Origin: Candidatus Levyibacteriota bacterium
GTDB lineage: Bacteria; Patescibacteriota; Microgenomatia; Levybacterales; UBA12049
Reading direction: 5' to 3'
Assembly (NCBI GenBank): GCA_016182185.1
Contig: JACOXU010000001.1
Location: forward strand, 15,700-79,699
DNA length: 64,000 bases
The first letter of the stretch is position 1, and every line of letters begins with the position of its first letter. The position numbers were made by a program, and so were the translations under genes. Below are positions 1 through 64,000 of the stretch, piece by piece. The notes beneath the pieces were generated by a model that saw only the letters and a list, made by a program, of their open reading frames with translations, was not told the origin of the DNA and ran no database searches.

Positions 1-156
1 TTTTATTATAGTATCCACAAAATTTACAAACCGTATGAGGTTTAATTATCTTATGACAGTTTTCACATACTGCTCTATTAGTAAGACCGAGTTTTATACT
101 TTTTCTTCGTTTTCCTTGTCTTTGTCGTGAATGTCTTTTTTTGGGTTCTTGTGGCA
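1..156 (-). CDS. rpmF: 50S ribosomal protein L32, C-terminally truncated by the window edge
   Basis: Reverse-complement translation MPQEPKKRHSRQRQGKRRKSIKLGLTNRAVCENCHKIIKPHTVCKFCGYYNK. It is basic and has the C-x2-C...C-x2-C zinc ribbon typical of L32. The ATG lies at 154-156. Confidence 0.7.
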
Positions 157-196
157 TTTCCCTATTTTACCTTAATCCGAGCCTAGATGCAATAAT

Positions 197-2224
197 TTAA
201 TCGGGAGATATCTGTTTGATATTTTTGCTTTCAATTTTGCCAAGAAGCGACGGATAGTTCTTAAGCTGAGGAAAAAAATTCTCAGCTTCTTTTTTCGTTT
301 TTTCGATTAAAGAAAAATCTGAAAAAGAAGCAATTCTAAGATGAGGAATTCCGTGTTGGGCCGTACCGTAAAATTCTCCCGGCCCTCTGAGTTTTAGATC
401 AAGCTCGGCAAGTTCTGCTCCAAAATTTATCCTCTCCATAACTTTTATCCTTTCAAGGGTTTCTTCCCTTGTTGATTCCGTAAATAAGAGACAATATGAT
501 TGCTTACCTCCTCTTCCTACGCGACCTCTCATCTGGTGAAGCTGGGAGAGTCCGAAGCGCTCGGCCGCTTCGATAACCATAATAGTTGCACCTGTAACAT
601 CAATTCCAACTTCAACTACAGGCGTTGAAACCAATATATCTGCTTTACTATTTTTGAATTTTTTCAGAATTTTTTCTTTTTCCCCATGTTTTAGCTTCCC
701 ATGGAGAAGTTCGACCGTAAGATCCGGAAAGATCTCATTTTTAAGAAATTCATATTCTTTCCTGGCTGCTTTTACTGTTTTTAAACTTTCAGACTCTTCA
801 ATAAAAGGGCAAATAATAAATACCTGCGATTTCTCACTTGATATTTGATTTTTAATCCAGCTGTATGCATTTTTTCGTTTTTCGGGAGGAACAAGCCATG
901 TTTTGATTTTTTTCCTTCCTTGCGGCATCTCATCCAGAATTGAAAGATCCAAATCTCCATAGAGAGTGAGCGCAACAGTTCTAGGAATTGGTGTCGCGGT
1001 CATAGTAAGGAAATGTGGATTTTTTCCCTTTTTTCTTATTATTGCCCGCTGCTCTACTCCGAAACGCTGTTGTTCATCAACAACAACGAGCCCTAGTTTT
1101 TGATAATTAATCTTGTCAGACAGAACTGCATGCGTACCTATCAGAATGTCAAAGCTTTGAATATTTTGTTTCTTACTACCAGTTGCAAATCCAATTTTGA
1201 CACCTAAGGACGAGAGAAGATTGTCAATAGTTTGAAAATGTTGGTTCGCGAGTATATCGGTTGGAATCATAAAAACTGATTGAAATCCATTAAGGTATGC
1301 CAAATACATTGCGATACCTGCAACGACTGTCTTTCCGGATCCAACATCTCCTTCCAGAAGTCTGTTCATTGGGTTCTTTGCTCCAAGATCTTTGAAAATT
1401 TCAGAAACTGCTTTTTTTTGAGCTCTGGTTAATTCAAAGGGCAGTTTACTCCAAAATTGCTCAATCTGGTTCTTATATTTTGTAATTAAAAAGGGATGAC
1501 TGGTTAAATTTTCTTTCCATTCGGTTTTCTTTTTTTTGACAGATAATTGGAGCAAAAAAAGTTCATCGAAGGAAAGTCTTTCTCTTGCCTTGCCTGCGTT
1601 TGTAAGAGAATCAGGAAAGTGTATCTGTTCAATTGCAGTCTCAAGATCTAACAGGTCATGCTCATTAAGAATTTTTTGCGGAAGATAATCTTTAAGGTCA
1701 TTTCTGTTTTCTTGAATAATTTTATAAACCTGACGCCTTAACCATTTTGACGAAACCCCATAAGTTTCTCTATAGATAGGAACGAGTCTTCCTGTGTGAA
1801 TAGTTTTATACGCATTTTCTTGATTTATAACTTCATATTCCGGAGATTCAACAACGAGTTTCCCTAAATAAGAACTTATTTTTCCAGAAAGTGATACCTT
1901 ATCATCCTTTTTAAGGATATTTAAAATGAAGGGCTGATTAAACCATATAATTTCAATCTCTCCGGTCTCGTCCCGTACTTTTGCCTTTTGGATTTTTTTC
2001 CATTTTTTGGTATATATATTTTCAATTTCAACTAAAATTCCCTGAATTGTTACCAATTCTCCAGCTTGAACGCTCTCGATCTTGGATATGATAGTGTAAT
2101 TCTCGTATCTAAACGGGAAATGGTAAAGAAAATCTTCAAATCTTTTGATTCCGAGTTTTTCGAGCCGGCTTGCGTATCTTTTAAAGATTCCACCAGCTTC
2201 TCCTACTGGCATCTTAAGGTTCAT
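197..2224 (-). CDS. recG: ATP-dependent DNA helicase RecG
   Basis: Walker A GDVGSGKT, the DEQQRFGV motif, TATPIPRT, a QLHQMRGRVGRG helicase C-terminal motif and an N-terminal wedge/OB region. The start is probably the internal Met (MNLKMPVGEAGG) rather than ORF-track position 2308. Confidence 0.85.
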   Translation of the reverse strand: MNLKMPVGEAGGIFKRYASRLEKLGIKRFEDFLYHFPFRYENYTIISKIESVQAGELVTIQGILVEIENIYTKKWKKIQKAKVRDETGEIEIIWFNQPFILNILKKDDKVSLSGKISSYLGKLVVESPEYEVINQENAYKTIHTGRLVPIYRETYGVSSKWLRRQVYKIIQENRNDLKDYLPQKILNEHDLLDLETAIEQIHFPDSLTNAGKARERLSFDELFLLQLSVKKKKTEWKENLTSHPFLITKYKNQIEQFWSKLPFELTRAQKKAVSEIFKDLGAKNPMNRLLEGDVGSGKTVVAGIAMYLAYLNGFQSVFMIPTDILANQHFQTIDNLLSSLGVKIGFATGSKKQNIQSFDILIGTHAVLSDKINYQKLGLVVVDEQQRFGVEQRAIIRKKGKNPHFLTMTATPIPRTVALTLYGDLDLSILDEMPQGRKKIKTWLVPPEKRKNAYSWIKNQISSEKSQVFIICPFIEESESLKTVKAARKEYEFLKNEIFPDLTVELLHGKLKHGEKEKILKKFKNSKADILVSTPVVEVGIDVTGATIMVIEAAERFGLSQLHQMRGRVGRGGKQSYCLLFTESTREETLERIKVMERINFGAELAELDLKLRGPGEFYGTAQHGIPHLRIASFSDFSLIEKTKKEAENFFPQLKNYPSLLGKIESKNIKQISPD

Positions 2225-2332
2225 ATCTATTAAAAGCTGAGAAACGGAAGAACAGATGATGCAACTAAGGCAAACGAAGCAATGATCACAATTATTTTCC
2301 AAATCCAACCATGTTTTCTAAAAATGTCCATA

Positions 2333-3517
2333 CTACTTAATTTTTATTTTAATAAATTTTCTTTTTCCAACTTTTATAACCATATCATTTTTTACTTTGA
2401 TCTCCGAATTTGGGTTAGTAATTTTTACTCTATCAATTTCGACTCCACCCTGCTCGAGCAATCTTTTTGCTTCAGATTTACTTTCTGCAAGTTTCGCAAG
2501 AAGTATTAGATCATCAATTTTGACATTTGTTTCCCCGCTGTATTTATAAATTGGTAAATTAACCGGAAGCTGTCTGTCTCGTACGGTTTTTTGGAAATGA
2601 TTTTGTGCATCTTTTGCTATTTTTTCTCCATCGAGCATTTTGACGATTTCAAATGCAAGCTCCTTCTTGATATCCAGAGGACTTTCTCCTTTTTCAAGTC
2701 TGTTATTTATATTTTCAATTTCTTCATTTTGGACTCTTGTGACTAGTGTAAAATATTGAATAATTGAGTCGTCATTTATTGACATAATTTTTGTATACAT
2801 GTCATTAGGCTTATCATCAATCCAGATTGCATTATTCCAGGTCTTGCTCATTTTTCGCCCGTCAGTTCCCGAAAGAAATTCAGTGGTCAAAATAAAAGAG
2901 TCTTTATTTCTCCATTTTTTCTGCAAAGTCCTTCCCGCCTGCATATTGAATGTCTGATCGGTTCCTCCTATTTGTAAATCGGTATCCATATAATAGCTGT
3001 CATATCCTTGCATAGCGGGATATAGTGCTTCATGGAGTCCCACATATTTACCCGCTGATAGTCTTTTTTTGATAAGCTCTCTTGAAGCAAAGTCTCCGAA
3101 AGAAAACTGCTGGGTAAGTCTTATAATTTCCGCAAAAGTTAGTTTTTTTAACCATTCACTATTATTTTTAACCTGTACTTTTGAAAAATCAAGAATTTTT
3201 TCTGCCTGTTTTTTGTATGTTTTAAAATTTTTCTCAATTTCCTCAGGCGTTAGAACTGGCCTTTCAGATTCTTTATCTGACGTATCTCCGATGAGAGCCG
3301 TAAAATCACCAATGAGAAGAGTAACGTTGTGTCCAAGTTCTGCGAATTTAGCAAGTTTTATAAGAGGAACTGCATGACCAAGATGAATTCTGGGAGCAGT
3401 CGGATCAATCCCTAAGTAAACATTTAATCTTTTGTCATGGAGTATCTTTCTGAGTTCATCAATCCCGGGGATTATATTGGCAACGCCACGTGTTAAAATG
3501 CGATCAATTTTATCCAC
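2333..3517 (-). CDS. tyrS: tyrosyl-tRNA synthetase with C-terminal S4 domain
   Basis: HIGH motif (PTAPRIHLGH), KMSKT motif, and a C-terminal S4-like RNA-binding domain. Confidence 0.9.
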   Translation of the reverse strand: MDKIDRILTRGVANIIPGIDELRKILHDKRLNVYLGIDPTAPRIHLGHAVPLIKLAKFAELGHNVTLLIGDFTALIGDTSDKESERPVLTPEEIEKNFKTYKKQAEKILDFSKVQVKNNSEWLKKLTFAEIIRLTQQFSFGDFASRELIKKRLSAGKYVGLHEALYPAMQGYDSYYMDTDLQIGGTDQTFNMQAGRTLQKKWRNKDSFILTTEFLSGTDGRKMSKTWNNAIWIDDKPNDMYTKIMSINDDSIIQYFTLVTRVQNEEIENINNRLEKGESPLDIKKELAFEIVKMLDGEKIAKDAQNHFQKTVRDRQLPVNLPIYKYSGETNVKIDDLILLAKLAESKSEAKRLLEQGGVEIDRVKITNPNSEIKVKNDMVIKVGKRKFIKIKIK

Positions 3518-3587
3518 GGCTTGAGTATAACATAAGTCAGTGATTAGCGGCTAGTAGCTTAAGGTTAGTTTTGGTATAATTTAAGCT

Positions 3588-5921
3588 ATGGTAGATTACA
3601 GGAACAGCAGGCTATCAAGACGTCGCCTCAGACATAGTTCCTCAAAAATAATTCTCTACAGCAAACTTGCCAAATATGCCTTCTTCGGACTAATAGGATT
3701 TTTAATACTAATGACCGGACTTTTTCTTTGGTATGGACGTGATCTTCCAACGCCCGGAAAATTAATTGAGCCGGATTTATCACAATCTACCAGAATTTAT
3801 GATCGAAACGGTATACTCCTCTACTCTGTTTATCAAACTCAAAACAGAACCTATATTAAACTGTCTGAAATTCCAAAGATACTTCAGCAGGCAACTATTG
3901 CAATTGAAGATAAAAACTTTTATAAAAATCAGGGATTCTCAATTACCGGATATGCAAGAGCAATTAGAAATATCCTGCTTTTCAGGGGTCTTTCAGGAGG
4001 TTCTACGATTACACAGCAGTTGGTAAAGAATGTCTTATTAACTTCTGAGCGCACAATTCCCCGTAAGATAAAAGAGCTAATGCTCTCAATTCAGGTTGAC
4101 AAAAAATATACAAAGGATGAAATTCTGGAGATGTACTTAAATGATGTTCCTTATGGCGGTGCAAATATCGGAGTTGAGGCAGCTGCAGAATCATATTTCG
4201 GAAAAAAAGTTAAAGATTTAAATTTGGCAGAAAGCGCATTTCTGGCAGGTCTTCCTCAGGCGCCCAGTATATATTCTCCCTTTTCCGGAAAAAAATTTTA
4301 TGTCAAGCGAACAGAGGATGTACTTAAACAAATGGTCAACGAGGGAATGATAAGCAATAAACAAAAAGAACAGGCGCTTTCCGAGATAAAGTCAAAAACT
4401 TTTTCAGAAAAAGATACCGCAATAAAAGCTCCACACTTTGTCATGTATGTCAAACAGCTCTTAGCAGAAAAATTCGGTGAAAACTCTATTACCTCAGGTG
4501 GTCTTCAAGTCACAACGACACTCGACTATGAAATTCAAAAAAAGGCAGAGGAGATAATCAAGGACGAGATTAATAAGCTTAAGGGTTTCAATGTTGGAAA
4601 TGGAGCCGCAATCGTGTCAGATCCTAAGACGGGTGAAATTTTGGCAATGGTTGGAAGCAAAGACTATTTCGATACAGACAACGATGGTAATTTTAATGCA
4701 TCGTTATCAAACCGTCAGCCCGGGTCCTCTCTTAAGCCCATCATGTACGCGACAGCATTTGAAAAGGGATACACTGCGTCTACGCTTGTAATAGATGTGA
4801 AGACAGAGCTTCCTTCAAATGATCCAAAGAATCCTATCTATACACCGGTAAATTATGATGGAAAGTATAGAGGTCCCATTCAACTCCGTTTTGCGCTTGG
4901 AAATTCAGTAAATGTGCCTGCGGTCAAAATGCTTGCAAGAGTTGGAATAAAGGACGTTATGCAGCAGGCTTACAATATGGGGATAGAAAACTGGCAGCCA
5001 ACCAAGGAAAACCTGGCTAAAGTCGGGTTCTCGCTTGTCTTAGGAGGTCGGGAGACATCACTTCTTTCAGAAATTACGGCATATGGAGTTTTTGCAACAG
5101 CAGGAATAAGGCAAGATCCTGTCGCCATTTTAAAAGTCGTAGATAGTAAAAATAGTAAATTATTTGAGCATAAGAAAACTGATGGTCAGAAAGTCTTGTC
5201 TTCTGAGGCATCTTTTCTTATCTCTCATATCTTGCTTGACAATAATTCAAGAAGCATGGAATTTGGGACCAATTCGTGGCTTGTTATACCAGGCAGGACA
5301 GTTTCTGTAAAAACTGGTACAACTGATGATAAGAGAGATAACTGGACAATTGGATATACGCCGTCATATGTGGTTGGAGTTTGGGTGGGAAATAATGATA
5401 ATAGTCCAATGAACAAAGCAATTGCCTCAGGGGTCACGGGAGCATCCCCAATTTGGAACAGGATTATGAGGGAGGTTCTAAAAGGAAAAAGCGATGAAGC
5501 ATTTAACAAGCCGGATAATGTAGTTGCTATACAAGTAGATTCGTTCGGAGGAGGATTACCTGTAGGCGGTCAACCAACTCGTTCAGAATATTTTATAAAG
5601 GGAACTGAGCCTACGGGCCCTGGTCAGATTTATCAGAAGCTAAAACTTTCTAAACACCAATCTGGTAAACTCGCCAGTGAGTGGGAGATAAGTCACGGAG
5701 AGTACGATACAAAAGATTACATCGTATTTAAAGAAGAAGATCCTGCTTCAGCAGATGGAAAGAATCGTTGGCAGGAGGGAATTGATGCCTGGCTCAGGGA
5801 AAAATATTCTGCAGCTGATTGGCAATACTATCCGCCCAGAGAAACATCAGACTACAAGGGATCAGATGAATCAAACGAACCAACCCCCACATCTACTTTG
5901 ACTATTTCCCCAACACCCTAG
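3588..5921 (+). CDS. class A penicillin-binding protein (bifunctional transglycosylase/transpeptidase, PBP1A-like)
   Basis: N-terminal TM helix, the GT51 motif IAIEDKNFYKNQG, and transpeptidase motifs SSLKP (SxxK), SVN (SxN) and KTGTT. The C-terminal tail is low-complexity and Pro/Thr-rich. Confidence 0.9.
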   Translation: MVDYRNSRLSRRRLRHSSSKIILYSKLAKYAFFGLIGFLILMTGLFLWYGRDLPTPGKLIEPDLSQSTRIYDRNGILLYSVYQTQNRTYIKLSEIPKILQQATIAIEDKNFYKNQGFSITGYARAIRNILLFRGLSGGSTITQQLVKNVLLTSERTIPRKIKELMLSIQVDKKYTKDEILEMYLNDVPYGGANIGVEAAAESYFGKKVKDLNLAESAFLAGLPQAPSIYSPFSGKKFYVKRTEDVLKQMVNEGMISNKQKEQALSEIKSKTFSEKDTAIKAPHFVMYVKQLLAEKFGENSITSGGLQVTTTLDYEIQKKAEEIIKDEINKLKGFNVGNGAAIVSDPKTGEILAMVGSKDYFDTDNDGNFNASLSNRQPGSSLKPIMYATAFEKGYTASTLVIDVKTELPSNDPKNPIYTPVNYDGKYRGPIQLRFALGNSVNVPAVKMLARVGIKDVMQQAYNMGIENWQPTKENLAKVGFSLVLGGRETSLLSEITAYGVFATAGIRQDPVAILKVVDSKNSKLFEHKKTDGQKVLSSEASFLISHILLDNNSRSMEFGTNSWLVIPGRTVSVKTGTTDDKRDNWTIGYTPSYVVGVWVGNNDNSPMNKAIASGVTGASPIWNRIMREVLKGKSDEAFNKPDNVVAIQVDSFGGGLPVGGQPTRSEYFIKGTEPTGPGQIYQKLKLSKHQSGKLASEWEISHGEYDTKDYIVFKEEDPASADGKNRWQEGIDAWLREKYSAADWQYYPPRETSDYKGSDESNEPTPTSTLTISPTP

Positions 5922-7804
5922 ACAACTTTTGCCTTGAATTTTTGTTGTACCGCCTCAATAATTTTTTCTCTTATCTTTCCTACCTCTTCATTGGTTAAAT
6001 TTCTTTCTCTGTGTTGATAGATAATATGAAAAGTTCTGTTATTTTTAAACATATCTTTTAATTCTACGCTTTCTATAATTGTACTTTGTTTTTTTATTTC
6101 ATTGATAATTTCGCCGGTTTTTGCAATTCCGGAAATTTCAATGGTGATGTCTTCAACAACAGGGGGATACTTAGGAATAGGTTTGTATACTCTTTCAAGT
6201 TTAGTCTTTTCTAAGATATCTGAAAAATTCAATTCAAATATTACACCATCGCGGGTGACGTCAATGAATCTACTTGGATCTTCATCAATATTTAATTCTT
6301 CAAAAATTCTTTCAAGGAGCCCCTTTATTTCGTAGAAGTTTTTTTCGTTTGAAATTCCTGAAAGCATATATAATTCATTGGCTTCATCAAGAGTCGGACC
6401 AAGATAAACCTTGCCCATTTCAAACAGATTTATCTTTTCAAAATTAGGTTTATTTTGAACAAAAGCTTTTAATAAGTTTATTTTAAGAGTCGGTCTTAGA
6501 TACTCAAACTCCCGACTTACAGGATTATCGACTCTTAATACCTTATCAGAGTTTATGTTAAGATTTACCAAATCCTTTTCACTTATGAGGCTATAGGAGT
6601 AAATCTCAGAAAATCCGTCTGCCTTTAATAAATTTTTTACTTTCTCATCAATCAAATAATTCTTAAAATATAGAATTGTTTTGGTAGGTATTTCTCCTTC
6701 GGGAATAGTTTTGGGGAAATTATTGTATCCATATAATCTTGCGACTTCTTCAATAAGATCTTCTTCAATCTTAAGATCGTTTCTGTAAGTAGGAATTACA
6801 ACTTTGATCAGATCTTTTCCAGTGTCTTTTGGAGAAAGATTTAATTTCTTCAAAATATTCAAAACTATTTCTTTTTTGATTGTGATTCCAAGAATCTTAT
6901 TTAGCCTCTCGTAGCTTAAGTTTACTACCCAGGGGGCAAAGTCCTCCTTTTTGATGTCAAAAATACTGCTTGAAATCTCCCCGCCTGCTATCTCAAGTAT
7001 TAAATCAAGGCATCTTTCGAGTGCTTCAGGAGTTCCCCCTGCATTTACTCCTCTTTCAAAAATACTTGATGCCTCAGAACGAAGCCCCAGTGATTGTGAA
7101 GCCCTTCTTATAAGAACTGGGACCTCCACGGGTACTCTTATGAAGATTGTTTTTGTATTTTCAAAAGTTCCACTGTTGAATCCCCCTTTTATACCGCAAA
7201 GATCAATAATATTTTCGCGATCTGAGATTATAACCGCTCCTTTGGGTAAATAATAGGAAAGACCATCAACGCTTTTGAATTTTTCTCCGCCTTTTGCTTG
7301 ATGGACCTTCATTACTTTTCCATTAATCCTTTCATAGTCAAATGCATGAATCGGATTACCGAGCTCAAACATCACATAATTTGTTATGTCAACGATATTA
7401 TTGATCGGACGTTGACCGATTTTTATTAATTTTTCGGAAAGCCATTTGGGAGAATCTTTAACTTTTATTCCATCAACTATGATTCCTGTGAATCTTGGAT
7501 TTATAGTACTTTCTGTTTGTATATTAAGAGGTAAAGATTTTTTGGGCTTTATATTCTTTATATCAATTCTGGTTTCAGGATATTTAATCTGTCTTGCTTC
7601 AATTGCCGCAATTTCCCGGGCAATTCCAATAATTGAGAGAAGATCGGGTCGGTTTGGGGTTATCTCAAATTCAAAAAATATATCATTATCAATTTTGGTT
7701 ATTTTTTCAGTTCCTAGGCCTACCTCGGTAAGTTTCTCACCAAGTTTCTCAGGTGAGAGCGTGATATCAACGTATTCTTTAAGCCATGATAAAGGTGCTA
7801 CCAT
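5918..7804 (-). CDS. pheT: phenylalanyl-tRNA synthetase beta subunit, short form lacking the N-terminal tRNA-binding domain
   Basis: B3/B4 and B5 domain-like sequence plus a C-terminal FDX-ACB-like region. It lies immediately downstream of pheS. At 628 aa it is shorter than the ~800 aa typical bacterial PheT. Confidence 0.85.
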   Translation of the reverse strand: MVAPLSWLKEYVDITLSPEKLGEKLTEVGLGTEKITKIDNDIFFEFEITPNRPDLLSIIGIAREIAAIEARQIKYPETRIDIKNIKPKKSLPLNIQTESTINPRFTGIIVDGIKVKDSPKWLSEKLIKIGQRPINNIVDITNYVMFELGNPIHAFDYERINGKVMKVHQAKGGEKFKSVDGLSYYLPKGAVIISDRENIIDLCGIKGGFNSGTFENTKTIFIRVPVEVPVLIRRASQSLGLRSEASSIFERGVNAGGTPEALERCLDLILEIAGGEISSSIFDIKKEDFAPWVVNLSYERLNKILGITIKKEIVLNILKKLNLSPKDTGKDLIKVVIPTYRNDLKIEEDLIEEVARLYGYNNFPKTIPEGEIPTKTILYFKNYLIDEKVKNLLKADGFSEIYSYSLISEKDLVNLNINSDKVLRVDNPVSREFEYLRPTLKINLLKAFVQNKPNFEKINLFEMGKVYLGPTLDEANELYMLSGISNEKNFYEIKGLLERIFEELNIDEDPSRFIDVTRDGVIFELNFSDILEKTKLERVYKPIPKYPPVVEDITIEISGIAKTGEIINEIKKQSTIIESVELKDMFKNNRTFHIIYQHRERNLTNEEVGKIREKIIEAVQQKFKAKVV

Positions 7805-7805
7805 C

Positions 7806-8846
7806 TTAATAAAATTGATTAAGGATTCTCAGATCTGGGTTTGTCAAAAGTCTTAAATCATCCATTTGGAAGCGTTGGGTAACTAATCTTGAAAGTCCGA
7901 TGGCAAAGGCAAAGCCGGATACTTTCTTAGGATCGAAGCCCACTGCCTTTAAAACATTTGGATGAATCATTCCCGATGGCATAATTTCACTCCATCCCGA
8001 TTGCTTACAGAAGCTGCAGCCTTTCCCCTTACAAACTGTACATTCTATGTATGTGTCAACTCCGGGCTCAACAAAGGGAAAGTTGGTAGTCGCAAATTTA
8101 ATTTTGATTTTTTCACCCATGAGTTTTTGAAGTACATAATCTATAGTGCCGAAAAGATCGGTCAGTCGGACGTTGGTATCCACCAAAAAACCTTCTACCT
8201 GCCAGAATTCGAATCCATGAGATGCATCGACCTGCTCATATCGATAATTCTTGCCTGGTACAATTACCCGAAGAGGCGGTTTAGTCTTCTCCATTACTCT
8301 TCCTTGCATAGCAGACATTTGAGTTCGCAAGATTATTTCTCCGGGTTTTGCGTGGCTTTTATGAATATCAAGATAGAGAGTCTGCTGAGTATCGCGGGCC
8401 GGATGATCTTTTGGAATATTAAGCATTTCAAAATTATATTTATCGGTTTCGATTTCGGGACCATCTGCTGCCTGAAAACCAAGAGTTTTAAAAATTTCAA
8501 TAACGTCCGATAGCACAAGGCTTAAAGGGTGAAGGTGCCCGATATTGGGTTTAATTCCCGGACTAGTAATATCTATTTTTTCAATTATTTTTTCTGCCTG
8601 ATTTTTTCCAATCACTGAGGCTTGGCTTGCGATCGTTTCTTCTATTGTACTTTTTACTTCATTAGCGAGCTTTCCCACTTCAGGCTTTTTATCCTTTGGT
8701 AGTTTTGAAAGCTCCTTAATTGCAAGTGTCAACCTCCCGTTTCTTCCCAAAAACTGTAATTTTATTTCATCGAGTTCTTTTTGATCCTGAGCCTCAAGTA
8801 TCAAAGAAACAGCTGAATTTTTAATTTGAATTAAATTTTCTTCCAT
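7806..8846 (-). CDS. pheS: phenylalanyl-tRNA synthetase alpha subunit
   Basis: Class II aaRS core including the FPFVEPGVDTY-type motif; 346 aa; directly precedes pheT. Confidence 0.9.
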   Translation of the reverse strand: MEENLIQIKNSAVSLILEAQDQKELDEIKLQFLGRNGRLTLAIKELSKLPKDKKPEVGKLANEVKSTIEETIASQASVIGKNQAEKIIEKIDITSPGIKPNIGHLHPLSLVLSDVIEIFKTLGFQAADGPEIETDKYNFEMLNIPKDHPARDTQQTLYLDIHKSHAKPGEIILRTQMSAMQGRVMEKTKPPLRVIVPGKNYRYEQVDASHGFEFWQVEGFLVDTNVRLTDLFGTIDYVLQKLMGEKIKIKFATTNFPFVEPGVDTYIECTVCKGKGCSFCKQSGWSEIMPSGMIHPNVLKAVGFDPKKVSGFAFAIGLSRLVTQRFQMDDLRLLTNPDLRILNQFY

Positions 8847-8864
8847 AAAATAAGGATAACATAC

Positions 8865-9059
8865 TTAATTGTCCTTTTGAAGTTTGGATATTATGTCAAC
8901 TGCCCCGGGTTTATTTGCTACTATTTTGGCAAGACTTATTAATGTTGATTTATGGCGTTCGCTTTTTGGACTTGTCTGTTTGGCATCTATTAAGGTATTC
9001 ATTGCAATAACGACTTCTGTCTCAAGCAGGTTGTTATTTGCCCTAGTTTCTTTACTCAT
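8865..9059 (-). CDS. hypothetical small protein (64 aa)
   Basis: ORF with a GAGGATG RBS-like sequence about 9 nt upstream. It sits between the rplT terminator and pheS. No recognisable motif, and it is not Phe-rich, so it is not a pheM-type leader peptide. Confidence 0.35.
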   Translation of the reverse strand: MSKETRANNNLLETEVVIAMNTLIDAKQTSPKSERHKSTLISLAKIVANKPGAVDIISKLQKDN

Positions 9060-9077
9060 AAAAATTCACATCCTCAA

Positions 9078-9123
9078 AATAAAAAAACCTCCGCTTCTCC
9101 GCCTATATTTGGCGGATTGGAGG
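9078..9123 (-). terminator. rho-independent terminator downstream of rplT
   Basis: Hairpin CCTCCGCTTCTCCGCC...GGCGGATTGGAGG, followed on the minus strand by a U-run (A-run at 9078-9087 on the plus strand). Confidence 0.5.
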
Positions 9124-9222
9124 CCGTTTTTATACAAAACCAAACCTCCGTTTAAGCGAAGGTAAAGTAAAACGCAAATGTTACTAGGATATTAGACTGC
9201 TTCATTGTTAAAGTAAATCTTA

Positions 9223-9573
9223 TCAATTGCTTGCGACTTCGTCAACAATCTTTTTGAAAGTTGCCAGGTCATTTACAGCAAGGTCGCTTAATATTTTTCG
9301 GTTCAGTTCTATCTTTGATTCCTTGAGTTTATTCATAAAACTACTGTAAGATAACCCTTCTTTTTTTACTGCCTCTCCAATTCTGGTAATCCAGAGGCTT
9401 CTGAAATCTCTTTTTCTTATTTTTCTGCCATGGTAAGCGTAAGCTCTTGCATGAAGTTCTGCCTCACGGGCGACCTTGACAAGCTTACTTTTTGTACCCC
9501 TATAACCTTTAGTGAGCCTAAGAAGTTTTTTATGTTTTCTTCGGGAAACAACCCCTCTTTTTATACGTGCCAT
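9223..9573 (-). CDS. rplT: 50S ribosomal protein L20
   Basis: MARIKRGVVSRRKHKKLLRLTKGYRG...HARAYAYHGRKIRKRDFRSLWITRI matches the L20 signature. Confidence 0.9.
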   Translation of the reverse strand: MARIKRGVVSRRKHKKLLRLTKGYRGTKSKLVKVAREAELHARAYAYHGRKIRKRDFRSLWITRIGEAVKKEGLSYSSFMNKLKESKIELNRKILSDLAVNDLATFKKIVDEVASN

Positions 9574-9575
9574 AT

Positions 9576-9770
9576 TTATTCTCCGAGCATTTTTTTGATT
9601 TTTTTGGCAAAAGCGCCTTTAAGTACTCCAGTTTCTTTCTGTCTTCTTATTCTTTTTTTTGATTTAATCATTTTATGATGACTTTTGTACTGATGAGAAA
9701 ACAGGACTTTACCTGTTTTCGTAATTTTGAATCTTTTACTTATTGATTTCTTGATTTTTTTCTTTGACAT
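9576..9770 (-). CDS. rpmI: 50S ribosomal protein L35
   Basis: 64 aa and highly basic; KRFKITKTGKV matches the L35 N-terminal motif. Confidence 0.85.
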   Translation of the reverse strand: MSKKKIKKSISKRFKITKTGKVLFSHQYKSHHKMIKSKKRIRRQKETGVLKGAFAKKIKKMLGE

Positions 9771-10314
9771 CTTTTTTCCTTTCCGGAGAAAGAATCCCGA
9801 TAAGCTGTCGACCCTCGAAATGTCTCTCTTTTTCTATTTTTGAAATAGAAGAAAGTGCTTCAGTAACTTTGTCTATTATATTTTCTCCAAATTCTGGGTG
9901 TTGAATCTGCCTCCCCTTAAATTTTACAACCAGTTTTACTTTATTGTTTTCCTGTAAGAATTCTTTAGCTTTTTTGATAATAACTTGGAGGTCATGATTA
10001 TCCATGAAGGGTCCAAGTCTTAATTCTTTAGTCCCAGAACTTTTCGCTTTTTTCTTTTCTTCCTTTTTCTTTTTTTCTTCCTGATATAAAAATTTATTAA
10101 AGTCAATTAGTTTTGCAACGGGTGGCTGAGCATTGGGCGCAATTTCTACCAGATCAAGATCAAGCTCTCTTGCTTTTTTGAGGGCTTCAAATTTAGATAA
10201 AATACCTATTTGTTTGCCATCAGATCCTAACACTCTAAGCGTATGGGCAAAGATACGTTCGTTTATCCGATAAAATCTTTTACTATCGTGTTTAGTTTTA
10301 AATCTTTTTATCAA
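9736..10314 (-). CDS. infC: translation initiation factor IF-3
   Basis: RINERIFAHTLRVLGSDGKQIGILS...LDLVEIAPNAQPPVAKLIDFNKFLY shows IF3 N- and C-domain motifs. It overlaps the thrS end and the rpmI start. Confidence 0.85.
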   Translation of the reverse strand: MIKRFKTKHDSKRFYRINERIFAHTLRVLGSDGKQIGILSKFEALKKARELDLDLVEIAPNAQPPVAKLIDFNKFLYQEEKKKKEEKKKAKSSGTKELRLGPFMDNHDLQVIIKKAKEFLQENNKVKLVVKFKGRQIQHPEFGENIIDKVTEALSSISKIEKERHFEGRQLIGILSPERKKDVKEKNQEINK

Positions 10315-11515
10315 TTTCTTCTTGTAATCTTTGTAAAAATTGCGAAATTTTTACCTGTCCCAAATCCCTACCTTCCCTTGTTCTAATTGTTATAACAGGA
10401 AATTTTAGGCCACTTTCAATTTCTTTGTCCCCTATTATACCCATATATGGGGTTTTTTGTAAAGTAGCATCGCGGATTTTGGCAGGCAAGGTCTCTGATC
10501 TGTCATCTATCTTAGTTCTTATACCCTTATCAGACATCTCTTTATAAATTTTTATTGCGTTTTGGCTATGTCTTTCAGAAACTGGCAGTATTACAAACTG
10601 AATAGGAGAAAGCCACAAGGGAAATACTCCCTGATAGTGTTCAGTCAAAATGCCTATAAAGCGTTCGATGGATCCAAGTATTGCGCGATGTACTATTACC
10701 GGGCGTTTTGGTTTACCGTCTTTATCAATGTATTCAAGCTTCATCTTTTCTGGTATTTGAAAATCCAACTGAATAGTTGCAAGCTGCCAATCCCGATTTT
10801 GTGAATCTTTAATGTGTATATCTATTTTCGGTCCATAAAAAGCACCATCTTTTTCTTTGATGCCATATTTAACTCTTGCATCTTTCAGCGCTTTTTCTAG
10901 ATCTTTTTCTGCTTGTCTCCAAAGTTTTACATCCCCCATGGCTTTATCTGGCCTGGTTGATAGATAAAATTCTGATCTAAAACCTAGAATTTTATAAAAG
11001 TCTGTAACCAGTAATAAAAGATCATGAATTTCTTTTTGAATTTGATCAGGGCGAACATAGAGATGTGCATCATCGATGACGAATTGACGTACTCGGAAAA
11101 GCCCTCCCAGCACGCCGGATAATTCATTTCTGTTCAATATACCAAAATCCATAAATCTGATAGGTAAGTCCTGATAACTTCTTGTTTTACTGCCATAAAT
11201 CAATGAAGCTCCCGGGCAATTCATGGGTTTAAGAGAATAAGTTTCCTTTTCAATATCGAAATTAAACATATTTTCATTGTAGTAATCCCAATGTCCGGAT
11301 TTTTTAAAGAGTGAACTCTTGACCATTACCGGAGTTGAAATTTCTTCATATCCTTGTGAAATAAGTGTTTGCCGGAGGAATTCCTGGAGAGTTTTATAAA
11401 TCACCCAGCCTTTTGGGTGCCAAAAAACTGCGCCAGGCGCATATTCATGAAAAGAAAATAAATCAAGCTCTTGACCTATTTGTCGATGATCTTTAAGGAT
11501 TGCGGATTTTTTCAT
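10298..11515 (-). CDS. thrS: threonyl-tRNA synthetase, catalytic core plus anticodon-binding domain only (no N-terminal TGS/editing domains)
   Basis: Starts directly at the class II core (DHRQIGQELDLF...FWHPKGW) and has a C-terminal anticodon-binding domain. At 405 aa it is well short of the ~640 aa of canonical ThrRS. Confidence 0.85.
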   Translation of the reverse strand: MKKSAILKDHRQIGQELDLFSFHEYAPGAVFWHPKGWVIYKTLQEFLRQTLISQGYEEISTPVMVKSSLFKKSGHWDYYNENMFNFDIEKETYSLKPMNCPGASLIYGSKTRSYQDLPIRFMDFGILNRNELSGVLGGLFRVRQFVIDDAHLYVRPDQIQKEIHDLLLLVTDFYKILGFRSEFYLSTRPDKAMGDVKLWRQAEKDLEKALKDARVKYGIKEKDGAFYGPKIDIHIKDSQNRDWQLATIQLDFQIPEKMKLEYIDKDGKPKRPVIVHRAILGSIERFIGILTEHYQGVFPLWLSPIQFVILPVSERHSQNAIKIYKEMSDKGIRTKIDDRSETLPAKIRDATLQKTPYMGIIGDKEIESGLKFPVITIRTREGRDLGQVKISQFLQRLQEEIDKKI

Positions 11516-11519
11516 TTGG

Positions 11520-11744
11520 CTATTTTATCAGTTGTGGATTGGATTGTAAAACGTATTTGGTAATTTCCGCCGTAAAGCTACCGATAAATGGAATCAAATT
11601 AATTTGTTTGAGAATTATAGTTATAATTGCGACGATCAAAGAAAACCCGATTGTAGCACCTATCGCCCAAGCAACTCCTCCGATAAAATTATTAATCACA
11701 ATTTGCTTCCATGGCTTTAATACCTTTTCGTATTTATCCATCAA
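11520..11744 (-). CDS. small membrane protein (74 aa)
   Basis: Two hydrophobic segments; lies immediately upstream of thrS on the same strand. Confidence 0.45.
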   Translation of the reverse strand: MMDKYEKVLKPWKQIVINNFIGGVAWAIGATIGFSLIVAIITIILKQINLIPFIGSFTAEITKYVLQSNPQLIK

Positions 11745-11828
11745 TAAAAGTATAGCAAAATTTAAATATCAATACTATTGCCTATTCGATTGTATTTCAG
11801 GATCAGTTTTGTTAGAATTGAGTGGCCC

Positions 11829-11905
11829 GGATCCATAGCTCAGTTGGTTAGAGCGTTGCATTGACATTGCAAAGGTCAGTGGTTCGAGTCCACTTGGATC
11901 CACCA
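11829..11905 (+). tRNA. tRNA-Val (anticodon GAC)
   Basis: Cloverleaf by eye: acceptor GGATCCA/TGGATCC, D-arm GCTCAGTTGGTTAGAGC, anticodon loop TTGACAT, T-arm AGTGGTTCGAGTCCACT, and an encoded CCA. Confidence 0.9.
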
Positions 11906-11916
11906 TAGAATAAATG

Positions 11917-12180
11917 CTAAGATCTTTTTAAGTCCTCTATAACTTTTCTATCGGGAACAAAAACAGTTACTGCTTTTCTAGTTTTACCGATTCCAGAATA
12001 GACTACTTGAGGCCTAGTAATTATCTCGCTTCTGCTATTATTAATTTCATCAAAAATTACCACTTTTTCAACCTCTCCAATTCCCGGAATTTCTTCATCA
12101 GCCACCATTCCATGTCGACTTAATATATCAAAATCTTCGTGATTGATATGGCTTTCGCCGTATTCTTTATTTCCTTGCAT
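11917..12180 (-). CDS. hypothetical protein (87 aa)
   Basis: ORF with an AGGAGGTGAATT-like RBS region upstream; no recognised motif. Confidence 0.4.
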   Translation of the reverse strand: MQGNKEYGESHINHEDFDILSRHGMVADEEIPGIGEVEKVVIFDEINNSRSEIITRPQVVYSGIGKTRKAVTVFVPDRKVIEDLKRS

Positions 12181-12201
12181 AATTCACCTCCTTTTCTCAA
12201 T

Positions 12202-12225
12202 AAAAAAACCTCCCGTATGGGAGGT
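12202..12225 (-). terminator. rho-independent terminator
   Basis: Hairpin ACCTCCC-GTAT-GGGAGGT with a U-run on the minus strand (A-run on plus). It would terminate the 12364-13011 gene transcript. Confidence 0.5.
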
Positions 12226-12363
12226 TAATGTTCTAGTTTGGTTATTTAAACCATTCCTCCCACATGCATTACCCTCCGATAAGGAGAGTCTTTGCAGCAA
12301 TAAGGAGGAATTTTCTATACATATTTTAATTTTATTAACCTAAAAATGATTTGTCAAGAGTAA

Positions 12364-13011
12364 TTACCCTGTTTGGGTCGCAACTACGCGTTCATTTGAT
12401 AATCCAAAAGTTGTACCGTGTTTGGCGAACATTGTCCAGTAGTTTTTTTTGTTTTTCCTGCTTTTCATAACAGAAAGCCAAGCCCCTGAATCTTCAATCT
12501 TCATACGGGCTGATTTTACAACAGAAAGCATCCACTGGAAAAAATTAAGATGATAATCACCCGGCTTTTCTATTCTTTGTTCAACCGTAATTTCTTTAAA
12601 TTCTGCAGCAATTTCCTGTGAAGCTTTTGCTATTTGTTTAAGCTCTGACAGAATCTCTTCTATTTTAGTCTTGAGAATTCGGGTATTCTCAAGCGTGACC
12701 TGAGTTTCTCTCTGAAGAATTTCTCGTCGGTAATCTATGGCAGGTTCGATTTCTTCAAAGCTTGATTTATCTTTTCTTTTCTTGAAAGCTTTGAGCTCAA
12801 TTTCTTCTCCTTCGGACAAGTCGCCAAATCTCTCATTTTGAGATTTGTCTTCTCCTCCTCCAAGAAGCTGTTTCCACAAATCAGAAACAGCGTCTTTTCC
12901 CAGATCTTTGACGGTTGAACTAAGCACTGCTTGTCCGATTCCCTTGAAGGATTCTATCGGATTTTGATCAACAAATGTTTTTTTCTGTTTATTTTGGGAC
13001 TTGGTATTCAT
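12364..13011 (-). CDS. hypothetical protein (215 aa)
   Basis: Long ORF with a charged, coiled-coil-like middle region; no recognised catalytic motif. Confidence 0.5.
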   Translation of the reverse strand: MNTKSQNKQKKTFVDQNPIESFKGIGQAVLSSTVKDLGKDAVSDLWKQLLGGGEDKSQNERFGDLSEGEEIELKAFKKRKDKSSFEEIEPAIDYRREILQRETQVTLENTRILKTKIEEILSELKQIAKASQEIAAEFKEITVEQRIEKPGDYHLNFFQWMLSVVKSARMKIEDSGAWLSVMKSRKNKKNYWTMFAKHGTTFGLSNERVVATQTG

Positions 13012-13026
13012 CTTGTGGAAACCTTA

Positions 13027-13854
13027 TCATAAATTCTTGAGGAAATCAAGAGTTTTTTGCTGTCTTATAATACTTGCCAGTAGATATCGGTTTCCCTCTA
13101 AATTTTTCCTTTCCGTGTCGTCTTTGGCCTTTCCTATAGTATCTGTGATTTCTTTATCTTCAACAGTTATTTTTTCTTCCTCTGCAATTTTTTGCAAGGC
13201 AAATTCAAGCTGAATATCAGTCTCTGCTTTTTTGGCAAGTTCAGCCTGCATGCTTTCTACAGTTTTATTGGTTGATGAGAGATACTGATCAAGCGTAAGT
13301 CCCAGTTTTTTTATTTCATCAAGTGTTTGAGCAAGAAGTCTTTCTACTTCCTGATCAATAATAATCTTAGGTATGGATATTGTAGTATTTTTGAGAAGTT
13401 CGGTAATTATTTCATCAAGGCTAACAGGCTTTTCTTCTTTACCGGGGATTACAATTTTACTTTTGGCTGTAATTTTTTTGACATTTTCTTTATATTTCCC
13501 AAGCTCAACGACCGGTGTTTCGCAGGTCTGGGCGGTAAATTTCCAATCTTTTCCTTCCTCCAGGCTTTGAACATGAATTCTAGGATTCATGATTGGTCTT
13601 ATGTTGTGTTTATTTATAGCTTCAGAGTATGCCTGGGGAAGTAATTTCTTTAATGCATCTTCTCTTAGCTTGTCCTTATTAACTTTTTCTTTTACGATTT
13701 TTTCTGGGGCTTTTCCTTTTCTGAAGCCTGAAACACTTGCTTCTTTGGTAATCTCCTCAACAAGTTCATCAAGAGTTTTTTTGACAAGAGTATTAGGTAT
13801 TGTAATTGTCAGAGTTATGGTTCCGTCGAGACTTTTTTCAATTATTGAATCCAT
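13027..13854 (-). CDS. tig: trigger factor, short form
   Basis: N-terminal ribosome-binding domain with GFRKGKAP (TF signature GFRxGxxP). At 275 aa versus the typical ~430 aa it is probably missing the PPIase domain. Confidence 0.7.
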   Translation of the reverse strand: MDSIIEKSLDGTITLTITIPNTLVKKTLDELVEEITKEASVSGFRKGKAPEKIVKEKVNKDKLREDALKKLLPQAYSEAINKHNIRPIMNPRIHVQSLEEGKDWKFTAQTCETPVVELGKYKENVKKITAKSKIVIPGKEEKPVSLDEIITELLKNTTISIPKIIIDQEVERLLAQTLDEIKKLGLTLDQYLSSTNKTVESMQAELAKKAETDIQLEFALQKIAEEEKITVEDKEITDTIGKAKDDTERKNLEGNRYLLASIIRQQKTLDFLKNL

Positions 13855-13864
13855 AATTTAAGTG

Positions 13865-13946
13865 TGCGGATGAGAGGACTCGGACCTCCAAGGGTTGCCC
13901 CACATGGCTCTAAACCATGCGCGTCTACCAATTCCGCCACATCCGC
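13865..13946 (-). tRNA. tRNA-Leu (anticodon TAG)
   Basis: Reverse complement GCGGATGTGGCGGAATTGGTAGACGCGCATGGTTTAGAGCCATG...; long variable arm; anticodon loop TTTAGAG. Confidence 0.85.
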
Positions 13947-13968
13947 AACCAACTGATTATAGCAAAAA

Positions 13969-14517
13969 TTAGATAGTGATTGGAAGGTTGTCCTTTAGAT
14001 TTGTCAACTTATATTTTTCGATAAGATTCATAAATCCGACTACTCTTGAAGCCCAAGTTGGAGACGCAGCATACATGCTACCAATTTCATAAACATTTTC
14101 TCCGCCCCACTTGTCTATATATCTTTCCCTAAGACTTCTTGAGATAGTTTCAATTGCCTCATTCCATGAGGAAAATCTGATGACATTATTTCCATAAATT
14201 CCCCATCCCCAGGCATTATATGAATTTGTGGGAATTTGATGACCGAATGTCGATTCTACTCCTGATATTGCGACCATAAGTCTGTAATCAAGATTGTATC
14301 GATCTGCGCTTTCTATAAAGTCCTCTGTAAACGGAGCAAGCGGTGAGTTATACTGTTTAAGAAATCTACGCAATATAGCAGCTCGATTATCATTTGATTT
14401 TGACGTATCTATTGCAAAAGCAGCGGAAGATGCAGAATGAATTTCGCGAGCTAACGCAGCTTTGGAAAATATGCTTAAAAATAAAAAAATAAAAACAGGA
14501 AATATAATCTTTTTCAT
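13969..14517 (-). CDS. secreted peptidoglycan hydrolase-like protein (lytic transglycosylase/glucosaminidase-like), paralog A
   Basis: N-terminal signal/TM segment; a VAISGVESTFG motif with an E-S catalytic-type pair; a conserved NAWGWGIYG block shared with paralog 14685-15260. Confidence 0.55.
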   Translation of the reverse strand: MKKIIFPVFIFLFLSIFSKAALAREIHSASSAAFAIDTSKSNDNRAAILRRFLKQYNSPLAPFTEDFIESADRYNLDYRLMVAISGVESTFGHQIPTNSYNAWGWGIYGNNVIRFSSWNEAIETISRSLRERYIDKWGGENVYEIGSMYAASPTWASRVVGFMNLIEKYKLTNLKDNLPITI

Positions 14518-14640
14518 AAGGTTTTAGCCCATAAACCAAGGGTTATTTAGCAGGTTTTTTGTAGGAATATCGCGTGATCAAAACCATTAAAAAATCCTAA
14601 CGTATGCATTTGGAAATGGCATACCTTAGGATCTGTCAGG

Positions 14641-14669
14641 AGTATATCATAGAACTATAGGTTTGTCAA
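14641..14669 (-). promoter_or_regulatory. sigma70-type promoter (TTGACA-17-TATACT) reading toward 13969-14517
   Basis: Minus strand: TTGACA (plus 14664-14669), a 17-nt spacer, then TATACT (plus 14641-14646). An 11-nt direct repeat AACTATAGGTT occurs at 14653-14663 and 14676-14686. Confidence 0.4.
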
Positions 14670-14684
14670 GTCTCAAACTATAGG

Positions 14685-15260
14685 TTATTCAAGGTGGTCC
14701 ATGAAGAGATTTACCGAATTTGCCCACGCTCCTGTGTTTGAGGGAGTGTATTTGGCCATAATTTCTTCAGGTGTATTTAATCCTTTACTTTTGTATTCGA
14801 TAAATAAAGTTTTTGCCACAGTGTCTATAGCCTCCTCGTAACTTGTGAATTTGGTCATTTTTTTACCATAAATTCCGAATCCCCAGCAGTTATATGAGCC
14901 TTTTGGAGCTTTTTTGCACAAATTTGATTCTTGCATGGCTATTGCAGGCAAAAGCCTGAAATCAAGTTCATATTTCTCAGAGACAGACACGAAATATTCA
15001 GCATAAGGTTCAAGGGAAGAATTATGACGGTTGAAAAATGTGCGTAGATTTTCAATTCTTTTATCAAGCGTTACTATTTCATCGTTTAAAGTGCTTTCCT
15101 GCGATGGTAGGGCCGCAAATGCGACAGGTTGGGAAATATTAGAGAAAGAATGACGGTTGACATCTGCTCCGTAAGCAAGATAAGAAAGGTAAACAAGGCT
15201 CAAGAGTAAAGTCAGAGGAGTAAGGAGGAGGAAGGTTAGCAACTTGACTATCTTTCCCAT
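14685..15260 (-). CDS. secreted peptidoglycan hydrolase-like protein, paralog B
   Basis: N-terminal TM/signal segment; AIAMQESNL (SLT-like QES motif); NCWGFGIYG block. Clearly paralogous to 13969-14517. Confidence 0.55.
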   Translation of the reverse strand: MGKIVKLLTFLLLTPLTLLLSLVYLSYLAYGADVNRHSFSNISQPVAFAALPSQESTLNDEIVTLDKRIENLRTFFNRHNSSLEPYAEYFVSVSEKYELDFRLLPAIAMQESNLCKKAPKGSYNCWGFGIYGKKMTKFTSYEEAIDTVAKTLFIEYKSKGLNTPEEIMAKYTPSNTGAWANSVNLFMDHLE

Positions 15261-15321
15261 GAATACTAATCATGGTTACATATTTGAGTAAAGATGTCAA
15301 GCTTTTAAGCCTGAAGTTTTG

Positions 15322-15393
15322 AGCGGGAGACGGGTATCGCACCCGCGACCTTCTCGTTGGCAACGAGACGTTCTACTGCTGAACTACTCCCGC
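15322..15393 (-). tRNA. tRNA-Gly (anticodon GCC), non-canonical D/T loops
   Basis: Reverse complement GCGGGAGTAGTTCAGCAGTAGAACGTCTCGTTGCCAACGAGAAGGTCGCGGGTGCGATACCCGTCTCCCGCT. The D-loop AGCAGTA has no GG. The T-loop TGCGATA reads UGC where TΨC is expected. Confidence 0.8.
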
Positions 15394-15410
15394 GCGTAAA
15401 TAATTTACTG

Positions 15411-15483
15411 TGCCGAGGGTCAGAGTCGAACTGACATAGCCTGTTCTTCAGACAGGTGCCGTGACCACCTTGGCTACCTCGGC
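15411..15483 (-). tRNA. tRNA-Phe (anticodon GAA)
   Basis: Reverse complement GCCGAGGTAGCCAAGGTGGTCACGGCACCTGTCTGAAGAACAGG...TTCGACT...CCTCGGCA. Confidence 0.9.
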
Positions 15484-15487
15484 TTTG

Positions 15488-15561
15488 TGGACTCCAGAGG
15501 GTTCGAACCTCTGACCTCCTCGGTGTAAACGAGGCGCTCTGACCAGCTGAGCTAGGAGTCC
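15488..15561 (-). tRNA. tRNA-Val (anticodon TAC)
   Basis: Reverse complement GGACTCCTAGCTCAGCTGGTCAGAGCGCCTCGTTTACACCGAGGAGGTCAGAGGTTCGAACCCTCTGGAGTCCA. Confidence 0.9.
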
Positions 15562-15600
15562 AAATAGCTTGCCCTGAGTGAGCAAAGCGAATCGAATGGG

Positions 15601-15687
15601 TGCCGAGGACAGGACTTGAACCTGCACGCCTTTTTTAAGGGCACAAGAACCTCAATCTTGCGTGTATACCAATTTCACCACCTCGGC
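15601..15687 (-). tRNA. tRNA-Leu (anticodon GAG)
   Basis: Reverse complement GCCGAGGTGGTGAAATTGGTATACACGCAAGATTGAGGTTCTTG plus a long variable arm, then GCAGGTTCAAGTCCTGTCCTCGGCA. Confidence 0.85.
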
Positions 15688-15724
15688 TTTTTGGATTATG
15701 ATTATATCAAAATCCTTAAGAATG

Positions 15725-15808
15725 TGCTCTGGGAGAGACTCGAACTCTCACGTTCTTGCGAACACTAGCTTCTGAAGCTAGCCTGTCTGCCAATTTCAGC
15801 ACCAGAGC
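15725..15808 (-). tRNA. tRNA-Leu (anticodon CAG)
   Basis: Reverse complement GCTCTGGTGCTGAAATTGGCAGACAGGCTAGCTTCAGAAGCTAG plus a long variable arm, then GAGAGTTCGAGTCTCTCCCAGAGCA. Confidence 0.85.
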
Positions 15809-15954
15809 GTGCTTGTCCTGAGATTGTCGAAGGGTCTACTATTCCGCCGCTTCGGCAAATCCGCAATTTTTGCCTCAGATTATACTCGAATTGTACCAGA
15901 ATATTTTAGACTTGACAATTCTAGGTAAATATAAGATTATAAGCATGCATCAAA

Positions 15955-16395
15955 ATGAAAATAGCAAGCCCCGCCTTCTTAAATAACGCCAAAATTCCCT
16001 CTGAATATACCTGCGATGACGAAAACATAAGCCCCCCACTTCAATTTATAGATGTCCCGAGAGATACTCAAAGCCTAGTGCTCATAGTTGATGATCCTGA
16101 TGCACCGGCCAAAACCTGGGTTCATTGGGTAGTTTACAACATTGACCGGGGCGTTCAAGATGTAAGAGAGAACTCAATACCTAAGGGTGGAATTTTAGGC
16201 ATGACTGATTTTGGACGACCGGGATGGGGAGGGCCATGTCCTCCGTCAGGAAGCCACAGATATTTTTTCAAACTGTATGCCCTAGACAGAATACTTGATC
16301 TTCCGGAAGGGATGACAAAACAGCAATTGCTTGAGAAAATGTCCGATCATGTACTAGAACAAGCACAGCTTATCGGAATTTACAGCAGAAAATAG
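15955..16395 (+). CDS. YbhB/YbcL-family phosphatidylethanolamine-binding protein (PEBP/RKIP-like)
   Basis: DPDAP...WVHWVVYNI...GY.GP.PP.GSHRYFFKLYALD matches the PEBP family signature. Confidence 0.8.
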   Translation: MKIASPAFLNNAKIPSEYTCDDENISPPLQFIDVPRDTQSLVLIVDDPDAPAKTWVHWVVYNIDRGVQDVRENSIPKGGILGMTDFGRPGWGGPCPPSGSHRYFFKLYALDRILDLPEGMTKQQLLEKMSDHVLEQAQLIGIYSRK

Positions 16396-16397
16396 TA

Positions 16398-17564
16398 TTA
16401 TTTTCTCCTTGCTTTGATATATCTTAAATAGTTTTGGCCAAAAATAAAGATAAAAAGAGTAAAAATTCCCGATACTATATAAGGCGCACTTAGATTAAAT
16501 GATGCGATCGCTCCTCCTACCAAGGGTCCTATGATTCTAGCAAGTGATCCGAAGGATTGGGAAACTCCAAGGACTATCCCCTGCTCTGAAACATCTGACT
16601 CAAGCGATATAAGAGATTGAACATTAACATTCACAAGACTTATGCCAAAAGATATAAATGGACCTATGAATAAAGCAAAAACTCCAACCGGTATTAATCC
16701 AATCGCAGTTACTGAGATTGCAAACACAATCAATGCAAGTCGTATAATTTGAGATTCGCTAAACTTTTTAAGAAGAAGTCTAATTAGAAAGACCTGGGTT
16801 ACAAATGATCCTATTCCGATTAAGCCAAAATAATATCCATTTTGAGCTTCATTCCAGCCGAATTTCATCTGGGAATATAGCGGGAAGACCCCTATTATAA
16901 GAGCCAGGGAAAGATTGACAAAAAAGAAAAGAAACATTAAAAAAAACATATTTTTTGGCCGTATTACCTCACGTGTCACTTTCCAGTTTATTAACTGAAT
17001 TTTTATATGCTTCTTAAGGGTTTTATTTGATTCAGGCAGAATAATATAAATCAAGACCGTATTTACAATAGATAATACGGCTGTAATTAAAAACGGAAAT
17101 CCGGCTGAAATACCTGAAGCAACACCTCCAACCAAGGGACCGAAGATAAAACCCAGGCCAAAAACCGCACCAAGCAGAGCCATTCTTTTGGTTCTTTCAT
17201 GGGAAGCCGATGTATCTGCGATATAGGCCTGAGCGACTGAAAGATTTGCACTTCCAATTCCTGCGATAATTCGTGCGAAAATAATAATTGGAAGACTCTG
17301 TGAGGAAAATAGCATAAGATATGAGATTGAGTTTATAAAGGAGCTTAGGATAAGAATCGGCTTTCTACCATATTTATCAGAAAGCCTTCCTAAGACTGGA
17401 GAAAAGATGAATTGAAAAAGCGAAAAAATTGCAATAACTGCTCCGACGAGAAATGCTCCTCCTCCTGTTTTTTCTATTAGAAGCGGGAGAATAGGAATCA
17501 GGATTCCAAATCCCAGAAGGTCGATGAAGGCAACGAGAAGAATCGTAAATAATTTTTTATCCAT
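16398..17564 (-). CDS. MFS transporter (DHA1-like)
   Basis: About 12 TM helices; MFS motif A GRLSDKYGRKPILI. The start is probably the internal Met (MDKKLFTILL). Confidence 0.8.
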   Translation of the reverse strand: MDKKLFTILLVAFIDLLGFGILIPILPLLIEKTGGGAFLVGAVIAIFSLFQFIFSPVLGRLSDKYGRKPILILSSFINSISYLMLFSSQSLPIIIFARIIAGIGSANLSVAQAYIADTSASHERTKRMALLGAVFGLGFIFGPLVGGVASGISAGFPFLITAVLSIVNTVLIYIILPESNKTLKKHIKIQLINWKVTREVIRPKNMFFLMFLFFFVNLSLALIIGVFPLYSQMKFGWNEAQNGYYFGLIGIGSFVTQVFLIRLLLKKFSESQIIRLALIVFAISVTAIGLIPVGVFALFIGPFISFGISLVNVNVQSLISLESDVSEQGIVLGVSQSFGSLARIIGPLVGGAIASFNLSAPYIVSGIFTLFIFIFGQNYLRYIKARRK

Positions 17565-17868
17565 AGATTCTTTGATTCCTCCCCCAGTCTCGCATTTTGG
17601 CAATAATTTCACCGAGTGATTTTCCGCGCTTGGTGATTGAATACTCAACTTTAAGTGGGATAATCGGGTAAATTTTTTTAGAGACTATTCCCTCTTTCTC
17701 TAGTTGATGAAGTCTCATTGAAAGAGTCCTGGGTGATATGTTCAAAATCCTTTGAAGTTCTCCGAATCTTCGTTTTCCATCGAAAAGCTCACGCAGAATA
17801 TTTGCCGTCCATTTAGCGCCGATTACTTTAAGAGTCGTACTGATACAGGTTTGATCATTCAATTTCAT
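17557..17868 (-). CDS. HxlR-family winged-helix transcriptional regulator
   Basis: CISTTLKVIGAKWTANILRELFDGKRRFGELQRIL...LEKEGIV matches HxlR/DUF24. Lies upstream of, and co-directional with, the MFS gene. Confidence 0.8.
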   Translation of the reverse strand: MKLNDQTCISTTLKVIGAKWTANILRELFDGKRRFGELQRILNISPRTLSMRLHQLEKEGIVSKKIYPIIPLKVEYSITKRGKSLGEIIAKMRDWGRNQRIYG

Positions 17869-17927
17869 ACTATACTTTTTGTAACTACTTTACAAACTAT
17901 AGTTATTACTGATATGATATTAACATC

Positions 17928-18539
17928 ATGAAGGATTTTAGTCAACTGGAAAATAAAAAAGTTATAGAAAAAACTATTAAAGCGCTGAGGAAAAATGGAA
18001 TCGAAGCAGAAGTTGTAGAGAATAGTGAGATGGCCAAAAAAAGAATTTATGAACTTATTCCCGAAGGCTCAGAAGTCATGATAATGTCCTCAGTTACTCT
18101 TATTAAGACAGGAATTGCCAAAGAATTAAATGAATCAGGAAGATATGATTCTGTCAAGAAAAAACTCGCCTCAATGAATAGAAAAACTCAAGGCATTGAA
18201 ATGCAAAGAATAGGCGGCGCTCCACAATATGCATTGGGCAGTGTCCATGCAGTAACGCAAGACGGCAGACTTTTGATAGCATCAAACACAGGTAGTCAGT
18301 TAGGAGCATATACTTACGGCTCAGAGCATGTTATTTGGGTTGTAGGAGCACAAAAGATTGTAGAAGATTTAGATGAAGGCATGAAAAGAGTTTATGAATA
18401 TGTTCTTCCCCTTGAAAGTGAAAGGATGAAAAGGCTTTACAATATGCCAAGTAATGTTAGTAAGCTTTTGATATTCAATAAAGAAATAGTTCCCAATAGG
18501 GTCCGTCTTATATTTATCAACGAGAAAATCGGCTACTAA
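17928..18539 (+). CDS. LUD-domain (YkgG/LutC-like, DUF162) protein
   Basis: About 200 aa with a conserved SVHAVTQDGRLLIASNTGSQ...IWVVGAQKIV core. Paralog of 27090-27710. Confidence 0.65.
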   Translation: MKDFSQLENKKVIEKTIKALRKNGIEAEVVENSEMAKKRIYELIPEGSEVMIMSSVTLIKTGIAKELNESGRYDSVKKKLASMNRKTQGIEMQRIGGAPQYALGSVHAVTQDGRLLIASNTGSQLGAYTYGSEHVIWVVGAQKIVEDLDEGMKRVYEYVLPLESERMKRLYNMPSNVSKLLIFNKEIVPNRVRLIFINEKIGY

Positions 18540-18540
18540 A

Positions 18541-19005
18541 TTATGTAGATAATTTCTCAAGCGCCTTTAATGCATAAAATTTTATATTAGGAATAAGTTC
18601 CCTATTTTTTATGAGTTCATTTTTTGTAAACCATTTACATTCCTTACTTTTTTCACTTTCAATTGTTTCGGAAATAACGTTTGTGTCTGACTTAGCAAAA
18701 TAAATTAAAGTAACATGTTCGTGGGTATTGGAAATTCTATTTCTATTTAGAAAATACGGAGGAATTAGTTCTTTTGTATGATCTTTTTCTCTAAATATCC
18801 GTAAGGAATCATCTAATTCAATATCTAATCCAACTTCCTCCTTTACCTCGCGTATTGCTGCTTCATTTGGATCTTCATTAAATTCAATATGCCCCCCAAC
18901 GCTTAACCATTTTTTGTATTTATCATGCTTACGCAGTAATACTTTGTTTTTGAAAACAACAAAAACTTCAACTGTAAAATCAATTTTATCGTGGATATGC
19001 GGCAT
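18541..19005 (-). CDS. NUDIX hydrolase
   Basis: Nudix box GGHIEFNEDPNEAAIREVKEEVGL (Gx5Ex7REUxEExGU). Confidence 0.8.
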   Translation of the reverse strand: MPHIHDKIDFTVEVFVVFKNKVLLRKHDKYKKWLSVGGHIEFNEDPNEAAIREVKEEVGLDIELDDSLRIFREKDHTKELIPPYFLNRNRISNTHEHVTLIYFAKSDTNVISETIESEKSKECKWFTKNELIKNRELIPNIKFYALKALEKLST

Positions 19006-19115
19006 GCTTGGAATATATCAAAAAGTTCTGAAAAAGTACATCTTGCTGTATCTTAAGGTGCTATCACACGCCACATTTGAACTCAAAGCTGAATTTTGAT
19101 ATCATGTTTTTGCAT

Positions 19116-19186
19116 TGCCGGGTCGTCTAATGGTAGGACAACGGACTTTGGATCCGTTTATTTTGGTTCGAATCCAAGCCCGGCAG
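19116..19186 (+). tRNA. tRNA-Gln (anticodon TTG)
   Basis: TGCCGGGTCGTCTAATGGTAGGACAACGGACTTTGGATCCGTTTATTTTGGTTCGAATCCAAGCCCGGCAG. U1:A72 and discriminator G73 are as in bacterial tRNA-Gln. Confidence 0.85.
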
Positions 19187-19389
19187 CACGACTCGACACT
19201 CAGTGACCAACCCCTCTATATTAGCTTGTTATTGCGTGTCAAACCTCTAATCCAAAAGTTAAAGATTCGTACCACACTCTTGTTATTCAATAATACTATT
19301 TTGACTCACAAAAATTGTATAAATTTACTTGCTCTTTCTATCAGGGAACAACGTACTGCAAGGGATTTAGGAAGTCCGGCAGCAAAAAG

Positions 19390-20052
19390 CTATAAGGATA
19401 AAATATTTAGGCGTTTATCGTTAAAATTCATCAAATCAGATATGGAGTCAACTGTCATGTCCAATTTTGAGTGCTCTTTGTGATCTATGGTTGCGTAGTG
19501 GCCCTGACATACCTCAATTGCAAAAATAGCTGGAAATTGCTCCTTTATTTTTAAAAGCGTATCGGACTTATCTTCAATAATAACTATTTTATATCCCTCG
19601 TACTTCTTTGTTAGTTCTCCAACATGTTCCAATTTATGTTCGTACAGTGTAATGCCATCAACAAATGAAGCTAAACCACTCTGTTCAATCTTCCTTCTTT
19701 GGTATATGCTATCACCTTCTGTAAATATAACAACCTTTCCTAGCGTCTTGAGGTATTTAAGAACTTCAATTGCCTTCGGGTATAAGGCGTGGCTAAATTC
19801 GATATTTTCAAAAATTCTGCTAAGTGTAAGATCGCAAGTATTTTTATGTTTCTCAGCACAATACTCATGAATAATATTAGGAAAATCGACGAGCTTTTTG
19901 TATTCACGAAATTCCTCATGATGCTGCCAGAAATGATTTGCTTCTTTATTCCCAAGCACTCTAATCAACGATTTCTTTATCTCGTCTTTTATGTGATCAT
20001 TATTAAGAAGAGTATTATCAACATCAATAAAAATTACAACTCGCTTTTCCAT
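19390..20052 (-). CDS. HAD-superfamily hydrolase
   Basis: Motif I FIDVDNTL (DxDxT). The start is probably the internal Met (MEKRVVIF). Confidence 0.7.
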   Translation of the reverse strand: MEKRVVIFIDVDNTLLNNDHIKDEIKKSLIRVLGNKEANHFWQHHEEFREYKKLVDFPNIIHEYCAEKHKNTCDLTLSRIFENIEFSHALYPKAIEVLKYLKTLGKVVIFTEGDSIYQRRKIEQSGLASFVDGITLYEHKLEHVGELTKKYEGYKIVIIEDKSDTLLKIKEQFPAIFAIEVCQGHYATIDHKEHSKLDMTVDSISDLMNFNDKRLNILSL

Positions 20053-20107
20053 AAGCTCTTTTCCATTAGTATAACAATTGCTATACTGAATGTGTACCAT
20101 TTTTTCA

Positions 20108-21007
20108 ATGAATAATACTCCAACAGTAACAGTTAATCAGATGCGAGAAGTTGACAGACTCATGGTTGATGAAATTGGAGTTTCAATACTCATGATGATG
20201 GAAAACGCGTCAAGAAATATTGCGATACTTTCTCGCAAATTGCTTGGAGGAAACGTAAAAAAGAAACATATCGTAGTTCTCTGTGGTAAAGGCAATAACG
20301 GCGGTGATGGGTTAAGTGCTGCTCGGCATTTGATAAATTTTGGGGGAACGGTAACTTGCATACTTTCCGAGCACAAAGAAAATCTAAGAAGTAATGCTCG
20401 TGTGCAATTTAACGTTTTAGAAAACATAGATGCCGCGATCATAGAATTCTCGGATGAACAAAAAGGACTCATTCAAGAAAAGATAAAAAATTCAGATTTG
20501 ATAATTGATGCGCTCCTTGGGTACAACCTGAAAGGCAATCCGGAGGAGCCTATCGCTACGCTTATTCGCTTAGCAAATAAGTCACGAAAGCCAATTCTTG
20601 CTGTTGATATACCTTCTGGTCTTTCAGGAGATGCGGGAGAAGCTTCCGAGCCAACCATAAAAGCTACCGCAACGCTTACTCTTGCACTTCCAAAAGTCGG
20701 CTTGCAGAAAGATATGGCAAAAGAATATGTGGGAGAATTGTATTTAGCTGATCTGTCTGTACCGGCTGTTGTTTATAGAAAACTTGGTATTGATGTCCCA
20801 ATCTTATTTGAATTTGTTGGTCAAACAATACAGGTGATCGGTGAAGTAATGATTGGTATCACAGCCATTATGGTTCATAGACGAGTATGGAAAGAGCATA
20901 AAATTAACCCCCTTGTTTACAAAGAGATGCAGCGAGAGCAAATTATAGGCATTTTGGGAATTGTTTTATTAGTTGCAGGATATTTTATACAAATATTATG
21001 GAATTAA
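20108..21007 (+). CDS. NAD(P)H-hydrate epimerase (YjeF N-terminal domain) with an unusual C-terminal two-TM extension
   Basis: VLCGKGNNGGDGLSAARHL YjeF_N signature. The last ~60 aa are two hydrophobic helices (VIGEVMIGITAIMV; IIGILGIVLLVAGYFIQILW). There is no YjeF_C dehydratase domain. Confidence 0.7.
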   Translation: MNNTPTVTVNQMREVDRLMVDEIGVSILMMMENASRNIAILSRKLLGGNVKKKHIVVLCGKGNNGGDGLSAARHLINFGGTVTCILSEHKENLRSNARVQFNVLENIDAAIIEFSDEQKGLIQEKIKNSDLIIDALLGYNLKGNPEEPIATLIRLANKSRKPILAVDIPSGLSGDAGEASEPTIKATATLTLALPKVGLQKDMAKEYVGELYLADLSVPAVVYRKLGIDVPILFEFVGQTIQVIGEVMIGITAIMVHRRVWKEHKINPLVYKEMQREQIIGILGIVLLVAGYFIQILWN

Positions 21008-21369
21008 TTTTTGTCTATAATGCAGATTCAGGGTTTTTTAATAGCATTAAAGATCTAATTCATAAATCTGTATCACCAAAAACATATGGATGTAATCTTT
21101 GCGGACTCACCTTTAGTGGGGCTTCAATGAAACAAGAATGGAGAGAATTCCTAGATAGTCTTCCGATAAGGGCTACGTTTTTGCATAAAGATGAATTTAC
21201 AAAGCAATACCCAAAATACGCGATGATAACTTATCCAGTTGTATTCAAAAAAGAGAACGGAATACTCAAAGGATTTATTTATACTGATGAGATAAATCAA
21301 CAAAAGACACTTGAAACGCTTCAAAAACTCGTACGAGACAAGATGCAAGCCCACGAGTCTAGGGCTTGA
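20998..21369 (+). CDS. hypothetical protein (123 aa)
   Basis: Contains a GCNLCGLT C-x2-C element; no recognised family. Confidence 0.4.
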   Translation: MELIFVYNADSGFFNSIKDLIHKSVSPKTYGCNLCGLTFSGASMKQEWREFLDSLPIRATFLHKDEFTKQYPKYAMITYPVVFKKENGILKGFIYTDEINQQKTLETLQKLVRDKMQAHESRA

Positions 21370-21892
21370 TAAAACTTTTTTCTCCAGCTCTTATTGCAGC
21401 AGGTAAGATGTTTTCTCCTGGAGTGATAGGACAATCCCATTGGTCATTATAAGAACTGTAGGGATTGTAGGCATAATTAAAATCAATTACTAATTTATCT
21501 CCTTTTTTAGGAATTTGTAACATCCGGCCATTTTTATAAGTTTCTTTACCGGTAGTTTGATCTCTAAACAGTAAGTAATACTGAAACTGTTCCCGCTCTG
21601 GATCTTCAAAAACTATAGCATCTACATTTTGGCCTTCAACATTAAACATAACTTTACCGGCTCTTAAATAGACTTGCTCATCTCCACCCGTAGTTTTAAT
21701 AACAACTTTTTTACCAACATCCGAAATATTCTTATCCAATTCCAGCTCAAAACTTAAACCTGGATTCGGCGGAAAATATTTTAATCCGGTAAAAGTTTCC
21801 TTCTGATCTTCAGTTAAAGGAGACTCAATATTTTCTCTCCAAGCTCTATCCTTCTGTTTTCTAAATTCTAATAGTTTTTCTTTACTGTACAT
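21359..21892 (-). CDS. DUF1684-like protein
   Basis: GLKYFPPNP...DFNYAYNPYS... pattern resembling DUF1684. It is the last gene of the co-directional redox block. Confidence 0.5.
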   Translation of the reverse strand: MYSKEKLLEFRKQKDRAWRENIESPLTEDQKETFTGLKYFPPNPGLSFELELDKNISDVGKKVVIKTTGGDEQVYLRAGKVMFNVEGQNVDAIVFEDPEREQFQYYLLFRDQTTGKETYKNGRMLQIPKKGDKLVIDFNYAYNPYSSYNDQWDCPITPGENILPAAIRAGEKSFIKP

Positions 21893-21895
21893 AAT

Positions 21896-24283
21896 CTATT
21901 TTTTACTCCTTACATTGTGTCCACCGAACTCATGACGTAAAGCCGAGACAACCTGACCGGTATATGAGGGTTTTCCTTGAGATTTTTTTCTAAACTCGAC
22001 TGCCCCCTCAATAATTTCTACTGGTACGTCCATTTCTCTTGCTGTTTCAACAGTCCATTTCCCTTCGCCGCTTTGAGATACTTTTCCAGAACAACATTCT
22101 TGGGTATTTAGATCATCGCCAAACTTGGCATACGCATCTTTAAGCCATCCGACAAGACGAGAAGTAATAACCGAACCGTGATTGTAAAGATCGGCAACGG
22201 AATACAAATCAAGTGAAAAAGGAGACTTTTTAAGAATCTCAAATCCTTCACCAATTGACTGCATCATACCGTACTCGATCCCGTTATGTACCATTTTTAC
22301 GAAATGTCCAGCGCTGGCATTGCCCATATAGCCGTATCCATCTTTAATCGATAAATCTCGGAATAAAGGCTCATGTCTTTCATAAAGTTCTTTTTTACCT
22401 CCAACCATAATACAAGCACCATTGAGCGCACCATCCGGACCACCTGAAACTCCAACGTCCAAGAAATTAATTCCACTTTTGTCTAGGTCTTTTGAGCGAC
22501 GGATAGAGTCTTTATAAGGTGAATTACCACCGTCTATAATAGTGTCTCCTTTTTCAAGAAGAGGTACAAGCTCGTTTAAAACTTCGTCAACTGCCTGGTA
22601 AGATGCCATTAGCCAAATTGTGCGGGGGTTTTTAAGTTTTTCAACCAGTTCTTCCAGAGAATGGGTGCCAAGAATCCCTTCAGACTCATAAACCTTGGTT
22701 ACCTCGTAAGTCCTGTTATAACCGTACACCTTCCATCCTTTTGAAACTAATTGTTTCGCCAGATTTGCCCCCATTTTCCCAAGACCTATAATCCCTATTT
22801 CGTTTATTTTTACCTTTCCTTTTTTGATCATATTTCCCCTCGCGCTTTTATCTAATTCAGGGGCTGGAGTTGTGTCCGGTTTGTATTTCAAAAGCGGAGC
22901 AAGATTTTCCTTCCATGCCTCAATGACAGGGTCTGCAAATTTCCACTGAGCTTCAACTTCATTTTGAGAAATAAAAAGCGATTGATCAGCATGTATAGCG
23001 TGATAAAGAACCTTTGCGTATTCTTCAACATATTGTACTTTGGTTTGCTTTTTGTATAAAAAGAATGAAAAAGTTCTTTCCTCAAGCACTCGTTCAAACC
23101 CCGGTTTTTTAGTCCAGAAATGAATTACTATTTCATCCCTTGGTTCAAGGCGAAAAACTATACGATTTGGTGTATGCTTGCGGATTTCACACAAGTGGCA
23201 CACTTTTGGATGTTTTAATGTTAAGACAATTTCTTTTCGCACCTCTCCCATACGCTTACCTGCTGAAAGTGTTATCGATACACCTTTCCATTTTGGATGA
23301 AGAAGTTCAGTTTTAAGCGCAAAATATGTTTCCGTATTGGAGTTAGGTGTAACGTCTTGAATCTCTTTGTAGCCTTTATATTGCGCTCGGAATGTGTTCT
23401 TTGTTAAAATTTCCCTTCTCCACGGCAAAAGAGCCTCAAGGATTTTTGCTCTGGTTTTTCTGATGCCTGTTTCTTCTTCGTTTGATGGATATTCCATAGT
23501 GAGCGCAGCAAGCATTGAGAGAAGATGATTTTGTCCCACATCCCGCAAAGCTCCAACCTGATCATAAAAGCTTCCTCTATCTTCAACGCCTATTTTTTCA
23601 TGAAGCTGCAGATCAATGCTGTCGATGGTTGAATTATCCCAAATGTTCTCAAAGAGATTATTGGAAAATCGAAAATTTTCTATTCCCTGAACTATTTCTT
23701 TAAAAAGGTAGTGATCAATGCGGTAAATTTGCTCTTCCTTAAAATATGAAGAGAGAAGTGTCTGAAGCTTTCTTGCCGTTGCAAGATTGGTACCAAACGG
23801 TTTTTCAATAAGAATTCTGCTCCAGCCGAGTTTTCCTCCACAAGGGATGTTTAATTTCACTGCTGCAAGGTTTTTGAAAATCAAATCATAATTTATTGGC
23901 GGAACTGCCAGATAAAAAAGCTTATTAGCACAAATTCCCCATAAATTTTCTGTTTCGCTAATTTTGTTGACTAGAGCCTGATATGCTTTTTCATCTTCAA
24001 AAGTGCCATTCTGATAAGAAAAGGTCACAAAAAATTTCGAGAATTTCTCGCTTGTTACGTTTTCCCCGCTGCGTTTTTTAACCGAATCGAAAACATAGTC
24101 TTTAAATTCTTGAGCAGAAAAATCTCTTCTTGAAAAGCCTATAACGGAAATGTTATCGGGCAAAAGGTTCTGCTCGAAGAGGTGCCAGAGAGAAGGAATA
24201 ATTTTTTTTGCCGCCAGGTCTCCCGTTACGCCAAATATTACAAGAATTGTCGGTATTTCTTTTGATATTTCCTTTGATTCCAT
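21896..24283 (-). CDS. fused glucose-6-phosphate 1-dehydrogenase / 6-phosphogluconate dehydrogenase (decarboxylating)
   Basis: N-terminal half: G6PD motifs GVTGDLAAKKIIPSL (dinucleotide-binding) and RIDHYLFKE (G6PD signature RIDHYLGKE). C-terminal ~300 aa: 6PGDH motifs IGIIGLGKMGANLA, GGNSPYKDSIRR, GVSGGPDGALNG, GHFVKMVHNGIEYG, GEGKWT. Single uninterrupted ORF of 808 aa; the start is probably the Met at MESKEIS. Confidence 0.85.
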   Translation of the reverse strand: MESKEISKEIPTILVIFGVTGDLAAKKIIPSLWHLFEQNLLPDNISVIGFSRRDFSAQEFKDYVFDSVKKRSGENVTSEKFSKFFVTFSYQNGTFEDEKAYQALVNKISETENLWGICANKLFYLAVPPINYDLIFKNLAAVKLNIPCGGKLGWSRILIEKPFGTNLATARKLQTLLSSYFKEEQIYRIDHYLFKEIVQGIENFRFSNNLFENIWDNSTIDSIDLQLHEKIGVEDRGSFYDQVGALRDVGQNHLLSMLAALTMEYPSNEEETGIRKTRAKILEALLPWRREILTKNTFRAQYKGYKEIQDVTPNSNTETYFALKTELLHPKWKGVSITLSAGKRMGEVRKEIVLTLKHPKVCHLCEIRKHTPNRIVFRLEPRDEIVIHFWTKKPGFERVLEERTFSFFLYKKQTKVQYVEEYAKVLYHAIHADQSLFISQNEVEAQWKFADPVIEAWKENLAPLLKYKPDTTPAPELDKSARGNMIKKGKVKINEIGIIGLGKMGANLAKQLVSKGWKVYGYNRTYEVTKVYESEGILGTHSLEELVEKLKNPRTIWLMASYQAVDEVLNELVPLLEKGDTIIDGGNSPYKDSIRRSKDLDKSGINFLDVGVSGGPDGALNGACIMVGGKKELYERHEPLFRDLSIKDGYGYMGNASAGHFVKMVHNGIEYGMMQSIGEGFEILKKSPFSLDLYSVADLYNHGSVITSRLVGWLKDAYAKFGDDLNTQECCSGKVSQSGEGKWTVETAREMDVPVEIIEGAVEFRKKSQGKPSYTGQVVSALRHEFGGHNVRSKK

Positions 24284-24288
24284 AATTA

Positions 24289-25638
24289 TTATTCGATTGC
24301 AAAAAATGCCCTTTGTAACCATTCTGGTAAAGCTGGGTGAATATAAACAGAATTTGTAATTGCTTTTACAGTTCCATTTGCCTTCATGGCAACAATTACT
24401 TCATGAATTAGGGTAGATGCTTCATGACCTACGATATGAGCTCCAAGAATTTTTTCTCCATTCTTATCAGTTAGAACTTTTGCGAGTCCATTTTCTTGTA
24501 ATGCTCCACCCATACCGGTATCTTTGAGCTCTGCTCTCCCTACTTTATAAGCTGTACCTTCTTTTTTAAGCTCTTGCTCTGTTTTACCAACTCCACCAAC
24601 CTGAGGAGATGAAAAAACCGCATGACCTATTGCAAAGGGATTAAATGGTACTTTTTTATCAGTAAAAGCGTTTCTAATTGAAAATCCAACTTGGTCATTG
24701 GCGGTATGTCGAAACGGCAAGATACCAAGTATATCCCCAAACGCCCAGATACCATCAACATTTGTCTCAAGGTACTCATTAACCTTAATATACCCATTGT
24801 CATTCACCTCAACTCCTGTTGTCTTAACATCTAAGATGTCGGTATTGGGAACTCTGCCAGTAACAACCAGCAATTGATCACTCTCAAGTTTTCTTTCACT
24901 GTCTTTTAAGGTAATAATGAAATTGCCGTTTTGGTAGGAAACCGACTCTGCCTGTGTATTAAAGAGAATTTCATATTTTTTAGAAAACTTCTTGGTGAAC
25001 CATTGGGCTATTTCTTCATCTTCATCACTCAACATGAGATTTCCCCTGACCAAAATTGTAATTTTAGTTCCTAAAGCTCCATAAAAATGTGCAAGCTCTG
25101 CTGCTATATAACCGCCGCCTATAATTATTAAATGTTTTGGTTGTTTCTCAAGCCTTAATGCTTTTGTACTATCTAGAAATGGTGTATTTTTCAAACCCGG
25201 AATTGGGGGTATGGAAGGCCTGGTGCCTCCGACAATAAATACTTTATCAGCCTCAATCTGACCATCTCCTACCTGCATTTGTTTTGGACCAATAAACTTA
25301 CCGCGCATTTTATAGAGGATAGGGTTTCCGTTTTCTCTGACAGACTTTTCAATACCGGCCGAATCAGTATCTACCACCTCAGAGACTCGTTTTACGATCG
25401 ATGCAAAATCTATGCTTTCTATCTTGCTTTTAATCCCAAATTTTCCGCTATTTTTAATAGCTTCAGCAACATCCGATGAGTGGATCAACATCTTTGAGGG
25501 TATGCAACCTCGATTTAGACACGTTCCACCCAGCGGGCCTTCTTCGACTATTGCAACAGACATTTCTTTTTCTGCAGCAAATGATGCTACTTCGAGTCCG
25601 GCTCCTGATCCCACAACTAAAACATCAAACTTTTTCAT
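24289..25638 (-). CDS. class I flavoprotein pyridine nucleotide-disulfide oxidoreductase (glutathione reductase / Lpd-like)
   Basis: FAD-binding GSGAGL; redox-active GGTCLNRGCIPSK; a second Rossmann GGGYIAAEL with a VRG element; a C-terminal dimerisation domain with HPALPE. Confidence 0.85.
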   Translation of the reverse strand: MKKFDVLVVGSGAGLEVASFAAEKEMSVAIVEEGPLGGTCLNRGCIPSKMLIHSSDVAEAIKNSGKFGIKSKIESIDFASIVKRVSEVVDTDSAGIEKSVRENGNPILYKMRGKFIGPKQMQVGDGQIEADKVFIVGGTRPSIPPIPGLKNTPFLDSTKALRLEKQPKHLIIIGGGYIAAELAHFYGALGTKITILVRGNLMLSDEDEEIAQWFTKKFSKKYEILFNTQAESVSYQNGNFIITLKDSERKLESDQLLVVTGRVPNTDILDVKTTGVEVNDNGYIKVNEYLETNVDGIWAFGDILGILPFRHTANDQVGFSIRNAFTDKKVPFNPFAIGHAVFSSPQVGGVGKTEQELKKEGTAYKVGRAELKDTGMGGALQENGLAKVLTDKNGEKILGAHIVGHEASTLIHEVIVAMKANGTVKAITNSVYIHPALPEWLQRAFFAIE

Positions 25639-25675
25639 ATTACCTCTTCTAGTTTATCAACAAATTGCTACTTTT

Positions 25676-25876
25676 TTAACTGCTCGTACTGTGTTGTTGT
25701 CCATGTGTTGCTAAATCTTGTGGAGATTTTGCTTTCATGCCGCATTTAGAGCATATTATCGAATGTTCTTCTTGCTCATCTTTATTACTGTGCATTTGTT
25801 TTGCGTGGGAATCCATTTCATCTTGAGAATCAAACTGACCTCCGCACATAGGACATTTTAATTTATTGCTATCCAT
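25676..25876 (-). CDS. small protein with two C2H2-type zinc-finger-like motifs (66 aa)
   Basis: CPMCGGQFDSQDEMDSHAKQMH and CSKCGMKAKSPQDLATHGQQH both fit C-x2-C-x12-H-x3/4-H. A strong GGAGGTGA RBS lies 8 nt upstream. Confidence 0.6.
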   Translation of the reverse strand: MDSNKLKCPMCGGQFDSQDEMDSHAKQMHSNKDEQEEHSIICSKCGMKAKSPQDLATHGQQHSTSS

Positions 25877-25917
25877 TTTACTTCACCTCCTTTTATGTTC
25901 GTAAATTGTTAGAATGC

Positions 25918-26166
25918 TTATAAACCTAGCACTTTATCTAAAGCTTCTTTATTAAATCCTAAAATCGCAACTTCCTTTCCATCGTCTTTTACAATATGTG
26001 TGCAGGGTACTCCCATAGATTTGCAAATATGCATTGCCTCTGCTGCCTTATCTGGATTATAGTCAAGAACTATATCCTCAAAAGAAATATTCTTCTCTTT
26101 TAAGTAGCTCTTCAGCATATGACAATAGGGACAAGCTGTTGTCGAGTAAACTTTTATTTTAGCCAT
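25918..26166 (-). CDS. glutaredoxin (CPYC active site)
   Basis: KVYSTTACPYCHMLKSYL is a classic Grx CPYC motif and fold; about 82 aa starting from the MAKIKVY ATG. The ORF-track start at 26175 is a GTG. Confidence 0.8.
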   Translation of the reverse strand: MAKIKVYSTTACPYCHMLKSYLKEKNISFEDIVLDYNPDKAAEAMHICKSMGVPCTHIVKDDGKEVAILGFNKEALDKVLGL

Positions 26167-26461
26167 TTCTATCACCTGCCTTCATTTTATCCTTATGCAT
26201 TATTATTAGATTTTTGTTTGCGTCAAGCGCCTTTTTCAGCTCTTCATTTGAAGGCTCAACAAGAACCTCGCCATTAGGAAACAAAATAGTCGGAATCGAC
26301 TGCATTCCGCGATTTATCTCTTCAACTTCTGCTGCTGCACTTGGATCTTTATCTATATTTATGTATTCGTACATAACACCTCTTTGGTCAAGAAAGAATC
26401 TAGATCTATGGCAATCGGCGCACCAGTCAGCTCCATAAAATTTTATATGCTTCGAACTCAT
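26159..26461 (-). CDS. glutaredoxin-like / thioredoxin-fold protein (CADC active site)
   Basis: IKFYGADWCADCHRSRFFL is a Cx2C motif in the thioredoxin-fold position, with a later ...SIPTILFPNG cis-Pro-type region. Confidence 0.7.
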   Translation of the reverse strand: MSSKHIKFYGADWCADCHRSRFFLDQRGVMYEYINIDKDPSAAAEVEEINRGMQSIPTILFPNGEVLVEPSNEELKKALDANKNLIIMHKDKMKAGDRNG

Positions 26462-26493
26462 ATCAGTTTATATATGTAATAAGATAACATCGA

Positions 26494-26646
26494 TTAATTG
26501 TGATTGTGATCTTGTTCACGGTTTTCATTTTTTTCTTTTTTATGACTTGGGTCAGTACAGTTTTTATCTGTACATTTCTCAATCACACCGATCGCCTTTC
26601 CCATTCTGCACATCGTACAATTATCGTGTTTTCCATGTCCCATCAT
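26494..26646 (-). CDS. unannotated 50-aa Cys/His-rich small protein
   Basis: Not in the ORF track because it is under 60 aa. A GGAGGTG RBS 7 nt upstream, then ATG ATG; translation MMGHGKHDNCTMCRMGKAIGVIEKCTDKNCTDPSHKKEKNENREQDHNHN (4 Cys, 5 His). It fills the gap between the CADC-Grx gene and the 117-aa membrane protein gene on the same strand. Confidence 0.45.
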   Translation of the reverse strand: MMGHGKHDNCTMCRMGKAIGVIEKCTDKNCTDPSHKKEKNENREQDHNHN

Positions 26647-26721
26647 ATAATTTCACCTCCTTATTTGTGGTTTAATCATACAAATAATTTTATCTTTGTT
26701 CTGTCGCCCGGACGACATGTT

Positions 26722-27075
26722 TTATTTATTCTCTTTAATTATCTTACCGAGTCTAACAGGCATCATAATTAATGCAATCAAAATTCCAAAAAGTAGAACA
26801 AATATTCCGGTTAATATGTTACCAACTCCGACAAGTTTAAGTCTTAAAAGTTCCGATGGGTAATTTTGTATTTGTACTAACTGGGAGTTGAGTTCTGATC
26901 CTGTTTCTGCCGCGTCCCTGATTTCTTTACTTTGAATAAAGTATTCGGACTGAAGCACATGAAATTTTGCCTCCTCAACAGTTACTCTCTGATGCATTTG
27001 TATCCCAATTCCTGCAAATATAATACCTGCAATCATAAACACTGCCATCATTCCCATCATCATCGTCTTCATCAT
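26722..27075 (-). CDS. small membrane protein with a Met-rich N-terminus (117 aa)
   Basis: N-terminus MMKTMMMGMMAVFMIAGIIF; two TM helices (N- and C-terminal); GGAGGTGA RBS. Confidence 0.5.
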   Translation of the reverse strand: MMKTMMMGMMAVFMIAGIIFAGIGIQMHQRVTVEEAKFHVLQSEYFIQSKEIRDAAETGSELNSQLVQIQNYPSELLRLKLVGVGNILTGIFVLLFGILIALIMMPVRLGKIIKENK

Positions 27076-27089
27076 TTTTATCTCACCTC

Positions 27090-27710
27090 CTAAAATCCTA
27101 AGTTCTCTTTAATCAAAACTATCGTTATTCTTCCGGGTATCATTTCTTTGTTGATTATAAGGATTTTATTAACCCCACTTCGCATACCATAAGCTTTTTG
27201 TGCCCTCGCATCTTCGAGAGGATAGGAATATTCGTAAATTCTTCTTAAACCTTCTTGAAGGTTTTTAACAATTTTTTGCGTTCCTACTATAAAAATAACT
27301 TTTTCTGCGGAATAAACTTCTGTTGAAAGCTGGCTGCCTGTTGCCGATGCAATCAAAAGCTGTCCTTCCTCTGTTATAGCATGAACAGATCCCACTACAA
27401 ACTCAGGAGCGGCTCCAATCTTTGCCATCTCACGGCTTTGCGTGCTTCTATCCATTTTCATGAGTTTTTGCCTCACGGAATCATATTTCCCAGATTCGTT
27501 TATTTCCTTTGCAAGGCTTATAATTTCCCCAGTCCGGGACGTGGCGGTGAAAACTTCTGCTCCTGTTGGTAGCATTCCTAGAACTTCCTCTTTTGCCTCT
27601 TTGCCATTTTTAACAACGAGTGTTTTTATTCCGTTTGCTTCAAGTGCTTTTACGGCTTTTGCGATTCTCTGGTTATCGGCTAATTTATTAAAATTTTGAT
27701 TTGATTTCAT
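27090..27710 (-). CDS. LUD-domain (YkgG/LutC-like) protein, paralog
   Basis: SVHAITEEGQLLIASATGSQ...IFIVGTQKIV. Clearly homologous to 17928-18539. Confidence 0.65.
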   Translation of the reverse strand: MKSNQNFNKLADNQRIAKAVKALEANGIKTLVVKNGKEAKEEVLGMLPTGAEVFTATSRTGEIISLAKEINESGKYDSVRQKLMKMDRSTQSREMAKIGAAPEFVVGSVHAITEEGQLLIASATGSQLSTEVYSAEKVIFIVGTQKIVKNLQEGLRRIYEYSYPLEDARAQKAYGMRSGVNKILIINKEMIPGRITIVLIKENLGF

Positions 27711-27800
27711 AAGATTATTCTTTCCTTAATCAAAGTATAGTCGAGTTTTTAATTTGATTCTGTCGTTTGTAAGACAAAATAGTCTTTTTTTCAAATACAG

Positions 27801-29462
27801 TTAATTTGAGTAAAGTTCGGTATCCGGGTGGAACGCGGCCCAGGCAAACCAGAATAACCTGATGGGAATTATTTCTTCTTGGGTTTCAAGATTGATAGTT
27901 TTAATTTGTCCTGAATCAAGTTTTTCGAGTCGTAGGTTTATATCACCAATTTGATCCTCAATTATTTTTCGGTTGTCAAACACGCTTTCAGGATATGCTT
28001 TTGATAATCCATCCAGCTCAATCCCATAAACGACAGTCTTGATCTGAAGACTTTTATTTAATCCCTTTACTCCAAACAGTAGTTGGTCATCCTGCTCATA
28101 AGTGCCATAAGGATATTGGTCGTAATCCCTGCTGTGGTCTGTTTCCCGTGATAGAACTTGAGTATTAGGATGTTTTCGTTTCCATTCGCCCCATGTGGTT
28201 GTTACAATTGGTACCTGTTTTAGCTTTTCATTTCGACGGGCCGCTTCACCAACAATAGCCTCCCCTGTTATTTGTTGCCAGAGATTCCCTTCGTATCTGT
28301 CATACATAACAAGATCCGAATTATGCAGTTTTCCGGATACACCAAATTCCGTGATAACTCCGTCAACTTTTCTTTCAAATGCAAGAGCGGAACCGCAAAG
28401 CGGACAAAAAGTAATCGCAACTGGATCACCTGCAGCAATATCATTTACAATCTCATGCCAATTTAGGATTCGTTGAGGATAGGCTCGTTGTACCCCCATA
28501 TAATCAATTGCAAATACAACGTCATCATCCCGTAACCAACTAGCCTGCGTTGCTGATTCAAATTTAGGTTTATCAATCGATGGAATACAATCTTTTCCAC
28601 CAAAACAGCCTTGGAGCAAATCGCTTTTATCCACCTTAGCACCTGTGAAATCATTGGCGAGGGATACATCACGAACTACTGTTTCACCAGGTTTAGCTTT
28701 TTGCGTCTTTTTTCCACTTAAAGCCCTAAGTTGCTTGTCAATATTCACGCTTTTTTCAAACGTAGTTGCAAGCTGTGTCCATGAAGCAGGTAAATTTGCA
28801 AGCGTCCATGCCTGCAGTATTCTATCTGCTCCGGTCCATAAAAATAAAGCTGTGCCCAATATAATAATCCCAAAGATTTGTCTAATTTTTTGGTTGTTTG
28901 CTTTAACAAAACCAAGTCTTGCGGAAGCCGCGCGTCCGCCTTTTGCGATAAAATAGAGAGGAACGGCTGTTCCTAAAGCATAAGAAAATACTATTAAAAC
29001 AGATCCGAATGAGAGTGAATTTACTGCTGCGAGTGTTGCAACAGCCGCAACAACTGGACCAATACAGGGAGTCCACACAACTCCAAGACTTACACCTGTA
29101 ACAAGTCCCCCTCCGAATCCGCTACCTTGGTTTTGCACTGGACGGACTTGCCAGAAACGCTCAATTAGTATCAACGCCTTTTCCCAAATAATAGGAAAGA
29201 CCATGCTTAAACCAAAAATGACTAACAGTATTACAGCAATATTTCGAATTGTATCTGCAGGAATTCCAAAAACTTTTACAACTGTTGCAAGAAGAAGTGC
29301 GGCAATCGTAAAACTCACAACAAGCCCTATTATAACACCTCTTATTCGCCATATTTTTCCTTCAATTCCGCTTGCTAAAATAATGGGCAGAATGGGAAGA
29401 ACACATGGTGAAAAAACAGTTAAAACTCCTGACACAAATGCAATAGGTAAAAGCAAAAACAT
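27801..29462 (-). CDS. CcdA/DsbD-type thiol-disulfide transporter fused to a C-terminal DUF3179-like domain
   Basis: N-terminal ~240 aa: polytopic membrane domain with VFSPCVLPILP (CcdA/DsbD beta signature) and a second Cys (VWTPCIGP). C-terminal ~300 aa: ITFCPLCGS...FGVSGKL..DLVMYDR..GNLWQQ pattern typical of DUF3179. Confidence 0.75.
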   Translation of the reverse strand: MFLLLPIAFVSGVLTVFSPCVLPILPIILASGIEGKIWRIRGVIIGLVVSFTIAALLLATVVKVFGIPADTIRNIAVILLVIFGLSMVFPIIWEKALILIERFWQVRPVQNQGSGFGGGLVTGVSLGVVWTPCIGPVVAAVATLAAVNSLSFGSVLIVFSYALGTAVPLYFIAKGGRAASARLGFVKANNQKIRQIFGIIILGTALFLWTGADRILQAWTLANLPASWTQLATTFEKSVNIDKQLRALSGKKTQKAKPGETVVRDVSLANDFTGAKVDKSDLLQGCFGGKDCIPSIDKPKFESATQASWLRDDDVVFAIDYMGVQRAYPQRILNWHEIVNDIAAGDPVAITFCPLCGSALAFERKVDGVITEFGVSGKLHNSDLVMYDRYEGNLWQQITGEAIVGEAARRNEKLKQVPIVTTTWGEWKRKHPNTQVLSRETDHSRDYDQYPYGTYEQDDQLLFGVKGLNKSLQIKTVVYGIELDGLSKAYPESVFDNRKIIEDQIGDINLRLEKLDSGQIKTINLETQEEIIPIRLFWFAWAAFHPDTELYSN

Positions 29463-29463
29463 A

Positions 29464-29925
29464 TTAGTTTATTTGTGCAACTAAAGTATCAAAATCTCCG
29501 CCAATCCATCGTTTTATTTCGTTTCCCTGACTGTCAAGATAAACCATTGTATGCTGTTGTGCTATACCATACTTTTTCTTATTGAAGCTGTCGTGGTCGT
29601 AGTCAATCTTAAGTACTGTTAGGTTTTCGGGAAGCGATGCGCTTTTCTCTCTTAATTCTTTGTCTAAAGCAGAACATGTATTACACCATGCAGTTGCTGC
29701 AAAAAACAATACGGTATTTCCGTTTCCATATGCTTGCGTTAAGGTTCCTTCGGAATAATCAAAATAATGTGGGGAAATGGGTTGAAAATCAGCAAGTACT
29801 CTTTGCTGTGGGACTGTTTTATTTACAAAAAAATTATTAAAAAGAACTCCCGCAAAAATTACCCCCAGTACTATTATGGCAGTTGTAATTCCATTTAATT
29901 TCGTATTTTTTATTTTTAAAGTCAT
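29464..29925 (-). CDS. membrane-anchored thioredoxin-like protein (TlpA/ResA-like), WCNTC
   Basis: N-terminal TM anchor; Trx fold with active site WCNTC. Confidence 0.8.
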   Translation of the reverse strand: MTLKIKNTKLNGITTAIIVLGVIFAGVLFNNFFVNKTVPQQRVLADFQPISPHYFDYSEGTLTQAYGNGNTVLFFAATAWCNTCSALDKELREKSASLPENLTVLKIDYDHDSFNKKKYGIAQQHTMVYLDSQGNEIKRWIGGDFDTLVAQIN

Positions 29926-30365
29926 ATTAGTTGTTGTTTTATTGTTTCAATGCCGCCACCTATCCAATTATGTACTTCGTTCCCTTCGCTATCGACTTGT
30001 ACAAGTGTATGCTGTTGAACAATATTATATTTTTGTTTTAGCTCTTTTTCGGTATCGTAGTTTACCTGTAAAATAGTCACATCGTCAGGCAATTCACCAC
30101 TTCTTTCTTTAAGTTCCTCATCAAGGACTTTGCATGTTGGACACCATGAAGCCCAAAAATAGAGAACGGGGCGACCATTTGTCTTTCCAGCGGCAAGGTT
30201 CTCTTCTGAGTATTTAAGATAATGTGGGGCGATTTCTCCAGAATTGTCTTGAGTAGCTGTTATACTTCTTGTAGTATCTTTGGTCTTAGATTGCGTAAGA
30301 AAAACACCTCCTAAAATCACAATAAGAAGTATTATCACAATAGCAATTATTTTCCCGATCTTCAT
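29922..30365 (-). CDS. membrane-anchored thioredoxin-like protein (TlpA/ResA-like), WCPTC
   Basis: N-terminal TM anchor; active site WCPTC. Paralog of 29464-29925. Confidence 0.8.
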   Translation of the reverse strand: MKIGKIIAIVIILLIVILGGVFLTQSKTKDTTRSITATQDNSGEIAPHYLKYSEENLAAGKTNGRPVLYFWASWCPTCKVLDEELKERSGELPDDVTILQVNYDTEKELKQKYNIVQQHTLVQVDSEGNEVHNWIGGGIETIKQQLI

Positions 30366-30445
30366 ACTTTAAGCATACAGTAAACACTCTTCGGTATACC
30401 ACTCATAAAATTCTCAAAATTCTAGAATACTTCTGAAAGGGTTTG

Positions 30446-30847
30446 TTAATTAAGATTCGTAAGCAATGCTTCTACCCCTTTACCTCCGCTATTCCATCTC
30501 GTAATTTCCTTTCCCTGACTATCAACTTGAATAAATGTATCCTGCATGGTGATAGCATACTTTTTCTTCATGGCAGAATCATTATCATAGTCGACTTTAA
30601 GAATAGTTACATCTCCCGGAACTTCATCAAAATTTGCCTTAAAATTCCTGTCTGCTGCCTGACATGAAGGACACCAGGCAAGCGCCGCAAAGAAAAGAAC
30701 AGCACAACCATTGTTTGCCGTTGCTTTGGAAAGAGAATTTGATGAATAGTCAACATAGCGAGTTGCTATCGCAGAATCATTGGAGCCCATTGCAGAATCG
30801 TCTTCCATCATTTCCCCAGCTTCCATAAATGATCCGTCAGTCCACAT
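30446..30847 (-). CDS. thioredoxin-like protein (TlpA-like paralog), WCPSC, no N-terminal anchor
   Basis: Trx domain homologous to the two upstream paralogs (…VLFFAALAWCPSC…) but with an acidic 25-aa N-terminus instead of a TM helix. There is no in-frame upstream start before a stop at 30908. Confidence 0.6.
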   Translation of the reverse strand: MWTDGSFMEAGEMMEDDSAMGSNDSAIATRYVDYSSNSLSKATANNGCAVLFFAALAWCPSCQAADRNFKANFDEVPGDVTILKVDYDNDSAMKKKYAITMQDTFIQVDSQGKEITRWNSGGKGVEALLTNLN

Positions 30848-30888
30848 AGATTGTCCTTCTTTTAGGGTAAATGATGACCCATCTGTTT

Positions 30889-31164
30889 TTAATACTTCTC
30901 TGTTATCTTAACTACAGTGCCGTCATTTAGCGTGGCATCCTTCGTCATTGGTCTTAACTCATGATTTTTTTCAATCATCATCTTTCCGTCCTTTAAGATG
31001 TATCCAGTACCCATCATACTGTCCTCATTCTTCTCTTCCGTTACTCCTTGTACTGATGTTGTGTCTTGGGATAAAGGATCGTTTTTAGACTGCCCATTCA
31101 GAAGGAAAAAACCTCCGCTTAAAACTATCGCCGCTATTATTCCTAAGATGAGATACGTTTTCAT
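30889..31164 (-). CDS. small secreted/membrane-anchored protein (91 aa)
   Basis: Signal/TM helix MKTYLILGIIAAIVLSGGFF; GGAGGTGA RBS; Met-rich segment MMGTGYILKDGKMMIEK. It is the first gene downstream of the Crp/Fnr regulator. Confidence 0.5.
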   Translation of the reverse strand: MKTYLILGIIAAIVLSGGFFLLNGQSKNDPLSQDTTSVQGVTEEKNEDSMMGTGYILKDGKMMIEKNHELRPMTKDATLNDGTVVKITEKY

Positions 31165-31394
31165 TTATTCACCTCCATTCCCAAATTTAAGGAAATGTCG
31201 CTTTTAGTAATTTTCGCAACTTCTGTAGTTATATCTAATAACTGCATCAAGGTAATAACTTCTTTTCTATGTTTTTCGGTTTGAAAAATAGTTTTGTTCT
31301 TATCCTTTTTCTCATCATCGCAACAAGTACGTATACCTTTCATGTGACAAGAATATAACTCAATAAACAATAAATCTGTCGCGTAGAAGACAAT

Positions 31395-32057
31395 TTAAGA
31401 GGACAGTTGCTCTAGGTGTGAGGAATTAAACTGGAGCATTTTTTTTGAACGCTTAATATGCCCCTTTTTCTCTAGTTGGTTAATAAGGGTTGTTACAGTT
31501 TGTCGTGAGATGCCAAGCATCTGGGCAAGTTCTTCATGTGTAAATTTATCTGATATCTCCATATAATCTTCAGATTTTGGCTTACCTAGGCTCAAAAGTA
31601 ACTTAACTAATCTTTGAAATGCATTATCGGCGGCCACTGAGGACATTCGCTTCTCAACTGAAAGAAGTCTATTAAAAAGCTGCTTCATTAATTTTTCAGA
31701 TAGGTCCGGATACTGAGAGATTAGTGTAAAAAAATTGTTTTTTTCAAGAGAGCACACATATGAATCAACCGTTGCCTCCACAAATATCTCAGATGAACCC
31801 TCAGAGCCTAAATCTCCAAATAAACTTCCCGGACGCAGCCTTTCTATTATCGTCTTTTTACCTGATGGGGTGAGCTGAAACAATTCCACTTGGCCAGTTT
31901 TTACAAGAAATACTTTATCTCTGTCTCCAGGTTCAAAAATTACCTCTCTTTTACTATATTCCTTCATAGCAAACAGAGACTCTATTTTATGAAGTTTATC
32001 TTTCGCTAAGTCTTTAAACAAATCGAGCTGTTGAATGTACCAAAGCTTCTTGTTCAT
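31395..32057 (-). CDS. Crp/Fnr-family transcriptional regulator
   Basis: N-terminal cNMP-binding-like beta-roll; C-terminal HTH (HEELAQMLGISRQTVTTLINQLEKKGHI). Confidence 0.85.
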   Translation of the reverse strand: MNKKLWYIQQLDLFKDLAKDKLHKIESLFAMKEYSKREVIFEPGDRDKVFLVKTGQVELFQLTPSGKKTIIERLRPGSLFGDLGSEGSSEIFVEATVDSYVCSLEKNNFFTLISQYPDLSEKLMKQLFNRLLSVEKRMSSVAADNAFQRLVKLLLSLGKPKSEDYMEISDKFTHEELAQMLGISRQTVTTLINQLEKKGHIKRSKKMLQFNSSHLEQLSS

Positions 32058-32098
32058 ATACCCATTCTATCAAATAAACATGCATATTTGGAATCACT

Positions 32099-32126
32099 AA
32101 AAAGCCCCTCCGTAAAAGAAGGGGCT
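32099..32126 (-). terminator. rho-independent terminator after the GT2 gene
   Basis: Hairpin AGCCCCT-CCGTAAAAGA-AGGGGCT flanked by an A-run (5') and a T-run (3'), so it can act on either strand. It sits between the GT2 gene end and the Crp/Fnr promoter. Confidence 0.5.
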
Positions 32127-32199
32127 TTAGAAAATATCATTAAGATTCTTTAACGCTCTTCCTCAATCCCTTAGTAAGAATAGGAGGAAATGTCAATCA

Positions 32200-33015
32200 T
32201 TAATCCAAAATTTTTCTAATATATTTCGTGATGTATTTGAGGAAATACTTCTTCAAGACTGTTCTGATCTTTTGATTTTTAATCTGGTTAATCATTGCAA
32301 TTAAGCCATCAAAAGTGTCTACCTGAATAAGATTTTCAAGCTGCTTAAGGTCCTTCATTGAATTTATTTCGATTCTGCCCGATTCCTGGAGAACCCCGAC
32401 TGTGGAGAGAAGATATTGCTTAAGCGCCATAGATCTTGGCCATTTGTTCGTTTTAGCAGGTTTAACCAGTCCCTTAAGCGGAACAATTTTTATTTCTTTT
32501 TTGCTAAATAAAGTGTTAAGTATTATTTCGCTTCCTCCTGCTCCTTTTGTCCTTGATAACTTAGAAATATGAGGAGCCACAGAAGAACGCGGATAAACTC
32601 TTTCTCCAGCTAAATATACTTCGTGTCTCTCGTATTTTCCGTTTCCATGCTTGGTCGGAACAGCGAAAACTACTTTAGTTTTCCCTTTGAGAATTGGCTT
32701 AAATATTTTATTTATATGATCAGTGGTGAGATTAATTAAGTCACTATCGCAGAAGAATAAATATTGACCGGTTGCTTTCTTTATTCCTGCCGCAACTGCC
32801 CTGCCCTTTCCTTGGTTCTGTTTAAAATTTATTAATTTAATTTTATTGCCAAATTTTTTAAGAACCTCAAGGCTATTGTCTGAAGAGCCATCATTTATCG
32901 AAACAATTTCATTAATTAAATTAGAGCTAAGCAGTGTATCGATCACTTTTCCAACTCTTTTTCCCTCATTAAATACCGGAACGATTGCGCTTACTTTCAA
33001 ATTTTGCAGTTTCAT
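32200..33015 (-). CDS. family 2 glycosyltransferase (polyprenyl-phosphate sugar synthase-like)
   Basis: VSAIVPVFNEGKRV...INDGSSDNS...FFCDSDL GT2 motifs (DxD). Confidence 0.8.
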   Translation of the reverse strand: MKLQNLKVSAIVPVFNEGKRVGKVIDTLLSSNLINEIVSINDGSSDNSLEVLKKFGNKIKLINFKQNQGKGRAVAAGIKKATGQYLFFCDSDLINLTTDHINKIFKPILKGKTKVVFAVPTKHGNGKYERHEVYLAGERVYPRSSVAPHISKLSRTKGAGGSEIILNTLFSKKEIKIVPLKGLVKPAKTNKWPRSMALKQYLLSTVGVLQESGRIEINSMKDLKQLENLIQVDTFDGLIAMINQIKNQKIRTVLKKYFLKYITKYIRKILD

Positions 33016-33104
33016 AGGTAATCATTATTCTATTTTAAAACACATATCAATGCAAATAGGGCAATTGATTAAAAGATGTGGTATATTAAAGAAATATTTT
33101 AGCT

Positions 33105-34202
33105 ATGAAAATTATTAAAGTTGTTTTAAGTTTGGCGTTTTTATTTTTTTTACTGCCTCAAATTACACTTGCTCAAGCTCCGCCAAAAGACGAAAGATTT
33201 GAAGCTGTCGTTGTGAAAGTTCAAGAAGAAAAACAAATCGAAATAAATGGAAAAAAACAATTATACCAAAAATTGGAGCTTAGAATTACAAGTGAAGATT
33301 CTAAAGGTAAAATTGTCATTATTGAAAATGGTAAGATCCCTCAGGTGAAGGTTCAGGAGTTTAAAGCAGGTGATAAATTGGTAATTACGAAAAGTAAAGA
33401 TGAGGAAGGCAAAGACGTTTATTTGATAGCGGATTTTATAAGGCGGGATTCATTGTATATATTATTCGCTATTTTTGTCGGTCTTGTTATTTTCATCGGT
33501 CGAAAAAGAGGAATCTTGTCCATACTCGGAATGATAATATCATTTTTTATTATTTTTACCTTTATTCTTCCTCAGATTATGCAAGGAAGAGATCCGATAT
33601 TAATAACGGTTACTGCTTCATTTATTATCATACCTTTAACATTTTACTTATCGCACGGTTTGAATATGAAAACAACGTCTGCAGTTCTAGGAACGCTTAT
33701 TGCACTTATTATTACGGGAATCCTGGCAAATGTGTTCGTAGACGCGACAAGGCTCACGGGATTTGCCTCAGAGGAAGCGGGATTTTTGGAAATGATGAGG
33801 CAAGGAGCTTTCAATATGAAGGCGCTTCTGTTATCAGGTATTATAATCGGCGTATTGGGAATACTCGATGATATTACGGTTTCTCAAGCAGCGATTGTTT
33901 ATCAGCTCAAAGAAACATCACCCAAACTTCCTATTCAAGAGCTTTACTCAAGGGCAATGGATGTGGGAAAAGATCACATCGCCTCTATGGTCAACACGCT
34001 GGTACTTGTTTATACTGGGGCGGCCATGCCTCTTTTGTTGTTATTTATTAACAACAAAAGCCCGTTTGGCCAGGTGATAAATTTCGAAATCATAGCCGAA
34101 GAAATTGTGAGGACGCTTGTGGCAAGCACAGGCCTTATCTTGGCAGTTCCGATAACGACATTTATTACCGCACTTATTGTCTATAACAAAATAAAACTGT
34201 AA
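33105..34202 (+). CDS. YibE/F-family membrane protein
   Basis: Signal peptide plus an extracytoplasmic domain, then a polytopic region with a GILDDITVSQAAIV motif. Confidence 0.7.
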   Translation: MKIIKVVLSLAFLFFLLPQITLAQAPPKDERFEAVVVKVQEEKQIEINGKKQLYQKLELRITSEDSKGKIVIIENGKIPQVKVQEFKAGDKLVITKSKDEEGKDVYLIADFIRRDSLYILFAIFVGLVIFIGRKRGILSILGMIISFFIIFTFILPQIMQGRDPILITVTASFIIIPLTFYLSHGLNMKTTSAVLGTLIALIITGILANVFVDATRLTGFASEEAGFLEMMRQGAFNMKALLLSGIIIGVLGILDDITVSQAAIVYQLKETSPKLPIQELYSRAMDVGKDHIASMVNTLVLVYTGAAMPLLLLFINNKSPFGQVINFEIIAEEIVRTLVASTGLILAVPITTFITALIVYNKIKL

Positions 34203-34216
34203 TTCCCCGGAGCCAG

Positions 34217-34245
34217 TTGTTGTAATCGCTGTTTTCTGGTATAAT
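34217..34245 (+). promoter_or_regulatory. sigma70 promoter with extended -10 (TTGTTG-17-TGgTATAAT)
   Basis: TATAAT at 34240-34245 preceded by TG; TTGTTG at 34217-34222. It gives a ~180-nt 5' UTR before the RRM protein gene. Confidence 0.45.
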
Positions 34246-34431
34246 ACTTTTAGTCACAGCAGATTAAAGTAACGAATCTGCTTAACTTTGAATAGTTACT
34301 GATTAGACAAGGTAAAGATAGTCAATCTTTATAAAGTAGTATAAATTCGTATCTTTTCCTCTACTCACAACTCTTCTTTTTATTTAAGCAGTTTCATTAT
34401 TTTAATTTACTTTTATTCGAAAGGAGGAAAT

Positions 34432-34728
34432 ATGTCAAACAAATTATTCATAGGAAGTCTTTCATACAGTGCTACAGATTCACAACTTGAGGAACATTTT
34501 TCAAAGAGCGGAAAAGTCCTGTCTGCCAAGGTAATTACAGATAGATATTCAGGTCAGGGTAAAGGTTTTGGATTCGTCGAGATGTCTACTGAAGAGGAAG
34601 CAAAAAAAGCAATGAAAGAGCTAAACGGTACGACTCTTGATGGAAGAAACATTGTAGTAAAAGAAGCAAAGCCTCAAGAAGAAAGAGGAAGTCGCAGGAA
34701 TGATAGCTCGGGAAGCATTCAGTGGTAA
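34432..34728 (+). CDS. RNA-binding protein with RRM domain
   Basis: RNP-2 LFIGSL and RNP-1 KGFGFVEM; AAAGGAGG RBS. Confidence 0.85.
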   Translation: MSNKLFIGSLSYSATDSQLEEHFSKSGKVLSAKVITDRYSGQGKGFGFVEMSTEEEAKKAMKELNGTTLDGRNIVVKEAKPQEERGSRRNDSSGSIQW

Positions 34729-35050
34729 TTCTATATCTGTGAAAATAATTATAAACTCTAAAAAAAGTTATCTTGATGAGCACTGCAGTCGTTGCGGAAG
34801 TGAAAAACGTGTTGCAAGGAAATGGAAAGAGGAAATCGCAACGCTGACAGGAACAACGGTTCTAAAACATACTCAAATAGTTTGCATGAACGAGGAATGT
34901 CAGATGGAAGCAGATGAGCTTCTTCTTAAAGAGGCGCAAAAAAGACAAGATGCAAAAATGAAAAAGCAGGCAAATGATGAATTAAGAAAAGTTAATATTC
35001 TTCTTGCAGCAAGCAAAATTAGAAAAAATGCCCCAGAAATAAATTCCTGA
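34700..35050 (+). CDS. hypothetical zinc-ribbon-like protein
   Basis: CSRCGSE...CMNEEC (two Cx2C). Overlaps the RRM gene 3' end; the start is uncertain. Confidence 0.35.
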   Translation: MIAREAFSGNSISVKIIINSKKSYLDEHCSRCGSEKRVARKWKEEIATLTGTTVLKHTQIVCMNEECQMEADELLLKEAQKRQDAKMKKQANDELRKVNILLAASKIRKNAPEINS

Positions 35051-35089
35051 TGTTAAATAATTTATGCTGCCATTTTTTGGGCAAAGGGC

Positions 35090-36115
35090 TTGACTCAAAC
35101 TCCATACTTTTCAAGAAGTCTTCTGGAAGTTTTAAAATTTGGTAAAATTAAATTTGTGAGGAAATTTGCGATTTCGACTTTAATAATCGGATGCCTGACT
35201 CTAATTTTAGTTGCTTTTATATTAATTTTTTCACAAAAAACTCGGCAAATTCTTAGGTCCCCCCTACCCGATTTTCTTACATCTTTTAGAAATTCACAGG
35301 TTTCAACCTTGACCATATGGAAGCCAAATCTTGAGAATCAGGTTAGAAATAGCATTAAGAAACCCGTAGCTAGCGCAAAATCGGCTCTTGTCTATGATCT
35401 TACAACCGATACTGTTACTTTTGCCAAAGATCCCAAAGAAAAAGTTCCGATGGCATCATTGACTAAAATTATGACCGCGATAGTAGCGCTGGAGAACAAA
35501 AGAAAGGATGGTAAATATATTGTCAGAAAAGAAGATTTAGTCGGTGAAGACTCGATGGGACTGACAGAAGGCGAGATATTAACTCTCGAGGAATTGCTAT
35601 ATGGGTTAATACTTCATTCCGCCAATGATGCCGCAGAAACTATTGCAAATAATTACATTGGGGGAAGGGAGAGATTTATTGAAGCGATGAATGATAAGGC
35701 GAAATCTTTAGGGCTTATGAGTACAAATTTTACAAACCCAAGCGGACTTGAGGGAGATGGAGCCCAATATACCTCTGCTTACGATCTTCTGGTGATGACA
35801 CGTTACGCAGTTCTTAATTTCCCTACATTTACAAAAATAACATCGACATACGCTTATACTCTGCCCTCCTCAAAAAACCATAAAGAATTTTATCTTGAAA
35901 ATGAAACAAATCTTATCACAAGTTACCCCGGAGTCAAAGGTATTAAGACTGGATACACCCCAGAGGCCGGATTTTGTCTTGTTACCTATCTTGAGTACGA
36001 AGGATACCAGATTATAGGAATACTATTAAATAGCGATAATCGAAGAGAAGAAATGAAGCAGCTCTTGGATTATTCTCTTAAATCTCTGGGAGTAGAGCCC
36101 CCTAAGCATAGTTGA
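35090..36115 (+). CDS. D-alanyl-D-alanine carboxypeptidase (peptidase S11, PBP5/6-like)
   Basis: N-terminal TM; SLTKIMT (SxxK), HSAND (SxN), GIKTGYT (KTG). Confidence 0.8.
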   Translation: MTQTPYFSRSLLEVLKFGKIKFVRKFAISTLIIGCLTLILVAFILIFSQKTRQILRSPLPDFLTSFRNSQVSTLTIWKPNLENQVRNSIKKPVASAKSALVYDLTTDTVTFAKDPKEKVPMASLTKIMTAIVALENKRKDGKYIVRKEDLVGEDSMGLTEGEILTLEELLYGLILHSANDAAETIANNYIGGRERFIEAMNDKAKSLGLMSTNFTNPSGLEGDGAQYTSAYDLLVMTRYAVLNFPTFTKITSTYAYTLPSSKNHKEFYLENETNLITSYPGVKGIKTGYTPEAGFCLVTYLEYEGYQIIGILLNSDNRREEMKQLLDYSLKSLGVEPPKHS

Positions 36116-36150
36116 ATCAGGCTTGAGTTTCAAGTAAAATATTAACACTT

Positions 36151-36233
36151 GCCGCGGTGGTGGAATGGCAGACACGAGGGCCTTAAGAGCCTTTGTCCGA
36201 AAGGACGTGAGAGTTCGACTCTCTCTCGCGGCA
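36151..36233 (+). tRNA. tRNA-Leu (anticodon TAA)
   Basis: GCCGCGGTGGTGGAATGGCAGACACGAGGGCCTTAAGAGCCCT plus a long variable arm, then GAGAGTTCGACTCTCTCTCGCGGCA. Confidence 0.9.
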
Positions 36234-36235
36234 CT

Positions 36236-36312
36236 CGGGGAGTAGCTCAGTTGGCTAGAGCGCGCGGTTTGGGACCGTGAGGTCGGAGGTTCGAGTCCTC
36301 TCTCCCCGACCA
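36236..36312 (+). tRNA. tRNA-Pro (anticodon TGG)
   Basis: CGGGGAGTAGCTCAGTTGGCTAGAGCGCGCGGTTTGGGACCGTGAGGTCGGAGGTTCGAGTCCTCTCTCCCCGACCA; CCA is encoded. Confidence 0.9.
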
Positions 36313-36346
36313 TTTAAAATTTTTTTTATCTGCTATAATCTGCTAA

Positions 36347-37081
36347 ATGAAGGAAACTTTAAAAGAAACTCCTCAAGAGAAAAAACATTCTTTTTTAGTA
36401 AGAAATGCATTGGTGGCATTGGGAATTGCCTTTGTGACTGACCGGGTTCTTCGAGAGGGCTTAAATCCTGAAGGGCGAAAATTGGTAAGGCAAATTATCG
36501 TAAAAGCATGGACAGGTTCTAAAGTTTCAGTCGCCCGGGAAGTGGCAAAGCTTAATCAGGAATCAAAACTCTCCATACATATTGATGGACAAAAGCATAT
36601 ACCAGCTTCTGGCCCTACAATACTTATCACAAATCATACTCACGGAGGTCCCCTTAATAATCTCGGTCAATACTTTGAGATGGTAAAAGAAGGATATGAT
36701 GCAAGACGTCAGGTAGTAGACGACTATGAGAGAGAACCTTTTATTATTGTTCAAAGAGGGTTAGGTAAAGTAAAACCAGTAAGAATTTTGTCCGGTCTTT
36801 TTTATGATATTGTAGGAGGAGCTTTTAACTGCGAGATCGTAGAAATTCCCAAATATAATGAAAAGGGAGATATCATAAATAGTCAAAATTTGAGACCGGC
36901 TGCTATTCGTAGGGTAGTTGATGGTGGAGCATCTTTATGGCTTCCCCAAGGTAGGGAAAGAGATCCCGAAGATTTTGAATTTCCTGAAAAAGCAACAGGA
37001 TTCTTAAGGAAAATAAATTATGAAGATCGTTTCGTGCAATTAGTTCCGGTCAGGTCGATACCGGATAAGGTGGGGATTTAA
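36347..37081 (+). CDS. hypothetical protein (244 aa)
   Basis: Long ORF with no convincing catalytic motif. Confidence 0.5.
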   Translation: MKETLKETPQEKKHSFLVRNALVALGIAFVTDRVLREGLNPEGRKLVRQIIVKAWTGSKVSVAREVAKLNQESKLSIHIDGQKHIPASGPTILITNHTHGGPLNNLGQYFEMVKEGYDARRQVVDDYEREPFIIVQRGLGKVKPVRILSGLFYDIVGGAFNCEIVEIPKYNEKGDIINSQNLRPAAIRRVVDGGASLWLPQGRERDPEDFEFPEKATGFLRKINYEDRFVQLVPVRSIPDKVGI

Positions 37082-37225
37082 AAATTGTTTTTGGCCCGCC
37101 GGTTGATGTAGGCCATGTAGTAAAAGCAGGTGGAATTAATTACTTTGCCCAAAAGCACATCGCTGTTTTGAAATAATTGGGATCATATTGTTTCTTTTAC
37201 ATAATTTGTTTATAATTTAACAGTT

Positions 37226-37299
37226 GCGGGTGTAGTTCAATGGCAGAACACAACTTTTCCAAAGTTGATACGAGGGTTCGATTCCCTTCACCCGCTCCA
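37226..37299 (+). tRNA. tRNA-Trp (anticodon CCA)
   Basis: GCGGGTGTAGTTCAATGGCAGAACACAACTTTTCCAAAGTTGATACGAGGGTTCGATTCCCTTCACCCGCTCCA. A TATAAT box lies 10 nt upstream (37211-37216), with TTGTTT at the -35 position. Confidence 0.9.
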
Positions 37300-37692
37300 A
37301 ACGATTTTTATCGAACTCGTGGATTTTAGCCTCAAAAAATTGCTAAAATTTACAAAAATATAATCCTATAACGTTATCCCCTAACGGGAATCGAACTAGC
37401 CACAAACTTATTATTTCTTCTCTTGATCAGGTTATTCAAAATCTCCCATCCACTTTGACCCATAAAATTCTTGCATGATTGCACAAGCCAATAAATACAC
37501 AACTTCTTGTATATCTTTTAGCTCATCTTCCGTAGCATTAGGATAGTATTTCTTGATTATTTCCAATGGTAACACAATAAATGCTCACCTCCTTTAGCAG
37601 AAGTTGAAAATTTAGCATATAAAGGATACTTACGCTGGGAAGAGTGATTATAAAAATCTTTTAAATAGGCAAGAGCTAGGGGTAATTATTTT

Positions 37693-39066
37693 TCAGACAC
37701 AGCAACTTAATTTAGAAATGTCCTTAGTAAAGGACAAGGCGGCAATTTTAATAGCCTCCGAAAGCGTCGGGAACATAGGTAAGGAATTTACCACGTCATC
37801 AATGGTATTTTTATTTTTAACTAACGACATCGCTTGAGCAATTAAATCACCTGCATTAGGAGCTAAAATATGCACCCCAAGAATTACTTTTGTCTCAGGG
37901 TGGATAACCATTTTTATTAAACCTTCCGTTCTGCCAATAATAAGAGCCTTTGGAACGTCTGCAAAAGAAACAGTCCGGCAAAGACACCTTCCTAACTGTT
38001 TCATTTCTTGTTCTTCAGTAAGTCCTACACCTGCGAGCTGTGGGTCAGTAAAGATAGTCCAAGGGACAGTATTGTAATCAATACTATTTTGAGTACCTTT
38101 AAGTGCATTTTCAGCAGCAAGCGTTCCCTCTCTGCCTGCTGTTGGTTCTTCTCTAATGGGTAGATTTGTCACATCGCCCACCGAAAAAATGTGTGGTTGA
38201 GATGATTGAAATTGAGGACTTACTTTTATCGCCTGTTTATCATCAATTTCTATATTAGCTTTATCAAGACCTAAGCCTTGTGTCTCATCGGCTGATACTT
38301 GTTCTTCTTTATTAGCGGTTATATAAGTCAGGACTTTCTTACCTCCTTCTTTACGTGCAGATTTAACTTGTACATTTGTTTTAATAGTTATGCCCTCTTT
38401 GGTAAGTATTTCGGCCAAACGATCAGTAAGTTCTCTTTCTGCCGGAGGGAAAATAGAGACATTCTTTTGTAAAACAGTTATTTTTGTTCCAAAACGAGAA
38501 TACATTTGTGCAAACTCCAATCCCAAAGGCCCCGCACCAACTACAATAAGTTCTTTGGGAAGATTTTTAATCTGTAAAGCCTCAATATGAGTCAAGTATC
38601 CAACTTCTTGTATATTCTCAATCGGTGGTACAGTTGCGGTCGATCCGGCTGCAATAATAAATTTCTTTGCTTGATATTTTTGTCCATTAACTTCAATCTC
38701 GTTAGGGGAAACAAAACTAGCTTTACCTTCTATGTGGGTAACATTTTCTAAACCATTTAAGACTTTCTCATACTTTTCAGCTCTAAGCTTTGCTACTAAA
38801 TCGAGTTCATGCTGAACAACTTGACTAAAATTAAAGTTTTTAACTTCTATATCAATCCCTGGAATATTGTGACTTTTAGCAAGATGCATTACTTCTCCTG
38901 CCCAAAGAAGCGTTTTAGAAGGAACACAACCAACGTTTACACAGGTTCCGCCTAGAGGAAGTCCCTGATTAACCATCAAAGTTTTTGCTCCAAGCTCATT
39001 GGCTTTAATAGCGGAAGCAAAAGCCCCTGCGCCTCCTCCGATAATGATTAAATCGTACTCATTCAT
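37693..39066 (-). CDS. mercuric reductase-like flavoprotein (MerA core without the N-terminal HMA domain)
   Basis: FAD motif IIGGGAGA; redox-active LGGTCVNVGCVPSK, identical to the MerA active-site signature; the C-terminus ends in ...KLSCCV, a Cys pair as in MerA ...QLSCCAG. Confidence 0.75.
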   Translation of the reverse strand: MNEYDLIIIGGGAGAFASAIKANELGAKTLMVNQGLPLGGTCVNVGCVPSKTLLWAGEVMHLAKSHNIPGIDIEVKNFNFSQVVQHELDLVAKLRAEKYEKVLNGLENVTHIEGKASFVSPNEIEVNGQKYQAKKFIIAAGSTATVPPIENIQEVGYLTHIEALQIKNLPKELIVVGAGPLGLEFAQMYSRFGTKITVLQKNVSIFPPAERELTDRLAEILTKEGITIKTNVQVKSARKEGGKKVLTYITANKEEQVSADETQGLGLDKANIEIDDKQAIKVSPQFQSSQPHIFSVGDVTNLPIREEPTAGREGTLAAENALKGTQNSIDYNTVPWTIFTDPQLAGVGLTEEQEMKQLGRCLCRTVSFADVPKALIIGRTEGLIKMVIHPETKVILGVHILAPNAGDLIAQAMSLVKNKNTIDDVVNSLPMFPTLSEAIKIAALSFTKDISKLSCCV

Positions 39067-39129
39067 ATTGTCTTAATTTATGCTCGACAAGGACAACATG
39101 GCCCCATAATTTCTCACCCCCTTTAGCAT

Positions 39130-40602
39130 TTATACCCCACATCCTGCTCCACCTTTTGTTTGGGGGATAAGATTTGGTATCTTGGCAATTTCTGTCTGTA
39201 CATTCTTGCCCCAGCCGCTACCTGTTGAGTAATCAGTACCCAACGCCACTTTTGGATCAACTTTGTCCCACTCTATGTTTTTAACAACCTTAAAATACAG
39301 GGCTGTTTGAATATAATTTTGTGGGAACCAAGAGGAATTGAAGGCGAGAGCCTCTTTGTAAAGTTCATCCTCGGAGAGTCCCTGTGATGCGCCAAGTTGC
39401 AGAAGTCCTAATAACGCTGATCCATGATTGCAGTCCTGAAAGAAAGTAGAGTTATTGCAACAGGGACGATAGGTGTTTTTGGCAATTTGAGTGACTAAAG
39501 CTTCTTGCTCTGGTGTCAATTCAACTATTCTGAATTTATTGAAATACGCTCCGCCATTTTCTTCCTTTCCTATATTCCAACCCCCAGTTGAAGCAAAGTT
39601 AAAAAGAGATTTTCCATTAACAGGACTATCTTTATTTGTTGACATATAGTTTGATAGTCCTAATGCCCAAAGAAGGTTAACGTAAGTGTTAGCGTTTTCT
39701 CTGGTGAGAAGAATAGGCCTATATGAAGATTGACTTAATATATCTTTCAGCTCGGGAGGCAATCCTCCGCGTTCTTTATAAATTTCTTCAAATTTACCCT
39801 GGTCAATAACGCCATTTTGTACCAATTCTACGACGCTATCCCCTAAGAAAATTTTGCTTTGAAAACCTTGTGCTGGCAAAACTTTAGCTACAACCTCGTC
39901 ATAAACTTTGTTTCCTGTTGAAGAAATGTTAGAGGTATTTAGTTTATTGTCGTTTGAGTTAAGAAGTGCTGTCTTATTAAAGAAGCTGAAAATTATTGGA
40001 TCAGTCTTAAGCATATTCCAGCCAATAAGTATCAAAACAGCAACCAATGCTAAAGAGGCTATAAGATAAGGTTTATCTTTTGCTCGATATGAAGTAGGGC
40101 GGGGAATCGGGCAAGTTTCATCGCCGCAACTTAAAGATTTTAACTCTCTTGTTGTTAACCAGACAGGAAGCGCCATTAAGGCAAAAGAAAGTGATTTTAG
40201 TTCTAAACCTTGCAGGGGGAAAGCTGCCAGCCCTCCGGCAATGCCAATAGCGGATAAAAGAACAGAACCGCAGACTGGACAAGCAGAGGCCGCCACCCCT
40301 ACTAATGCTCCTAAACTGCTTCCGCCTTGAACTTTGAGTCTGGGCGGTCCAAATTTCCTCCAGCGATAAACAAATAATGAGGCGTTAACGCCAAAAAGGA
40401 CAATAGTACCAAAAGTAAGAAGGATATATGACCATAAGTACACAGGCTGACTTTTGGTGTTGTTGATAAGATTATAAATACTTGAATTAAGGCTTAAGCT
40501 CCAATAGAAGATAAGCAGTAGAAGTAGAGAAGCCACCAGCCCGATTGAACCGTAAAATAAAAAGGTCAATAATTTTTTCTTAAATCTGTTAATTCTTCTC
40601 AT
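39130..40602 (-). CDS. Cys-containing polytopic membrane protein with a large extracytoplasmic C-terminal domain (candidate metal-ion transporter)
   Basis: About 5 TM helices in the first 190 aa. One carries ACPVCG; a loop carries SCGDETCP. The ~300-aa hydrophilic C-terminal domain has a PCCNNSTFFQDCNHG motif and ends GGAGCGV. It lies in an operon with the ArsR and MerA-like genes. Confidence 0.55.
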   Translation of the reverse strand: MRRINRFKKKLLTFLFYGSIGLVASLLLLLIFYWSLSLNSSIYNLINNTKSQPVYLWSYILLTFGTIVLFGVNASLFVYRWRKFGPPRLKVQGGSSLGALVGVAASACPVCGSVLLSAIGIAGGLAAFPLQGLELKSLSFALMALPVWLTTRELKSLSCGDETCPIPRPTSYRAKDKPYLIASLALVAVLILIGWNMLKTDPIIFSFFNKTALLNSNDNKLNTSNISSTGNKVYDEVVAKVLPAQGFQSKIFLGDSVVELVQNGVIDQGKFEEIYKERGGLPPELKDILSQSSYRPILLTRENANTYVNLLWALGLSNYMSTNKDSPVNGKSLFNFASTGGWNIGKEENGGAYFNKFRIVELTPEQEALVTQIAKNTYRPCCNNSTFFQDCNHGSALLGLLQLGASQGLSEDELYKEALAFNSSWFPQNYIQTALYFKVVKNIEWDKVDPKVALGTDYSTGSGWGKNVQTEIAKIPNLIPQTKGGAGCGV

Positions 40603-40604
40603 AT

Positions 40605-41216
40605 TTATCTAGCGTGATGATGTTCGCTATCTCCGCCGCATCCATCAGATAAATTCCACACTTGGGTAACCTGTTGTCCAGTAAATTGGTAATTTTTAAT
40701 TAAGATTTTACCCAACCCTCCATAAACATTCCATCTCCAGCATTTACAGCAACAAGGACCTTTTTCATCAGAATTTTGCATGGCATAATCATAAGCTTCC
40801 TGTTCTTCTGTGGACAACTGAATACTGTCATAATCTGCCATTAACTTTTTGGCCAGCTTTGCCTCAATGTCATAAGGATCAGGCGGAATTTCAGCGATAT
40901 TTTGATATTTCTTCAATCCTTCAACCTGCTCGCTGTAGCGGTGCATACTCATGGGGCTACAACAAGAACCTTGCAAACGAGAATTATCTGGCATTGAAGT
41001 GATAGAATCACGAAATGCTCCCGAGCAGGAGGAATTACCATGTTTTGAGAGGTAATCAAATTTTGCAGCCAACGCATCGTTAACCAATCCCTTTGTTTCC
41101 TGTTGAGATGACTGCTTAAGAGAAAAATTAAATAGCGGCTTAGATGAGAAAAAATAAAAATAACCTGCAATAAAGGCTGAAATAATTAGTGCTAATACAA
41201 GTATCTTTTTATTCAT
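40605..41216 (-). CDS. secreted Cys/His-rich protein (203 aa)
   Basis: Signal/TM helix; Cys clusters NSSCSGAF, QGSCCSPMSMHRY, GPCCCKCWRW; C-terminus DGCGGDSEHHHAR. Confidence 0.5.
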   Translation of the reverse strand: MNKKILVLALIISAFIAGYFYFFSSKPLFNFSLKQSSQQETKGLVNDALAAKFDYLSKHGNSSCSGAFRDSITSMPDNSRLQGSCCSPMSMHRYSEQVEGLKKYQNIAEIPPDPYDIEAKLAKKLMADYDSIQLSTEEQEAYDYAMQNSDEKGPCCCKCWRWNVYGGLGKILIKNYQFTGQQVTQVWNLSDGCGGDSEHHHAR

Positions 41217-41532
41217 TGTTTTCTAATAATTGACTTTTAATGATCGAAGCAAATTTATTTTTACCTAAAGAATATAAAACTTGCTTTGCTTGCCTTCTAT
41301 TCTCAACCACTTGTATTTCTTTCAACTTCTTTAGGCTGTGGGATACTGTAGAAATTGGTAATCCAATAATTTCCGCCATCTCAGAAACTGTTAGTTCTGG
41401 ATGATGACAAAGAAGGTAGCAAATCCTCATTCTGGTGAGATCACCTGTTGTCCCAAACCTTTCAGCACATGCCTCAATTTTCTTGTTGTCTTGAAGTTCA
41501 TCCCGAAGCACTTTTTTCTTCCTCATTTGCAT
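41209..41532 (-). CDS. ArsR/SmtB-family metalloregulator
   Basis: Winged HTH ...LTRMRICYLLCHHPELTVSEMAEIIGLPISTVSHSLKKLKEI...; CxxC-type (CYLLC) metal site in the alpha3 region. The start is probably the ATG (MQMRKKK); the ORF-track extension to 41577 uses TTG and would overlap the operator. Confidence 0.75.
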   Translation of the reverse strand: MQMRKKKVLRDELQDNKKIEACAERFGTTGDLTRMRICYLLCHHPELTVSEMAEIIGLPISTVSHSLKKLKEIQVVENRRQAKQVLYSLGKNKFASIIKSQLLENNE

Positions 41533-41542
41533 ATCTATACAA

Positions 41543-41579
41543 ATGATAGGAATTTGTTTTACTTTTGTCAATGACAAAA
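41543..41579 (-). promoter_or_regulatory. promoter with perfect 8-1-8 palindromic operator (TTTTGTCA-A-TGACAAAA) overlapping -35 TTGACA; -10 TATCAT
   Basis: Minus strand: TTGACA (plus 41566-41571), a 17-nt spacer, then TATCAT (plus 41543-41548), about 10 nt before the ArsR ATG. The palindrome spans 41563-41579. Confidence 0.5.
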
Positions 41580-41846
41580 TTGTAATAACATAACAGAAAT
41601 TAATAAAAAGCTTGTGCTATAATCTGTTTACCGAATGAACCTTGTGGTGAAAGTACCTTACTGTTAGGGAGCGAATGTTGATATCATAATTGATAATTCA
41701 TCTCGGCCACTCGGATCGATTTTCTAATATGCATACTTATACATTTTTTAGACCTAAAGTATAGGCTAAATCTGGTAAAAGGCCGTCAGATAGAAATAAT
41801 CTGAAGAATTCTGGCAGTCTGGCTAAGATCACGTCAGGAGCTCAAT

Positions 41847-42245
41847 TTATTCCCCAAGCCATTTTAAGGCCTCGTTTTTATCGTTGAACCAATGAATTGT
41901 ATCGTTTCTTCCCGCTGCTCCAATGATGAAATTTGCAGCAACTTGTAGGAATACATTTTGGCCGACAATAGCAGATTTTATAATCTGTTTGTGTTTCGCA
42001 AGCTCTATCCAAATCCTCCTTGCCCCACTTGATATATGACCACGGGAGAAGTATAAGATCTCAACTATAACTTCATATTTTTTACTCGGATCGGCATTGA
42101 ATATATTAAAAAGTCTTTCTTTTACTATTTCCATTCTTCTTGTGTTTTCATCGGGATCCGCTATATCAGTGATAATGTGAATGTGGATTACTTCATTTTC
42201 GAGCCGGATTTTAAAAGTATGTTTTAATTCATCATCTGTTCTCAT
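41847..42245 (-). CDS. hypothetical protein (possible STAS-like fold)
   Basis: 132 aa; no strong motif. Confidence 0.4.
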   Translation of the reverse strand: MRTDDELKHTFKIRLENEVIHIHIITDIADPDENTRRMEIVKERLFNIFNADPSKKYEVIVEILYFSRGHISSGARRIWIELAKHKQIIKSAIVGQNVFLQVAANFIIGAAGRNDTIHWFNDKNEALKWLGE

Positions 42246-42346
42246 GGTTGATTATCTCAGTATATATGAATAAAAGGATATGATGTCAAGCAATGAGCCG
42301 CTTTTATAAACGGGATTTATGACGTATAATTTATTTACTAAATCTT

Positions 42347-43267
42347 GTGGAAATAATTTTTATTTTACTTACGATTCTTGGCTTATCGCTCTTTGAGGTT
42401 ATAACTAGCATTGATAATGCTGTTATAAACGCGGAAGTCTTGTCTTCGATGTCTCAGAAGGCCAGAAGATGGTTTTTGCTCTGGGGATTTTTATTTGCAG
42501 TTTTTGTAATAAGAGGAATACTGCCCTTACTTTTAGTTTATGCAGCTAATCCTCAGCTTGGACTAATCGGAGCTTTTACAGCAACGCTTAATGGAGGAAA
42601 TGGGATTGCCGAAACCATAAAAGAGTCATCAAGGCCACTTCTGGTGGGCGGCGGAGTTTTCTTGATTTTTCTTTTCTTCAACTGGCTTTTTATTGAACCT
42701 AAAAACTACGGTCTTAGAGCAGAAAAGTTTTTCCACGCACAAGGCGCATGGTTTTTTTCGATAATATCAATAATACTTTCTATAATTGTCTGGTTCGCCC
42801 TTAAAGAAAACGGTCTTATGGCGTTTGGCGCGGTGGTAGGCTCAACTGCTTTTTTTATAGTCCATGGATTTCGTCAGTTTGCAGAAACTCAGGAGAAAAG
42901 GCTGGTCTCTCAAGGAATGTCTGATGTATCAAAAATTGCCTATCTTGAAGTACTGGATTCTACTTTTTCTGTTGATGGTGTTGTGGGGGCATTTGCCTTT
43001 ACTTTTTCTGTTCCCTTAATCCTTTTAGGGAACGGATTAGGAGCGCTTGTCTTGCGAAAACTGACAGTCAGCAATATTGACAGAATAAAAAAATATGCCT
43101 ACTTAAAAAATGGTGCTATGTATTCGATATTATTTTTGGGTGCAATAATGATTCTTGATAGTTTTGGATTTCATATTCCACCATGGCTCTCGCCTATCAT
43201 CACCTTCGGTACTGTGGGATATTTCTTCTATAAGTCAAGGCTTGAGTTAAAAAATAATCCCTCATAA
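42347..43267 (+). CDS. TerC/DUF475-family integral membrane protein
   Basis: EVITSIDNAVINAEVL (ExxxSxDN motif); multiple TM helices. Confidence 0.6.
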   Translation: MEIIFILLTILGLSLFEVITSIDNAVINAEVLSSMSQKARRWFLLWGFLFAVFVIRGILPLLLVYAANPQLGLIGAFTATLNGGNGIAETIKESSRPLLVGGGVFLIFLFFNWLFIEPKNYGLRAEKFFHAQGAWFFSIISIILSIIVWFALKENGLMAFGAVVGSTAFFIVHGFRQFAETQEKRLVSQGMSDVSKIAYLEVLDSTFSVDGVVGAFAFTFSVPLILLGNGLGALVLRKLTVSNIDRIKKYAYLKNGAMYSILFLGAIMILDSFGFHIPPWLSPIITFGTVGYFFYKSRLELKNNPS

Positions 43268-43315
43268 TTTTGCTTCAATTTTGATCGAGTTTTTGATACA
43301 ATATCTCTGATATTT

Positions 43316-43388
43316 GCGCCAGTAGCTCAACGGACAGAGCAACTCCCTTCTAAGGAGTAGGTTGTAGGTTCGATTCCTATCTGGCGCG
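43316..43388 (+). tRNA. tRNA-Arg (anticodon TCT)
   Basis: GCGCCAGTAGCTCAACGGACAGAGCAACTCCCTTCTAAGGAGTAGGTTGTAGGTTCGATTCCTATCTGGCGCG. Confidence 0.9.
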
Positions 43389-43473
43389 CAACGTACGAAA
43401 TCGAAGATTTCTACGTTGCTGGAACGTTTAAATTTATAATTTAATACGTTCCGCCTTCTTAAATTATTCATTA

Positions 43474-43725
43474 ATGCACTACGTTTATGTGCTAAAAAGC
43501 TTAAAAGACAATAGTTTATATATTGGATATACTACTGATCTTAAGAGAAGAGTTTTTGAACATAATAATGGTTTATCACTCTCAACTAAATATAAAAGAC
43601 CGTATAAATTAATTTTTTACGAGGGGTTTCTGGTCAGAATAGATGCGAAACATAGAGAAATTTATTTGAAAAGTGGATGGGGGTTAAGAACCTTGAAAAA
43701 ACTGCTTAAGAGGACGTTGGTATAA
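43474..43725 (+). CDS. GIY-YIG nuclease-superfamily mini-protein (YhbQ/UPF0213-like)
   Basis: YVYVLKSLKDNSLYIGYTTDLKRRVFEHNNG matches the GIY-YIG motifs. 83 aa. Confidence 0.75.
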   Translation: MHYVYVLKSLKDNSLYIGYTTDLKRRVFEHNNGLSLSTKYKRPYKLIFYEGFLVRIDAKHREIYLKSGWGLRTLKKLLKRTLV

Positions 43726-43732
43726 TAGAATT

Positions 43733-44398
43733 ATGTTTCCACTTTCAGATTCTATAAAAGCCCGAAGGCTCCCTTTTATAAATCTAATACTGATTGCAGT
43801 AAATGTATATGTATTTTTTCAACAGATTACTTCAGTATCTCAAGATATATTGATTTCTAAGTATGCATTCATCCCGTCTCTTATAAATTTTTCAGATTTT
43901 TCAACTCTTACGCCTTTTGTAACAGCAATATTTTTACATGGCGGAATATTGCACATTGTTTCCAATATGTGGTTTCTTTGGGTATTTGGAGATAATGTTG
44001 AGGGATATACGGGATGGTTTTTTTATCCTCTCATCTTTCTTTTCTCAGGAATTGTGGGTAATTTACTTCAATATTTATTTATGACTGGTTCTTCTATCCC
44101 GATGCTTGGCGCATCAGGAGCAGTAGCAGGGGTTTTGGGAGCATATTTTGTACTTTTTCCTAAGGCTCAGATAAGAACACTTATTCCAATCTTCGGTTTC
44201 CCTTCAGTTATAAATATTTCTTCCGCTTTTATGCTTGGTTATTGGTTCCTGCTTCAGATTATTTCAGGCGCTACATCAATAGGTATGTCTCAGGATGTGG
44301 GAGGAGTCGCCTTTTGGGCCCATGTGGGGGGATTTGTGACGGGACTAGTATTTGGTAAACTTTTACAAAAAAAGGTGGAATTTGAGCTTGAATCTTGA
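43733..44398 (+). CDS. rhomboid-family intramembrane serine protease
   Basis: GASGAVAGVLGAYF (GxSG catalytic Ser) and AHVGGFVTGL (catalytic His); about 6 TM helices. Confidence 0.8.
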   Translation: MFPLSDSIKARRLPFINLILIAVNVYVFFQQITSVSQDILISKYAFIPSLINFSDFSTLTPFVTAIFLHGGILHIVSNMWFLWVFGDNVEGYTGWFFYPLIFLFSGIVGNLLQYLFMTGSSIPMLGASGAVAGVLGAYFVLFPKAQIRTLIPIFGFPSVINISSAFMLGYWFLLQIISGATSIGMSQDVGGVAFWAHVGGFVTGLVFGKLLQKKVEFELES

Positions 44399-44479
44399 TA
44401 TACTATTATCTGGTGAAACGTAAAATCATTCAATGATTAACGTTTCTATCGCGTTAATTTTCCTTGCAAAATTTTACGC

Positions 44480-44552
44480 GGTGGATGTAGCTCAACAGTA
44501 GAGCGCCAGGTTGTGGACCTGGAGGTCGCGGGGGCAGCACCCGTCTTCCACC
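44480..44552 (+). tRNA. tRNA-His-like (anticodon GTG) with degenerate D/T loops
   Basis: G(-1) GTGGATG TA GCTC-AACAGTA-GAGC G CCAGG-TTGTGGA-CCTGG AGGTC GCGGG-GGCAGCA-CCCGT CTTCCAC C. Canonical His anticodon arm, G-1 and C73 are present. The D-loop lacks GG, the T-loop lacks TΨC, and acceptor pair 6:67 is U-U. Confidence 0.45.
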
Positions 44553-44633
44553 CCCGAGTCAAACTCGGTTCCCCCGAGATTGGCGAGGAGTCGCGTTTGA
44601 CGCGACTACCTTAAATTGTATTAATATAAAAAT

Positions 44634-44921
44634 ATGAATGAAACGTTAGACGTTTCAGTTCGATACTACGTTTATATTCTCTACTCTCTTAAAGATAATA
44701 AGTTTTATATTGGCTTCACGAACAACCTCAAAAAACGATTGAGTGAGCATGGTGGTGGAAATGTTGAAGCAACAAAAAATCGGTTGCCGGTAAAACTTAT
44801 TCATTACGAGTATTTTATTAATCGAGCAGATGCTGAAGCTCGAGAAAGATTTTTAAAAAGTGGTTATGGTAGAAAGCAATTTAAGGAAATTCTAAAAAAT
44901 ACCCTCAAGCCTCTGATATAA
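44634..44921 (+). CDS. GIY-YIG nuclease-superfamily mini-protein (YhbQ-like), paralog
   Basis: YYVYILYSLKDNKFYIGFTNNLKKRLSEHGGG; about 50% identical to 43474-43725. Confidence 0.75.
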   Translation: MNETLDVSVRYYVYILYSLKDNKFYIGFTNNLKKRLSEHGGGNVEATKNRLPVKLIHYEYFINRADAEARERFLKSGYGRKQFKEILKNTLKPLI

Positions 44922-44928
44922 TTGTCAT

Positions 44929-45645
44929 ATGTCGGAAGCTGAGCAATCATTGTATATAATTCGTAAAACGGATCGTAAAGAACTACTCTATGCAGAACAT
45001 GAGAAATTCAGAAAAGTTGACGCTATTGAAGTAAAACGCTCTTTTGTTATTGCTCAATATATTCGTAAACACAATGTAGGTAACAAAAGATATCTTTCAG
45101 AATTAACTCATGAGCAATTTCAAGAACGTTTAAAGCGAGCAAAATCATTTGTTTCTCATCTTTCCGAGCCAAAACTAGATGAAGTTATTGCTGAAGAATA
45201 CAAAAAAAGGCTTAAGGCATACAATGCTGTAGATTGGTATACAGGAAAAGTTCATGCAAATGAAGTTGGTGTATGGAAGGGTGCAGGTGGGCTTCCTGTA
45301 CCTTGGACACAGGGTTCATTAGTTGATACTGCGGTTCAGGTTCTGGTGGCCATGCAAGAAGATAGTGATAGTGTACTTGTTGCACGAGCAAAAAGAGCAA
45401 TTCCTCGCATCAGACGCAATATGGATATAATTGAAAAAGACCCTTACCTTTACCCAATTATTTTACCTGGTGGTACGCAGGGAAGAGGTTTGAAAGGACG
45501 TCCCTATAAAGGTTTTTTGCTTATGAAAGGTGATATTGATGATGGTTGTATGAGAGCTATAGCTTTTGTTAGTAGTGGGAGAAACAGTTTTCCTGCTTAT
45601 ATTGGAATACAAAGGCGAACAGGGAGTGAAGATTTGGTAAAATAA
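44929..45645 (+). CDS. hypothetical protein (238 aa)
   Basis: Long ORF; no recognised motif. Confidence 0.45.
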   Translation: MSEAEQSLYIIRKTDRKELLYAEHEKFRKVDAIEVKRSFVIAQYIRKHNVGNKRYLSELTHEQFQERLKRAKSFVSHLSEPKLDEVIAEEYKKRLKAYNAVDWYTGKVHANEVGVWKGAGGLPVPWTQGSLVDTAVQVLVAMQEDSDSVLVARAKRAIPRIRRNMDIIEKDPYLYPIILPGGTQGRGLKGRPYKGFLLMKGDIDDGCMRAIAFVSSGRNSFPAYIGIQRRTGSEDLVK

Positions 45646-45666
45646 ATGTAAGAATAATCAAGGAGT

Positions 45667-46206
45667 ATGAATATGTCGGCAATCCGTTTTGAAGCAAAAC
45701 TATTTAAAATCGGCTCTTGGACTATTCTCAGACTTCCTAAGAACGCAAGCACCATGCTTCCATCACGCGCCTTAACAATGATTAAGGGAACCATCAATGG
45801 TTTTGTCTTTCGAGTCGCGCTCGAACCGGATGGTCGTGGAAGTCATTGGTTTAGAGTTGATGAAGAAATGTTAAAAGAAGCTCATGTGCAAGCTGATGAC
45901 AGCGTATCTTTTGAAGTTGAGCCGACCAAAGAATGGGTAGAGCCTGATGTGCCTGAGGATTTTAAAAAAGCTCTTACAGGCAGCCCAAAAGCACATACCC
46001 TATGGATGGATATCACACCAAACGCGCGCTGGGATTGGATCCGCTGGATACGAGCTGTCAAGACTCCCCAAACACGCCAAAAGCATATTGAAGTTGCCCT
46101 CTCAAAGCTTAACAAAGGTATAAGAAGACCCTGTTGTTTTAACCGCAATCTATGCTCTGAGCCATATGTATCAAAAAACTGGGTGCTCCTTACGCCAATG
46201 CAATAG
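45667..46206 (+). CDS. DUF1905 / YdeI-OmpD-associated family protein
   Basis: N-terminal FEAKL...ILRLP...LPSR...GTINGF.F...L.PDG.G.HW (DUF1905); C-terminal DFKKAL...P.A...W...P..RWDWIRWI..VKTP.TRQKHI (YdeI-like). Confidence 0.65.
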   Translation: MNMSAIRFEAKLFKIGSWTILRLPKNASTMLPSRALTMIKGTINGFVFRVALEPDGRGSHWFRVDEEMLKEAHVQADDSVSFEVEPTKEWVEPDVPEDFKKALTGSPKAHTLWMDITPNARWDWIRWIRAVKTPQTRQKHIEVALSKLNKGIRRPCCFNRNLCSEPYVSKNWVLLTPMQ

Positions 46207-46245
46207 TTCCCTTCTCTTGCTTTTTTAGCTTCATTTTGCTATAAT

Positions 46246-46899
46246 TTGAGCGTGAAAATACCCTCTTTTATAAATTTTAAATTGATAACAGTGCTCAAGC
46301 GCCTTTTCTGGCGTTCGGAAAAGTTTGTTTATGTTGCTATAGGAGATAGTACTGTTGAAGGAATTGGTTCGAGCCATTCCTCAAAATCTTTCCCTGCCTT
46401 AGTTTTTCAAAAGATAAAACAGGATAAGAAAGAAGCATCTTTTTATAACCTGGGAAAAGGAGGCGCAAGGGTAAGAGATGTGATAGAGCTTCAGCTTCCT
46501 AGAGTTATCTTGCTTAAGCCAGATCTGGTCACTATATCTGTGGGAGCGAATGATTTGCGTCGCAGAACCAATATCAAACAATTTGAGAAAGATTATCATC
46601 ATCTTATAAAAACACTTAAAGAAAAAACTAATGCACAAATTATAATCAGCAATATTCCCGATGTCTCACTCCTGCCATCTTTATCAATTTTTGTGAGATA
46701 TTTCGCCAGATTTATGAATAGAAGACTTAATCGAATTATCAACAGGCATGCTAAGCAGTTTCGGTGTATTCTCGTTGACCTTCATGAAGGAAGTAAGATT
46801 TACAGCAAAAAATATAAAGATCTGATTTCAGGAGACGGGCTTCATCCATCAGATAAGGGTTATTCTCTTTGGGCAGAGGCAATTATTGCACATCTTTAA
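46246..46899 (+). CDS. SGNH/GDSL hydrolase
   Basis: Block I VAIGDSTVEG, block III GANDL, block V DGLHPSDKGY. Confidence 0.75.
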   Translation: MSVKIPSFINFKLITVLKRLFWRSEKFVYVAIGDSTVEGIGSSHSSKSFPALVFQKIKQDKKEASFYNLGKGGARVRDVIELQLPRVILLKPDLVTISVGANDLRRRTNIKQFEKDYHHLIKTLKEKTNAQIIISNIPDVSLLPSLSIFVRYFARFMNRRLNRIINRHAKQFRCILVDLHEGSKIYSKKYKDLISGDGLHPSDKGYSLWAEAIIAHL

Positions 46900-47773
46900 T
46901 GAGGATTGAGATTAATTTTTGAGCAAGTTTTATTGTTTTTTGCGCTCCCTTTTTTCTGGGATTTACTTCTACAAGATCGAAAGATAGATTTTTTTGCTCT
47001 CTTAAGATGATCAAAACAGGCAAAATATCTTTTTCCAGTAGTCCATTTATAGCGGGAATTCCGGTTGCGGGAGCAGCTTTTTTTTTAAATACATCTATAT
47101 CAATACTTATATGAATATGGTTCATTCTTTGAGAAAAATCGGCAATTAGTTTTCTAATTCTCTCAGAATCTTGCAGATCCTTTCTATCCATATTTCGAAT
47201 TTTAATTTTTCTAAAAAATTTTTTTTCTTCTTCGTCTAAGTCCAAATTTCCAATAAAAATTGAATTTTGGGGTTTTATTTTACTGCGAACAATTCTGTTA
47301 ATCTCGGGTATATCAAAATTTCCGTACAAAGGCCTCATATACATTCCATGAAAGTTTTTTGTGGGACTTTTCTTATAAAGATTCATATCGGCATGGCTGT
47401 CAAATCGAATATATCCAAAGCGGTTAATATCGCTTATCCTTTCCAGGACTGCCAGAATTGAAGGAAGAGTTACGCTGTCATCACCGCCTATAACGACTTG
47501 GGTTTCATTGTCTTTTATCTTTTGATTAGTAAATTTTTGAAAATTAGTGTAAGAAGAGACAATTTCTGAGAACAAATTATCTGGATGTATGTCTTCCGGC
47601 TTGGGAAAAGAAAAATTGTCAATTTTGTGGGATTTGAAATGATTCAGAAAACCATTGTCCAGAATGGAATCCGGCGCGTCTTCCACTCCAAAGTTTACTT
47701 TCTTTTGTCTGTAGGGTGGGTTGGGAGTGCCTAGTCTTGACCCGGCTTTAAAAAAATGAGGAATTTTAACCAT
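46883..47773 (-). CDS. arginase/agmatinase/formiminoglutamase-family ureohydrolase
   Basis: GGDDSVT..., DSHADMN (DxHxD) and SIDIDV (SxDxD) Mn-binding motifs. Confidence 0.7.
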   Translation of the reverse strand: MVKIPHFFKAGSRLGTPNPPYRQKKVNFGVEDAPDSILDNGFLNHFKSHKIDNFSFPKPEDIHPDNLFSEIVSSYTNFQKFTNQKIKDNETQVVIGGDDSVTLPSILAVLERISDINRFGYIRFDSHADMNLYKKSPTKNFHGMYMRPLYGNFDIPEINRIVRSKIKPQNSIFIGNLDLDEEEKKFFRKIKIRNMDRKDLQDSERIRKLIADFSQRMNHIHISIDIDVFKKKAAPATGIPAINGLLEKDILPVLIILREQKNLSFDLVEVNPRKKGAQKTIKLAQKLISILIKDVQ

Positions 47774-47776
47774 TGA

Positions 47777-49633
47777 TTAATCTTCTTCAGTGACAATTTC
47801 TACGGCATCTTTTACCAGGGAAACTAATTCTACTTCGTACTCGCCTTGAGGAGCTTTAATAGTAATTTTGTCACCTGGTTTATGTCCGTTTTTCTGAAGA
47901 GCCGACACGATTGGTGAATTCGAAGATAGTTTTCCTTTTCTGGCATCAACTTGGTCAGCCGGAACAATCGTAAATGTAACGGTGCCGAGTTTTGGATGAA
48001 TGATGGTAAATTGAGTTCCGGCTTCTAGAGATTCTTCTTTTGGTTTAGAGGTTCGTGGTTGATGTTCTTCATTATTCATAAGCAAACTCTCTCTAATTTG
48101 CCTTCTTCTTTCTTGCATTCTTATTCTAAGATTTTTTTCATACCGTTCCCACGCCTCATCAGTTTTTCTTGCAGGATGTGGTCTTCCTGCGTGTGACAAT
48201 CTTGAGTCCTCAACAAGAGCGGTAATTGTAGCTTGTTGATCTATATCAAAATATGCAGTTCGTCCATTTTTTAACGGAGTAATATTTTTTTTCTTACAAA
48301 GTTTTCTTAGGGTTGCATCGGATATTTCTAGTTGTTCTAAAAAATCTCTGAATGTAATTGCTCCGTCAGGAAGATTTTCTACAGTTATCTGCAAGGTAGT
48401 TTTTCCGGAAACTTTCTTTTTACTCTTTATTAAATTTAATTTATTTGCGATTTTTTCTATATCTTCTTTGGCATAGTATTTTGCCATCCTCCCCCTTAAC
48501 GGAGTTATTCCTCCGAGTAGCTTTAGGCGTATTAGGGTTTGATAATTGATTCCTAAGTAATTGGCCAATTCGTTTGTTGATAGTGCGCCCTCCGGCATAG
48601 GAGCTTTTATTTTGATACTTTTCTTTGGGTGGTCTTTTCCAAAATAAGTTTTTAAAATTCCCTGATGCCATGGTGTTAAGATGACATCGTCAATCTGCTC
48701 TCCAAATTTCCAGCCCATTGATCTGGTTACATCGAGGACCTTATCAACCGGTAAATCATTCTGAAGGGCAAATTCTATAAGTTTTACGTCCGTCTCTTCG
48801 ACTTTTTCTTCATCCTTCCCTTTTTGACCATTACTGCTTGATGTATCTTTTTGTTCTTGTCCGCTTCGGGTTCTTTCGCTCTGGGAAAAACGTATAAGTC
48901 TCTCGAGCGCATCCTGCTGTTCCGTAAACTTACCGACTTGGTCTAAAAGATCCGCACTTATATATCTTTGCCCGCCCGGATATTCTATTAATGGTAATTG
49001 TTGTCTTTCTATCGCATCAACTACTGTTCCAACAGAAGTATTTAATCTTCTTGATGCTTCCGAAAGGCTAATAAGATTTTGTTTAAGAGAAGCAGAATCC
49101 TGCTGTATGTTTTTTTGCGTAATGATATGGTCTCTAAGCCGCAATATATCATCCATATTAATAAATGCCGCAGCAGCATTACTTTTCTTATCGAACATAT
49201 ATTCAATACCTAATTTCGCAAGGATTTTTCTTAATTCTGGATACGATACTTGAAGCGTATTTGAAAGCTGAAAGAAAGAGACATGTCTTCTTCCATCCCC
49301 TTCAGTCCTTGTTCCTATAGCTGTTTGTATTTCTGGTTTTTCAGGGGTAGTTACTTTCTCCTGTTGATTTTTTCTTTGCCAAATTAAAACAGGAAGTCTT
49401 CCTAAAAGCCTTTGCTTTAAGTCGGAAAGAGAAGAAGTAAAATCTATATTCAATGATCCATTTTCGTTTCTTGAATTATCGTCATTTAAAGGCTCAGGCT
49501 CTTTCTCATCGATTGAATCAATAAGTTCAATCGTGTTTATGAGTTGTTCAAATAAAGGCGTAAATTTTTGACGCGAAAGTTTTAGCGAAGTTTCTGAAGA
49601 TAAGACAGGTGATTGTTCAATCTCAGCACTCAC
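47777..49633 (-). CDS. multi-HTH protein with a C-terminal GreA/GreB-C (FKBP-like) domain
   Basis: Four about-50-aa repeats resembling excisionase/MerR-type HTH_17, with pattern L[ST].xE.A..LGI...L.RL...G.I...R.G...YF...D. The C-terminal ~90 aa has SSNSPIVSALQKNGHKPGDKITIKAPQGEYEVELVSL, matching the GreA C-domain signature. Confidence 0.6.
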   Translation of the reverse strand: MSAEIEQSPVLSSETSLKLSRQKFTPLFEQLINTIELIDSIDEKEPEPLNDDNSRNENGSLNIDFTSSLSDLKQRLLGRLPVLIWQRKNQQEKVTTPEKPEIQTAIGTRTEGDGRRHVSFFQLSNTLQVSYPELRKILAKLGIEYMFDKKSNAAAAFINMDDILRLRDHIITQKNIQQDSASLKQNLISLSEASRRLNTSVGTVVDAIERQQLPLIEYPGGQRYISADLLDQVGKFTEQQDALERLIRFSQSERTRSGQEQKDTSSSNGQKGKDEEKVEETDVKLIEFALQNDLPVDKVLDVTRSMGWKFGEQIDDVILTPWHQGILKTYFGKDHPKKSIKIKAPMPEGALSTNELANYLGINYQTLIRLKLLGGITPLRGRMAKYYAKEDIEKIANKLNLIKSKKKVSGKTTLQITVENLPDGAITFRDFLEQLEISDATLRKLCKKKNITPLKNGRTAYFDIDQQATITALVEDSRLSHAGRPHPARKTDEAWERYEKNLRIRMQERRRQIRESLLMNNEEHQPRTSKPKEESLEAGTQFTIIHPKLGTVTFTIVPADQVDARKGKLSSNSPIVSALQKNGHKPGDKITIKAPQGEYEVELVSLVKDAVEIVTEED

Positions 49634-49652
49634 AATTAAATTTTAGATAATT

Positions 49653-50390
49653 TTATTCTGGTTGTAAAGTATCTGATTCTACTCTGTGAGAGAGAAGCTT
49701 ATCAAGCTGAACAAGCCCTCTTATTTGCATAGCTGTATCGTGGTCAATTTGAGTATCTTTTTTCCAATAGAATTCAATTTCCGCGCTCAATTCATTAAGT
49801 TTAGGCGCCCTTGTTATATTTTGAATTACATTGAGTTTTGAGTATTGTTCTTTTCTTGGTCCCTTTTGTACAGGCGTTGAAAAAAGTGCCTGAAGTAATT
49901 CAATAGTTTCTTCTCTTGAGAAAAATCTTTTTTCCTTTTTAAATCCACTCTTTTTCTTAGCTTTTTTTACCCCTTGTTTACTGCCTGAGATATCTTCAAG
50001 CTCTTGAAGAGTAAAGCTAGCATGTCCAAACGGTAAAAGTTTGGTATCAATTCTTAATTTTAATAATTCCGCAAATGTTTTTGGACGATCACTTACCGGC
50101 TTAGTGCCCTCTCCTCTTGGTGTAGTTGGAGATGGATCAGAGATTGGTTGATGATTTATTTCGTCTCTTGAAAAAATTACTCCGCCGTGTGCTTCAATCA
50201 TAGTTCTGGCAAGTCTTGAGGTATCTTCGGTAAATTGTAAGGCAGCGGTAATTTCCGGAATTTGATCTGAAGGATTAGCATCAATGGTTTCTGAAATTTC
50301 CCCGATTAAATTTTTACTTTGTTCAAGAAGAAGTTTAATGTTTTGGGCAGTTGATATTCCAAGAGAACTTACTCTTTGTTCTGCACCCAT
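49653..50390 (-). CDS. hypothetical protein (245 aa)
   Basis: ORF directly downstream of the HTH-GreA-C gene; no recognised motif. Confidence 0.45.
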   Translation of the reverse strand: MGAEQRVSSLGISTAQNIKLLLEQSKNLIGEISETIDANPSDQIPEITAALQFTEDTSRLARTMIEAHGGVIFSRDEINHQPISDPSPTTPRGEGTKPVSDRPKTFAELLKLRIDTKLLPFGHASFTLQELEDISGSKQGVKKAKKKSGFKKEKRFFSREETIELLQALFSTPVQKGPRKEQYSKLNVIQNITRAPKLNELSAEIEFYWKKDTQIDHDTAMQIRGLVQLDKLLSHRVESDTLQPE

Positions 50391-50428
50391 AAATATTTAT
50401 GGATTATAGCGAGAGATAAAAGCTTTTG

Positions 50429-51257
50429 TCAATTAGCACTTTCTAAAAATTCCAGAGTGCCTTTTTCAAATTTTGATTTTGTAAAAAATATTGGAAATGG
50501 ATATTTGGTTTTTTTAAGATGACTTTTTTCTCCCACGAAAACAAATTCTACTTTAAATCCCAATTCATGAAGTTTTTCCCCCATGGGCAAATCAGATTTA
50601 CTATCCCCAAACGTTATAAATTTTTGAGGTTTTATTTCAGTTTCCTCAAGCCAATCAATAATTCGTCTCACGGCAAATCCCTTTCCCACATGCTTATTTT
50701 CTATGTCTGCTGCAATTACAGTTGGATCGATTTTAAAATGTTTTCCAAGATCACTTTTGTTTATAATGTTTGACAGGTCATTTATTAATGCACTTTGATT
50801 TTTTTTGTAATCAATAAGCGAATATCCGTCAGTCATCTCTACAGAAACCATAGTCTGTTTGGTATAGTCAAAAAACATACTTTTTGAATATTTTTTCTCA
50901 ACGAGATTTTTTTATTTGATTTATAAGAAATTTGGGAATTGAAATTGAGTCATCTATGTATTCTTGAATTTTTCCGTTCTCATCAAAAGTGAGCCAAGTT
51001 CCGCCCTTTTCTCCAATCACCAAAAAAATTTTCAAAATTTTTATATTCTTGATGTTTTTTAAAAGACGATTGATTACCCGATCCATAGTCCACTCTAAGG
51101 ATCTACCGGTATTTAAAATAACAGGCTCCCCTTTCTCTAGTTTTTTAATAAAGTGATTTAATATCTCAAAATCTGTAATTATTTTACTTTGAGGATTTGT
51201 GATTACACCATCAACATCAAAAATCCAGGCAGTTTGGGTCGTCTTATCTTTTGTCAT
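50429..51257 (-). pseudogene. HAD-IIB (Cof-like) hydrolase split into two ORFs (50898-51257 and 50429-50878) by a frame change
   Basis: The upstream ORF has motif I FDVDGVIT and GTWLTFDENG. The downstream ORF has KHVGKG (motif III Lys) and GDSKSD (motif IV). The ORFs are 19 nt apart and in different frames, with T-homopolymers at the junction. Combined length is about 268 aa, typical of Cof-type HADs. Confidence 0.5.
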
Positions 51258-51360
51258 AGCATTATTCTACTTTCTCAACTTAGTAAACACAAGGGATTTC
51301 GGGATAATATAACTTATAGTTATTTTACATTTAAATTAAATTCTGGTATTATCTCCCCCT

Positions 51361-52299
51361 ATGATAAAGAGGATTCAGCTTCTTGTTGTTTTATTAATAT
51401 TTTTGTTTATTTTTGATTTTGCCAAGAATATCAGAGAAGGAGGAATAATTCACAAGACTCTATCTTATAGTGCTGAGCAAAATTCTTCTTCGGATTGTAA
51501 TTCTTTGTCTAACTGCACGCCGATTTTTTCCTCAGCTTTAATCTTACCCACTCCTACGCTTGGAATTCCAGAGAATAAAATAACGGAAAATGTTCCAGTG
51601 GATGAGAAAATTAATGCTCCCGTTCAGAATGATTACTGTCTCACTGTCCCTGTTCTTACTTATCATCGTATACAGCCTCAGTCAATCGCAGTTGAAAAAA
51701 ATCAAACAGCAGGAAGCGTGGATAATGAAATTTTTGATCAGCAAATGGCGTACCTTTCCTCAAGCGGATACAGTACGATTACGGCGGAAGAATTGATAAA
51801 TGCTCTTAGAAATCATACGGGACTTCCCGCCAAAAGTGTTGTAATTACTTTGGATGATGGCTATGAAAATGCATATACATATGCATACCTGATTGCGCAA
51901 AAATATCAAATAAAACTTAATCTTATGATTGCCACCGGTCTTGTAGGTAATCAGGACTTTTTAATATGGGATCAGATAAAGGAAATGAGAAATAGCGGGT
52001 TGGTTTATTTTACCAATCATACATGGTCACATTATGCCGTAGGAAATGGCTCTTATGAGAAAATTCAATATGAGATACAAACCGCAAAGGGTCAGCTTGA
52101 GCAATATACAGGACAAACAATAAATATTTTTACTTATCCTTATGGGTCTTTTAGTCCTAATGCAATACAGATTCTCCAGCAGGACGGTTTTATCGGTGGC
52201 TTTTCTACAATTCCCGGTAAAGTTCAATGTGAATCATATATAATGACTCTTCATAGAACGAGTATTGGCAATTCTCCCCTATCATCTTACGGTTTATAA
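51361..52299 (+). CDS. polysaccharide deacetylase (CE4/NodB-domain)
   Basis: N-terminal TM; VPVLTYHRI, ITLDDGYEN (TFDDG-type) and HTWSH motifs. Confidence 0.8.
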   Translation: MIKRIQLLVVLLIFLFIFDFAKNIREGGIIHKTLSYSAEQNSSSDCNSLSNCTPIFSSALILPTPTLGIPENKITENVPVDEKINAPVQNDYCLTVPVLTYHRIQPQSIAVEKNQTAGSVDNEIFDQQMAYLSSSGYSTITAEELINALRNHTGLPAKSVVITLDDGYENAYTYAYLIAQKYQIKLNLMIATGLVGNQDFLIWDQIKEMRNSGLVYFTNHTWSHYAVGNGSYEKIQYEIQTAKGQLEQYTGQTINIFTYPYGSFSPNAIQILQQDGFIGGFSTIPGKVQCESYIMTLHRTSIGNSPLSSYGL

Positions 52300-52310
52300 A
52301 GTTTAAAATT

Positions 52311-53069
52311 TTATCCCGTGAAACCAAAAGCAGGTTTTAAAACTGTTTTTCTGTCTGGATCTTTTCGCTTATCTCCAAAATCTCTTTCGATATAAACCAA
52401 AGTGTTTCCTTTTGGTGTGACTCGGTAAACTCTTTCCTCAGTTATTCCCGCTAAGCTCATGTAGGATTTGTAGGTTTCATATTGCCCTACGCTTTCAAAA
52501 GATTGTCTATATGTAGATTCTTCTATGAAGCCGTAACTTAACAAGTCATCAATTTTTGGCGATGTATCCATTTGTAAAACATGTTCAATTGCATAGGGAT
52601 TGAGTAAATATGTTGACGTATGATCTTCGAGCTTATTGTCGATTATCTCATCTAAGGGAAAAGCTATAAGTTTACCGGTAAAAATCTGTCTCCCCCTTTT
52701 CTTGACTTTCTGTCCAAACTCTTGAGGTCTGTTAAAATCATATGCCACCCATCTTCCAGCTACGGCGTGTTCATGTAGGAGTGATCTTTCTTCTTCGTTC
52801 GGATGAAATAGGTCATGGTTAAAAATTGATCCTTCTAAGAGGCCAGCCTGTGCTTCTCTGTCGTACAAAAATCTCCTTGTTTCTGGATTTTTAAGACGCT
52901 CTCTGCCATCCTTCGTTGATATTAAGACTGTATATACGGAAATACGCCAAGCAATGTTTGCAGGATAACGCCACAATCTATGACGCTTAAAGAAATCATT
53001 TATGTCTTTAGTTAATTTATTGTTTTTTGCTTCCTGTGCAGGGTCTCTTTCTGGCTCTTGTTCTTTCAT
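52311..53069 (-). CDS. hypothetical protein (252 aa)
   Basis: Long ORF; no recognised motif. Confidence 0.45.
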   Translation of the reverse strand: MKEQEPERDPAQEAKNNKLTKDINDFFKRHRLWRYPANIAWRISVYTVLISTKDGRERLKNPETRRFLYDREAQAGLLEGSIFNHDLFHPNEEERSLLHEHAVAGRWVAYDFNRPQEFGQKVKKRGRQIFTGKLIAFPLDEIIDNKLEDHTSTYLLNPYAIEHVLQMDTSPKIDDLLSYGFIEESTYRQSFESVGQYETYKSYMSLAGITEERVYRVTPKGNTLVYIERDFGDKRKDPDRKTVLKPAFGFTG

Positions 53070-53164
53070 GTATGAAATTATAGCATGAATTTAAATTATT
53101 TTGATATCATAAGAGCTTGTTTGTCGTATTGATTTATTTCGCATAATGTTCTACTTTATTTCTA

Positions 53165-54427
53165 GTGGACAATTCTAAAGATAAAATTATTCTTCATATT
53201 GATTTTGACTCCTTCTTCGCCAGCGTTGAGCAGCAGTATGATCCCAAATTACGTAACAGGCCGATAGGAGTTACAGCCAAAAACGGCAGGACTTGTATTA
53301 TTGCTTCATCACGTGAGGCAAAGCGGCTGGGGATCAAAACAGCAAGTCGTACTTATGATGCTTTGAAAATTTGCCCCACGATTCTTTTTACTCCGGCTGA
53401 TTTTGTAAAGTATTGGGAGACAAGTAAGAAATTTTTGAATATCTGCAAAGATTATTCTCCCTTTGTTGAGATCTTCTCGATCGATGAAGTCTTTATAGAT
53501 GTGACTAAAACGATGCATTTGTTTGACGGAACTTATGGAATTATTCAAAGAATTAAAGAACGCATCGAAAAGGAAATCGGAGAATATATCACTGCTTCTT
53601 TTGGAGTTTCCCATAATAAGCTTTTGGCAAAACTTGCATCAGGCATGAATAAACCAGACGGAATCTTTGAGATTAATGCCGGTAATCTTTCAGAAGTTTA
53701 TAAAAAAGCAAAACTTACGGATGTTTGCAGAATCGGAGAAAGAATTTCTAATAGATTAAATAAACTTGGAATATATAATCTTCTTGATTTAAGAACAGTG
53801 AGCGGGAATATTTTAAGAGAAGAATTCGGTAATATCTATTCTCAAATTCTCAAGAATATTGGAATAGCAAGAGACGATTCAGAGGTGATTCCCTACACAC
53901 AAGCGCCTGCTGTAAAATCAGTGGGCAGAAATTACTGTCTTGCGCAGAATGAATATGATAAGAAAAAAATTTTACAAAATGTTTATGAGCTTTTGGAAGA
54001 GGTATGTATAAAATTAAGAAGGTTAAATAAAAAAGCAAGAATATTAGGGTTTTCTCTTCGGGGAAATATAAATATTCATGGCAGAAAAACTTATAATTTT
54101 TATTTTGACAACATAAAAGAAATTCGGCCTCTTTTTAAAGAGCTTTTGAAAAAAGATATTAAAATTTTTAATCTTTCAGCTTCTTATATAAGACAGATCG
54201 GCGTTTGGGTCTCAGGGCTTGAAGAGAAAGGTAAGGTGCCATTATCTTTGTTCGATGAAACACCAAAAAGAAAGTTTTTAGATAAAACTATTGATAAAAT
54301 TAATGATAAATTCGGAGACCACACTATCAGAAACGGGTTCCTGCTCTATTCAGAAAAACTTACAACTGTCCCCAACGGCTATATGGCAGATAAATACGAA
54401 AGAACAAAATTAGCTAGTACTGGTTAA
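53165..54427 (+). CDS. dinB: DNA polymerase IV (Y-family)
   Basis: ILHIDFDSFFASVEQ matches the DinB/UmuC catalytic motif; the palm/fingers/little-finger arrangement fits the 420-aa length. Confidence 0.85.
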   Translation: MDNSKDKIILHIDFDSFFASVEQQYDPKLRNRPIGVTAKNGRTCIIASSREAKRLGIKTASRTYDALKICPTILFTPADFVKYWETSKKFLNICKDYSPFVEIFSIDEVFIDVTKTMHLFDGTYGIIQRIKERIEKEIGEYITASFGVSHNKLLAKLASGMNKPDGIFEINAGNLSEVYKKAKLTDVCRIGERISNRLNKLGIYNLLDLRTVSGNILREEFGNIYSQILKNIGIARDDSEVIPYTQAPAVKSVGRNYCLAQNEYDKKKILQNVYELLEEVCIKLRRLNKKARILGFSLRGNINIHGRKTYNFYFDNIKEIRPLFKELLKKDIKIFNLSASYIRQIGVWVSGLEEKGKVPLSLFDETPKRKFLDKTIDKINDKFGDHTIRNGFLLYSEKLTTVPNGYMADKYERTKLASTG

Positions 54428-54431
54428 AATT

Positions 54432-55241
54432 TTAGCCTATATTACAGACAAAGTTGAGTTCTTCTTCAAGCTTCTTCTTTTGCTCATTTGAAATTTCTAG
54501 CTGTTCGATCAGGTTTTTGTTTTGGCAAATTGTTTTGCACAGTACTACTCCCTGATCAAGAAACTTTTGTTTTTGGGAAGAATTTATAGATTCAAGAGAT
54601 GTTATTGGATGAAGTTTTGATTTTTCGATCAAGTCCCTTAAGCTCTCTCCCTCAGGATAGCTCCAGCTTACTACCTTCATATCATTGCATTGGGCATAAT
54701 TTAAGGCATCGGATGTAATTTTGGTATTGGTTACAAGCCAGGCGTTTGAAAAGCCGTGTTTTTCCTTCACGTCATCAAATCTTGATTTGGTATATAAAGA
54801 AACGTGGATATTTGACATTATTCCGGGCTTATTATGGAATTTACATTCGATCATCGTCTTGGTAGAGTCTTTGGTTGCGATAATATCGATCTCATGCGAA
54901 ACACATCTGCCGCTTAGAACTTGACGCACTTGTGTATTAAAACCTTCGGTTTTTAAGATTTCTGCGATAAAATCCTCAAAGGGAAATCCAGTGGGCCCCA
55001 AATCCATAATTGATTGCTTAAGGCTATATCTTGAGCGGCTAAAGGGACGTGCGATACTTAAGAATTCTGTAATATGTCTATAAATTTCAGAAGTAGGAAT
55101 ATTATCGTAGATTTTATCTTTAACATGAGTTAAAACTTTATCACGAATATCATCTGGAATTCCTGCTCTTTTTATAGATACTATAACTTTTTTTTCATCA
55201 AACGGAACTTTTTCTCCGCTTGCTTTTATAACATTTATCAT
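54432..55241 (-). CDS. ATP-cone domain fused to an Mrr-like (PD-(D/E)xK) restriction endonuclease domain
   Basis: N-terminus MINVIKASGEKVPFDEKKVIVSIKRAGI... is ATP-cone-like (as in NrdR/NrdA). The C-terminal half has ...EGFNTQV...GRCVSHEIDIIA...MIECKFHNK, matching the Mrr_cat E-x-D...E-C-K pattern. Confidence 0.65.
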   Translation of the reverse strand: MINVIKASGEKVPFDEKKVIVSIKRAGIPDDIRDKVLTHVKDKIYDNIPTSEIYRHITEFLSIARPFSRSRYSLKQSIMDLGPTGFPFEDFIAEILKTEGFNTQVRQVLSGRCVSHEIDIIATKDSTKTMIECKFHNKPGIMSNIHVSLYTKSRFDDVKEKHGFSNAWLVTNTKITSDALNYAQCNDMKVVSWSYPEGESLRDLIEKSKLHPITSLESINSSQKQKFLDQGVVLCKTICQNKNLIEQLEISNEQKKKLEEELNFVCNIG

Positions 55242-55282
55242 GCCAATTTAATCGTACATTTTCAGGATAAAATATACAAGAA

Positions 55283-57634
55283 TTATTCTAATTTTTTAAA
55301 AGCCACAAATTCGTCCTTTTCATATATTAAACGGAAATTTTTATCGTTTTTCAAATCATTCGCCAGTTGAATCTGAAACTTAAGTGAAGGCAGAGCGTAA
55401 CTGTCATTTAGAAGAAAAAATATATAATTCGCCTGCTCAATACCGTTTGGGATAACGAATATTTTTTCTCTGTGTGATAAATGTGCTCCGAGATTATTAG
55501 TCGCTGCGATACTTGAGTCCTCAGGTATGGAGGAGAAAAAACTGATGATTTCATCCTTATTTTTATAAGGCTTGGTAAACATATCCAAGTTTGAATTTTT
55601 TGCTCCGGGAAGCGGTCCGTATAAATAAGCAGCAGAAATAGAAGTGAATAACAAAATTAAAATAACATATGAGTTTTTTAGACTTGGAAGCATTTTTTTT
55701 AAAATAGTTACCCCATAGATTGAGGAAATAAATATAAATGGGATAATGGCTGAGGCATATTGATAGTAAATATCTGACAACTGCTTATTGCTGCTTAACG
55801 TATTGATAAGTAAATCCGGTAAGGCGAAAATAAGCGCTGCTGGCGATAGAATTGCCAGAAAACCCGTCGGCCAAAAAAGCATTTTAAAATATTCGATTTT
55901 TTTGGGTTCTAAAATAATACTTGCCGTTTTAAGAGGCGAAAATATTAAATTTTTAATTATACTGATAGGGCTTTCGCCGAACTCTGAATAATAAGCCAGG
56001 GCAAAGTGATCCCCTCCTCTTGCCTGAGGAATGGCCTGCCAAATTAGATAGTAAAAGAGAAAGCTTGAAATGATAAAGATAACTGTTCCTAGCAATTTCC
56101 TTTTTTTGATCAAAAAAACATATGCGCCGAAAATTGCGGCAATAACCCAAATTTGCTCTTTTGTCGATGCGGCCAGGGCAAGAAATAAAACGAATAATAA
56201 ATATTTTTTTACCTTTAGAAAATAAAAACTTCCCAAAAGAAGCGTGGTTGTAAGTGCTACAGCATGAAAATCATATAAATTAGCATACTGGACAAAGGGA
56301 CTCAATAAATACACAAAGGAAAATACAAGAGAAATATTCTTATTTTTTAAAACTTTAAGAGATAAAAGATAGATAAAATAAGCTCCAAATCCCAGAACAG
56401 CTGACTGAATAAAAAGTAGCATTTTGGGATCTTCCCAGATAAAGTAAAAAGGCGCAAAAAGAATAAGGATAAAATCCGCATGAACTGAGAGTCTTGAAAT
56501 AATATTTGTTCCGTTGGGGTCTGTAAGCTGAAAGATGTTTCCGTTTTTGGTATTCCAGACAGTTTGATCCATGTTGCCTAAATCAAATCGCCCGGTATAA
56601 AAATTATCGTGCCTTAGAAAACTGGCAATAGTAAAATAGGCAATGTATACAGCAATCAAAATTATCAAAAAAGTTTTGTGAGGATTATTTGCTAAAATTT
56701 TTTCTATTTTCAGGAATAGTTTATTTTTCAAATTTTTCCATATTAACGCAGTAATTAAAAAAATCATTTCTGATAAGATTAATATGATTCTTGAATAGAC
56801 CGCTGCAAATCCCGCCGCTTGAAGACTCATTATTTTTGATAAGCCCAAAATTAAAATTCCCTCCCTTACTCCAAGACCCATAGGTGTTATAAAGGATATG
56901 TAACCTGCAAAAAGCGAGAGAACAAAAAAGCCTGTTAACGGGAAAATTATGAGTGTATCTAAGTATGTAATTGAAGAAATTGCAAAAAAAGTACCAAACC
57001 CAAAGAGTATAAGAGACATAATAGAAATAAAGAGTACCTTTAAATTAATAGCGGGTTGATAATCAGGTAGTAAATTTTTAAATACCGACAAAAAAGGCGA
57101 GACAGGCTTATTAATGACTATTTTGTTAAAAATAAAGAATGAAGATATTAAGATTATCGAAATACTTGCTAGCAAGACCAAATTCAAATTATTTTCAAAA
57201 ATAAACGTAAAGGAGAGTAAAGAAACAATAAGACATCCAATTACAAAGAATTCTGCTTCAATCAAAAGAAGTTTCGTGACCGTCTTTTTATCAACTCCTT
57301 TTTCTGAAAAAGCAATTCCTTTACCTAGAAATGACCAAATATTTCCTGGAACAAAACGCTTAAGCTCTGCCATTCCCCACAGAAATACTACTTCTTTAAG
57401 CGGAATATTATGCCCTTTTTCTTCAAGGAGCATCTTCCAGATGAATGAGCGAAGATAATAGAAAACATTAAAGCAAATAATTCCGAGAAATAGTAAAAGG
57501 AGATTTGGGTTTTTGAGATTAACTAAGAGCGTTTGATATTGGGGAAGAAATATTTTTACTATAAAAAATATTGCGACGAGTGAAATTGGCCAACCAATAA
57601 AAAATTTTAAGAGAGAGAAAAATGTATTGCGCAT
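55283..57634 (-). CDS. large polytopic membrane protein (flippase-like UPF0104-type N-terminal region plus a DUF2079-like region)
   Basis: 783 aa with more than 20 predicted TM helices; central RFDLGNMDQTVWNTKNGNIF motif. Confidence 0.6.
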   Translation of the reverse strand: MRNTFFSLLKFFIGWPISLVAIFFIVKIFLPQYQTLLVNLKNPNLLLLFLGIICFNVFYYLRSFIWKMLLEEKGHNIPLKEVVFLWGMAELKRFVPGNIWSFLGKGIAFSEKGVDKKTVTKLLLIEAEFFVIGCLIVSLLSFTFIFENNLNLVLLASISIILISSFFIFNKIVINKPVSPFLSVFKNLLPDYQPAINLKVLFISIMSLILFGFGTFFAISSITYLDTLIIFPLTGFFVLSLFAGYISFITPMGLGVREGILILGLSKIMSLQAAGFAAVYSRIILILSEMIFLITALIWKNLKNKLFLKIEKILANNPHKTFLIILIAVYIAYFTIASFLRHDNFYTGRFDLGNMDQTVWNTKNGNIFQLTDPNGTNIISRLSVHADFILILFAPFYFIWEDPKMLLFIQSAVLGFGAYFIYLLSLKVLKNKNISLVFSFVYLLSPFVQYANLYDFHAVALTTTLLLGSFYFLKVKKYLLFVLFLALAASTKEQIWVIAAIFGAYVFLIKKRKLLGTVIFIISSFLFYYLIWQAIPQARGGDHFALAYYSEFGESPISIIKNLIFSPLKTASIILEPKKIEYFKMLFWPTGFLAILSPAALIFALPDLLINTLSSNKQLSDIYYQYASAIIPFIFISSIYGVTILKKMLPSLKNSYVILILLFTSISAAYLYGPLPGAKNSNLDMFTKPYKNKDEIISFFSSIPEDSSIAATNNLGAHLSHREKIFVIPNGIEQANYIFFLLNDSYALPSLKFQIQLANDLKNDKNFRLIYEKDEFVAFKKLE

Positions 57635-57643
57635 TTTTACTTG

Positions 57644-57716
57644 CGAGCCGCCGGGGAGTCGAACCCCGAACCGATTCCTTAAGAGGGAATTGCTCTGCCG
57701 GTTGAGCTAGCGGCCC
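57644..57716 (-). tRNA. tRNA-Lys (anticodon CTT)
   Basis: Reverse complement GGGCCGCTAGCTCAACCGGCAGAGCAATTCCCTCTTAAGGAATCGGTTCGGGGTTCGACTCCCCGGCGGCTCG. Confidence 0.9.
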
Positions 57717-57770
57717 ATCTTTATTAAATTTTCAATATTTAGTATACTACATTAGGCCAATTATGCAACT

Positions 57771-57843
57771 GCGCCTGTAGCTCAATGGATAGAGCACGCG
57801 GCTTCGGACCGTGGGGTTGGGGGTTCGACTCCCTTCAGGCGCG
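57771..57843 (+). tRNA. tRNA-Arg (anticodon TCG)
   Basis: GCGCCTGTAGCTCAATGGATAGAGCACGCGGCTTCGGACCGTGGGGTTGGGGGTTCGACTCCCTTCAGGCGCG. Confidence 0.9.
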
Positions 57844-57850
57844 CTCACTT

Positions 57851-58060
57851 ATGACTATAAAAGAAGCTCTTCAAAACGATCTTGTAACTAGATACTATGA
57901 TTTAGAGACAGATACGTTTGCGCGAGACAGATTCAGGCTGGTTCTAAATAAAAAAAATAATATACTTATGCCAACTCCGGAGAACTACACTATCGAAGAA
58001 ACAGAAGCCCTAGTTACTCTAAAAGAAAAAGTCAATGCAAAACCCGATTTTTATAAATAG
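57851..58060 (+). CDS. hypothetical small protein (69 aa)
   Basis: The ORF-track entry 57785-58060 overlaps tRNA-Arg. The first Met after the tRNA (MTIKEALQNDL) gives a 69-aa product. Confidence 0.35.
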   Translation: MTIKEALQNDLVTRYYDLETDTFARDRFRLVLNKKNNILMPTPENYTIEETEALVTLKEKVNAKPDFYK

Positions 58061-58614
58061 TGAAAAGAGTTTTTATAATTCATGGATGGGATGGTTATCC
58101 AGAAGAAGGATGGTTTCCATGGTTAAAATCTCAACTTGAAAAAGAATATGATGTCATTATCCCCTCAATGCCTGACACTGAAAATCCTAAAATCGTTCCT
58201 TGGGTGAGAAAGTTGGAAAAGACAGTTGGAGAAATAAGAAAAGATGATATTCTCATAGGCCACAGTATTGGTTGCCAGGCAATTTTAAGATTTTTGGAAA
58301 AAACTGATAACCACCTGAAAGTTGATAAAGTTATTCTGGTTGCGCCATGGCTAAGACTTACTAACTTGGAGGATGAGGAGTCATGGAAAATAGCAAAGCC
58401 TTGGTTAGAAGCACCAATTAATTTATCTAAAGTTAAAATTAAAGCAAAATCATTTACTACTGTTTTCTCAGATAATGACCCGTTTGTACCTTTAAATAAT
58501 AAGAATGATTTTAAAACTAAGCTTGGTGCAAAGATTGTTATTGAGCGCAATAAGGGTCATTTCAACGGCGACGACGGGGTAACTGAGCTACCAGTTATTA
58601 TGAAGCTTGTCTAA
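58060..58614 (+). CDS. YdeN/RBBP9-family serine hydrolase (alpha/beta fold)
   Basis: IIHGWDGYPEEGWFPWL...ILIGHSIGC (GHSxGC nucleophile elbow); about 185 aa, typical of PF06821. Confidence 0.7.
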   Translation: MKRVFIIHGWDGYPEEGWFPWLKSQLEKEYDVIIPSMPDTENPKIVPWVRKLEKTVGEIRKDDILIGHSIGCQAILRFLEKTDNHLKVDKVILVAPWLRLTNLEDEESWKIAKPWLEAPINLSKVKIKAKSFTTVFSDNDPFVPLNNKNDFKTKLGAKIVIERNKGHFNGDDGVTELPVIMKLV

Positions 58615-58662
58615 ATACTTCGTTTCTCTTTAGAAAAATTTGTGATAGAATAAGCAGCATTA

Positions 58663-60153
58663 ATGAAAAAGGAAACCTTAATAAATATTACTGGGGGTGT
58701 GCTTCTAGTTGGTGCAACCGCAATTGGAGCAAGGCAAATTTTAAGGGAACGAGCTCCAAACGATAGTGAGAGTCCAGGAGTAAAACAAACGACTGATCTT
58801 AATCTTGAATCTTCTAACCTCAAAGAAATATTGACCGGTAAATCCCAGGACGAAATTGAAACGCTTAAATCAAATTATTTTGCGATTGCGCAAAACTTCC
58901 AGAATTTATATGGTCAACGAATTTCGGTTGAAGGAGACAGAATTGGATCAATTCTTGATTCTGATGTCGAATCAGAACTTAATAAAGAAGCTAAGAATAA
59001 CGTAGTTCTTGGAGCGCTTATTTCAGAACGCTTTTTTCCAGATAAAGTAAGAGTCAGTGATGATTATAATACTGTTACGTTTGAAGAAAATACGGTTTTG
59101 GATCTTAATAATCCATTAAATTTGAGTATAACAGCAGCATTTATAGAAAATATATTTTTATTTGAGCAGAGCTTGTCAGGACTGAATAACGGAGAGATTG
59201 TTGTATTTTATGCCTTACCAACACCAGAGGAGATAGATCGGGAAAACAGAGATCTTAAGTGGCTAGCGAATGCTGATGTAAACATTGTAATTGAATTAGG
59301 GTCTTTTGCTATATTGCCTAAAGATCATCTAGTTAAAATGTCAAGAATTTTGCAGGAATTAGAGGTAAATAAAATTCCGTTTCCAAAAGAAATAAAATTT
59401 AAAAATCCAAGCCCAGAAGACCCAGGAGGAAGTTACTATAATTCAAAGACTGATAGGCCATTTTCGATTGTAATTTATAATTCTACAGACAGCGATACTG
59501 AGGCACATGAAATAGGACATTTTGTTTCGGATGCCCATAATATGGACCAGGCTAGTGATAATTTAACAGCACATAGTCAAGATGCGTTTACCCAGATGAT
59601 AGACGGAATAAAGGAAAAGTTTAATACGACTGATTCTGTTACCGAGACGGTTGATCTTGTTGAAGAATACGCAAATAAATTTAGAATGTACTTTCAAGAT
59701 GGGGATACATTCAGATACCTAATTCTTAATGCTCAGTCAGATATAGAAAAGGAAGTTCTGCTTCAGGAATACAGATTTTTTAAAGAATTATTTAACAACA
59801 GAGAATTTAGGGCTGATGGTGTTTTGGTAAAAAAATTAGAAGACGTTGAAATTAAAGCAGGAAATATAATTGAAATAACAGATACTGATACAGAAAGACC
59901 AGGAATATTTTTAAGACCTTCCCCTACCCTTGGCATCGATGCATCTTATCCCGTTGCTTGGGATGAAGATGAAGTTAAAATTTTAGAAGGACCTCAGTAC
60001 TTTACCGATACAGATGGTAGGACAGTTGAAATGTGGAGGGTGAGGCTTGGAAATTACTTTTACGATAAATTCTATGAATCAAAAAATGAAAACGGAGGTC
60101 TAATTGATGGCTGGATGTCTAGTGAATGGTTCGGTAGGTTAGTATCCAATTAG
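58663..60153 (+). CDS. secreted putative zinc metallopeptidase (HEIGH motif)
   Basis: N-terminal TM/signal; HExxH zinc site HEIGHFVSDAH; no other family-level match. Confidence 0.5.
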   Translation: MKKETLINITGGVLLVGATAIGARQILRERAPNDSESPGVKQTTDLNLESSNLKEILTGKSQDEIETLKSNYFAIAQNFQNLYGQRISVEGDRIGSILDSDVESELNKEAKNNVVLGALISERFFPDKVRVSDDYNTVTFEENTVLDLNNPLNLSITAAFIENIFLFEQSLSGLNNGEIVVFYALPTPEEIDRENRDLKWLANADVNIVIELGSFAILPKDHLVKMSRILQELEVNKIPFPKEIKFKNPSPEDPGGSYYNSKTDRPFSIVIYNSTDSDTEAHEIGHFVSDAHNMDQASDNLTAHSQDAFTQMIDGIKEKFNTTDSVTETVDLVEEYANKFRMYFQDGDTFRYLILNAQSDIEKEVLLQEYRFFKELFNNREFRADGVLVKKLEDVEIKAGNIIEITDTDTERPGIFLRPSPTLGIDASYPVAWDEDEVKILEGPQYFTDTDGRTVEMWRVRLGNYFYDKFYESKNENGGLIDGWMSSEWFGRLVSN

Positions 60154-60164
60154 TTATCCACCTA

Positions 60165-60824
60165 CTATAAGAATTTGCTTAAATTGAAGGATTTGCGGTG
60201 GATTTTGGAAAGGCCGTATTTTTTCAAAGCTTCTCTGTGCTTTTTTGTCCCATAACCTTTATTTTTTGAAAAACCATATCCCGGATACTTTTTATTTAAT
60301 TTTCTCATTAATTTGTCTCGGTAAACTTTTGCTATTATTGAGGCAGCAGCAATTGAAATTGATTTTTGGTCACCTTTGATTATCGCTTTTTGATTTACGA
60401 GTCCAATCCCGCGAATATAGCGGACATGGAAACCGTCTGCTAAAACAAAAATAGGAGGTTTACCTTTGTTAATTTCCATAATTTGCCATAATATTAATTT
60501 TATAGCTTTTCTTATTGCCATTTGAGTTGCTTTTCCGATTCCAAATTTATTTATTACGGAAAGGTTTATCACAGATGTCGTGTGCAATAGCGACTGTTTG
60601 GTTATTTCTTTTGAGATGACTTCTCGTTTTTTTGAATTTAAAAGTTTTGAATCATTGATTTCTGAAAGCACCCCTGTTTTAAAATACGCACCTTTTTTAA
60701 ATATTACGGCACCTGCGACTACAGGGCCTGCAAAAGCGCCTCTGCCTACTTCATCAACCCCAATTACAAAACTACAATTTTTCTTCCAAAGTTTTTGTTC
60801 TTCTTTAAAAGTCGGCTTTTTCAC
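60165..60824 (-). CDS. rnhB: ribonuclease HII
   Basis: VIGVDEVGRGAFAGPVVAGAVIF matches the RNase HII catalytic motif. Confidence 0.9.
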   Translation of the reverse strand: MKKPTFKEEQKLWKKNCSFVIGVDEVGRGAFAGPVVAGAVIFKKGAYFKTGVLSEINDSKLLNSKKREVISKEITKQSLLHTTSVINLSVINKFGIGKATQMAIRKAIKLILWQIMEINKGKPPIFVLADGFHVRYIRGIGLVNQKAIIKGDQKSISIAAASIIAKVYRDKLMRKLNKKYPGYGFSKNKGYGTKKHREALKKYGLSKIHRKSFNLSKFL

Positions 60825-60888
60825 ATTTTTAAATTATATAGTTAGGTTTGACACAGCCTTATAGATTTGCTAGCATCAGTAGATATTA

Positions 60889-61293
60889 ATGAAATCTATC
60901 CTTAGAAACATTATTTTCTATGCCTCTGCCTTATTTGTTTTAACTCAAATTCTGGAGGGAGTCAAGATATCGGGTGGATTTTTTACTTTTATCTTAGGCG
61001 GTGCAGTTTTGTCCCTTATTTTTTTGATTATCAAGCCGGTTCTGAATCTAATTGCACTTCCTTTAAATATTGCGACTTTGGGCCTTTTTTCATTTTTCAG
61101 TAACGTAATTATGCTTTATATACTAACTGTTCTTGTTCCAGAAATAAAAATTAACGCTTTTGAATTTCAAGGCTATTCTTTCGCAGGCTTCATAATTCCT
61201 AATGTAGCACTTAATTCATTTATGGCATATGTAGCGACAGCGTTTTCTCTTTCTATAATTGTTTCATTTTTAACATGGTTAGTAAAAAAGTAG
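60889..61293 (+). CDS. small polytopic membrane protein (DUF360/holin-4-like, YvlD-type)
   Basis: 134 aa with about 4 TM helices; overlaps the yvcK start. Confidence 0.5.
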   Translation: MKSILRNIIFYASALFVLTQILEGVKISGGFFTFILGGAVLSLIFLIIKPVLNLIALPLNIATLGLFSFFSNVIMLYILTVLVPEIKINAFEFQGYSFAGFIIPNVALNSFMAYVATAFSLSIIVSFLTWLVKK

Positions 61294-62228
61294 TTTGTCT
61301 AGGCGGCGGAATTGGAACCGCCAATCTTTTGGCAGGGATTAAGAATAAATTCACTGATGTTACTGCTATAGTCTCTATGGCAGATGATGGTGGCTCTGCC
61401 GGAAGGCTAAGACGCTATTATAAGACCTTTCCGCCGGGAGACGTAATAAACTGCATGATTGCCCTATCTCAAAAAAATGAGCTAATGAAAGATCTTCTCA
61501 GATTCAGGTTTTCGGGTAACCGCTACGGACCAGACAATATTCTTCCGGGACAAAAACTAGGAAACCTAATTTTGGTCGCTTTAACGACTATTAAGGGAGA
61601 CTTCAGTAAGGGGTTGTTTGAAATGCAAAAAATTTTTAATACAAAAGGCAGAATTTTTCCATCAACTGCAGTGCCTATCTCTATTTGGGCGAAAACTTCA
61701 ACTGGCCATATCGTAACGCGGGAGGAAAATATTGATAGAGGAATATTTAAAGGGCAAATAAAGAAACTATTTATAAAACCTAAAAATCCGCCGGTTTTAG
61801 GTGCAGTTTTGGAGGAGCTAAAAAAGGCAGATGTTATAATTGCCGGTCCGGGTGATTTGTACACAACAATTCTTCCTGTAATTATGGTTCCTCAAATTCG
61901 TAATGAAATCGAAAAATCTAAAGCTCAAAAAATATTTGTAGTAAATGTTGCCAATAAGAGATACGAAACGCCTAAATATTTTTTAAGTGATTTTGCAAAT
62001 GCAATCGAAAAACATTGTCATAATATAATGTTTGATATGTTTATTTTGAATAATAATTTTTCTTTTGAAATTCCCCAAAAACATCAAAAAGATTATAAAT
62101 ATGTCCCTATAGACGAACAATTAGGGAACAATCCATATAAAGTTACCTACGGGGATTTAGTGAACAGAGATTTTCCTTTGTATCATGATTCCTTAAAACT
62201 TGCAAACACCATTGTTTCCAATATATAA
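61275..62228 (+). CDS. yvcK: YvcK/UPF0052 (CofD-like) gluconeogenesis-factor family protein
   Basis: VVCLGGGIGTANLL...IVSMADDGGSAGRLRR matches the UPF0052 signature. Confidence 0.8.
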   Translation: MVSKKVVCLGGGIGTANLLAGIKNKFTDVTAIVSMADDGGSAGRLRRYYKTFPPGDVINCMIALSQKNELMKDLLRFRFSGNRYGPDNILPGQKLGNLILVALTTIKGDFSKGLFEMQKIFNTKGRIFPSTAVPISIWAKTSTGHIVTREENIDRGIFKGQIKKLFIKPKNPPVLGAVLEELKKADVIIAGPGDLYTTILPVIMVPQIRNEIEKSKAQKIFVVNVANKRYETPKYFLSDFANAIEKHCHNIMFDMFILNNNFSFEIPQKHQKDYKYVPIDEQLGNNPYKVTYGDLVNRDFPLYHDSLKLANTIVSNI

Positions 62229-62244
62229 TAAATGAACTTAAACT

Positions 62245-62457
62245 ATGATGATTGCGACAGTTATACAAATAATTATTGCTGTACTTCTGATAGGTTCAAT
62301 ACTGCTTCAAATGCAGGGCAGCGGACTCTCAAAGACATTTGGAGGAGGCGGAGAGTTTTATAGAAGCAAACAAAGCATGGAGAAATTTTTAGTTTGGATA
62401 ACAGTTTTTCTTGCCATACTTTTCGGATTGTCTTCTCTTATTTTTGCTCCTCGTTAA
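62245..62457 (+). CDS. secG: preprotein translocase subunit SecG
   Basis: 70 aa with two TM helices; LLQMQGSGLSKTFGGGGEF matches SecG. Confidence 0.7.
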   Translation: MMIATVIQIIIAVLLIGSILLQMQGSGLSKTFGGGGEFYRSKQSMEKFLVWITVFLAILFGLSSLIFAPR

Positions 62458-62470
62458 TTTCAAATAATTT

Positions 62471-63823
62471 ATGATTACAATAAGACGCCGGCTTATTGTC
62501 TGGCTTATTAGAGCATATATTAAAAAATGGGGAAGATCAATTTTCATTTTTTTCATATTAGGTTTGGTAGGATTTTTTCTTTTTCGCTTTGTAATGAGAA
62601 TGCTTCCATCAACTCTTCCGATAATGGATAAAGAAACAGTAGGAATGGTGGGATCATTTACGATAAACAGTCTGCCATCTGATGTTCTTGATCAAATTTC
62701 ACAGGGGTTGACTAAAGTTTCCCAAGATGGAACGATAAAACCCGGACTTTCGACTTCGTGGAAAATTGATAAAATGGGGAAAATTTACACATTCAATCTT
62801 AGAAAGGATGTTTTTTTCAGTGATGGAACAAAGTTTACTTCAAAAACCATAAATTATGGATTTTCTGATGTAAAAGTAATTCGCCCGGATGATTTTACAA
62901 TTATCTTTCAGCTTAAAGATAGTTATGCCCCATTTTTGGTAACAGTATCAAGACCAATCTTTAAAAAAGGTTTTGTTGGGATTGGAAATTATCAAGTTAA
63001 AGATGTTGAGCTAAATGGTAGCTTTGTAACCTCCATAGATCTTTATTCAACAAATAATGAACGGAAAATCTTACGTTTCCAATTTTTTCCCACTGAAGAT
63101 GCTTTGAAAACTGCTTTTGTTTTGGGAGAGGTATCAAGAATTTATACCGTGCATGATATTAATTTTCGCGATATTTCTTTTTCAAAGTTCAAAACTACTC
63201 AGATCAACAAGCTTCTTTATGATCAAAAGCTAGCAACTCTATTTATAAATGTAAATGACAAAGTACTTTCTGAAAAAAAAATAAGAAATGCTCTTTTTTA
63301 TACAATTCCAGATAAATTTGATGAGGGTCTCAGAAACTCATCGCCTTTCTCTCCCTTAGCGTGGGCTAATACAGCCGGAGATTTGCATCAGCAGGATTTG
63401 GCACACGCAAAAGAGCTAATTTCCTCATCTTCCTTCTCTTCCTCTTCGGCCAAAACAAAATTTACCATAAAAACTCTACCTCAATATGAGAAAACTGCCA
63501 AAATATTACTTGAAAATTTTAAAAGAATTGGAATTGCGGGAGAAACAGAGGTTGTAGAATCTATCCCTCTTAATTTTCAAATGTTTCTGGGTGATTTCTG
63601 GTTGTCAAAAGATCCCGATCAGTATATGCTTTGGCATTCTAATCAGAAAGACAATATTACAGGTTACAAAAACCTACGGATAGATAAATTACTCGAGGAT
63701 GGAAGAAAAACAGTCGATTTTAACGAACGAAGGAAGATATACTCGGATTTTATAAAGTATATGCATGACGATCCGCCTGCGTTCTTTTTGTATGTCCCCT
63801 TTGCGTACGAGATAAAGAGATAA
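62471..63823 (+). CDS. membrane-anchored solute-binding protein (SBP family 5, OppA/DppA-like)
   Basis: N-terminal TM; GLTKVSQDGTIKPGLSTSWKIDKMGKIYTFNLRKDVFFSDGTKFTS resembles the SBP_bac_5 N-terminal signature. At 450 aa it is shorter than typical family members. Confidence 0.5.
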   Translation: MITIRRRLIVWLIRAYIKKWGRSIFIFFILGLVGFFLFRFVMRMLPSTLPIMDKETVGMVGSFTINSLPSDVLDQISQGLTKVSQDGTIKPGLSTSWKIDKMGKIYTFNLRKDVFFSDGTKFTSKTINYGFSDVKVIRPDDFTIIFQLKDSYAPFLVTVSRPIFKKGFVGIGNYQVKDVELNGSFVTSIDLYSTNNERKILRFQFFPTEDALKTAFVLGEVSRIYTVHDINFRDISFSKFKTTQINKLLYDQKLATLFINVNDKVLSEKKIRNALFYTIPDKFDEGLRNSSPFSPLAWANTAGDLHQQDLAHAKELISSSSFSSSSAKTKFTIKTLPQYEKTAKILLENFKRIGIAGETEVVESIPLNFQMFLGDFWLSKDPDQYMLWHSNQKDNITGYKNLRIDKLLEDGRKTVDFNERRKIYSDFIKYMHDDPPAFFLYVPFAYEIKR

Positions 63824-63824
63824 C

Positions 63825-64000
63825 TACAAAGTTAAATTTTTTAAGCGAAGTTTTCTATGGTATGATAATGCAAATCGATGAGCCTCATCTCTTATTCTCA
63901 TGAGCAGATGAAGAGCAGGTGAATTCTTACTGATTTTTACTAAGTTAAGATTACTTGTTACTATTTCTTCTTCCCTCTTGGCAAGACCAATAAGCGGAAT
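63825..64000 (-). CDS. UvrC/Cho-like excinuclease, C-terminal fragment (N-terminus beyond the window)
   Basis: The reverse-strand translation ends ...IPLIGLAKREEEIV...SPALHLLMRIRDEAHRFALSYHRKLRLKNLTL*, matching the UvrC endonuclease-domain motif (LAKR...IRDEAHRFAI..HR). It stops shortly afterwards with no HhH tail. Confidence 0.5.

Follow-up and report, generated by a model that had tools for sequence, protein, structure and literature searches.

The window analysed in this work, by which we mean the whole stretch of 64,000 nucleotides, carries on its reverse strand a short gene, here named ZF, which encodes a cytoplasmic 7.3-kDa protein with two Cys2His2 (C2H2) zinc finger motifs. Genes of the glutaredoxin family flank it on one side and a flavoprotein disulfide reductase, here named FDR, on the other, all of them on the same strand and separated from ZF by 41 nt on the glutaredoxin side and 37 nt on the reductase side (Table 1). 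The ligands are spaced C8-x2-C11-x12-H24-x4-H29 in finger 1 and C42-x2-C45-x12-H58-x3-H62 in finger 2, both of which fit the pattern C-x2-4-C-x12-H-x3-5-H, and the protein also contains two C(P)XCG motifs, CPMCG and CSKCG.

The initial annotation had described an open reading frame with two C2H2 motifs at this position; the sequence bears this out, both of the strings that it quoted being present, and the profile search that it recommended places zf-C2H2_4 (32.8 bits, cut-off 27) and zf-C2H2 (28.8 bits, cut-off 25.2, in two matched stretches) above the Pfam gathering cut-offs. Over all six frames of the 64-kb window, the strict form of the pattern, C-x2-C-x12-H-x3-5-H, is matched twice, both times inside the ZF reading frame; 200 shuffles averaged 0.06 matches, and none of them had more than 1. 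The Pfam HMA family has no match on ZF, the motif GMxCxxC is absent from its sequence and its predicted fold differs from that of HMA.

Table 1. Positions in the window of ZF, its parts and the genes around it
Feature	Position	Strand	Description	Basis or remark
ZF gene	25676..25876	(-)	66-aa protein MDSNKLKCPMCGGQFDSQDEMDSHAKQMHSNKDEQEEHSIICSKCGMKAKSPQDLATHGQQHSTSS, two C2H2 fingers	ORF, Pfam, selection, AlphaFold2
Shine-Dalgarno sequence	25884..25890	(-)	GGAGGTG, 7 nt before the ZF ATG	From sequence
Finger 1, residues 6-29	25790..25861	(-)	LKCPMCGGQFDSQDEMDSHAKQMH	C-x2-C-x3-F-x5-M-x2-H-x4-H
Linker, residues 30-39	25760..25789	(-)	SNKDEQEEHS	Acidic, length varies, low model confidence
Finger 2, residues 40-62	25691..25759	(-)	IICSKCGMKAKSPQDLATHGQQH	C-x2-C-x12-H-x3-H
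FDR	24289..25638	(-)	449-aa class-I flavoprotein disulfide reductase	Pfam Pyr_redox_2, Pyr_redox_dim
G6PD-6PGDH fusion and DUF1684	21359..24322	(-)	NADPH supply (fusion)	Downstream of FDR
Glutaredoxin-like gene	25918..26175	(-)	85 aa, CPYC motif	YruB-like
Glutaredoxin-like gene	26159..26461	(-)	100 aa, CADC motif	Mycoredoxin-like
CH50	26494..26646	(-)	50-aa Cys/His/Met-rich mini-protein	Co-occurs with ZF-FDR
CcdA/DsbD_TM-DUF3179 fusion and three membrane-anchored thioredoxin-like genes	27801..30847	(-)	Extracytoplasmic reducing arm	
Crp/Fnr-family regulator	31395..32057	(-)	Head of the cluster	Adjacency conserved in other loci
Core MerA	37693-39066		GGTCVNVGCVPSK and C-terminal SCCV	Within the window

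A native gene of Microgenomates

ZF is a real gene under purifying selection and has a native composition. Among 13 orthologues, pN is lower than pS in all 78 of the 78 homologue pairs, and the median dN/dS is 0.14 where dS is estimable, the synonymous sites being mostly saturated. The GC content of the gene (37.3%) and its GC3 (28%) resemble those of the neighbouring genes; recent transfer or contamination was ruled out by this composition together with the operon context. The databases contain an identical protein, entered as hypothetical, from a Candidatus Levybacteria MAG, in which it is encoded on a contig of 617 kb.

Homologues of 62-74% identity were retrieved by a word-index search, and approximately 14 further short representatives came from a profile search run exhaustively over 1.84 billion proteins. 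Taking one genome for each GTDB species, we found 16 ZF loci, in which the named genomes are all Levy-, Davies- or Roizmanbacteria or are entered as 'Patescibacteria group'; among the best 120 homologues of FDR, the named orthologues are Levybacteria, Daviesbacteria or Microgenomates. The ZF family was thus found here only in Microgenomates, namely in Levy-, Davies- and Roizmanbacteria.

Predicted fold

In the AlphaFold2 model of ZF, which was built from an alignment of 13 sequences and has a mean pLDDT of 77, finger 1 consists of strands at residues 6-7 and 14-15 followed by a helix at 18-32, and finger 2 of strands at 40-41 and 48-49 followed by a helix at 52-65. Block pLDDT values are 82-89 and 83 over the fingers and 56 over the linker block, residues 31-40. 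The beta-beta-alpha fold on which the initial annotation had staked its proposal is therefore predicted, and predicted twice.

A Foldseek comparison of the model with the PDB points to the same class of protein, all 50 of the 50 matches listed being tandem C2H2 arrays (ZBTB7A, Zif268, CTCF and Aart) at probabilities of 0.89-0.99, with E-values of only ~1e-2, as is expected for so small a protein. Matches in a viral structure library are generic and mostly to C2H2-type proteins. When the family profile was compared with PDB sequences, the best 60 matches listed were to classical fingers only (CTCF, Zif268, Aart), with alignments that run across both fingers of ZF in the case of CTCF and Aart. 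Against 1.84 billion representatives the same profile matches 4983 proteins at E < 1e-3, most of which are long and have many matched stretches. We consider it highly probable that ZF is a tandem C2H2 protein made up of two classical beta-beta-alpha units. Zinc binding is predicted from the ligand pattern and the model, and it has been noted that predicted zinc-finger mini-proteins may be metal-free or bind other metals (PMC11241148).

Ligand conservation and natural variants

The residues C8, C11, F15, H24, H29, C42, C45 and H58 are invariant in 21 aligned two-finger homologues, which means that, of the eight predicted ligands, seven do not vary in this set, the exception being H62, the last histidine of finger 2. 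Conservation of the histidines, which the initial annotation had regarded as decisive, accordingly holds for H24, H29 and H58 (n=21) and fails for H62, which varies. In these 21 sequences the hydrophobic core of finger 1 is formed by the invariant F15 and by Met or Leu at position 21; finger 2 has Leu or Met at position 55, but Ala or Lys where an aromatic residue would be expected. H38 was considered as an alternative ligand and rejected, being invariant among the close homologues but not among the wider set of homologues aligned.

A larger collection comprises 41 unique sequences of the family, gathered from genome and metagenome loci. The finger 1 pattern C-x2-C-x12-H-x4-H is found in 34 of the 41 and the first three ligands of finger 2, C-x2-C-x12-H, in 38. 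The fourth ligand of finger 2 is far from uniform across the same 41 sequences: it is a histidine at x3 in 14 of them, a histidine at x9 in 10 and a C-terminal x-C-x2-C in nine, and it is absent in three. The linker varies among homologues in both length and sequence.

Whole fingers have also been exchanged or lost. Loci L021, L025, L026, L052 and L053 have MNDQNNCMACSCPCEMHKEHNHP in place of finger 1, and in L021, L025, L026 and L052 the replacement N-terminus is a Cys/His-rich stretch of the form CxxCxCxC-H-x2-H-x-H. L022 to L024 have the hairpin of finger 1 deleted and end in HSCATC, and in L104 finger 2 has given way to a His-rich tail, HKHEKEHNHG. There are single-finger members of 37 aa (L047) and 54 aa, and at L042 and L044 two fully canonical fingers are joined by a Pro-rich linker. 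The variants have in common one or more beta-beta-alpha fingers, further soft-metal ligands and a place before FDR, with no segment being universal. As His-rich tails are not redox-active, these variants suggest metal binding in general rather than a thiol switch specifically.

Linkage of the ZF and FDR genes

The only two active-site cysteines of FDR are those of the CxxxxC motif in GGTCLNRGCIPSK; the C-terminal His-Glu dyad, HPALPE, is kept and the C-terminal cysteine pair of MerA is missing. The best-scoring models for the enzyme, dihydrolipoyl dehydrogenase and mycothione reductase, fall below their cut-offs, and the nearest solved structures are mycothione reductases. Since FDR keeps both the CxxxxC motif and the dyad, we read its chemistry as disulfide reduction and describe the enzyme as mycothione-reductase-like. 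The adjacent G6PD-6PGDH gene and our reading of the dinucleotide-binding motif indicate that the reductant is probably NADPH.

The association of the two genes can be counted from either side. With ZF as the anchor, an FDR orthologue (~75-87% identity) lies directly downstream in ~15 of 18 distinct loci, and in two lineages a single inserted gene, for an FMN reductase or for a DedA-like membrane protein, separates the pair. With FDR as the anchor, taking orthologues of at least 63% identity with upstream DNA on metagenome contigs, a member of the ZF family is found just upstream in 28 of 29 loci. The distance between the genes is mostly between a 4-nt overlap (-4) and ~140 nt. The pairing reaches FDRs of only 61-68% identity (L105 and L109, together with L104, where the genes are in divergent orientation) and is lost at L106, where FDR stands at 63% identity; beside distant FDR homologues of ~30% identity, ZF was found at none of ~33 independent loci.

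ZF occurs without FDR at L026 and L009, and FDR without ZF at L051. In the lineage of L003 (L003 to L006 and L019) synteny breaks immediately after ZF, which is truncated at residue 55, at the breakpoint, and no remnant of the last helix was found there in any frame. Nor did a ZF-FDR fusion appear among the best 120 FDR homologues, all of which are of ~390-470 aa and free of zinc-finger Pfam domains. ZF and FDR are a near-obligate, closely spaced gene pair. The place in a redox operon assigned to ZF by the initial annotation is real, and through this pairing much firmer than the window by itself could show; the linkage suggests a partnership between their products.

The surrounding redox cluster and the mer genes

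The pair belongs to a recurrent cluster, whose other members are the Crp/Fnr-family regulator, two or three membrane-anchored thioredoxin-like proteins, the CcdA(DsbD_TM)-DUF3179 fusion, a LUD-domain protein, a small membrane protein, CH50 (42-55 aa), one or two glutaredoxin-like proteins and DUF1684 and/or the G6PD-6PGDH fusion. Several binchicken MAGs that are titled 'uncultured Gammaproteobacteria' carry the same cluster. CH50 has homologues in most loci, with H4, H7, C10, C13, M15 and C30 invariant, and received no family assignment in Pfam or NCBIfam.

The cluster adjoins a mer operon in several genomes. The MerA gene of the window lies ~12 kb from ZF, beside an ArsR-type regulator and Cys-rich membrane proteins; an orthologous MerA adjoins the Crp gene of the cluster at L017, L023 and L026, immediately precedes ZF-FDR at L109 and is found downstream of ZF at L009. 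Searches for structured RNAs and riboswitches found none in the cluster, the Rfam matches in the window being tRNAs only, and the counts of promoters and terminators are at or below shuffle expectation, with no terminator flanking ZF. Co-transcription of ZF with its neighbours is plausible.

Discussion

Relationship to known zinc fingers

No DNA-binding domain is commoner in animals than the classical C2H2 finger, and ZF shares with the Kruppel/TFIIIA type (Zif268, CTCF; PF00096, PF13894) its ligand pattern, the core of finger 1, the predicted fold and the tandem layout. It differs from the eukaryotic proteins, however, in being a stand-alone, acidic bacterial protein of 66 residues that is encoded in an operon behind a Shine-Dalgarno sequence. 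Its linker is an acidic one of 12 residues, where Zif268 and the Kruppel-type proteins have the seven-residue TGEKP linker, and its base-contact positions are mostly Glu or Asp; finger 2 is without the aromatic core residue and has a variable fourth ligand, and the gene is paired with that of a disulfide reductase.

The Ros/MucR proteins, of ~140 aa, have an oligomerisation domain and a single zinc site set within a larger globular domain, with Cys and His more closely spaced, whereas ZF has two independent fingers of 23-24 residues with x12 spacing. They are the DNA-binding, prokaryotic zinc-finger regulators of the alpha-proteobacteria and likewise show bacterial zinc coordination of the Cys2His2 type (PMC9779718). 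The best 25 Pfam matches of ZF contain no Ros/MucR family, and the best 60 PDB matches listed contain no Ros structure; we rejected membership of this family, from which ZF differs in length, in its number of fingers, in spacing and in profile matches.

Outside the eukaryotes, the closest precedent for a classical finger is that of AFV1p06, which also has a beta-beta-alpha unit and, like several of the finger 2 variants, a fourth histidine that is missing or substituted; unlike ZF it is viral/archaeal, has a single finger with extensions and binds GC-rich DNA (PMC3541406). The same report found no bacterial homologues of AFV1p06 and described C2H2 motifs as practically absent from bacteria, where they occur in ~0.003% of proteins (PMC3541406), which supports the rarity that the initial annotation had asserted. 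Haloarchaeal C(P)XCG mini-proteins such as HVO_2753 are similar to ZF in size (at most 70 aa), in having two such motifs and in being stand-alone metal binders of one or two domains (PMC11241148, PMC6562870); their sites, however, are Cys4 and zinc-ribbon-like, whereas each CxxCG of ZF is combined with two histidines in a beta-beta-alpha unit. Our literature searches returned no work that combines C2H2, zinc finger and Patescibacteria, and nothing relevant on CPR together with glutaredoxin and disulfide reductase. ZF is thus a known domain in an unusual host and architecture, and what is new is its tightly conserved enzymatic partner gene.

A possible module of the FDR-glutaredoxin system

The reading that we put forward, tentatively and with rather less than even confidence, is that ZF serves the FDR-glutaredoxin system as a zinc-thiolate module, accessory or sensor. 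Through the state of its thiols or its occupancy by metal it would report or buffer stress from thiol oxidants and thiophilic metals; ZF would work by contact with proteins of the reductase system, whether as a sensor, an accessory subunit or a protein substrate, in a role that involves no reading of DNA sequence, and the FDR/glutaredoxin arm would keep it reduced and reset its metal or thiol state. In this reading ZF would respond to redox conditions or to metals, and the redox-sensitive zinc switch proposed in the initial annotation is plausible.

Small cysteine-containing metal modules of this kind are familiar: RsrA, Hsp33 and the N-terminal finger of Trx2 are zinc-thiolate redox switches, and NmerA is the metallochaperone of MerA. 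Like ZF, each goes together with thiol-redox or FDR-family enzymes, by gene neighbourhood or by fusion, and is connected with thiol or metal stress, a functional analogy only, as there is no relationship of sequence or fold. Several findings weigh against the accessory or sensor module. The best 120 FDR homologues include no fusion, FDR resembles the common reductases that act on small-molecule disulfides and normally need no protein partner, the adjacency of the genes is equally to be expected of a small autoregulator, and there are loci at which either gene stands without the other.

A more specific form, in which ZF is the dedicated partner of a Microgenomates-specific FDR, oxidants or Hg(II) strip its zinc, and NADPH, FDR and glutaredoxin restore it, so that ZF would be the sensor or even the physiological substrate of the enzyme, is in our judgement quite improbable.

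Metal handling, regulation and other readings

Somewhat unlikely, to our minds, is the proposal that ZF is a soft-metal chaperone or buffer, whose Cys/His sites would hold Zn, Cd, Hg or Cu as cargo in the manner of NmerA or metallothionein, and which would guard the reduced active-site dithiol of FDR or pass metal to the mer system, redox switching not being essential. The plasticity of the ligands speaks for it, their number remaining high through the CxxCxCxC-H-x2-H-x-H N-terminus, the HKHEKEHNHG tail and the C-terminal CxxC, and so do the presence in the cluster of CH50, a second conserved Cys/His/Met mini-protein, and the recurrence of the ZF family beside ArsR-type regulators, MerT/MerC-like proteins and a core MerA that is without an NmerA domain. 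The tightest linkage, however, is to the disulfide reductase with the His-Glu dyad and not to MerA. NmerA and the HMA domains have the ferredoxin-like beta-alpha-beta-beta-alpha-beta fold and GMxCxxC, neither of which is present in ZF, and classical C2H2 sites hold their zinc structurally and tightly rather than as an exchangeable cargo.

The initial annotation had also offered a nucleic-acid-binding regulator. In such a reading the fingers would bind DNA or RNA of the operon and autoregulate the FDR gene, with the loss of zinc on oxidation as a possible signal. Among the matches listed, the nearest in both structure and sequence are indeed DNA-binding C2H2 arrays; small regulators are often encoded beside their targets, the hairpin of finger 2 carries a conserved basic patch (K44, K48 and K50), and AFV1p06 of an archaeal virus, which has a single finger, binds DNA (PMC3541406). 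On the other side, 39 of 42 family members are negatively charged overall (median -3.3), and Glu or Asp predominates at +2 and +3, the canonical positions for contact with bases: at helix position +3, 31 of 35 finger 1 copies have Glu, and 29 of 39 finger 2 copies have Glu or Asp. In the family alignment, Ser is the usual residue at position -1. The linker (12 residues from the last His to the next Cys) is acidic, variable and not TGEKP-like, and variants with one finger or with Cys/His-rich swaps are incompatible with a conserved DNA-recognition code. The cluster, moreover, already has its Crp/Fnr regulator, and ZF sits in the middle of the operon and not at its head. The acidic charge, the Glu/Asp contact positions, the linker and the loss or swap of fingers make the reading of DNA unlikely, and we regard the regulator as disfavoured and improbable. 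From these features we favour metal binding or protein contacts, over a DNA-recognition code, as the property of ZF that has probably been selected.

A very improbable alternative is that CPMCG and CSKCG, 30 residues apart, come together in a single Cys4 centre of the rubredoxin or zinc-ribbon type, possibly an iron-containing electron carrier for FDR. Both cysteine pairs do match the C(P)XCG knuckle of rubredoxins and haloarchaeal mini-proteins (PMC11241148), and ZF adjoins a Pyr_redox_2 flavoprotein much as rubredoxin is accompanied by rubredoxin reductase. The spacing of the cysteine pairs also resembles that of rubredoxin. Against this, three histidines (H24, H29, H58) never vary and finger 1 has a conserved core (F15, M/L21), AlphaFold2 places the pairs in two separate beta-beta-alpha units, the 25 best Pfam matches include no rubredoxin family, the single-finger relatives have only two cysteines, and FDR has a dimerisation domain and belongs to the class-I disulfide reductases, not to the rubredoxin reductases; we rejected such a site on the invariance of the histidines, the model and the single-finger variants.

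That the motifs arose by chance in a spurious reading frame, of which this AT-rich genome has many short ones, or came from eukaryotic contamination has a negligible probability and is refuted by the strong ribosome-binding site before ZF, 41 unique homologues under purifying selection, synteny kept across loci, native GC and GC3, a C2H2 motif count far above that of shuffles and the presence of the gene on a 617-kb Levybacteria contig.

Significance

With ZF and its homologues, tandem classical fingers form a coherent family in bacteria, among CPR organisms of minimal genome, and the protein is a tractable 7-kDa model for the redox chemistry of zinc fingers. Should it be merely a small regulator, the result would still provide a useful annotation for approximately 100 or more genes now entered as 'hypothetical'. 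If the partnership of ZF with FDR is true, it would mean a non-DNA function for classical fingers in bacteria and a new component of the thiol and metal stress defence of Patescibacteria, whose redox biology is little known. And if ZF does act as a relay, these would be the first bacterial classical beta-beta-alpha fingers to serve as a thiol-redox or metal-stress relay, and would represent a deep-branching bacterial lineage of classical fingers that bears on the origin of the eukaryotic domain.

Gene content of the redox cluster

Besides ZF, the gene for the 66-amino-acid mini-protein with two C2H2 fingers, and FDR, its flavoprotein disulfide reductase neighbour, the cluster in the window includes several of the genes listed below. 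The fusion of the CcdA/DsbD domain to DUF3179 retains 70-85% identity across the Microgenomates loci, and in L011 the region matching the glucose-6-phosphate dehydrogenase fusion is split into two ORFs.

Features of the window and of compared loci (L-numbers)
Feature	Location	Strand	Remarks
Six tRNA genes	13864-15808	-	Leu, Gly, Phe, Val, Leu, Leu
Glucose-6-phosphate dehydrogenase fused to short 6-phosphogluconate-dehydrogenase-like domain	21896-24322	-	808 aa; directly 3' of FDR
CH50	26494-26646	-	50 aa, Cys/His/Met-rich; begins MMGHGKHDNCTMCRMGK
CcdA/DsbD transmembrane domain fused to DUF3179	27801-29462	-	553 aa
Three paralogous thioredoxin-like genes	29464-30847	-	Membrane-anchored; precede CcdA/DsbD-DUF3179
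mer-like operon	37693-41577	-
ArsR-type regulator	41209-41577	-	mer-like operon
Cys-rich protein	within 37693-41577	-	203 aa; CCSP, PCCCKCW, C-terminal HHH
Membrane protein	within 37693-41577	-	490 aa; ACPVCG
Core MerA	within 37693-41577	-	457 aa; GGTCVNVGCVPSK, C-terminal SCCV
NAD(P)H-dependent FMN reductase between ZF and FDR	L001 5329-5736; L018 6222-6800
DedA/TVP38-like membrane protein between ZF and FDR	L028 1370-2029; also L045, L049
ZF variant of 55 aa	L003 8001-8168; also L004-L006, L019		ends after KSQQA
Interrupted ZF	L009 111-293		…LKEHE*HHSINS

Most ZF-FDR loci also keep CH50, which matches no family in Pfam or NCBIfam. Nine of its positions (H4, G5, H7, C10, C13, M15, G20, K24 and C30) are invariant in an alignment of 11 sequences, and CH50 is likely to be a second mini-protein in the cluster that binds metal.

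The window also carries a mer-like operon, the core MerA of which lacks an NmerA domain; MerA orthologues adjoin the ZF-FDR cluster itself in L017, L023, L026, L109 and L009. In the window as a whole there are 14-15 tRNA genes, and no other Rfam family was found there.

Several binchicken MAGs (L016, L020, L022, L023 and L026) hold a cluster of the Microgenomates type, yet their records bear the title 'uncultured Gammaproteobacteria', apparently as a placeholder or through mislabelling.

Variation in and around the zinc-finger gene

The pairing of ZF with FDR is interrupted in some lineages by a single gene, encoding either a reductase or a membrane protein. The 55-amino-acid variant, present on 14 contigs that all derive from one groundwater site, ends at the exact point where a convergent mechanosensitive-channel gene replaces the FDR synteny, and it looks like a decaying remnant. 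In L009 an in-frame stop occupies a position held by Gln or His in relatives, so that the final His ligand falls just past it; either a nonsense mutation or read-through may account for this.

More distant two-finger mini-proteins of 59-66 amino acids occur in unrelated contexts, beside a Peptidase_S49/NfeD gene in L107/L108 (P0159) and with a 1299-amino-acid MerR-collagen-Peptidase_S74 protein upstream in L110 (P0149). Tandem C2H2 mini-proteins are therefore not confined to the pairing with FDR.

Follow-up and report, generated by a model that had tools for sequence, protein, structure and literature searches.

A CcdA::DUF3179 fusion protein in a Levyibacteriota genome and the possible place of DUF3179 in an envelope-reducing pathway

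The gene found at 27801..29462, on the minus strand of the window (the whole stretch of 64,000 nucleotides analysed, to which all coordinates refer), encodes a CcdA-type membrane transporter fused to a DUF3179 domain. The interpretation favoured here, to which we assign a probability of about 0.6, is that a six-helix CcdA tethers an outward-facing DUF3179 dithiol centre, and that the latter is fed by an envelope-reducing chain. DUF3179 is a large family of Bacteria and Archaea, including about 9,000 clusters (8,958 at 50% identity, E<=1e-3), which has no assigned function and almost no literature. The literature searched yielded no published function, and PDB sequence and profile search no solved structure. 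The CcdA fusion, the fusions to thioredoxins and the archaeal operons described below place the family in an envelope-reducing pathway of the CcdA/TlpA type, and C353, which is selenocysteine (Sec) in some members, stands out as the reactive residue, providing a hypothesis that can be tested biochemically.

Make-up and topology of the fusion protein

The ORF 27801-29462 (minus strand) corresponds to a protein of 553 aa plus stop. Pfam assigns residues 3-209 to CcdA/DsbD_TM and residues 290-513 to DUF3179 (PF11376), the latter with a very strong match (298.8 bits against a cutoff of 27, E 6.1e-89). More than 110 full-length orthologues were retrieved in CPR Microgenomates. Domain matches and orthologues together confirm the joining of a CcdA/DsbD membrane domain to DUF3179, which a sequence-only reading of this DNA had proposed.

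The CcdA domain (residues 1-212; 28827..29462, minus strand) has six transmembrane (TM) helices, and both termini are predicted to lie outside. It significantly matches the family HMM (CcdA/DsbD_TM, PF02683) as well as the solved CcdA of Thermus thermophilus (PDB 5vkv); the alignment to the latter covers residues 2-230 and all six helices, and the helices of the AF2 model agree. The redox cysteines C20 (29403-29405) and C133 (29064-29066) are located in TM1 and TM4, respectively. Each follows a proline (P19-C20, P132-C133), and both are invariant across 59 orthologues. In the predicted topology 11 Lys and Arg residues reside on loops 1/3/5, and none on loops 2/4. Six TM helices and this distribution of charges place DUF3179 outside the membrane by prediction, in agreement with the sequence-only reading, and a cytoplasmic placement finds no support. 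The extra hydrophobic segment which had been supposed to follow CcdA is, in turn, the canonical TM6. A seventh helix, which would turn DUF3179 towards the cytoplasm, was rejected on the basis of the 5vkv alignment and the counts of Lys and Arg on the loops.

The linker (residues 213-284; 28611..28826, minus strand) consists of short helices followed by a segment modelled with low confidence. Its columns are poorly conserved in the alignment of orthologues, and AF2 pLDDT falls under 50 at residues 227-237 and 243-252. The geometry between domains is unreliable in the full-length AF2 model, where pTM is 0.52 and pLDDT of the linker is <50. In the proposed mechanism the outward C-terminus of the transporter would carry DUF3179 on this linker of ~70 residues.

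The DUF3179 domain: cysteines, export and fold

The extracytoplasmic DUF3179 domain spans residues 285-553 (27804..28610, minus strand), and was modelled alone by AF2 with pLDDT 82.8 and pTM 0.79. Its predicted structure is mostly beta and appears Rieske-like, and no match to Pfam families of the thioredoxin type was found in residues 271-553. The putative active centre, H336-E337-x15-C353-P-L-C356 (28395..28457, minus strand), is delineated by conservation and by a Rieske-like box spacing. The motif [TS]-[YFW]-C-P-L-C-G-[ST] (U/C-x-x-C/T), typical of the family, occurs as ITFCPLCGS at residues 350-358. Among 148 diverse domains H336 is conserved in 144, E337 and C353 in 142 each, C356 in 133; the last residue is replaced by Thr in nine domains and by Ser in five. 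The 16 variants which lack one or both cysteines of CPLC still keep H336, E337 and the residues of the pocket, a pattern that speaks against a Cys2His site of structural purpose only. Evidence against a dithiol centre, on the other hand, is that C353 is absent in ~4% of the family while the pocket is retained, and the pocket may thus have a role independent of cysteine.

DUF3179 has been catalogued as a UxxC/T selenoprotein family, first reported from metagenomes of Olavius symbionts. The published records of the selenoprotein provide family and motif, and no function, fold or pathway. The fusion protein is a member of this family in which C353 occupies the Sec position, and differs in being a Cys form joined to CcdA; the codon is TGT. 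A homologue from Dehalococcoidaceae carries an in-frame TGA (Sec) exactly at the position of C353, and conservation is intact downstream. In a SECIS check, the hairpin found 3' of this UGA was no better than in shuffled sequence (z 0.10). C353 and C356 would make up a redox-active dithiol. C353 is proposed as the nucleophile because it is replaced by selenocysteine in some homologues, C356 as the resolving residue because Thr or Ser are found there in about 10% of the family. The substrate-binding pocket would be lined by the conserved residues D291, E337, N340, D341, S376, Y387, D388, R389, W395 and Q397. With its invariant Cys/Sec, and with Gln, Trp and Asn equally invariant, the domain may resemble the tetrad of glutathione peroxidases.

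A second pair of cysteines, C286-x5-C292 (GCFGGKDC; 28587..28607, minus strand), is invariant in 59 fusions and probably forms a disulfide. The two positions co-vary in the family, being both Cys in 44 of the 148 domains, never just one, and otherwise mostly Gly/Gly. A Zn(Cys)4 site made by C286/C292 and C353/C356 was rejected as a general explanation, since two-thirds of the family are Gly/Gly and CPLC is nevertheless kept. A relay specific to CcdA was discarded as well, because the pair is uncorrelated with CcdA adjacency. The co-varying pair and the duplicated Rieske-like fold described below are observations that go beyond the claims of the sequence-only reading.

Most members of the family begin with one N-terminal signal or anchor, some carry lipoboxes or T9SS tails, and a twin-arginine signal is missing in 139 of 140 homologues. 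To judge from these signals, DUF3179 proteins are exported by the Sec route.

The domain is made of two beta-modules. Module 1 (residues 300-425; 28188..28565, minus strand) appears Rieske-like and bears the HE...CPLC residues; module 2 (residues 465-553; 27804..28070, minus strand) is a degenerate copy without His and Cys. Comparison of the two by HHalign gave a probability of 98.7% (E 3.3e-16, 83 columns), and by this measure DUF3179 is an internal duplication of one beta-module. The array H336-x16-C353-P-L-C356-G reproduces the spacing of the Rieske boxes (His to Cys = 17). The 17-residue spacing was found in 133 of 135 members, and is identical to that of H-x16-C-P-x-H in five Rieske sequences. 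Of the four ligands that define the Rieske pattern C-x-H ... C-x-x-H, however, just two keep their identity, since position 334 in box I is N, V, D or T, and box II reads C-P-L-C and not C-P-x-H. According to the model, H336 and C353-P-L-C356 would take the Rieske ligand positions of module 1.

Foldseek searches of the PDB gave no match at E<=0.001, and the weak matches were Rieske oxygenases. HHalign gave no signal when 148 DUF3179 domains were compared with one Rieske sequence, and a probability of 0.2% against a thin profile of six Rieske sequences. A Rieske match (PF00355) was not obtained in a Pfam search of the DUF3179 region even at E<=10, and a Rieske ORF (from L003, a further locus hosting the fusion) had no matches when used as query in a large protein database. 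Homology to Rieske proteins at the sequence level was rejected on the results of HHalign and Pfam, and the link is thus at the level of fold only. The duplicated Rieske-like fold, if confirmed, would represent an iron-sulfur scaffold turned into a thiol or selenol centre.

Neighbouring genes and recurrent linkage to reducing pathways

Up to three thioredoxin-like genes, two of which clearly encode membrane-anchored proteins, are found upstream of the fusion on the same strand. The first (29464..29925, minus strand; WCNTC; Pfam Thioredoxin, E 3e-6) ends with its stop 1 nt before the start of the fusion gene. The second (29922..30365, minus strand; WCPTC; E 3e-12) shares 4 nt with the gene that follows, and shows weak NCBIfam similarities to ResA, DsbE and StoA. 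The third (30446..30847, minus strand; WCPSC; E 1e-7) has no obvious N-terminal anchor in the ORF listed. A regulator of the CRP/FNR family (31395..32057, minus strand; Pfam cNMP_binding and HTH_Crp_2) heads the cluster. On the other side of the fusion lie two glutaredoxin/NrdH-like CxxC proteins (26159-26461 and 25918-26175, minus strand; Pfam Glutaredoxin, E 9e-12 and 2e-11), candidate cytoplasmic electron donors. They are followed by a FAD/NAD(P)H pyridine-nucleotide disulfide oxidoreductase (24289..25638, minus strand; Pfam Pyr_redox_2 and Pyr_redox_dim), a flavoprotein whose NCBIfam matches are under all equivalog cutoffs, and which is a candidate NADPH-linked reductase for the chain. A G6PD::6PGD fusion of 808 aa (21896..24322, minus strand; Pfam G6PD_N, G6PD_C, NAD_binding_2 and 6PGD) may possibly supply NADPH, as judged from position and strand only. 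A scan for promoters and terminators between 21.5 and 32.5 kb returned fewer promoter-like sites than shuffled sequence, and defined no operon boundaries.

Parts of this organization recur at other loci hosting the fusion. The order regulator-trx-trx-fusion is found also in L001. The synteny regulator-trx-(trx)-fusion, with glutaredoxin and/or Pyr_redox_2 genes nearby, is kept in L001, L084 and L085; a glutaredoxin gene lies directly 3' of the fusion in L001 and L002, and a Pyr_redox homologue 2-5 kb downstream in L084 and L085.

Association with thioredoxins and CcdA extends to DUF3179 proteins of other organisms. Among 69 long representatives, a fused AhpC-TSA/Redoxin domain is present in 22 and a match to Thioredoxin in 19. 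The fused domains are of the TlpA/ResA type, are found N-terminally or C-terminally of DUF3179, and without exception carry WCxxC. Tight operons in which trx, ccdA and duf3179 are unfused occur in Woese-, Pace- and Nanoarchaeota and in Methanosarcinales. The commonest Pfam family in 123 immediate neighbours of DUF3179 genes is DsbD_TM (11), followed by Redoxin and Thioredoxin. Fusions and gene neighbours suggest that the family is a client of a cell-surface reducing pathway.

On these grounds we infer that electrons could flow from NADPH through the flavoprotein disulfide reductase and the glutaredoxin/NrdH-like proteins to C20/C133 of CcdA. From CcdA they would be passed to the presumably co-transcribed anchored WCxxC thioredoxins, then to C353/C356 of DUF3179, and eventually to an oxidised cell-surface substrate; candidates are peroxides, sulfoxides and disulfides, the last either of proteins or of small molecules. 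The thioredoxin relay is more likely than direct transfer from CcdA to DUF3179, given the thioredoxin genes upstream and the thioredoxin-DUF3179 fusions found elsewhere. The sequence-only reading had envisaged DUF3179 as an extracytoplasmic redox partner receiving electrons from CcdA itself. The thiol-redox partnership is supported by four independent lines of evidence, i.e. the near-invariant C353 with its Sec form, the WCxxC fusions, the archaeal operons together with DsbD_TM neighbours, and export by the Sec route; as to the path, the relay is likelier than direct transfer.

The same reading held that the fusion would assign a function to the domain. The fusion does place DUF3179 in a pathway, but does not by itself provide a biochemical function. 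Pathways of the CcdA/TlpA type also reduce the cysteines of metal-binding clients such as Sco and CoxB, so that the linkage is compatible with catalysis and with metal binding alike. At odds well short of even, DUF3179 may be an unrecognised extracytoplasmic Cys/Sec-dependent reductase, the terminal enzyme of a NADPH-flavoprotein-Grx-CcdA-thioredoxin chain in CPR and DPANN. In this conjecture its duplicated module would derive from a Rieske domain in which the [2Fe-2S] ligands have been replaced by a thiol centre made of His and CxxC, and the chain would serve to detoxify some oxidised cell-surface substrate, or to repair it.

Alternatively, DUF3179 could bind a metal (Cu(I), Zn, Fe or Hg) through H336, C353, C356 and possibly E337, the mononuclear site being a remnant of the Rieske cluster pocket. 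According to this view, which we consider unlikely though worth weighing, CcdA and thioredoxin would only maintain the ligand cysteines in the reduced state needed for metal binding, a service which TlpA renders to Sco and CoxB. The apparent Rieske-like fold, with His and Cys at ligand-equivalent positions and the same 17-residue spacing, is in line with this hypothesis. So is the L003 locus, where the fusion adjoins cupredoxin/COX2-like genes, a DsbD_2-cupredoxin fusion and a Cu-ATPase; copper genes, however, were found in just this one of the contexts examined. ArsR/SmtB-type regulators stand upstream at the head of the Daviesbacteria contexts, one homologue (P0023) bears the annotation of an ArsR fusion, and UxxC is found also in several metal-handling families of the same selenoprotein tables. 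On the other hand, Thr or Ser at C356, found in 14 of 148 domains, would remove a ligand, and the conservation of H336, E337 and the pocket in variants lacking Cys is not what a metal site would predict. In addition, the Cys position of box I is not conserved, and no sequence match to known metal-binding Pfam or PDB families was obtained.

It is improbable that the fusion is meaningless for DUF3179, CcdA being a mere membrane tether with thioredoxin-like proteins and other substrates as its true clients. For this view it may be said that one N-terminal anchor is the rule in standalone DUF3179 proteins, that in a set of 150 diverse representatives the CcdA fusion was confined to a single CPR clade, and that CcdA or Trx neighbours are absent at most proteobacterial DUF3179 genes. 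Yet association with the pathway recurs independently, in WCxxC fusions at both protein ends, in archaeal operons and in the rank of DsbD_TM as top neighbour, and the Sec/Cys pair marks a reactive cysteine.

Relation to known systems

DUF3179 differs from Rieske domains (3gce, 2qpz, 1vm9) in lacking the box I Cys, in carrying Cys in place of the box II His, and in having no detectable sequence homology to them; its module, moreover, is present in two copies, its export follows the Sec route, and a selenocysteine variant exists. Rieske proteins require Tat export. A true Rieske-type protein, holding a [2Fe-2S] cluster by an unusual ligand set, is highly improbable, as half of the ligand identities are lost, profile similarity is missing, Sec, Thr and Ser occur at supposed ligand positions, and the six-TM N-terminus and the lack of twin-arginine signals imply export in an unfolded state, incompatible with a cluster inserted in the cytoplasm. 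DUF3179 almost certainly holds no Fe-S cluster.

Compared to the T. thermophilus CcdA (5vkv), the fusion protein adds an extracytoplasmic C-terminal extension of ~340 residues, including linker and DUF3179. As far as is known, CPR bacteria and DPANN archaea mostly lack c-type cytochromes, and cytochrome maturation is therefore unlikely as the role of the fused CcdA; the fusion suggests which purpose CcdA may serve in these microorganisms where there is no cytochrome c to mature.

In its design, a CcdA-like core covalently joined to one or more electron-using periplasmic domains, the protein resembles DsbD, ScsB and TsoB, a rhodanese/DsbD selenoprotein. Its C-terminal domain occupies the position of DsbD-gamma, but is a duplicated, apparently Rieske-like beta-module and not a thioredoxin fold. 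Six TM helices replace the eight of DsbD-beta, and the Ig-like alpha domain is missing. NCBIfam matches over the membrane core are correspondingly weak (DsbD, 37.5 against a cutoff of 330 bits; TsoB, 30.7 against 805 bits).

No description of DUF3179 as a client of a CcdA/DsbD-type pathway was found in the literature searched. Known pathways include CcdA-ResA-apocytochrome c, TlpA-Sco/CoxB, CcdA-Etrx-MsrAB2 in Streptococcus and DsbD-PilB in Neisseria. The locus described here shares with these transporter-thioredoxin-client pathways the same operon logic, i.e. a transporter, one or more anchored thioredoxins and a client containing Cys. In PilB/MsrAB the client is joined to a thioredoxin domain, as DUF3179 is in other organisms.

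The fusion protein, its relatives and its orientation

Translation of the minus-strand ORF at 27801-29462 (codon positions checked; GC content of the window ~36%) gives a 553-aa protein carrying every motif cited in the sequence-only reading. Pfam matches both domains named there, DsbD_2 (E 2.3e-7) and DUF3179 (residues 290-513, E 6.1e-89), as well as DsbD_TM (residues 3-209, E 1.9e-14). The fusion of CcdA to DUF3179 is real: the same two domains make up >110 proteins, 54-85% identical over the full length of the query, annotated solely as "DUF3179 domain-containing protein". Those with a named source belong to Candidatus Daviesbacteria, Levybacteria, Gottesmanbacteria and Roizmanbacteria, all CPR Microgenomates. 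The Daviesbacteria protein P0023 (663 aa) is annotated as an in-frame fusion of an ArsR/SmtB regulator to CcdA::DUF3179, probably a merged gene call, because in the Daviesbacteria loci L084 and L085 ArsR has a gene of its own, upstream. Some homologues host four to six tandem DUF3179 domains, as P0124 (1587 aa) and P0122 (1004 aa), the latter starting with a TlpA-type Redoxin domain. In P0162, P0263 and ~20 other representatives of ~670 aa, a CarboxypepD_reg-like domain is followed by ~300 unannotated residues and then by DUF3179.

The solved structure of Thermus CcdA (5vkv) aligns with residues 2-230, and residues 194-212, earlier described as an extra hydrophobic segment, are the ordinary sixth CcdA helix. 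Lys/Arg residues number 3, 3 and 5 in loops 1, 3 and 5, and 0 in loops 2 and 4 and in the N-tail, a pattern shared by 59 orthologues. Charge pattern and CcdA alignment point to an N-out/C-out orientation, which is also that of CcdA, and would therefore place DUF3179 outside the membrane, as had been proposed. Most of the 150 most similar DUF3179 representatives are proteins of 300-360 aa with a single N-terminal signal or anchor; lipobox-like signals occur in fourteen family members, T9SS sorting tails in a few, and a Tat-like motif in only 1 of 140. Signals or anchors, lipoboxes and sorting tails support the predicted extracytoplasmic location.

Association with a reducing pathway

Gene order, synteny in relatives, independent fusions and unfused operons are four kinds of evidence that tie DUF3179 to a reducing pathway. 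In the window, genes for a CRP/FNR regulator, a small DUF6799 protein and three WCxxC thioredoxin-like proteins precede the fusion gene, and the last two thioredoxin-like genes overlap or abut it. Genes for a LUD-domain protein, a small membrane protein, two glutaredoxin/NrdH-like proteins, a C2H2 zinc-finger protein, a Pyr_redox_2 disulfide reductase and a G6PD::6PGD fusion follow, all on the minus strand. The regulator-trx-trx-fusion-glutaredoxin order recurs in one Gottesmanbacteria genome (L001); L084 and L085, from two Daviesbacteria genomes, feature ArsR-trx-fusion with Pyr_redox_2 downstream, and locus L003 trx-fusion-cupredoxin-AhpC/TSA. An AhpC-TSA/Redoxin domain is present in 22 of 69 long DUF3179 representatives and a Thioredoxin match in 19, fused N- or C-terminal of DUF3179; WCxxC, a motif typical of TlpA/ResA-type reductases, was seen in every fused thioredoxin-type domain inspected. 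In Woesearchaeota, Pacearchaeota, Nanoarchaeota and Methanosarcinales, DUF3179, standalone or Redoxin-fused, lies a few nt from separate ccdA and trx genes. DsbD_TM is the commonest Pfam family (11) among the 123 immediate neighbours of 68 standalone DUF3179 genes, followed by AhpC-TSA/Redoxin (5) and Thioredoxin_8 (4). No consistent neighbour was found at proteobacterial loci.

Several features of these loci deserve mention. The third thioredoxin-like ORF of the window (30446-30847, minus strand) has no N-terminal anchor as listed, and 41 nt upstream of it resides the TM-anchored, 91-aa DUF6799 protein (30889-31164, minus strand); they may act as partners or be pieces of one split gene. A 66-aa protein (25676-25876, minus strand), encoded between the glutaredoxin-like and disulfide-reductase genes, contains a pair of zinc-finger motifs of the C2H2 type, which is uncommon in bacteria. 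The G6PD::6PGD gene (21896-24322, minus strand), a single 808-aa ORF joining G6PD_N/G6PD_C to 6-phosphogluconate dehydrogenase-like NAD_binding_2/6PGD, overlaps the upstream reductase gene by 34 nt, and may supply NADPH to the cluster. Just beyond it lies a DUF1684 gene (21359-21892, minus strand); in L084 a DUF1684 gene (16449-16976) directly follows the Pyr_redox_2 reductase, which suggests a conserved pairing. A Woesearchaeota operon (L024, 5073-7600, plus strand) has thioredoxin-like genes at either end and, inside these, two distinct CcdA paralogues (229 and 263 aa), one on each side of the DUF3179 gene. The window hosts 14 tRNA genes, five of which (Gly, Phe, Val, Leu, Leu) lie within 500 nt (15321-15808, minus strand).

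Conserved cysteines and the DUF3179 scaffold

Six cysteines are invariant in 59 fusion orthologues: C20 and C133 in CcdA, C286 and C292, and C353 and C356 of the CPLC motif. Among 148 diverse DUF3179 domains, C353 is kept in 142, while position 356 is Cys in 133, Thr in 9 and Ser in 5. H336 (144/148) and E337 (142/148) are similarly conserved, as are N340, D341, S376, Y387, D388, W395 and Q397. C286 and C292 co-vary perfectly, being both Cys in 44 of the 148 domains, never one alone, and otherwise mostly Gly/Gly. The pair is therefore optional, presumably forming a disulfide, and belongs to no obligatory four-Cys site; no correlation was found between their presence and CcdA adjacency.

DUF3179 is listed in two reviews as a prokaryotic selenoprotein family with the motif UxxC/T (PMC9312934, PMC13188914), the former crediting an Olavius-symbiont study (PMC1976440). 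In a Dehalococcoidaceae MAG (L016, 3816-3824, plus strand) an in-frame TGA falls exactly at the C353 position (LLITY-TGA-PLCGSGVAYER), and conservation runs on past it. This TGA would mark a selenocysteine form of DUF3179; in a SECIS check, the downstream hairpin folded no better than shuffled sequence. Sec/Cys pairs are a recognised sign of a reactive, usually redox, residue.

In the main rival explanation, DUF3179 would bind a metal through a Cys2His site, the ligands of which must stay reduced. It draws on Rieske-like geometry, one copper-rich context and ArsR-type regulators. Set side by side, DUF3179 and Rieske sequences share the order hairpin, loop, hairpin, C-P-x-x-G; H336 and C353 are 17 residues apart in 133 of 135 DUF3179 members, as are box I His and box II Cys in five Rieske proteins. 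On this reading, which is our own alignment and no tool output, CPLCGS would be the counterpart of box II in Rieske proteins (C-P-x-H-G), with Cys standing where these have His. The domain is nonetheless best treated as a Rieske-like scaffold, and not as a Rieske protein, because the box I Cys is not conserved, a search for profile-level homology to Rieske found none, and Sec-route export is incompatible with a pre-assembled cluster. A true Fe-S centre in DUF3179 is unlikely. Against the metal site, sixteen variants lacking one or both CPLC cysteines retain H336, E337 and the polar/aromatic pocket, a finding easier to reconcile with catalytic cysteines inside a substrate pocket than with a structural Cys2His metal knot.

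The two halves of DUF3179 (residues 300-425 and 465-553; 27804-28565, minus strand) are homologous (HHalign probability 98.7%, E 3.3e-16, 83 columns), and HE...CPLC is retained only in the first. Just downstream of the L003 fusion locus, a 115-aa ORF (10707-11054, minus strand), absent from the called genes of that contig, has a true Rieske ferredoxin motif (CPH...CPWH) and PDB matches at E 1e-7; a search of a large protein database found no relatives.

Proposed electron route and comparison with known systems

On the best-supported reading, the fusion works as an extracytoplasmic redox module, of thiol or selenol type, that CcdA powers. Most likely, a cytoplasmic reductant would pass electrons to C20/C133 of CcdA, these to the anchored thioredoxin(s), and the latter to C353/C356 of DUF3179, which would reduce an oxidised substrate. 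The earlier proposal of DUF3179 as an extracytoplasmic redox partner is thus backed by C353 conservation, the Sec form and the pathway linkage; its other part, direct receipt of electrons from CcdA, gives way to a thioredoxin relay, preferred because each of the CPR and archaeal contexts examined also encodes thioredoxins, and because thioredoxins are fused to DUF3179 elsewhere. That CcdA has a purely anchoring role for DUF3179 is unlikely.

Public databases already list both the protein family and its architecture, and the Sec motif is published. The searchable literature yielded no function, fold description or link to CcdA or TlpA for DUF3179, and no solved structure was found. The system described here is a form of the envelope-reducing pathway whose terminal domain is of a new type, and a large DUF family gains a testable role.

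Follow-up and report, generated by a model that had tools for sequence, protein, structure and literature searches.

The stretch of DNA analysed here (64,000 nucleotides, hereafter the window) belongs to the genome of a groundwater candidate-phyla bacterium, Candidatus Levybacteria, and carries a predicted mercury-reductase operon of four genes. The features of the locus are as follows:

37693-41577, minus strand: whole operon, four tightly spaced genes, arsR, P203, P490 and merA (ORF calling)
41543..41571, minus strand: promoter-like site, TTGACA-17 nt-TATCAT (consensus scan, 11/12 matches)
41523..41546, minus strand: candidate ArsR operator, an imperfect inverted repeat TCATTTGTATA-GA-TATGCAAATGA (11-nt arms, 91% complementary)
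41209-41577, minus strand: ArsR ORF, mechanical call from TTG 41577 (ORF calling)
41209..41532, minus strand: arsR, ArsR/SmtB metalloregulator, 107 aa from the likely ATG 41532 (NF033788, HTH_5)
40605-41216, minus strand: P203, predicted exported Cys/His-rich protein, 203 aa (ORF calling)
39130-40602, minus strand: P490, predicted membrane fusion protein, 490 aa (ORF calling)
39988..40350, minus strand: MerT-like core of P490, aa 85-205 (profile comparison, AF2 helices)
39133..39987, minus strand: predicted extracytoplasmic C-domain of P490, aa 206-490 (predicted topology)
37693-39066, minus strand: merA, core mercuric reductase (TIGR02053)

Since the gene spacing fits (an 8 nt overlap between arsR and P203, then gaps of 2 nt between P203 and P490 and 63 nt between P490 and merA), the four genes were taken as one operon. 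The original prediction had placed on the minus strand, in this order, an ArsR regulator, a Cys/His-rich protein, a 490-aa membrane protein and a flavoprotein; all four ORFs lie where it put them, and the motifs it quoted from P203, P490 and MerA were all found in the translations.

The −10 element lies ~10 nt ahead of the likely arsR ATG, so that the transcript would be nearly leaderless. This ATG is favoured over the TTG by homologues and by the conserved promoter. The candidate operator, kept in four related loci, overlaps the arsR start codon as well as the −10 element. A block TTGACAAAAGTAAAATAAATTCCTATCATTTGTATAGATATGCAAATG is nearly identical across L003, L004, L005 and L016, and the DNA upstream of it is unrelated. 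In L006 and L008, where the ArsR is of a second subtype, another repeat, TATTTGAATA-GT-TATTCAAATA, stands at the equivalent place. That the regulator belongs to the ArsR/SmtB family was well predicted: in a profile search it scored 64.9 bits with NF033788 (cut-off 55) and matched HTH_5, and it has three conserved Cys, candidate metal ligands (C22, C38 and C42, within 'CA..G..GD.TR.[RK]ICYLLC'). The same triad is conserved in the regulators of MerC-, MerTP-, X173- and P203/P490-type CPR mer operons. When metal is absent, the repressor would occupy the inverted repeat, which overlaps the −10 element as well as the start codon of its own gene, and Hg(II) binding at the three-Cys site would release it.

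The arsR-P203-P490-merA cassette was also found in L003, L004, L006, L008 and L016, between unrelated flanks. The promoter/operator block is present in 4 loci, and the cassette in 3 of these 4 (L003, L004, L016), L005 having no merA. Near-identical promoter and cassette amid unrelated flanks suggest that the cassette is mobile. Horizontal acquisition had been proposed on the basis of a slightly higher GC content. The excess exists, weakly (the block has 0.386, at the 89th percentile, where the whole window averages 0.366 with an sd of 0.016), but in a codon-position comparison the GC3 of P490 and MerA is shifted in opposite directions; composition alone is therefore no evidence of acquisition.

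The flavoprotein had been assigned to MerA and not to Lpd or GR, and HMM placement agrees. In a profile search it scored 470.7 bits with TIGR02053, above the curated equivalog cut-off of 454.45, 338.8 bits with the lipoamide dehydrogenase model (cut-off 408.8), and far below the cut-offs with the GR models, which rules out an Lpd or GR identity. Its best PDB matches are the MerA entries 4ywo, 5x1y and 1zk7; the best solved relative, Metallosphaera MerA 4ywo, has the same SCCV C-terminal end. Published MerA criteria are a CxxxxC motif, a C-terminal vicinal Cys pair, a Tyr at Bacillus position 264, and at position 605 either a Tyr, as in bacteria, or a Phe, as in Archaea (PMC8261052). Here we found the redox-active site LGGTCVNVGCVPSK (C42, C47), Y99, the archaeal variant F432 at the second of these positions, and a C-terminal SCCV (C455, C456). 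These signatures are conserved in 118-120 of 120 CPR homologues. The NmerA domain is absent, i.e. the reductase is the core enzyme. We conclude from its sequence that it is an archaeal-type core MerA, which would use NAD(P)H to convert Hg(II) into volatile Hg(0). Given that CPR merA frequently adjoins thiol-relay genes, and that no assay of a CPR MerA was found in the articles consulted, the protein might instead be a disulfide reductase, whose C-terminal Cys pair supplies P490 with electrons at its cytoplasmic loop, rather than a physiological mercuric reductase. This is highly improbable: of all the flavoprotein disulfide reductase models, the MerA equivalog is the only one whose trusted cut-off the score exceeds, every MerA-specific residue is there, Y99 and the C-terminal CC among them, and close relatives belong to canonical MerC and MerTP operons.

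Candidate-phyla MerA is known already, both published and annotated. The present protein has a 100% identical counterpart in NCBI, named 'mercury(II) reductase' and encoded on a 617 kb Candidatus Levybacteria contig, and the CPR MerA clade, with Daviesbacteria and other CPR groups, has been described and interpreted as a transfer from Archaea (Christakis, Barkay & Boyd 2021, PMC8261052). The accessory genes of CPR mer operons are not discussed in that article. Our operon resembles the narrow-spectrum ArsR-type mer operons, archaeal and early-branching in type, to which this clade belongs (PMC8261052) in its core MerA with C42/C47, Y99, C-terminal CC and a Phe at the 605-equivalent, in the absence of NmerA and merB, and in the use of ArsR/SmtB in place of MerR. 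It differs in the interval between regulator and merA, occupied here by two uncharacterised families whose genes match no curated MerT, MerP, MerC, MerF or MerE model.

Neither P203 nor P490 gave any Pfam or NCBIfam family match, nor any solved fold match. The family of P203 (~2500 homologues) is uncharacterised, with up to 66% identity between candidate-phyla bacteria and rhizobia; the protein is predicted to be extracytoplasmic and anchored by its N-terminus. Its predicted fold is helical, and it has eight invariant Cys (64, 85, 86, 155, 156, 157, 159 and 193), clustered as C85C86 and C155C156C157, and a His-rich C-terminus (H199-201). In its small size, predicted export and clustered Cys (CCCxC), it recalls CopG (DUF411), whose gene is present in the rhizobial P203 operon. 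The CopG motif is CxCC, and P203 differs from it by its eight invariant Cys, its helical rather than thioredoxin-like predicted fold, and the lack of a Pfam DUF411 match.

P490 is a fusion protein, made of an N-terminal membrane domain and an outer domain, each of which also occurs as a separate protein (~220 aa and ~310 aa, respectively). More than 1215 homologues were collected, in 722 clusters at 50% identity, some of those from Parcubacteria having an additional cytoplasmic Cys-rich, zinc-ribbon-like N-terminus. Five helices are predicted, with the N-terminus inside and the C-terminal domain outside (AF2 helices and loop K/R counts); as helix 4 is weakly hydrophobic, this topology is a prediction. 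The motifs are ACPVCG (C108, C111), SCGDETCP (C159, C164), PCC (C381, C382), C391/H393, and a C-terminal GGAGCGV which carries C488. To call the outer domain Cys-rich, as had been done, was generous, since its 285 aa include four Cys only; all four are however invariant in 36 aligned homologues, within a set comprising P380-C381-C382, C391, H393 and C488. H393 is the sole His of P490, and C488 lies on a low-confidence tail.

MerT, MerP and MerC had been declared absent. As far as Pfam and NCBIfam models are concerned this stands, none of the three being matched at E<=0.01: neither P203 nor P490 matched MerP/HMA profiles (HMA fold, GMxCxxC), and P490 had no match to MerC (PF03203), with an hhalign probability of 0.7-1.9% against CPR MerC, whose in-membrane LCPLC resembles ACPVC by the CPxC motif only. 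For MerT the claim has to be softened. Significant matches of P490 to the MerT profiles (PF02411, NF010314, NF033560) were not found, but its residues 85-205 have a MerT-like layout. This core is predicted to consist of helix 3, which holds C108-P-V-C111 within the membrane, helix 4, the cytoplasmic loop C159-GDET-C164-PIP, and helix 5. Of these three helices the first thus contains one Cys pair; a second pair lies in the loop between the other two, where C-x4-C-P-I-P corresponds to C-x5-C-A-I-P of MerT. In the predicted topology, the loop with C159/C164 is K/R-rich and precedes helix 5; of the two Cys, C164 is invariant, and ~1/4 of homologues have K or T instead of C159. The single NCBIfam match of residues 85-205 was MerT, over nearly the full profile (E 0.27, 11.4 bits for a cut-off of 150), and the weak NCBIfam matches of the N-domain family were to MerT models only. 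Aligned with MerT by hhalign, the segment gave a probability of 21% (P 0.001), in a colinear match with both Cys pairs aligned (ASACPVCGS with ASTCCLGP, and SCGD-ETCPIPR with ACKPGEVCAIPQ). This score was reached by 8 of 150 local shuffles (~5%), the conservative kind, and by 0 of 150 full shuffles.

P490 also shares with MerTP fusions an equivalent operon position and the succession of a membrane core and a C-terminal extracytoplasmic metal-binding domain, although the latter is a 285-aa novel fold instead of a 70-aa HMA domain. Other differences from MerT are the in-membrane pair (CPVC in place of CC), two extra N-terminal helices, HMM scores far below the cut-offs, and the fact that most P490 family members are not beside merA. 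Residues 85-205 may be remote MerT homologues, for which this comparison is suggestive but not proof.

Sister CPR operons, with the same Cys-triad ArsR family and the same MerA clade (78-86% identity), are organised as ArsR-Redoxin-MerC-MerA, ArsR-MerTP fusion-MerA, or, in L106, ArsR-Redoxin-CcdA-like-X173-MerA. X173 (173 aa), directly upstream of merA, matches the P490 N-domain with 95% probability. Some CPR merA operons have only Redoxin-DsbD_TM-Redoxin at the P203/P490 position, meaning that this position is not always held by a transporter. The proposal that unrecognised proteins replace the usual ones is therefore right as to position, which is that of MerC or MerT-MerP in the sister operons, but does not hold for mercury specificity. 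Homologues of the two proteins beside merA elsewhere were indeed found, but most occurrences are without merA: among 32 well-flanked full-length P490 loci, merA lies within 4 kb in 4. An Hg(II) importer such as merT/merP would be harmful without MerA, so that Hg import cannot be the general role of the module. The pair is not mercury-specific, and most of its occurrences are among copper/heavy-metal and thiol-relay genes. Gene context identifies P203 and P490 as a widespread soft-metal (Cu/Hg/Cd) envelope module, coupled here to merA.

Could the module be a copper (or general Cu/Cd/Zn) system merely co-located with merA, without functional link to MerA? P203-P490 would then handle Cu(I), for instance by receiving the exports of P-type ATPases, and a single promoter would drive the cassette as a composite metal-stress island. 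P203 homologues are found within MCO-CopG(DUF411)-SCO-DsbA-CcdA operons, C-domain-only proteins adjoin a heavy-metal P-type ATPase in all 5 of 5 well-flanked loci, and are also accompanied by regulators of the CsoR or MerR type, cupredoxin and HMA, and the L003 island has HMBD-ATPase, DsbD_2-cupredoxin and HMA genes around the cassette. We nevertheless consider this quite unlikely. No copper gene of the window lies within the operon or next to it, the regulator is the Cys-triad ArsR type of MerC/MerTP operons and not CsoR, translational coupling is tight, and arsR-P203-P490-merA has repeatedly been co-transferred as a unit. Moreover X173, the N-domain relative, directly precedes merA in an operon that lacks copper genes.

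The thiol-relay neighbours raise another question, as transfer across the membrane to outside Cys-motif proteins is Cys-based in CcdA/DsbD-CcmH/TlpA and the copper-linked Scs as well. The P490 membrane domain might move reducing equivalents, not metal, in the manner of CcdA/DsbD, and keep reduced the Cys of the P490 outer domain and P203; these would shield envelope thiols or restore them, or keep Hg/Cu sequestered outside the cell, MerA separately handling the Hg(II) that leaks in. The two outer proteins have an 'LTxEQ...PCC' helix-loop motif in common, P203 comes directly after dsbA-ccdA in rhizobial copper operons, C-domain-only genes adjoin DsbD_TM-like, CcdA and TlpA genes, and P203 and C-domain-only genes recur beside ccdA, dsbD, tlpA and dsbA in copper islands. 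CPR merA operons often have Redoxin and DsbD_TM genes, and a redox role would also account for the pair being common without merA. P203 and the P490 C-domain bear a weak structural resemblance to CcmH (PF03918), a family defined by a three-helix bundle and a redox-active Cys motif after helix 1. CPR bacteria are generally not known to possess c-type cytochromes, on which CcmH acts. CcdA has one Cys in each of two helices, whereas the N-domain of P490 has a Cys pair in one helix and an invariant loop Cys, which is the MerT/MerC pattern. Profiles of CcdA, DsbD_TM and DsbD_2 gave no match, and hhalign of the N-domain with the DsbD_TM-like and DsbD_2 proteins of related loci gave 0.2%, i.e. no detectable sequence relation. 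Finally, X173 coexists in L106 with a CcdA-like protein and a Redoxin, and is therefore not their substitute. Taken together, a redox or protective role seems to us rather unlikely.

The explanation we prefer, to which we give about an even chance, is that P203-P490 is a thiol relay for soft metals, recruited in an ArsR-controlled operon to supply MerA with Hg(II). Outside the membrane, P203 and the P490 outer domain would catch Hg(II) with their thiols (in the latter PCC, C391/H393 and the C488 tail). Ligand exchange would hand it to C108-x-x-C111 within the membrane part of the MerT-like core, from where it would go to the cytoplasmic loop C159/C164 and then to the C-terminal Cys pair of MerA. 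More tentatively, P203 and the P490 outer domain could be two new extracytoplasmic soft-metal (Hg/Cu) thiolate families, and the P490 membrane domain together with X173 a new, very divergent branch of MerT-type thiol relays. They would form an unrecognised metal-trafficking system of candidate-phyla bacteria and of proteobacterial copper/heavy-metal islands, which replaces MerT/MerP here.

Mercury resistance is among the best understood metal systems, yet P203 and P490 are strongly conserved families with neither name nor model, found inside mercury, copper and heavy-metal resistance loci. As homologues are present in the culturable genera Sinorhizobium, Ensifer, Burkholderia and Paraburkholderia, their function is genetically testable without culturing the candidate-phyla organism. 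If true, a role in metal relay or in the protection of envelope thiols would fill a gap in soft-metal handling by small-genome groundwater bacteria and by plasmid-borne islands.

The four ORFs of the operon lie head to tail, and all the motifs quoted in the original prediction were found in their translations. The regulator and P203 (the 203-aa exported Cys/His-rich protein) overlap by 8 nt, P203 and P490 (the 490-aa membrane protein) are 2 nt apart, and 63 nt separate P490 from the reductase.

41209-41577, minus strand: ArsR-type regulator, mechanical ORF with a TTG start
40605-41216, minus strand: P203, 203 aa, ORF
39130-40602, minus strand: P490, 490 aa, ORF
37693-39066, minus strand: flavoprotein (MerA), 457 aa, ORF
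41571-41543, minus strand: strong promoter-like site TTGACA-17-TATCAT, from a consensus scan
41523-41546, minus strand: inverted repeat 11-2-11, TCATTTGTATA-GA-TATGCAAATGA, candidate operator overlapping the -10 element and the start codon

The promoter-like site falls within the mechanical TTG-started ORF. Homologues of the regulator start at the equivalent of the ATG at 41532, so that the protein is most likely 107 aa long. As read from the sequence, promoter and inverted repeat have the layout expected for an autoregulated ArsR/SmtB operon. In a consensus scan of 37000-42400, the operon strand showed nothing resembling a terminator 3′ of merA. The regulator scored 64.9 bits against NF033788 (cut-off 55), and three Cys are conserved in its 'CA..G..GD.TR.[RK]ICYLLC' segment. 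This triad was present in every type of mer operon examined in candidate-phyla bacteria (CPR), canonical MerC or MerT-MerP ones included, and the putative three-thiolate site would suit Hg(II) as inducer.

The 48-nt promoter/operator block was near-identical in four related loci, and the DNA upstream of it was unrelated among them; it marks the edge of a cassette moving as a unit. The same promoter and cassette in unrelated flanks indicate mobility, as does the finding that P490 and P203 are still 65-70% identical between distant classes of CPR. Composition does not set the block apart as foreign: its higher GC content, noted in the original prediction, stood (0.386 versus 0.366 for the window), but as a sign of horizontal acquisition it did not, being at the 89th percentile with inconsistent GC3 shifts. 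Neither att-like direct repeats nor an integrase flanked the block, where only short chance repeats were found. Cassettes 83-93% identical to that of the window occur at four loci (L008, L010, L016 and L018) in MAGs labelled uncultured Gammaproteobacteria, Planctomycetia and Woesearchaeota; binning contamination is the likely cause of these labels, very recent transfer a less likely one.

The operon is preceded, on its upstream side, by genes for a STAS/SpoIIAA-like protein (41847-42245, minus strand) and a DUF475/TerC-family membrane protein (42347-43267, plus strand; NF010612, 426 bits, cut-off 386). Relatives of TerC have been linked with the export of metals. No riboswitch was detected ahead of the DUF475/TerC gene, and an Rfam scan of the window returned tRNAs and nothing else, among them one at 44481-44552 (plus strand) that ARAGORN missed. 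Two small paralogous ORFs of 83 and 95 aa (43474-43725 and 44634-44921, plus strand) flank this tRNA, downstream of a tRNA-Arg at 43316; judged by eye, they look GIY-YIG-like.

From its sequence, the flavoprotein is identified as MerA, as had been proposed. It scored 470.7 bits against TIGR02053 (cut-off 454.45) and reached the cut-off of no Lpd, GR or other model. Its closest solved relatives are mercuric reductases, the top one, from Metallosphaera sedula (4ywo), having the same SCCV end. Published criteria for MerA are signature Cys and Tyr residues, Phe at the 605-equivalent denoting the archaeal variant (PMC8261052). The window protein has C42/C47, C455/C456 and, as regards the Tyr residues singled out in the original prediction, Y99 with Phe at the 605-equivalent, i.e. 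the archaeal variant; of 120 close homologues, 118-120 keep these signatures. An Lpd or GR identity is thus ruled out by the HMM scores together with the signature residues, and the clustering with Lpd that would speak against a mercuric reductase was not found by these measures. NCBI has an entry of the same sequence (100% identity), named 'mercury(II) reductase', on a 617-kb Candidatus Levybacteria contig. Christakis et al. 2021 (PMC8261052) had already reported a clade of CPR MerA proteins as the sister group of the archaeal ones, and the enzyme as such is not new. Set beside these data, a non-mercury role for the flavoprotein is very improbable. A second pyridine-nucleotide disulfide oxidoreductase is encoded at 24298-25638 (minus strand); with 27.5% identity to MerA along 461 aa, it is presumably Lpd or an enzyme related to it.

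P203 and P490 matched no Pfam or NCBIfam model, and their PCC-motif segments matched nothing in Pfam at E≤10. Profiles of the two families gave no match among PDB sequences, and no solved structure resembling P490 was found. Both families are strongly conserved and entirely unnamed, with 2553 matches for P203 and more than 1215 for P490 (722 clusters at 50% identity). They are not related to each other by hhalign (probability 2.6%, nothing but a short shared motif). P490 is a fusion, since its membrane N-domain (~220 aa) and its C-domain (~310 aa, with one anchor helix) also occur alone. The N-domain has five helices in the AF2 model, helix 4 being only weakly hydrophobic, and the K/R distribution suggests an N-terminus inside and a C-domain outside. 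Invariant among homologues are C108 and C111 in helix 3, C164 in the predicted cytoplasmic loop, P380-C381-C382, C391 and H393 (the sole His of the protein) in the outer domain, and C488, three residues before the end on a tail modelled with low confidence; C159 is kept in about three quarters. In about half of the Parcubacteria homologues an extra cytoplasmic N-terminal stretch is found, 'C(E/G)EC(G/R)F.Y...WAEKCE.WCKEH.SCN' (alignment A1 columns 11-60; P0019, P0043, P0054), which resembles a zinc ribbon and may form a domain that binds metal in the cytoplasm; the stretch is missing from the window P490.

The sole NCBIfam match of P490 segment 85-201 was MerT, far under threshold (E 0.27) and spanning nearly the whole profile; another member of the family, with the N-domain only, matched a MerT/CopZ model. 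For comparison with the P490 core, an alignment of MerT sequences was built from plasmid genes annotated as such; its Tn501 sequence was 100% identical to annotated merT. By hhalign (probability 21%, P 0.001) the core and this alignment were colinear along 77-104 columns, with the two Cys pairs in register, ASACPVCGS with ASTCCLGP and SCGD-ETCPIPR with ACKPGEVCAIPQ. The observed score of 25.1 compared with 18.4 for the reversed alignment, and was reached by 8 of 150 12-column local shuffles and by none of 150 full shuffles. The core is therefore MerT-like in layout and homology to MerT is plausible, short of proof; P490 should not be classed within the MerT family. In architecture it parallels MerT-MerP fusions. 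Kinship of the N-domain with DsbD_TM-like proteins, DsbD_2, CPR MerC or a single MerTP sequence was rejected (hhalign 0.2-1.9%). A shorter relative, X173, was found in a different Levybacteria genome, its gene immediately preceding merA (L106:4445-4966). This membrane protein of 173 aa has ACASC inside the membrane and CESCH at the C-terminus; it matched the P490 N-domain profile with 95% hhalign probability and Bacillus-type MerT weakly (E 0.008). Unannotated, and without a tblastn match in plasmids, it may stand for a minimal mercury transporter family.

The genes accompanying merA were surveyed on long contigs that encode eight close homologues of MerA.

Gene orders around close MerA homologues
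ArsR-Redoxin-MerC-MerA: 2/8 loci
ArsR-MerTP fusion-MerA: 1/8
ArsR-Redoxin-CcdA-like-X173-MerA: 1/8
CsoR...Redoxin-DsbD_TM-Redoxin-MerA, beside an HMBD P-type ATPase: 2/8
CsoR-DUF1573-DsbD_TM-like-[P490 C-domain only]-Met-rich protein-MerA: 1/8
ArsR-MerA-DsbD_2/cupredoxin-HMA: 1/8

The window arrangement, ArsR-P203-P490-MerA, was also found at L003, L004, L006, L008 and L016, which answers whether the two proteins adjoin merA elsewhere. Given this modular slot between regulator and merA, P203 and P490 occupy the position of the transporter; thiol-relay genes occupy the same slot too. We found no description in the literature of CPR mer accessory genes or of the rhizobial P203 homologue.

The converse survey covered 100 loci in genomes and metagenomes, neighbours being counted within 4 kb of P490 at the 32 full-length loci with at least 2.5 kb of flank on each side.

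Neighbours of P490
P203: 23/32 loci
Unnamed His-rich 155-171-aa family: 14/32
ArsR: 8/32
merA: 4/32
P-type ATPase: 4/32

Several P490 genes lie amid housekeeping genes, e.g. adjoining pheS. At each of the five well-flanked loci with the C-domain alone, a heavy-metal P-type ATPase is adjacent, and cupredoxin, HMA, DsbD_2 and CDF genes are often present as well. In cultured bacteria the C-domain occurs (42-45% identity) on Burkholderia and Paraburkholderia megaplasmids, near P-type ATPases, HMA, a MerR-type regulator, thioredoxin, CcdA, TlpA, SCO and DsbD; one such homologue is WP_202821866.1 of Burkholderia thailandensis p1. P203 is found on Sinorhizobium, Ensifer and Microvirga plasmids (52-66% identity, all Cys kept), directly downstream of multicopper oxidase-DUF411-SCO-DsbA-CcdA in both Sinorhizobium plasmids inspected; WP_088195301.1 is an example of a P203 homologue encoded behind ccdA. 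These contexts point to a general soft-metal and thiol envelope component rather than a mercury invention. A copper-only module, functionally uncoupled from MerA, is a less likely reading, and a rather improbable one. The main rival, unlikely as we judge it, is that P203 and P490 relay reductant or serve a protective role. The CcdA, DsbD and TlpA neighbourhoods speak for it, as do a weak CcmH resemblance in models of P203 and the P490 C-domain and the rarity of merA beside the pair, because a Hg importer without MerA should be harmful; the Cys pattern of P490, the lack of similarity to DsbD-type proteins by hhalign and the coexistence of X173 with a CcdA-like protein at L106 argue against it.

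Other families were seen around the module. The His-rich one, membrane-anchored, with 'HWH...IPANIGIG...HTH(D/E)' motifs and two C-terminal Cys (L004:6473-6940, L019:4287-4802 and 12 other loci), sits between or beside P203 and P490 and matched nothing in Pfam or NCBIfam; it is probably a third module member, missing in the window. Recurring just upstream of P203 in Parcubacteria modules is a membrane protein of 140 aa that bears the motif 'GCPLMM...C.M...EH' (L001:4874-5296 and ~15 other Parcubacteria loci) and matched no family. Directly downstream of P490, a 76-aa protein with nine Cys (L007:1656-1886; also L100 ~8339-8425) belongs to the GDCCVxC domain proteins (NF041374, 94.5 bits, cut-off 40), a further Cys-rich family that accompanies the module and is also near merA. 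The rhizobial homologue of P203 is annotated in S. meliloti KH35c as one ORF of 400 aa (L115:5881-7083) and in S. medicae ml60 as two (L114:5881-6462 and 6780-7082, 193 and 100 aa); in its middle part the longer product looks as if read through out of frame, which makes an error in one of these annotations probable. Within a few kb of P490, both in the window (34432-34728, plus strand) and at a distant Parcubacteria locus (L001:7507-7827), there is a gene for a bacterial RRM_1 RNA-binding protein, possibly by coincidence.

The best-supported reading, to which we give about an even chance, is that P203, P490 and MerA form a thiol-ligand-exchange relay for Hg(II). The metal would be captured by the outer thiols of P203 and of the P490 C-domain, would pass inward via the in-membrane CxxC of P490 and then the Cys of its cytoplasmic loop, and would be received by the C-terminal Cys pair of MerA, reduction to Hg(0) acting as the sink. 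What the data show are the identities of the genes, the conserved Cys, the unity of the operon, the matching slot in sister operons and the MerT-like layout; topology, metal binding, direction of transfer and inducer are inferred. The original prediction, a mer operon with unrecognised transport components, is thus confirmed as an observation and supported in part as an interpretation. The interest of the operon lies in the two uncharacterised families, P203 and P490, and not in merA.
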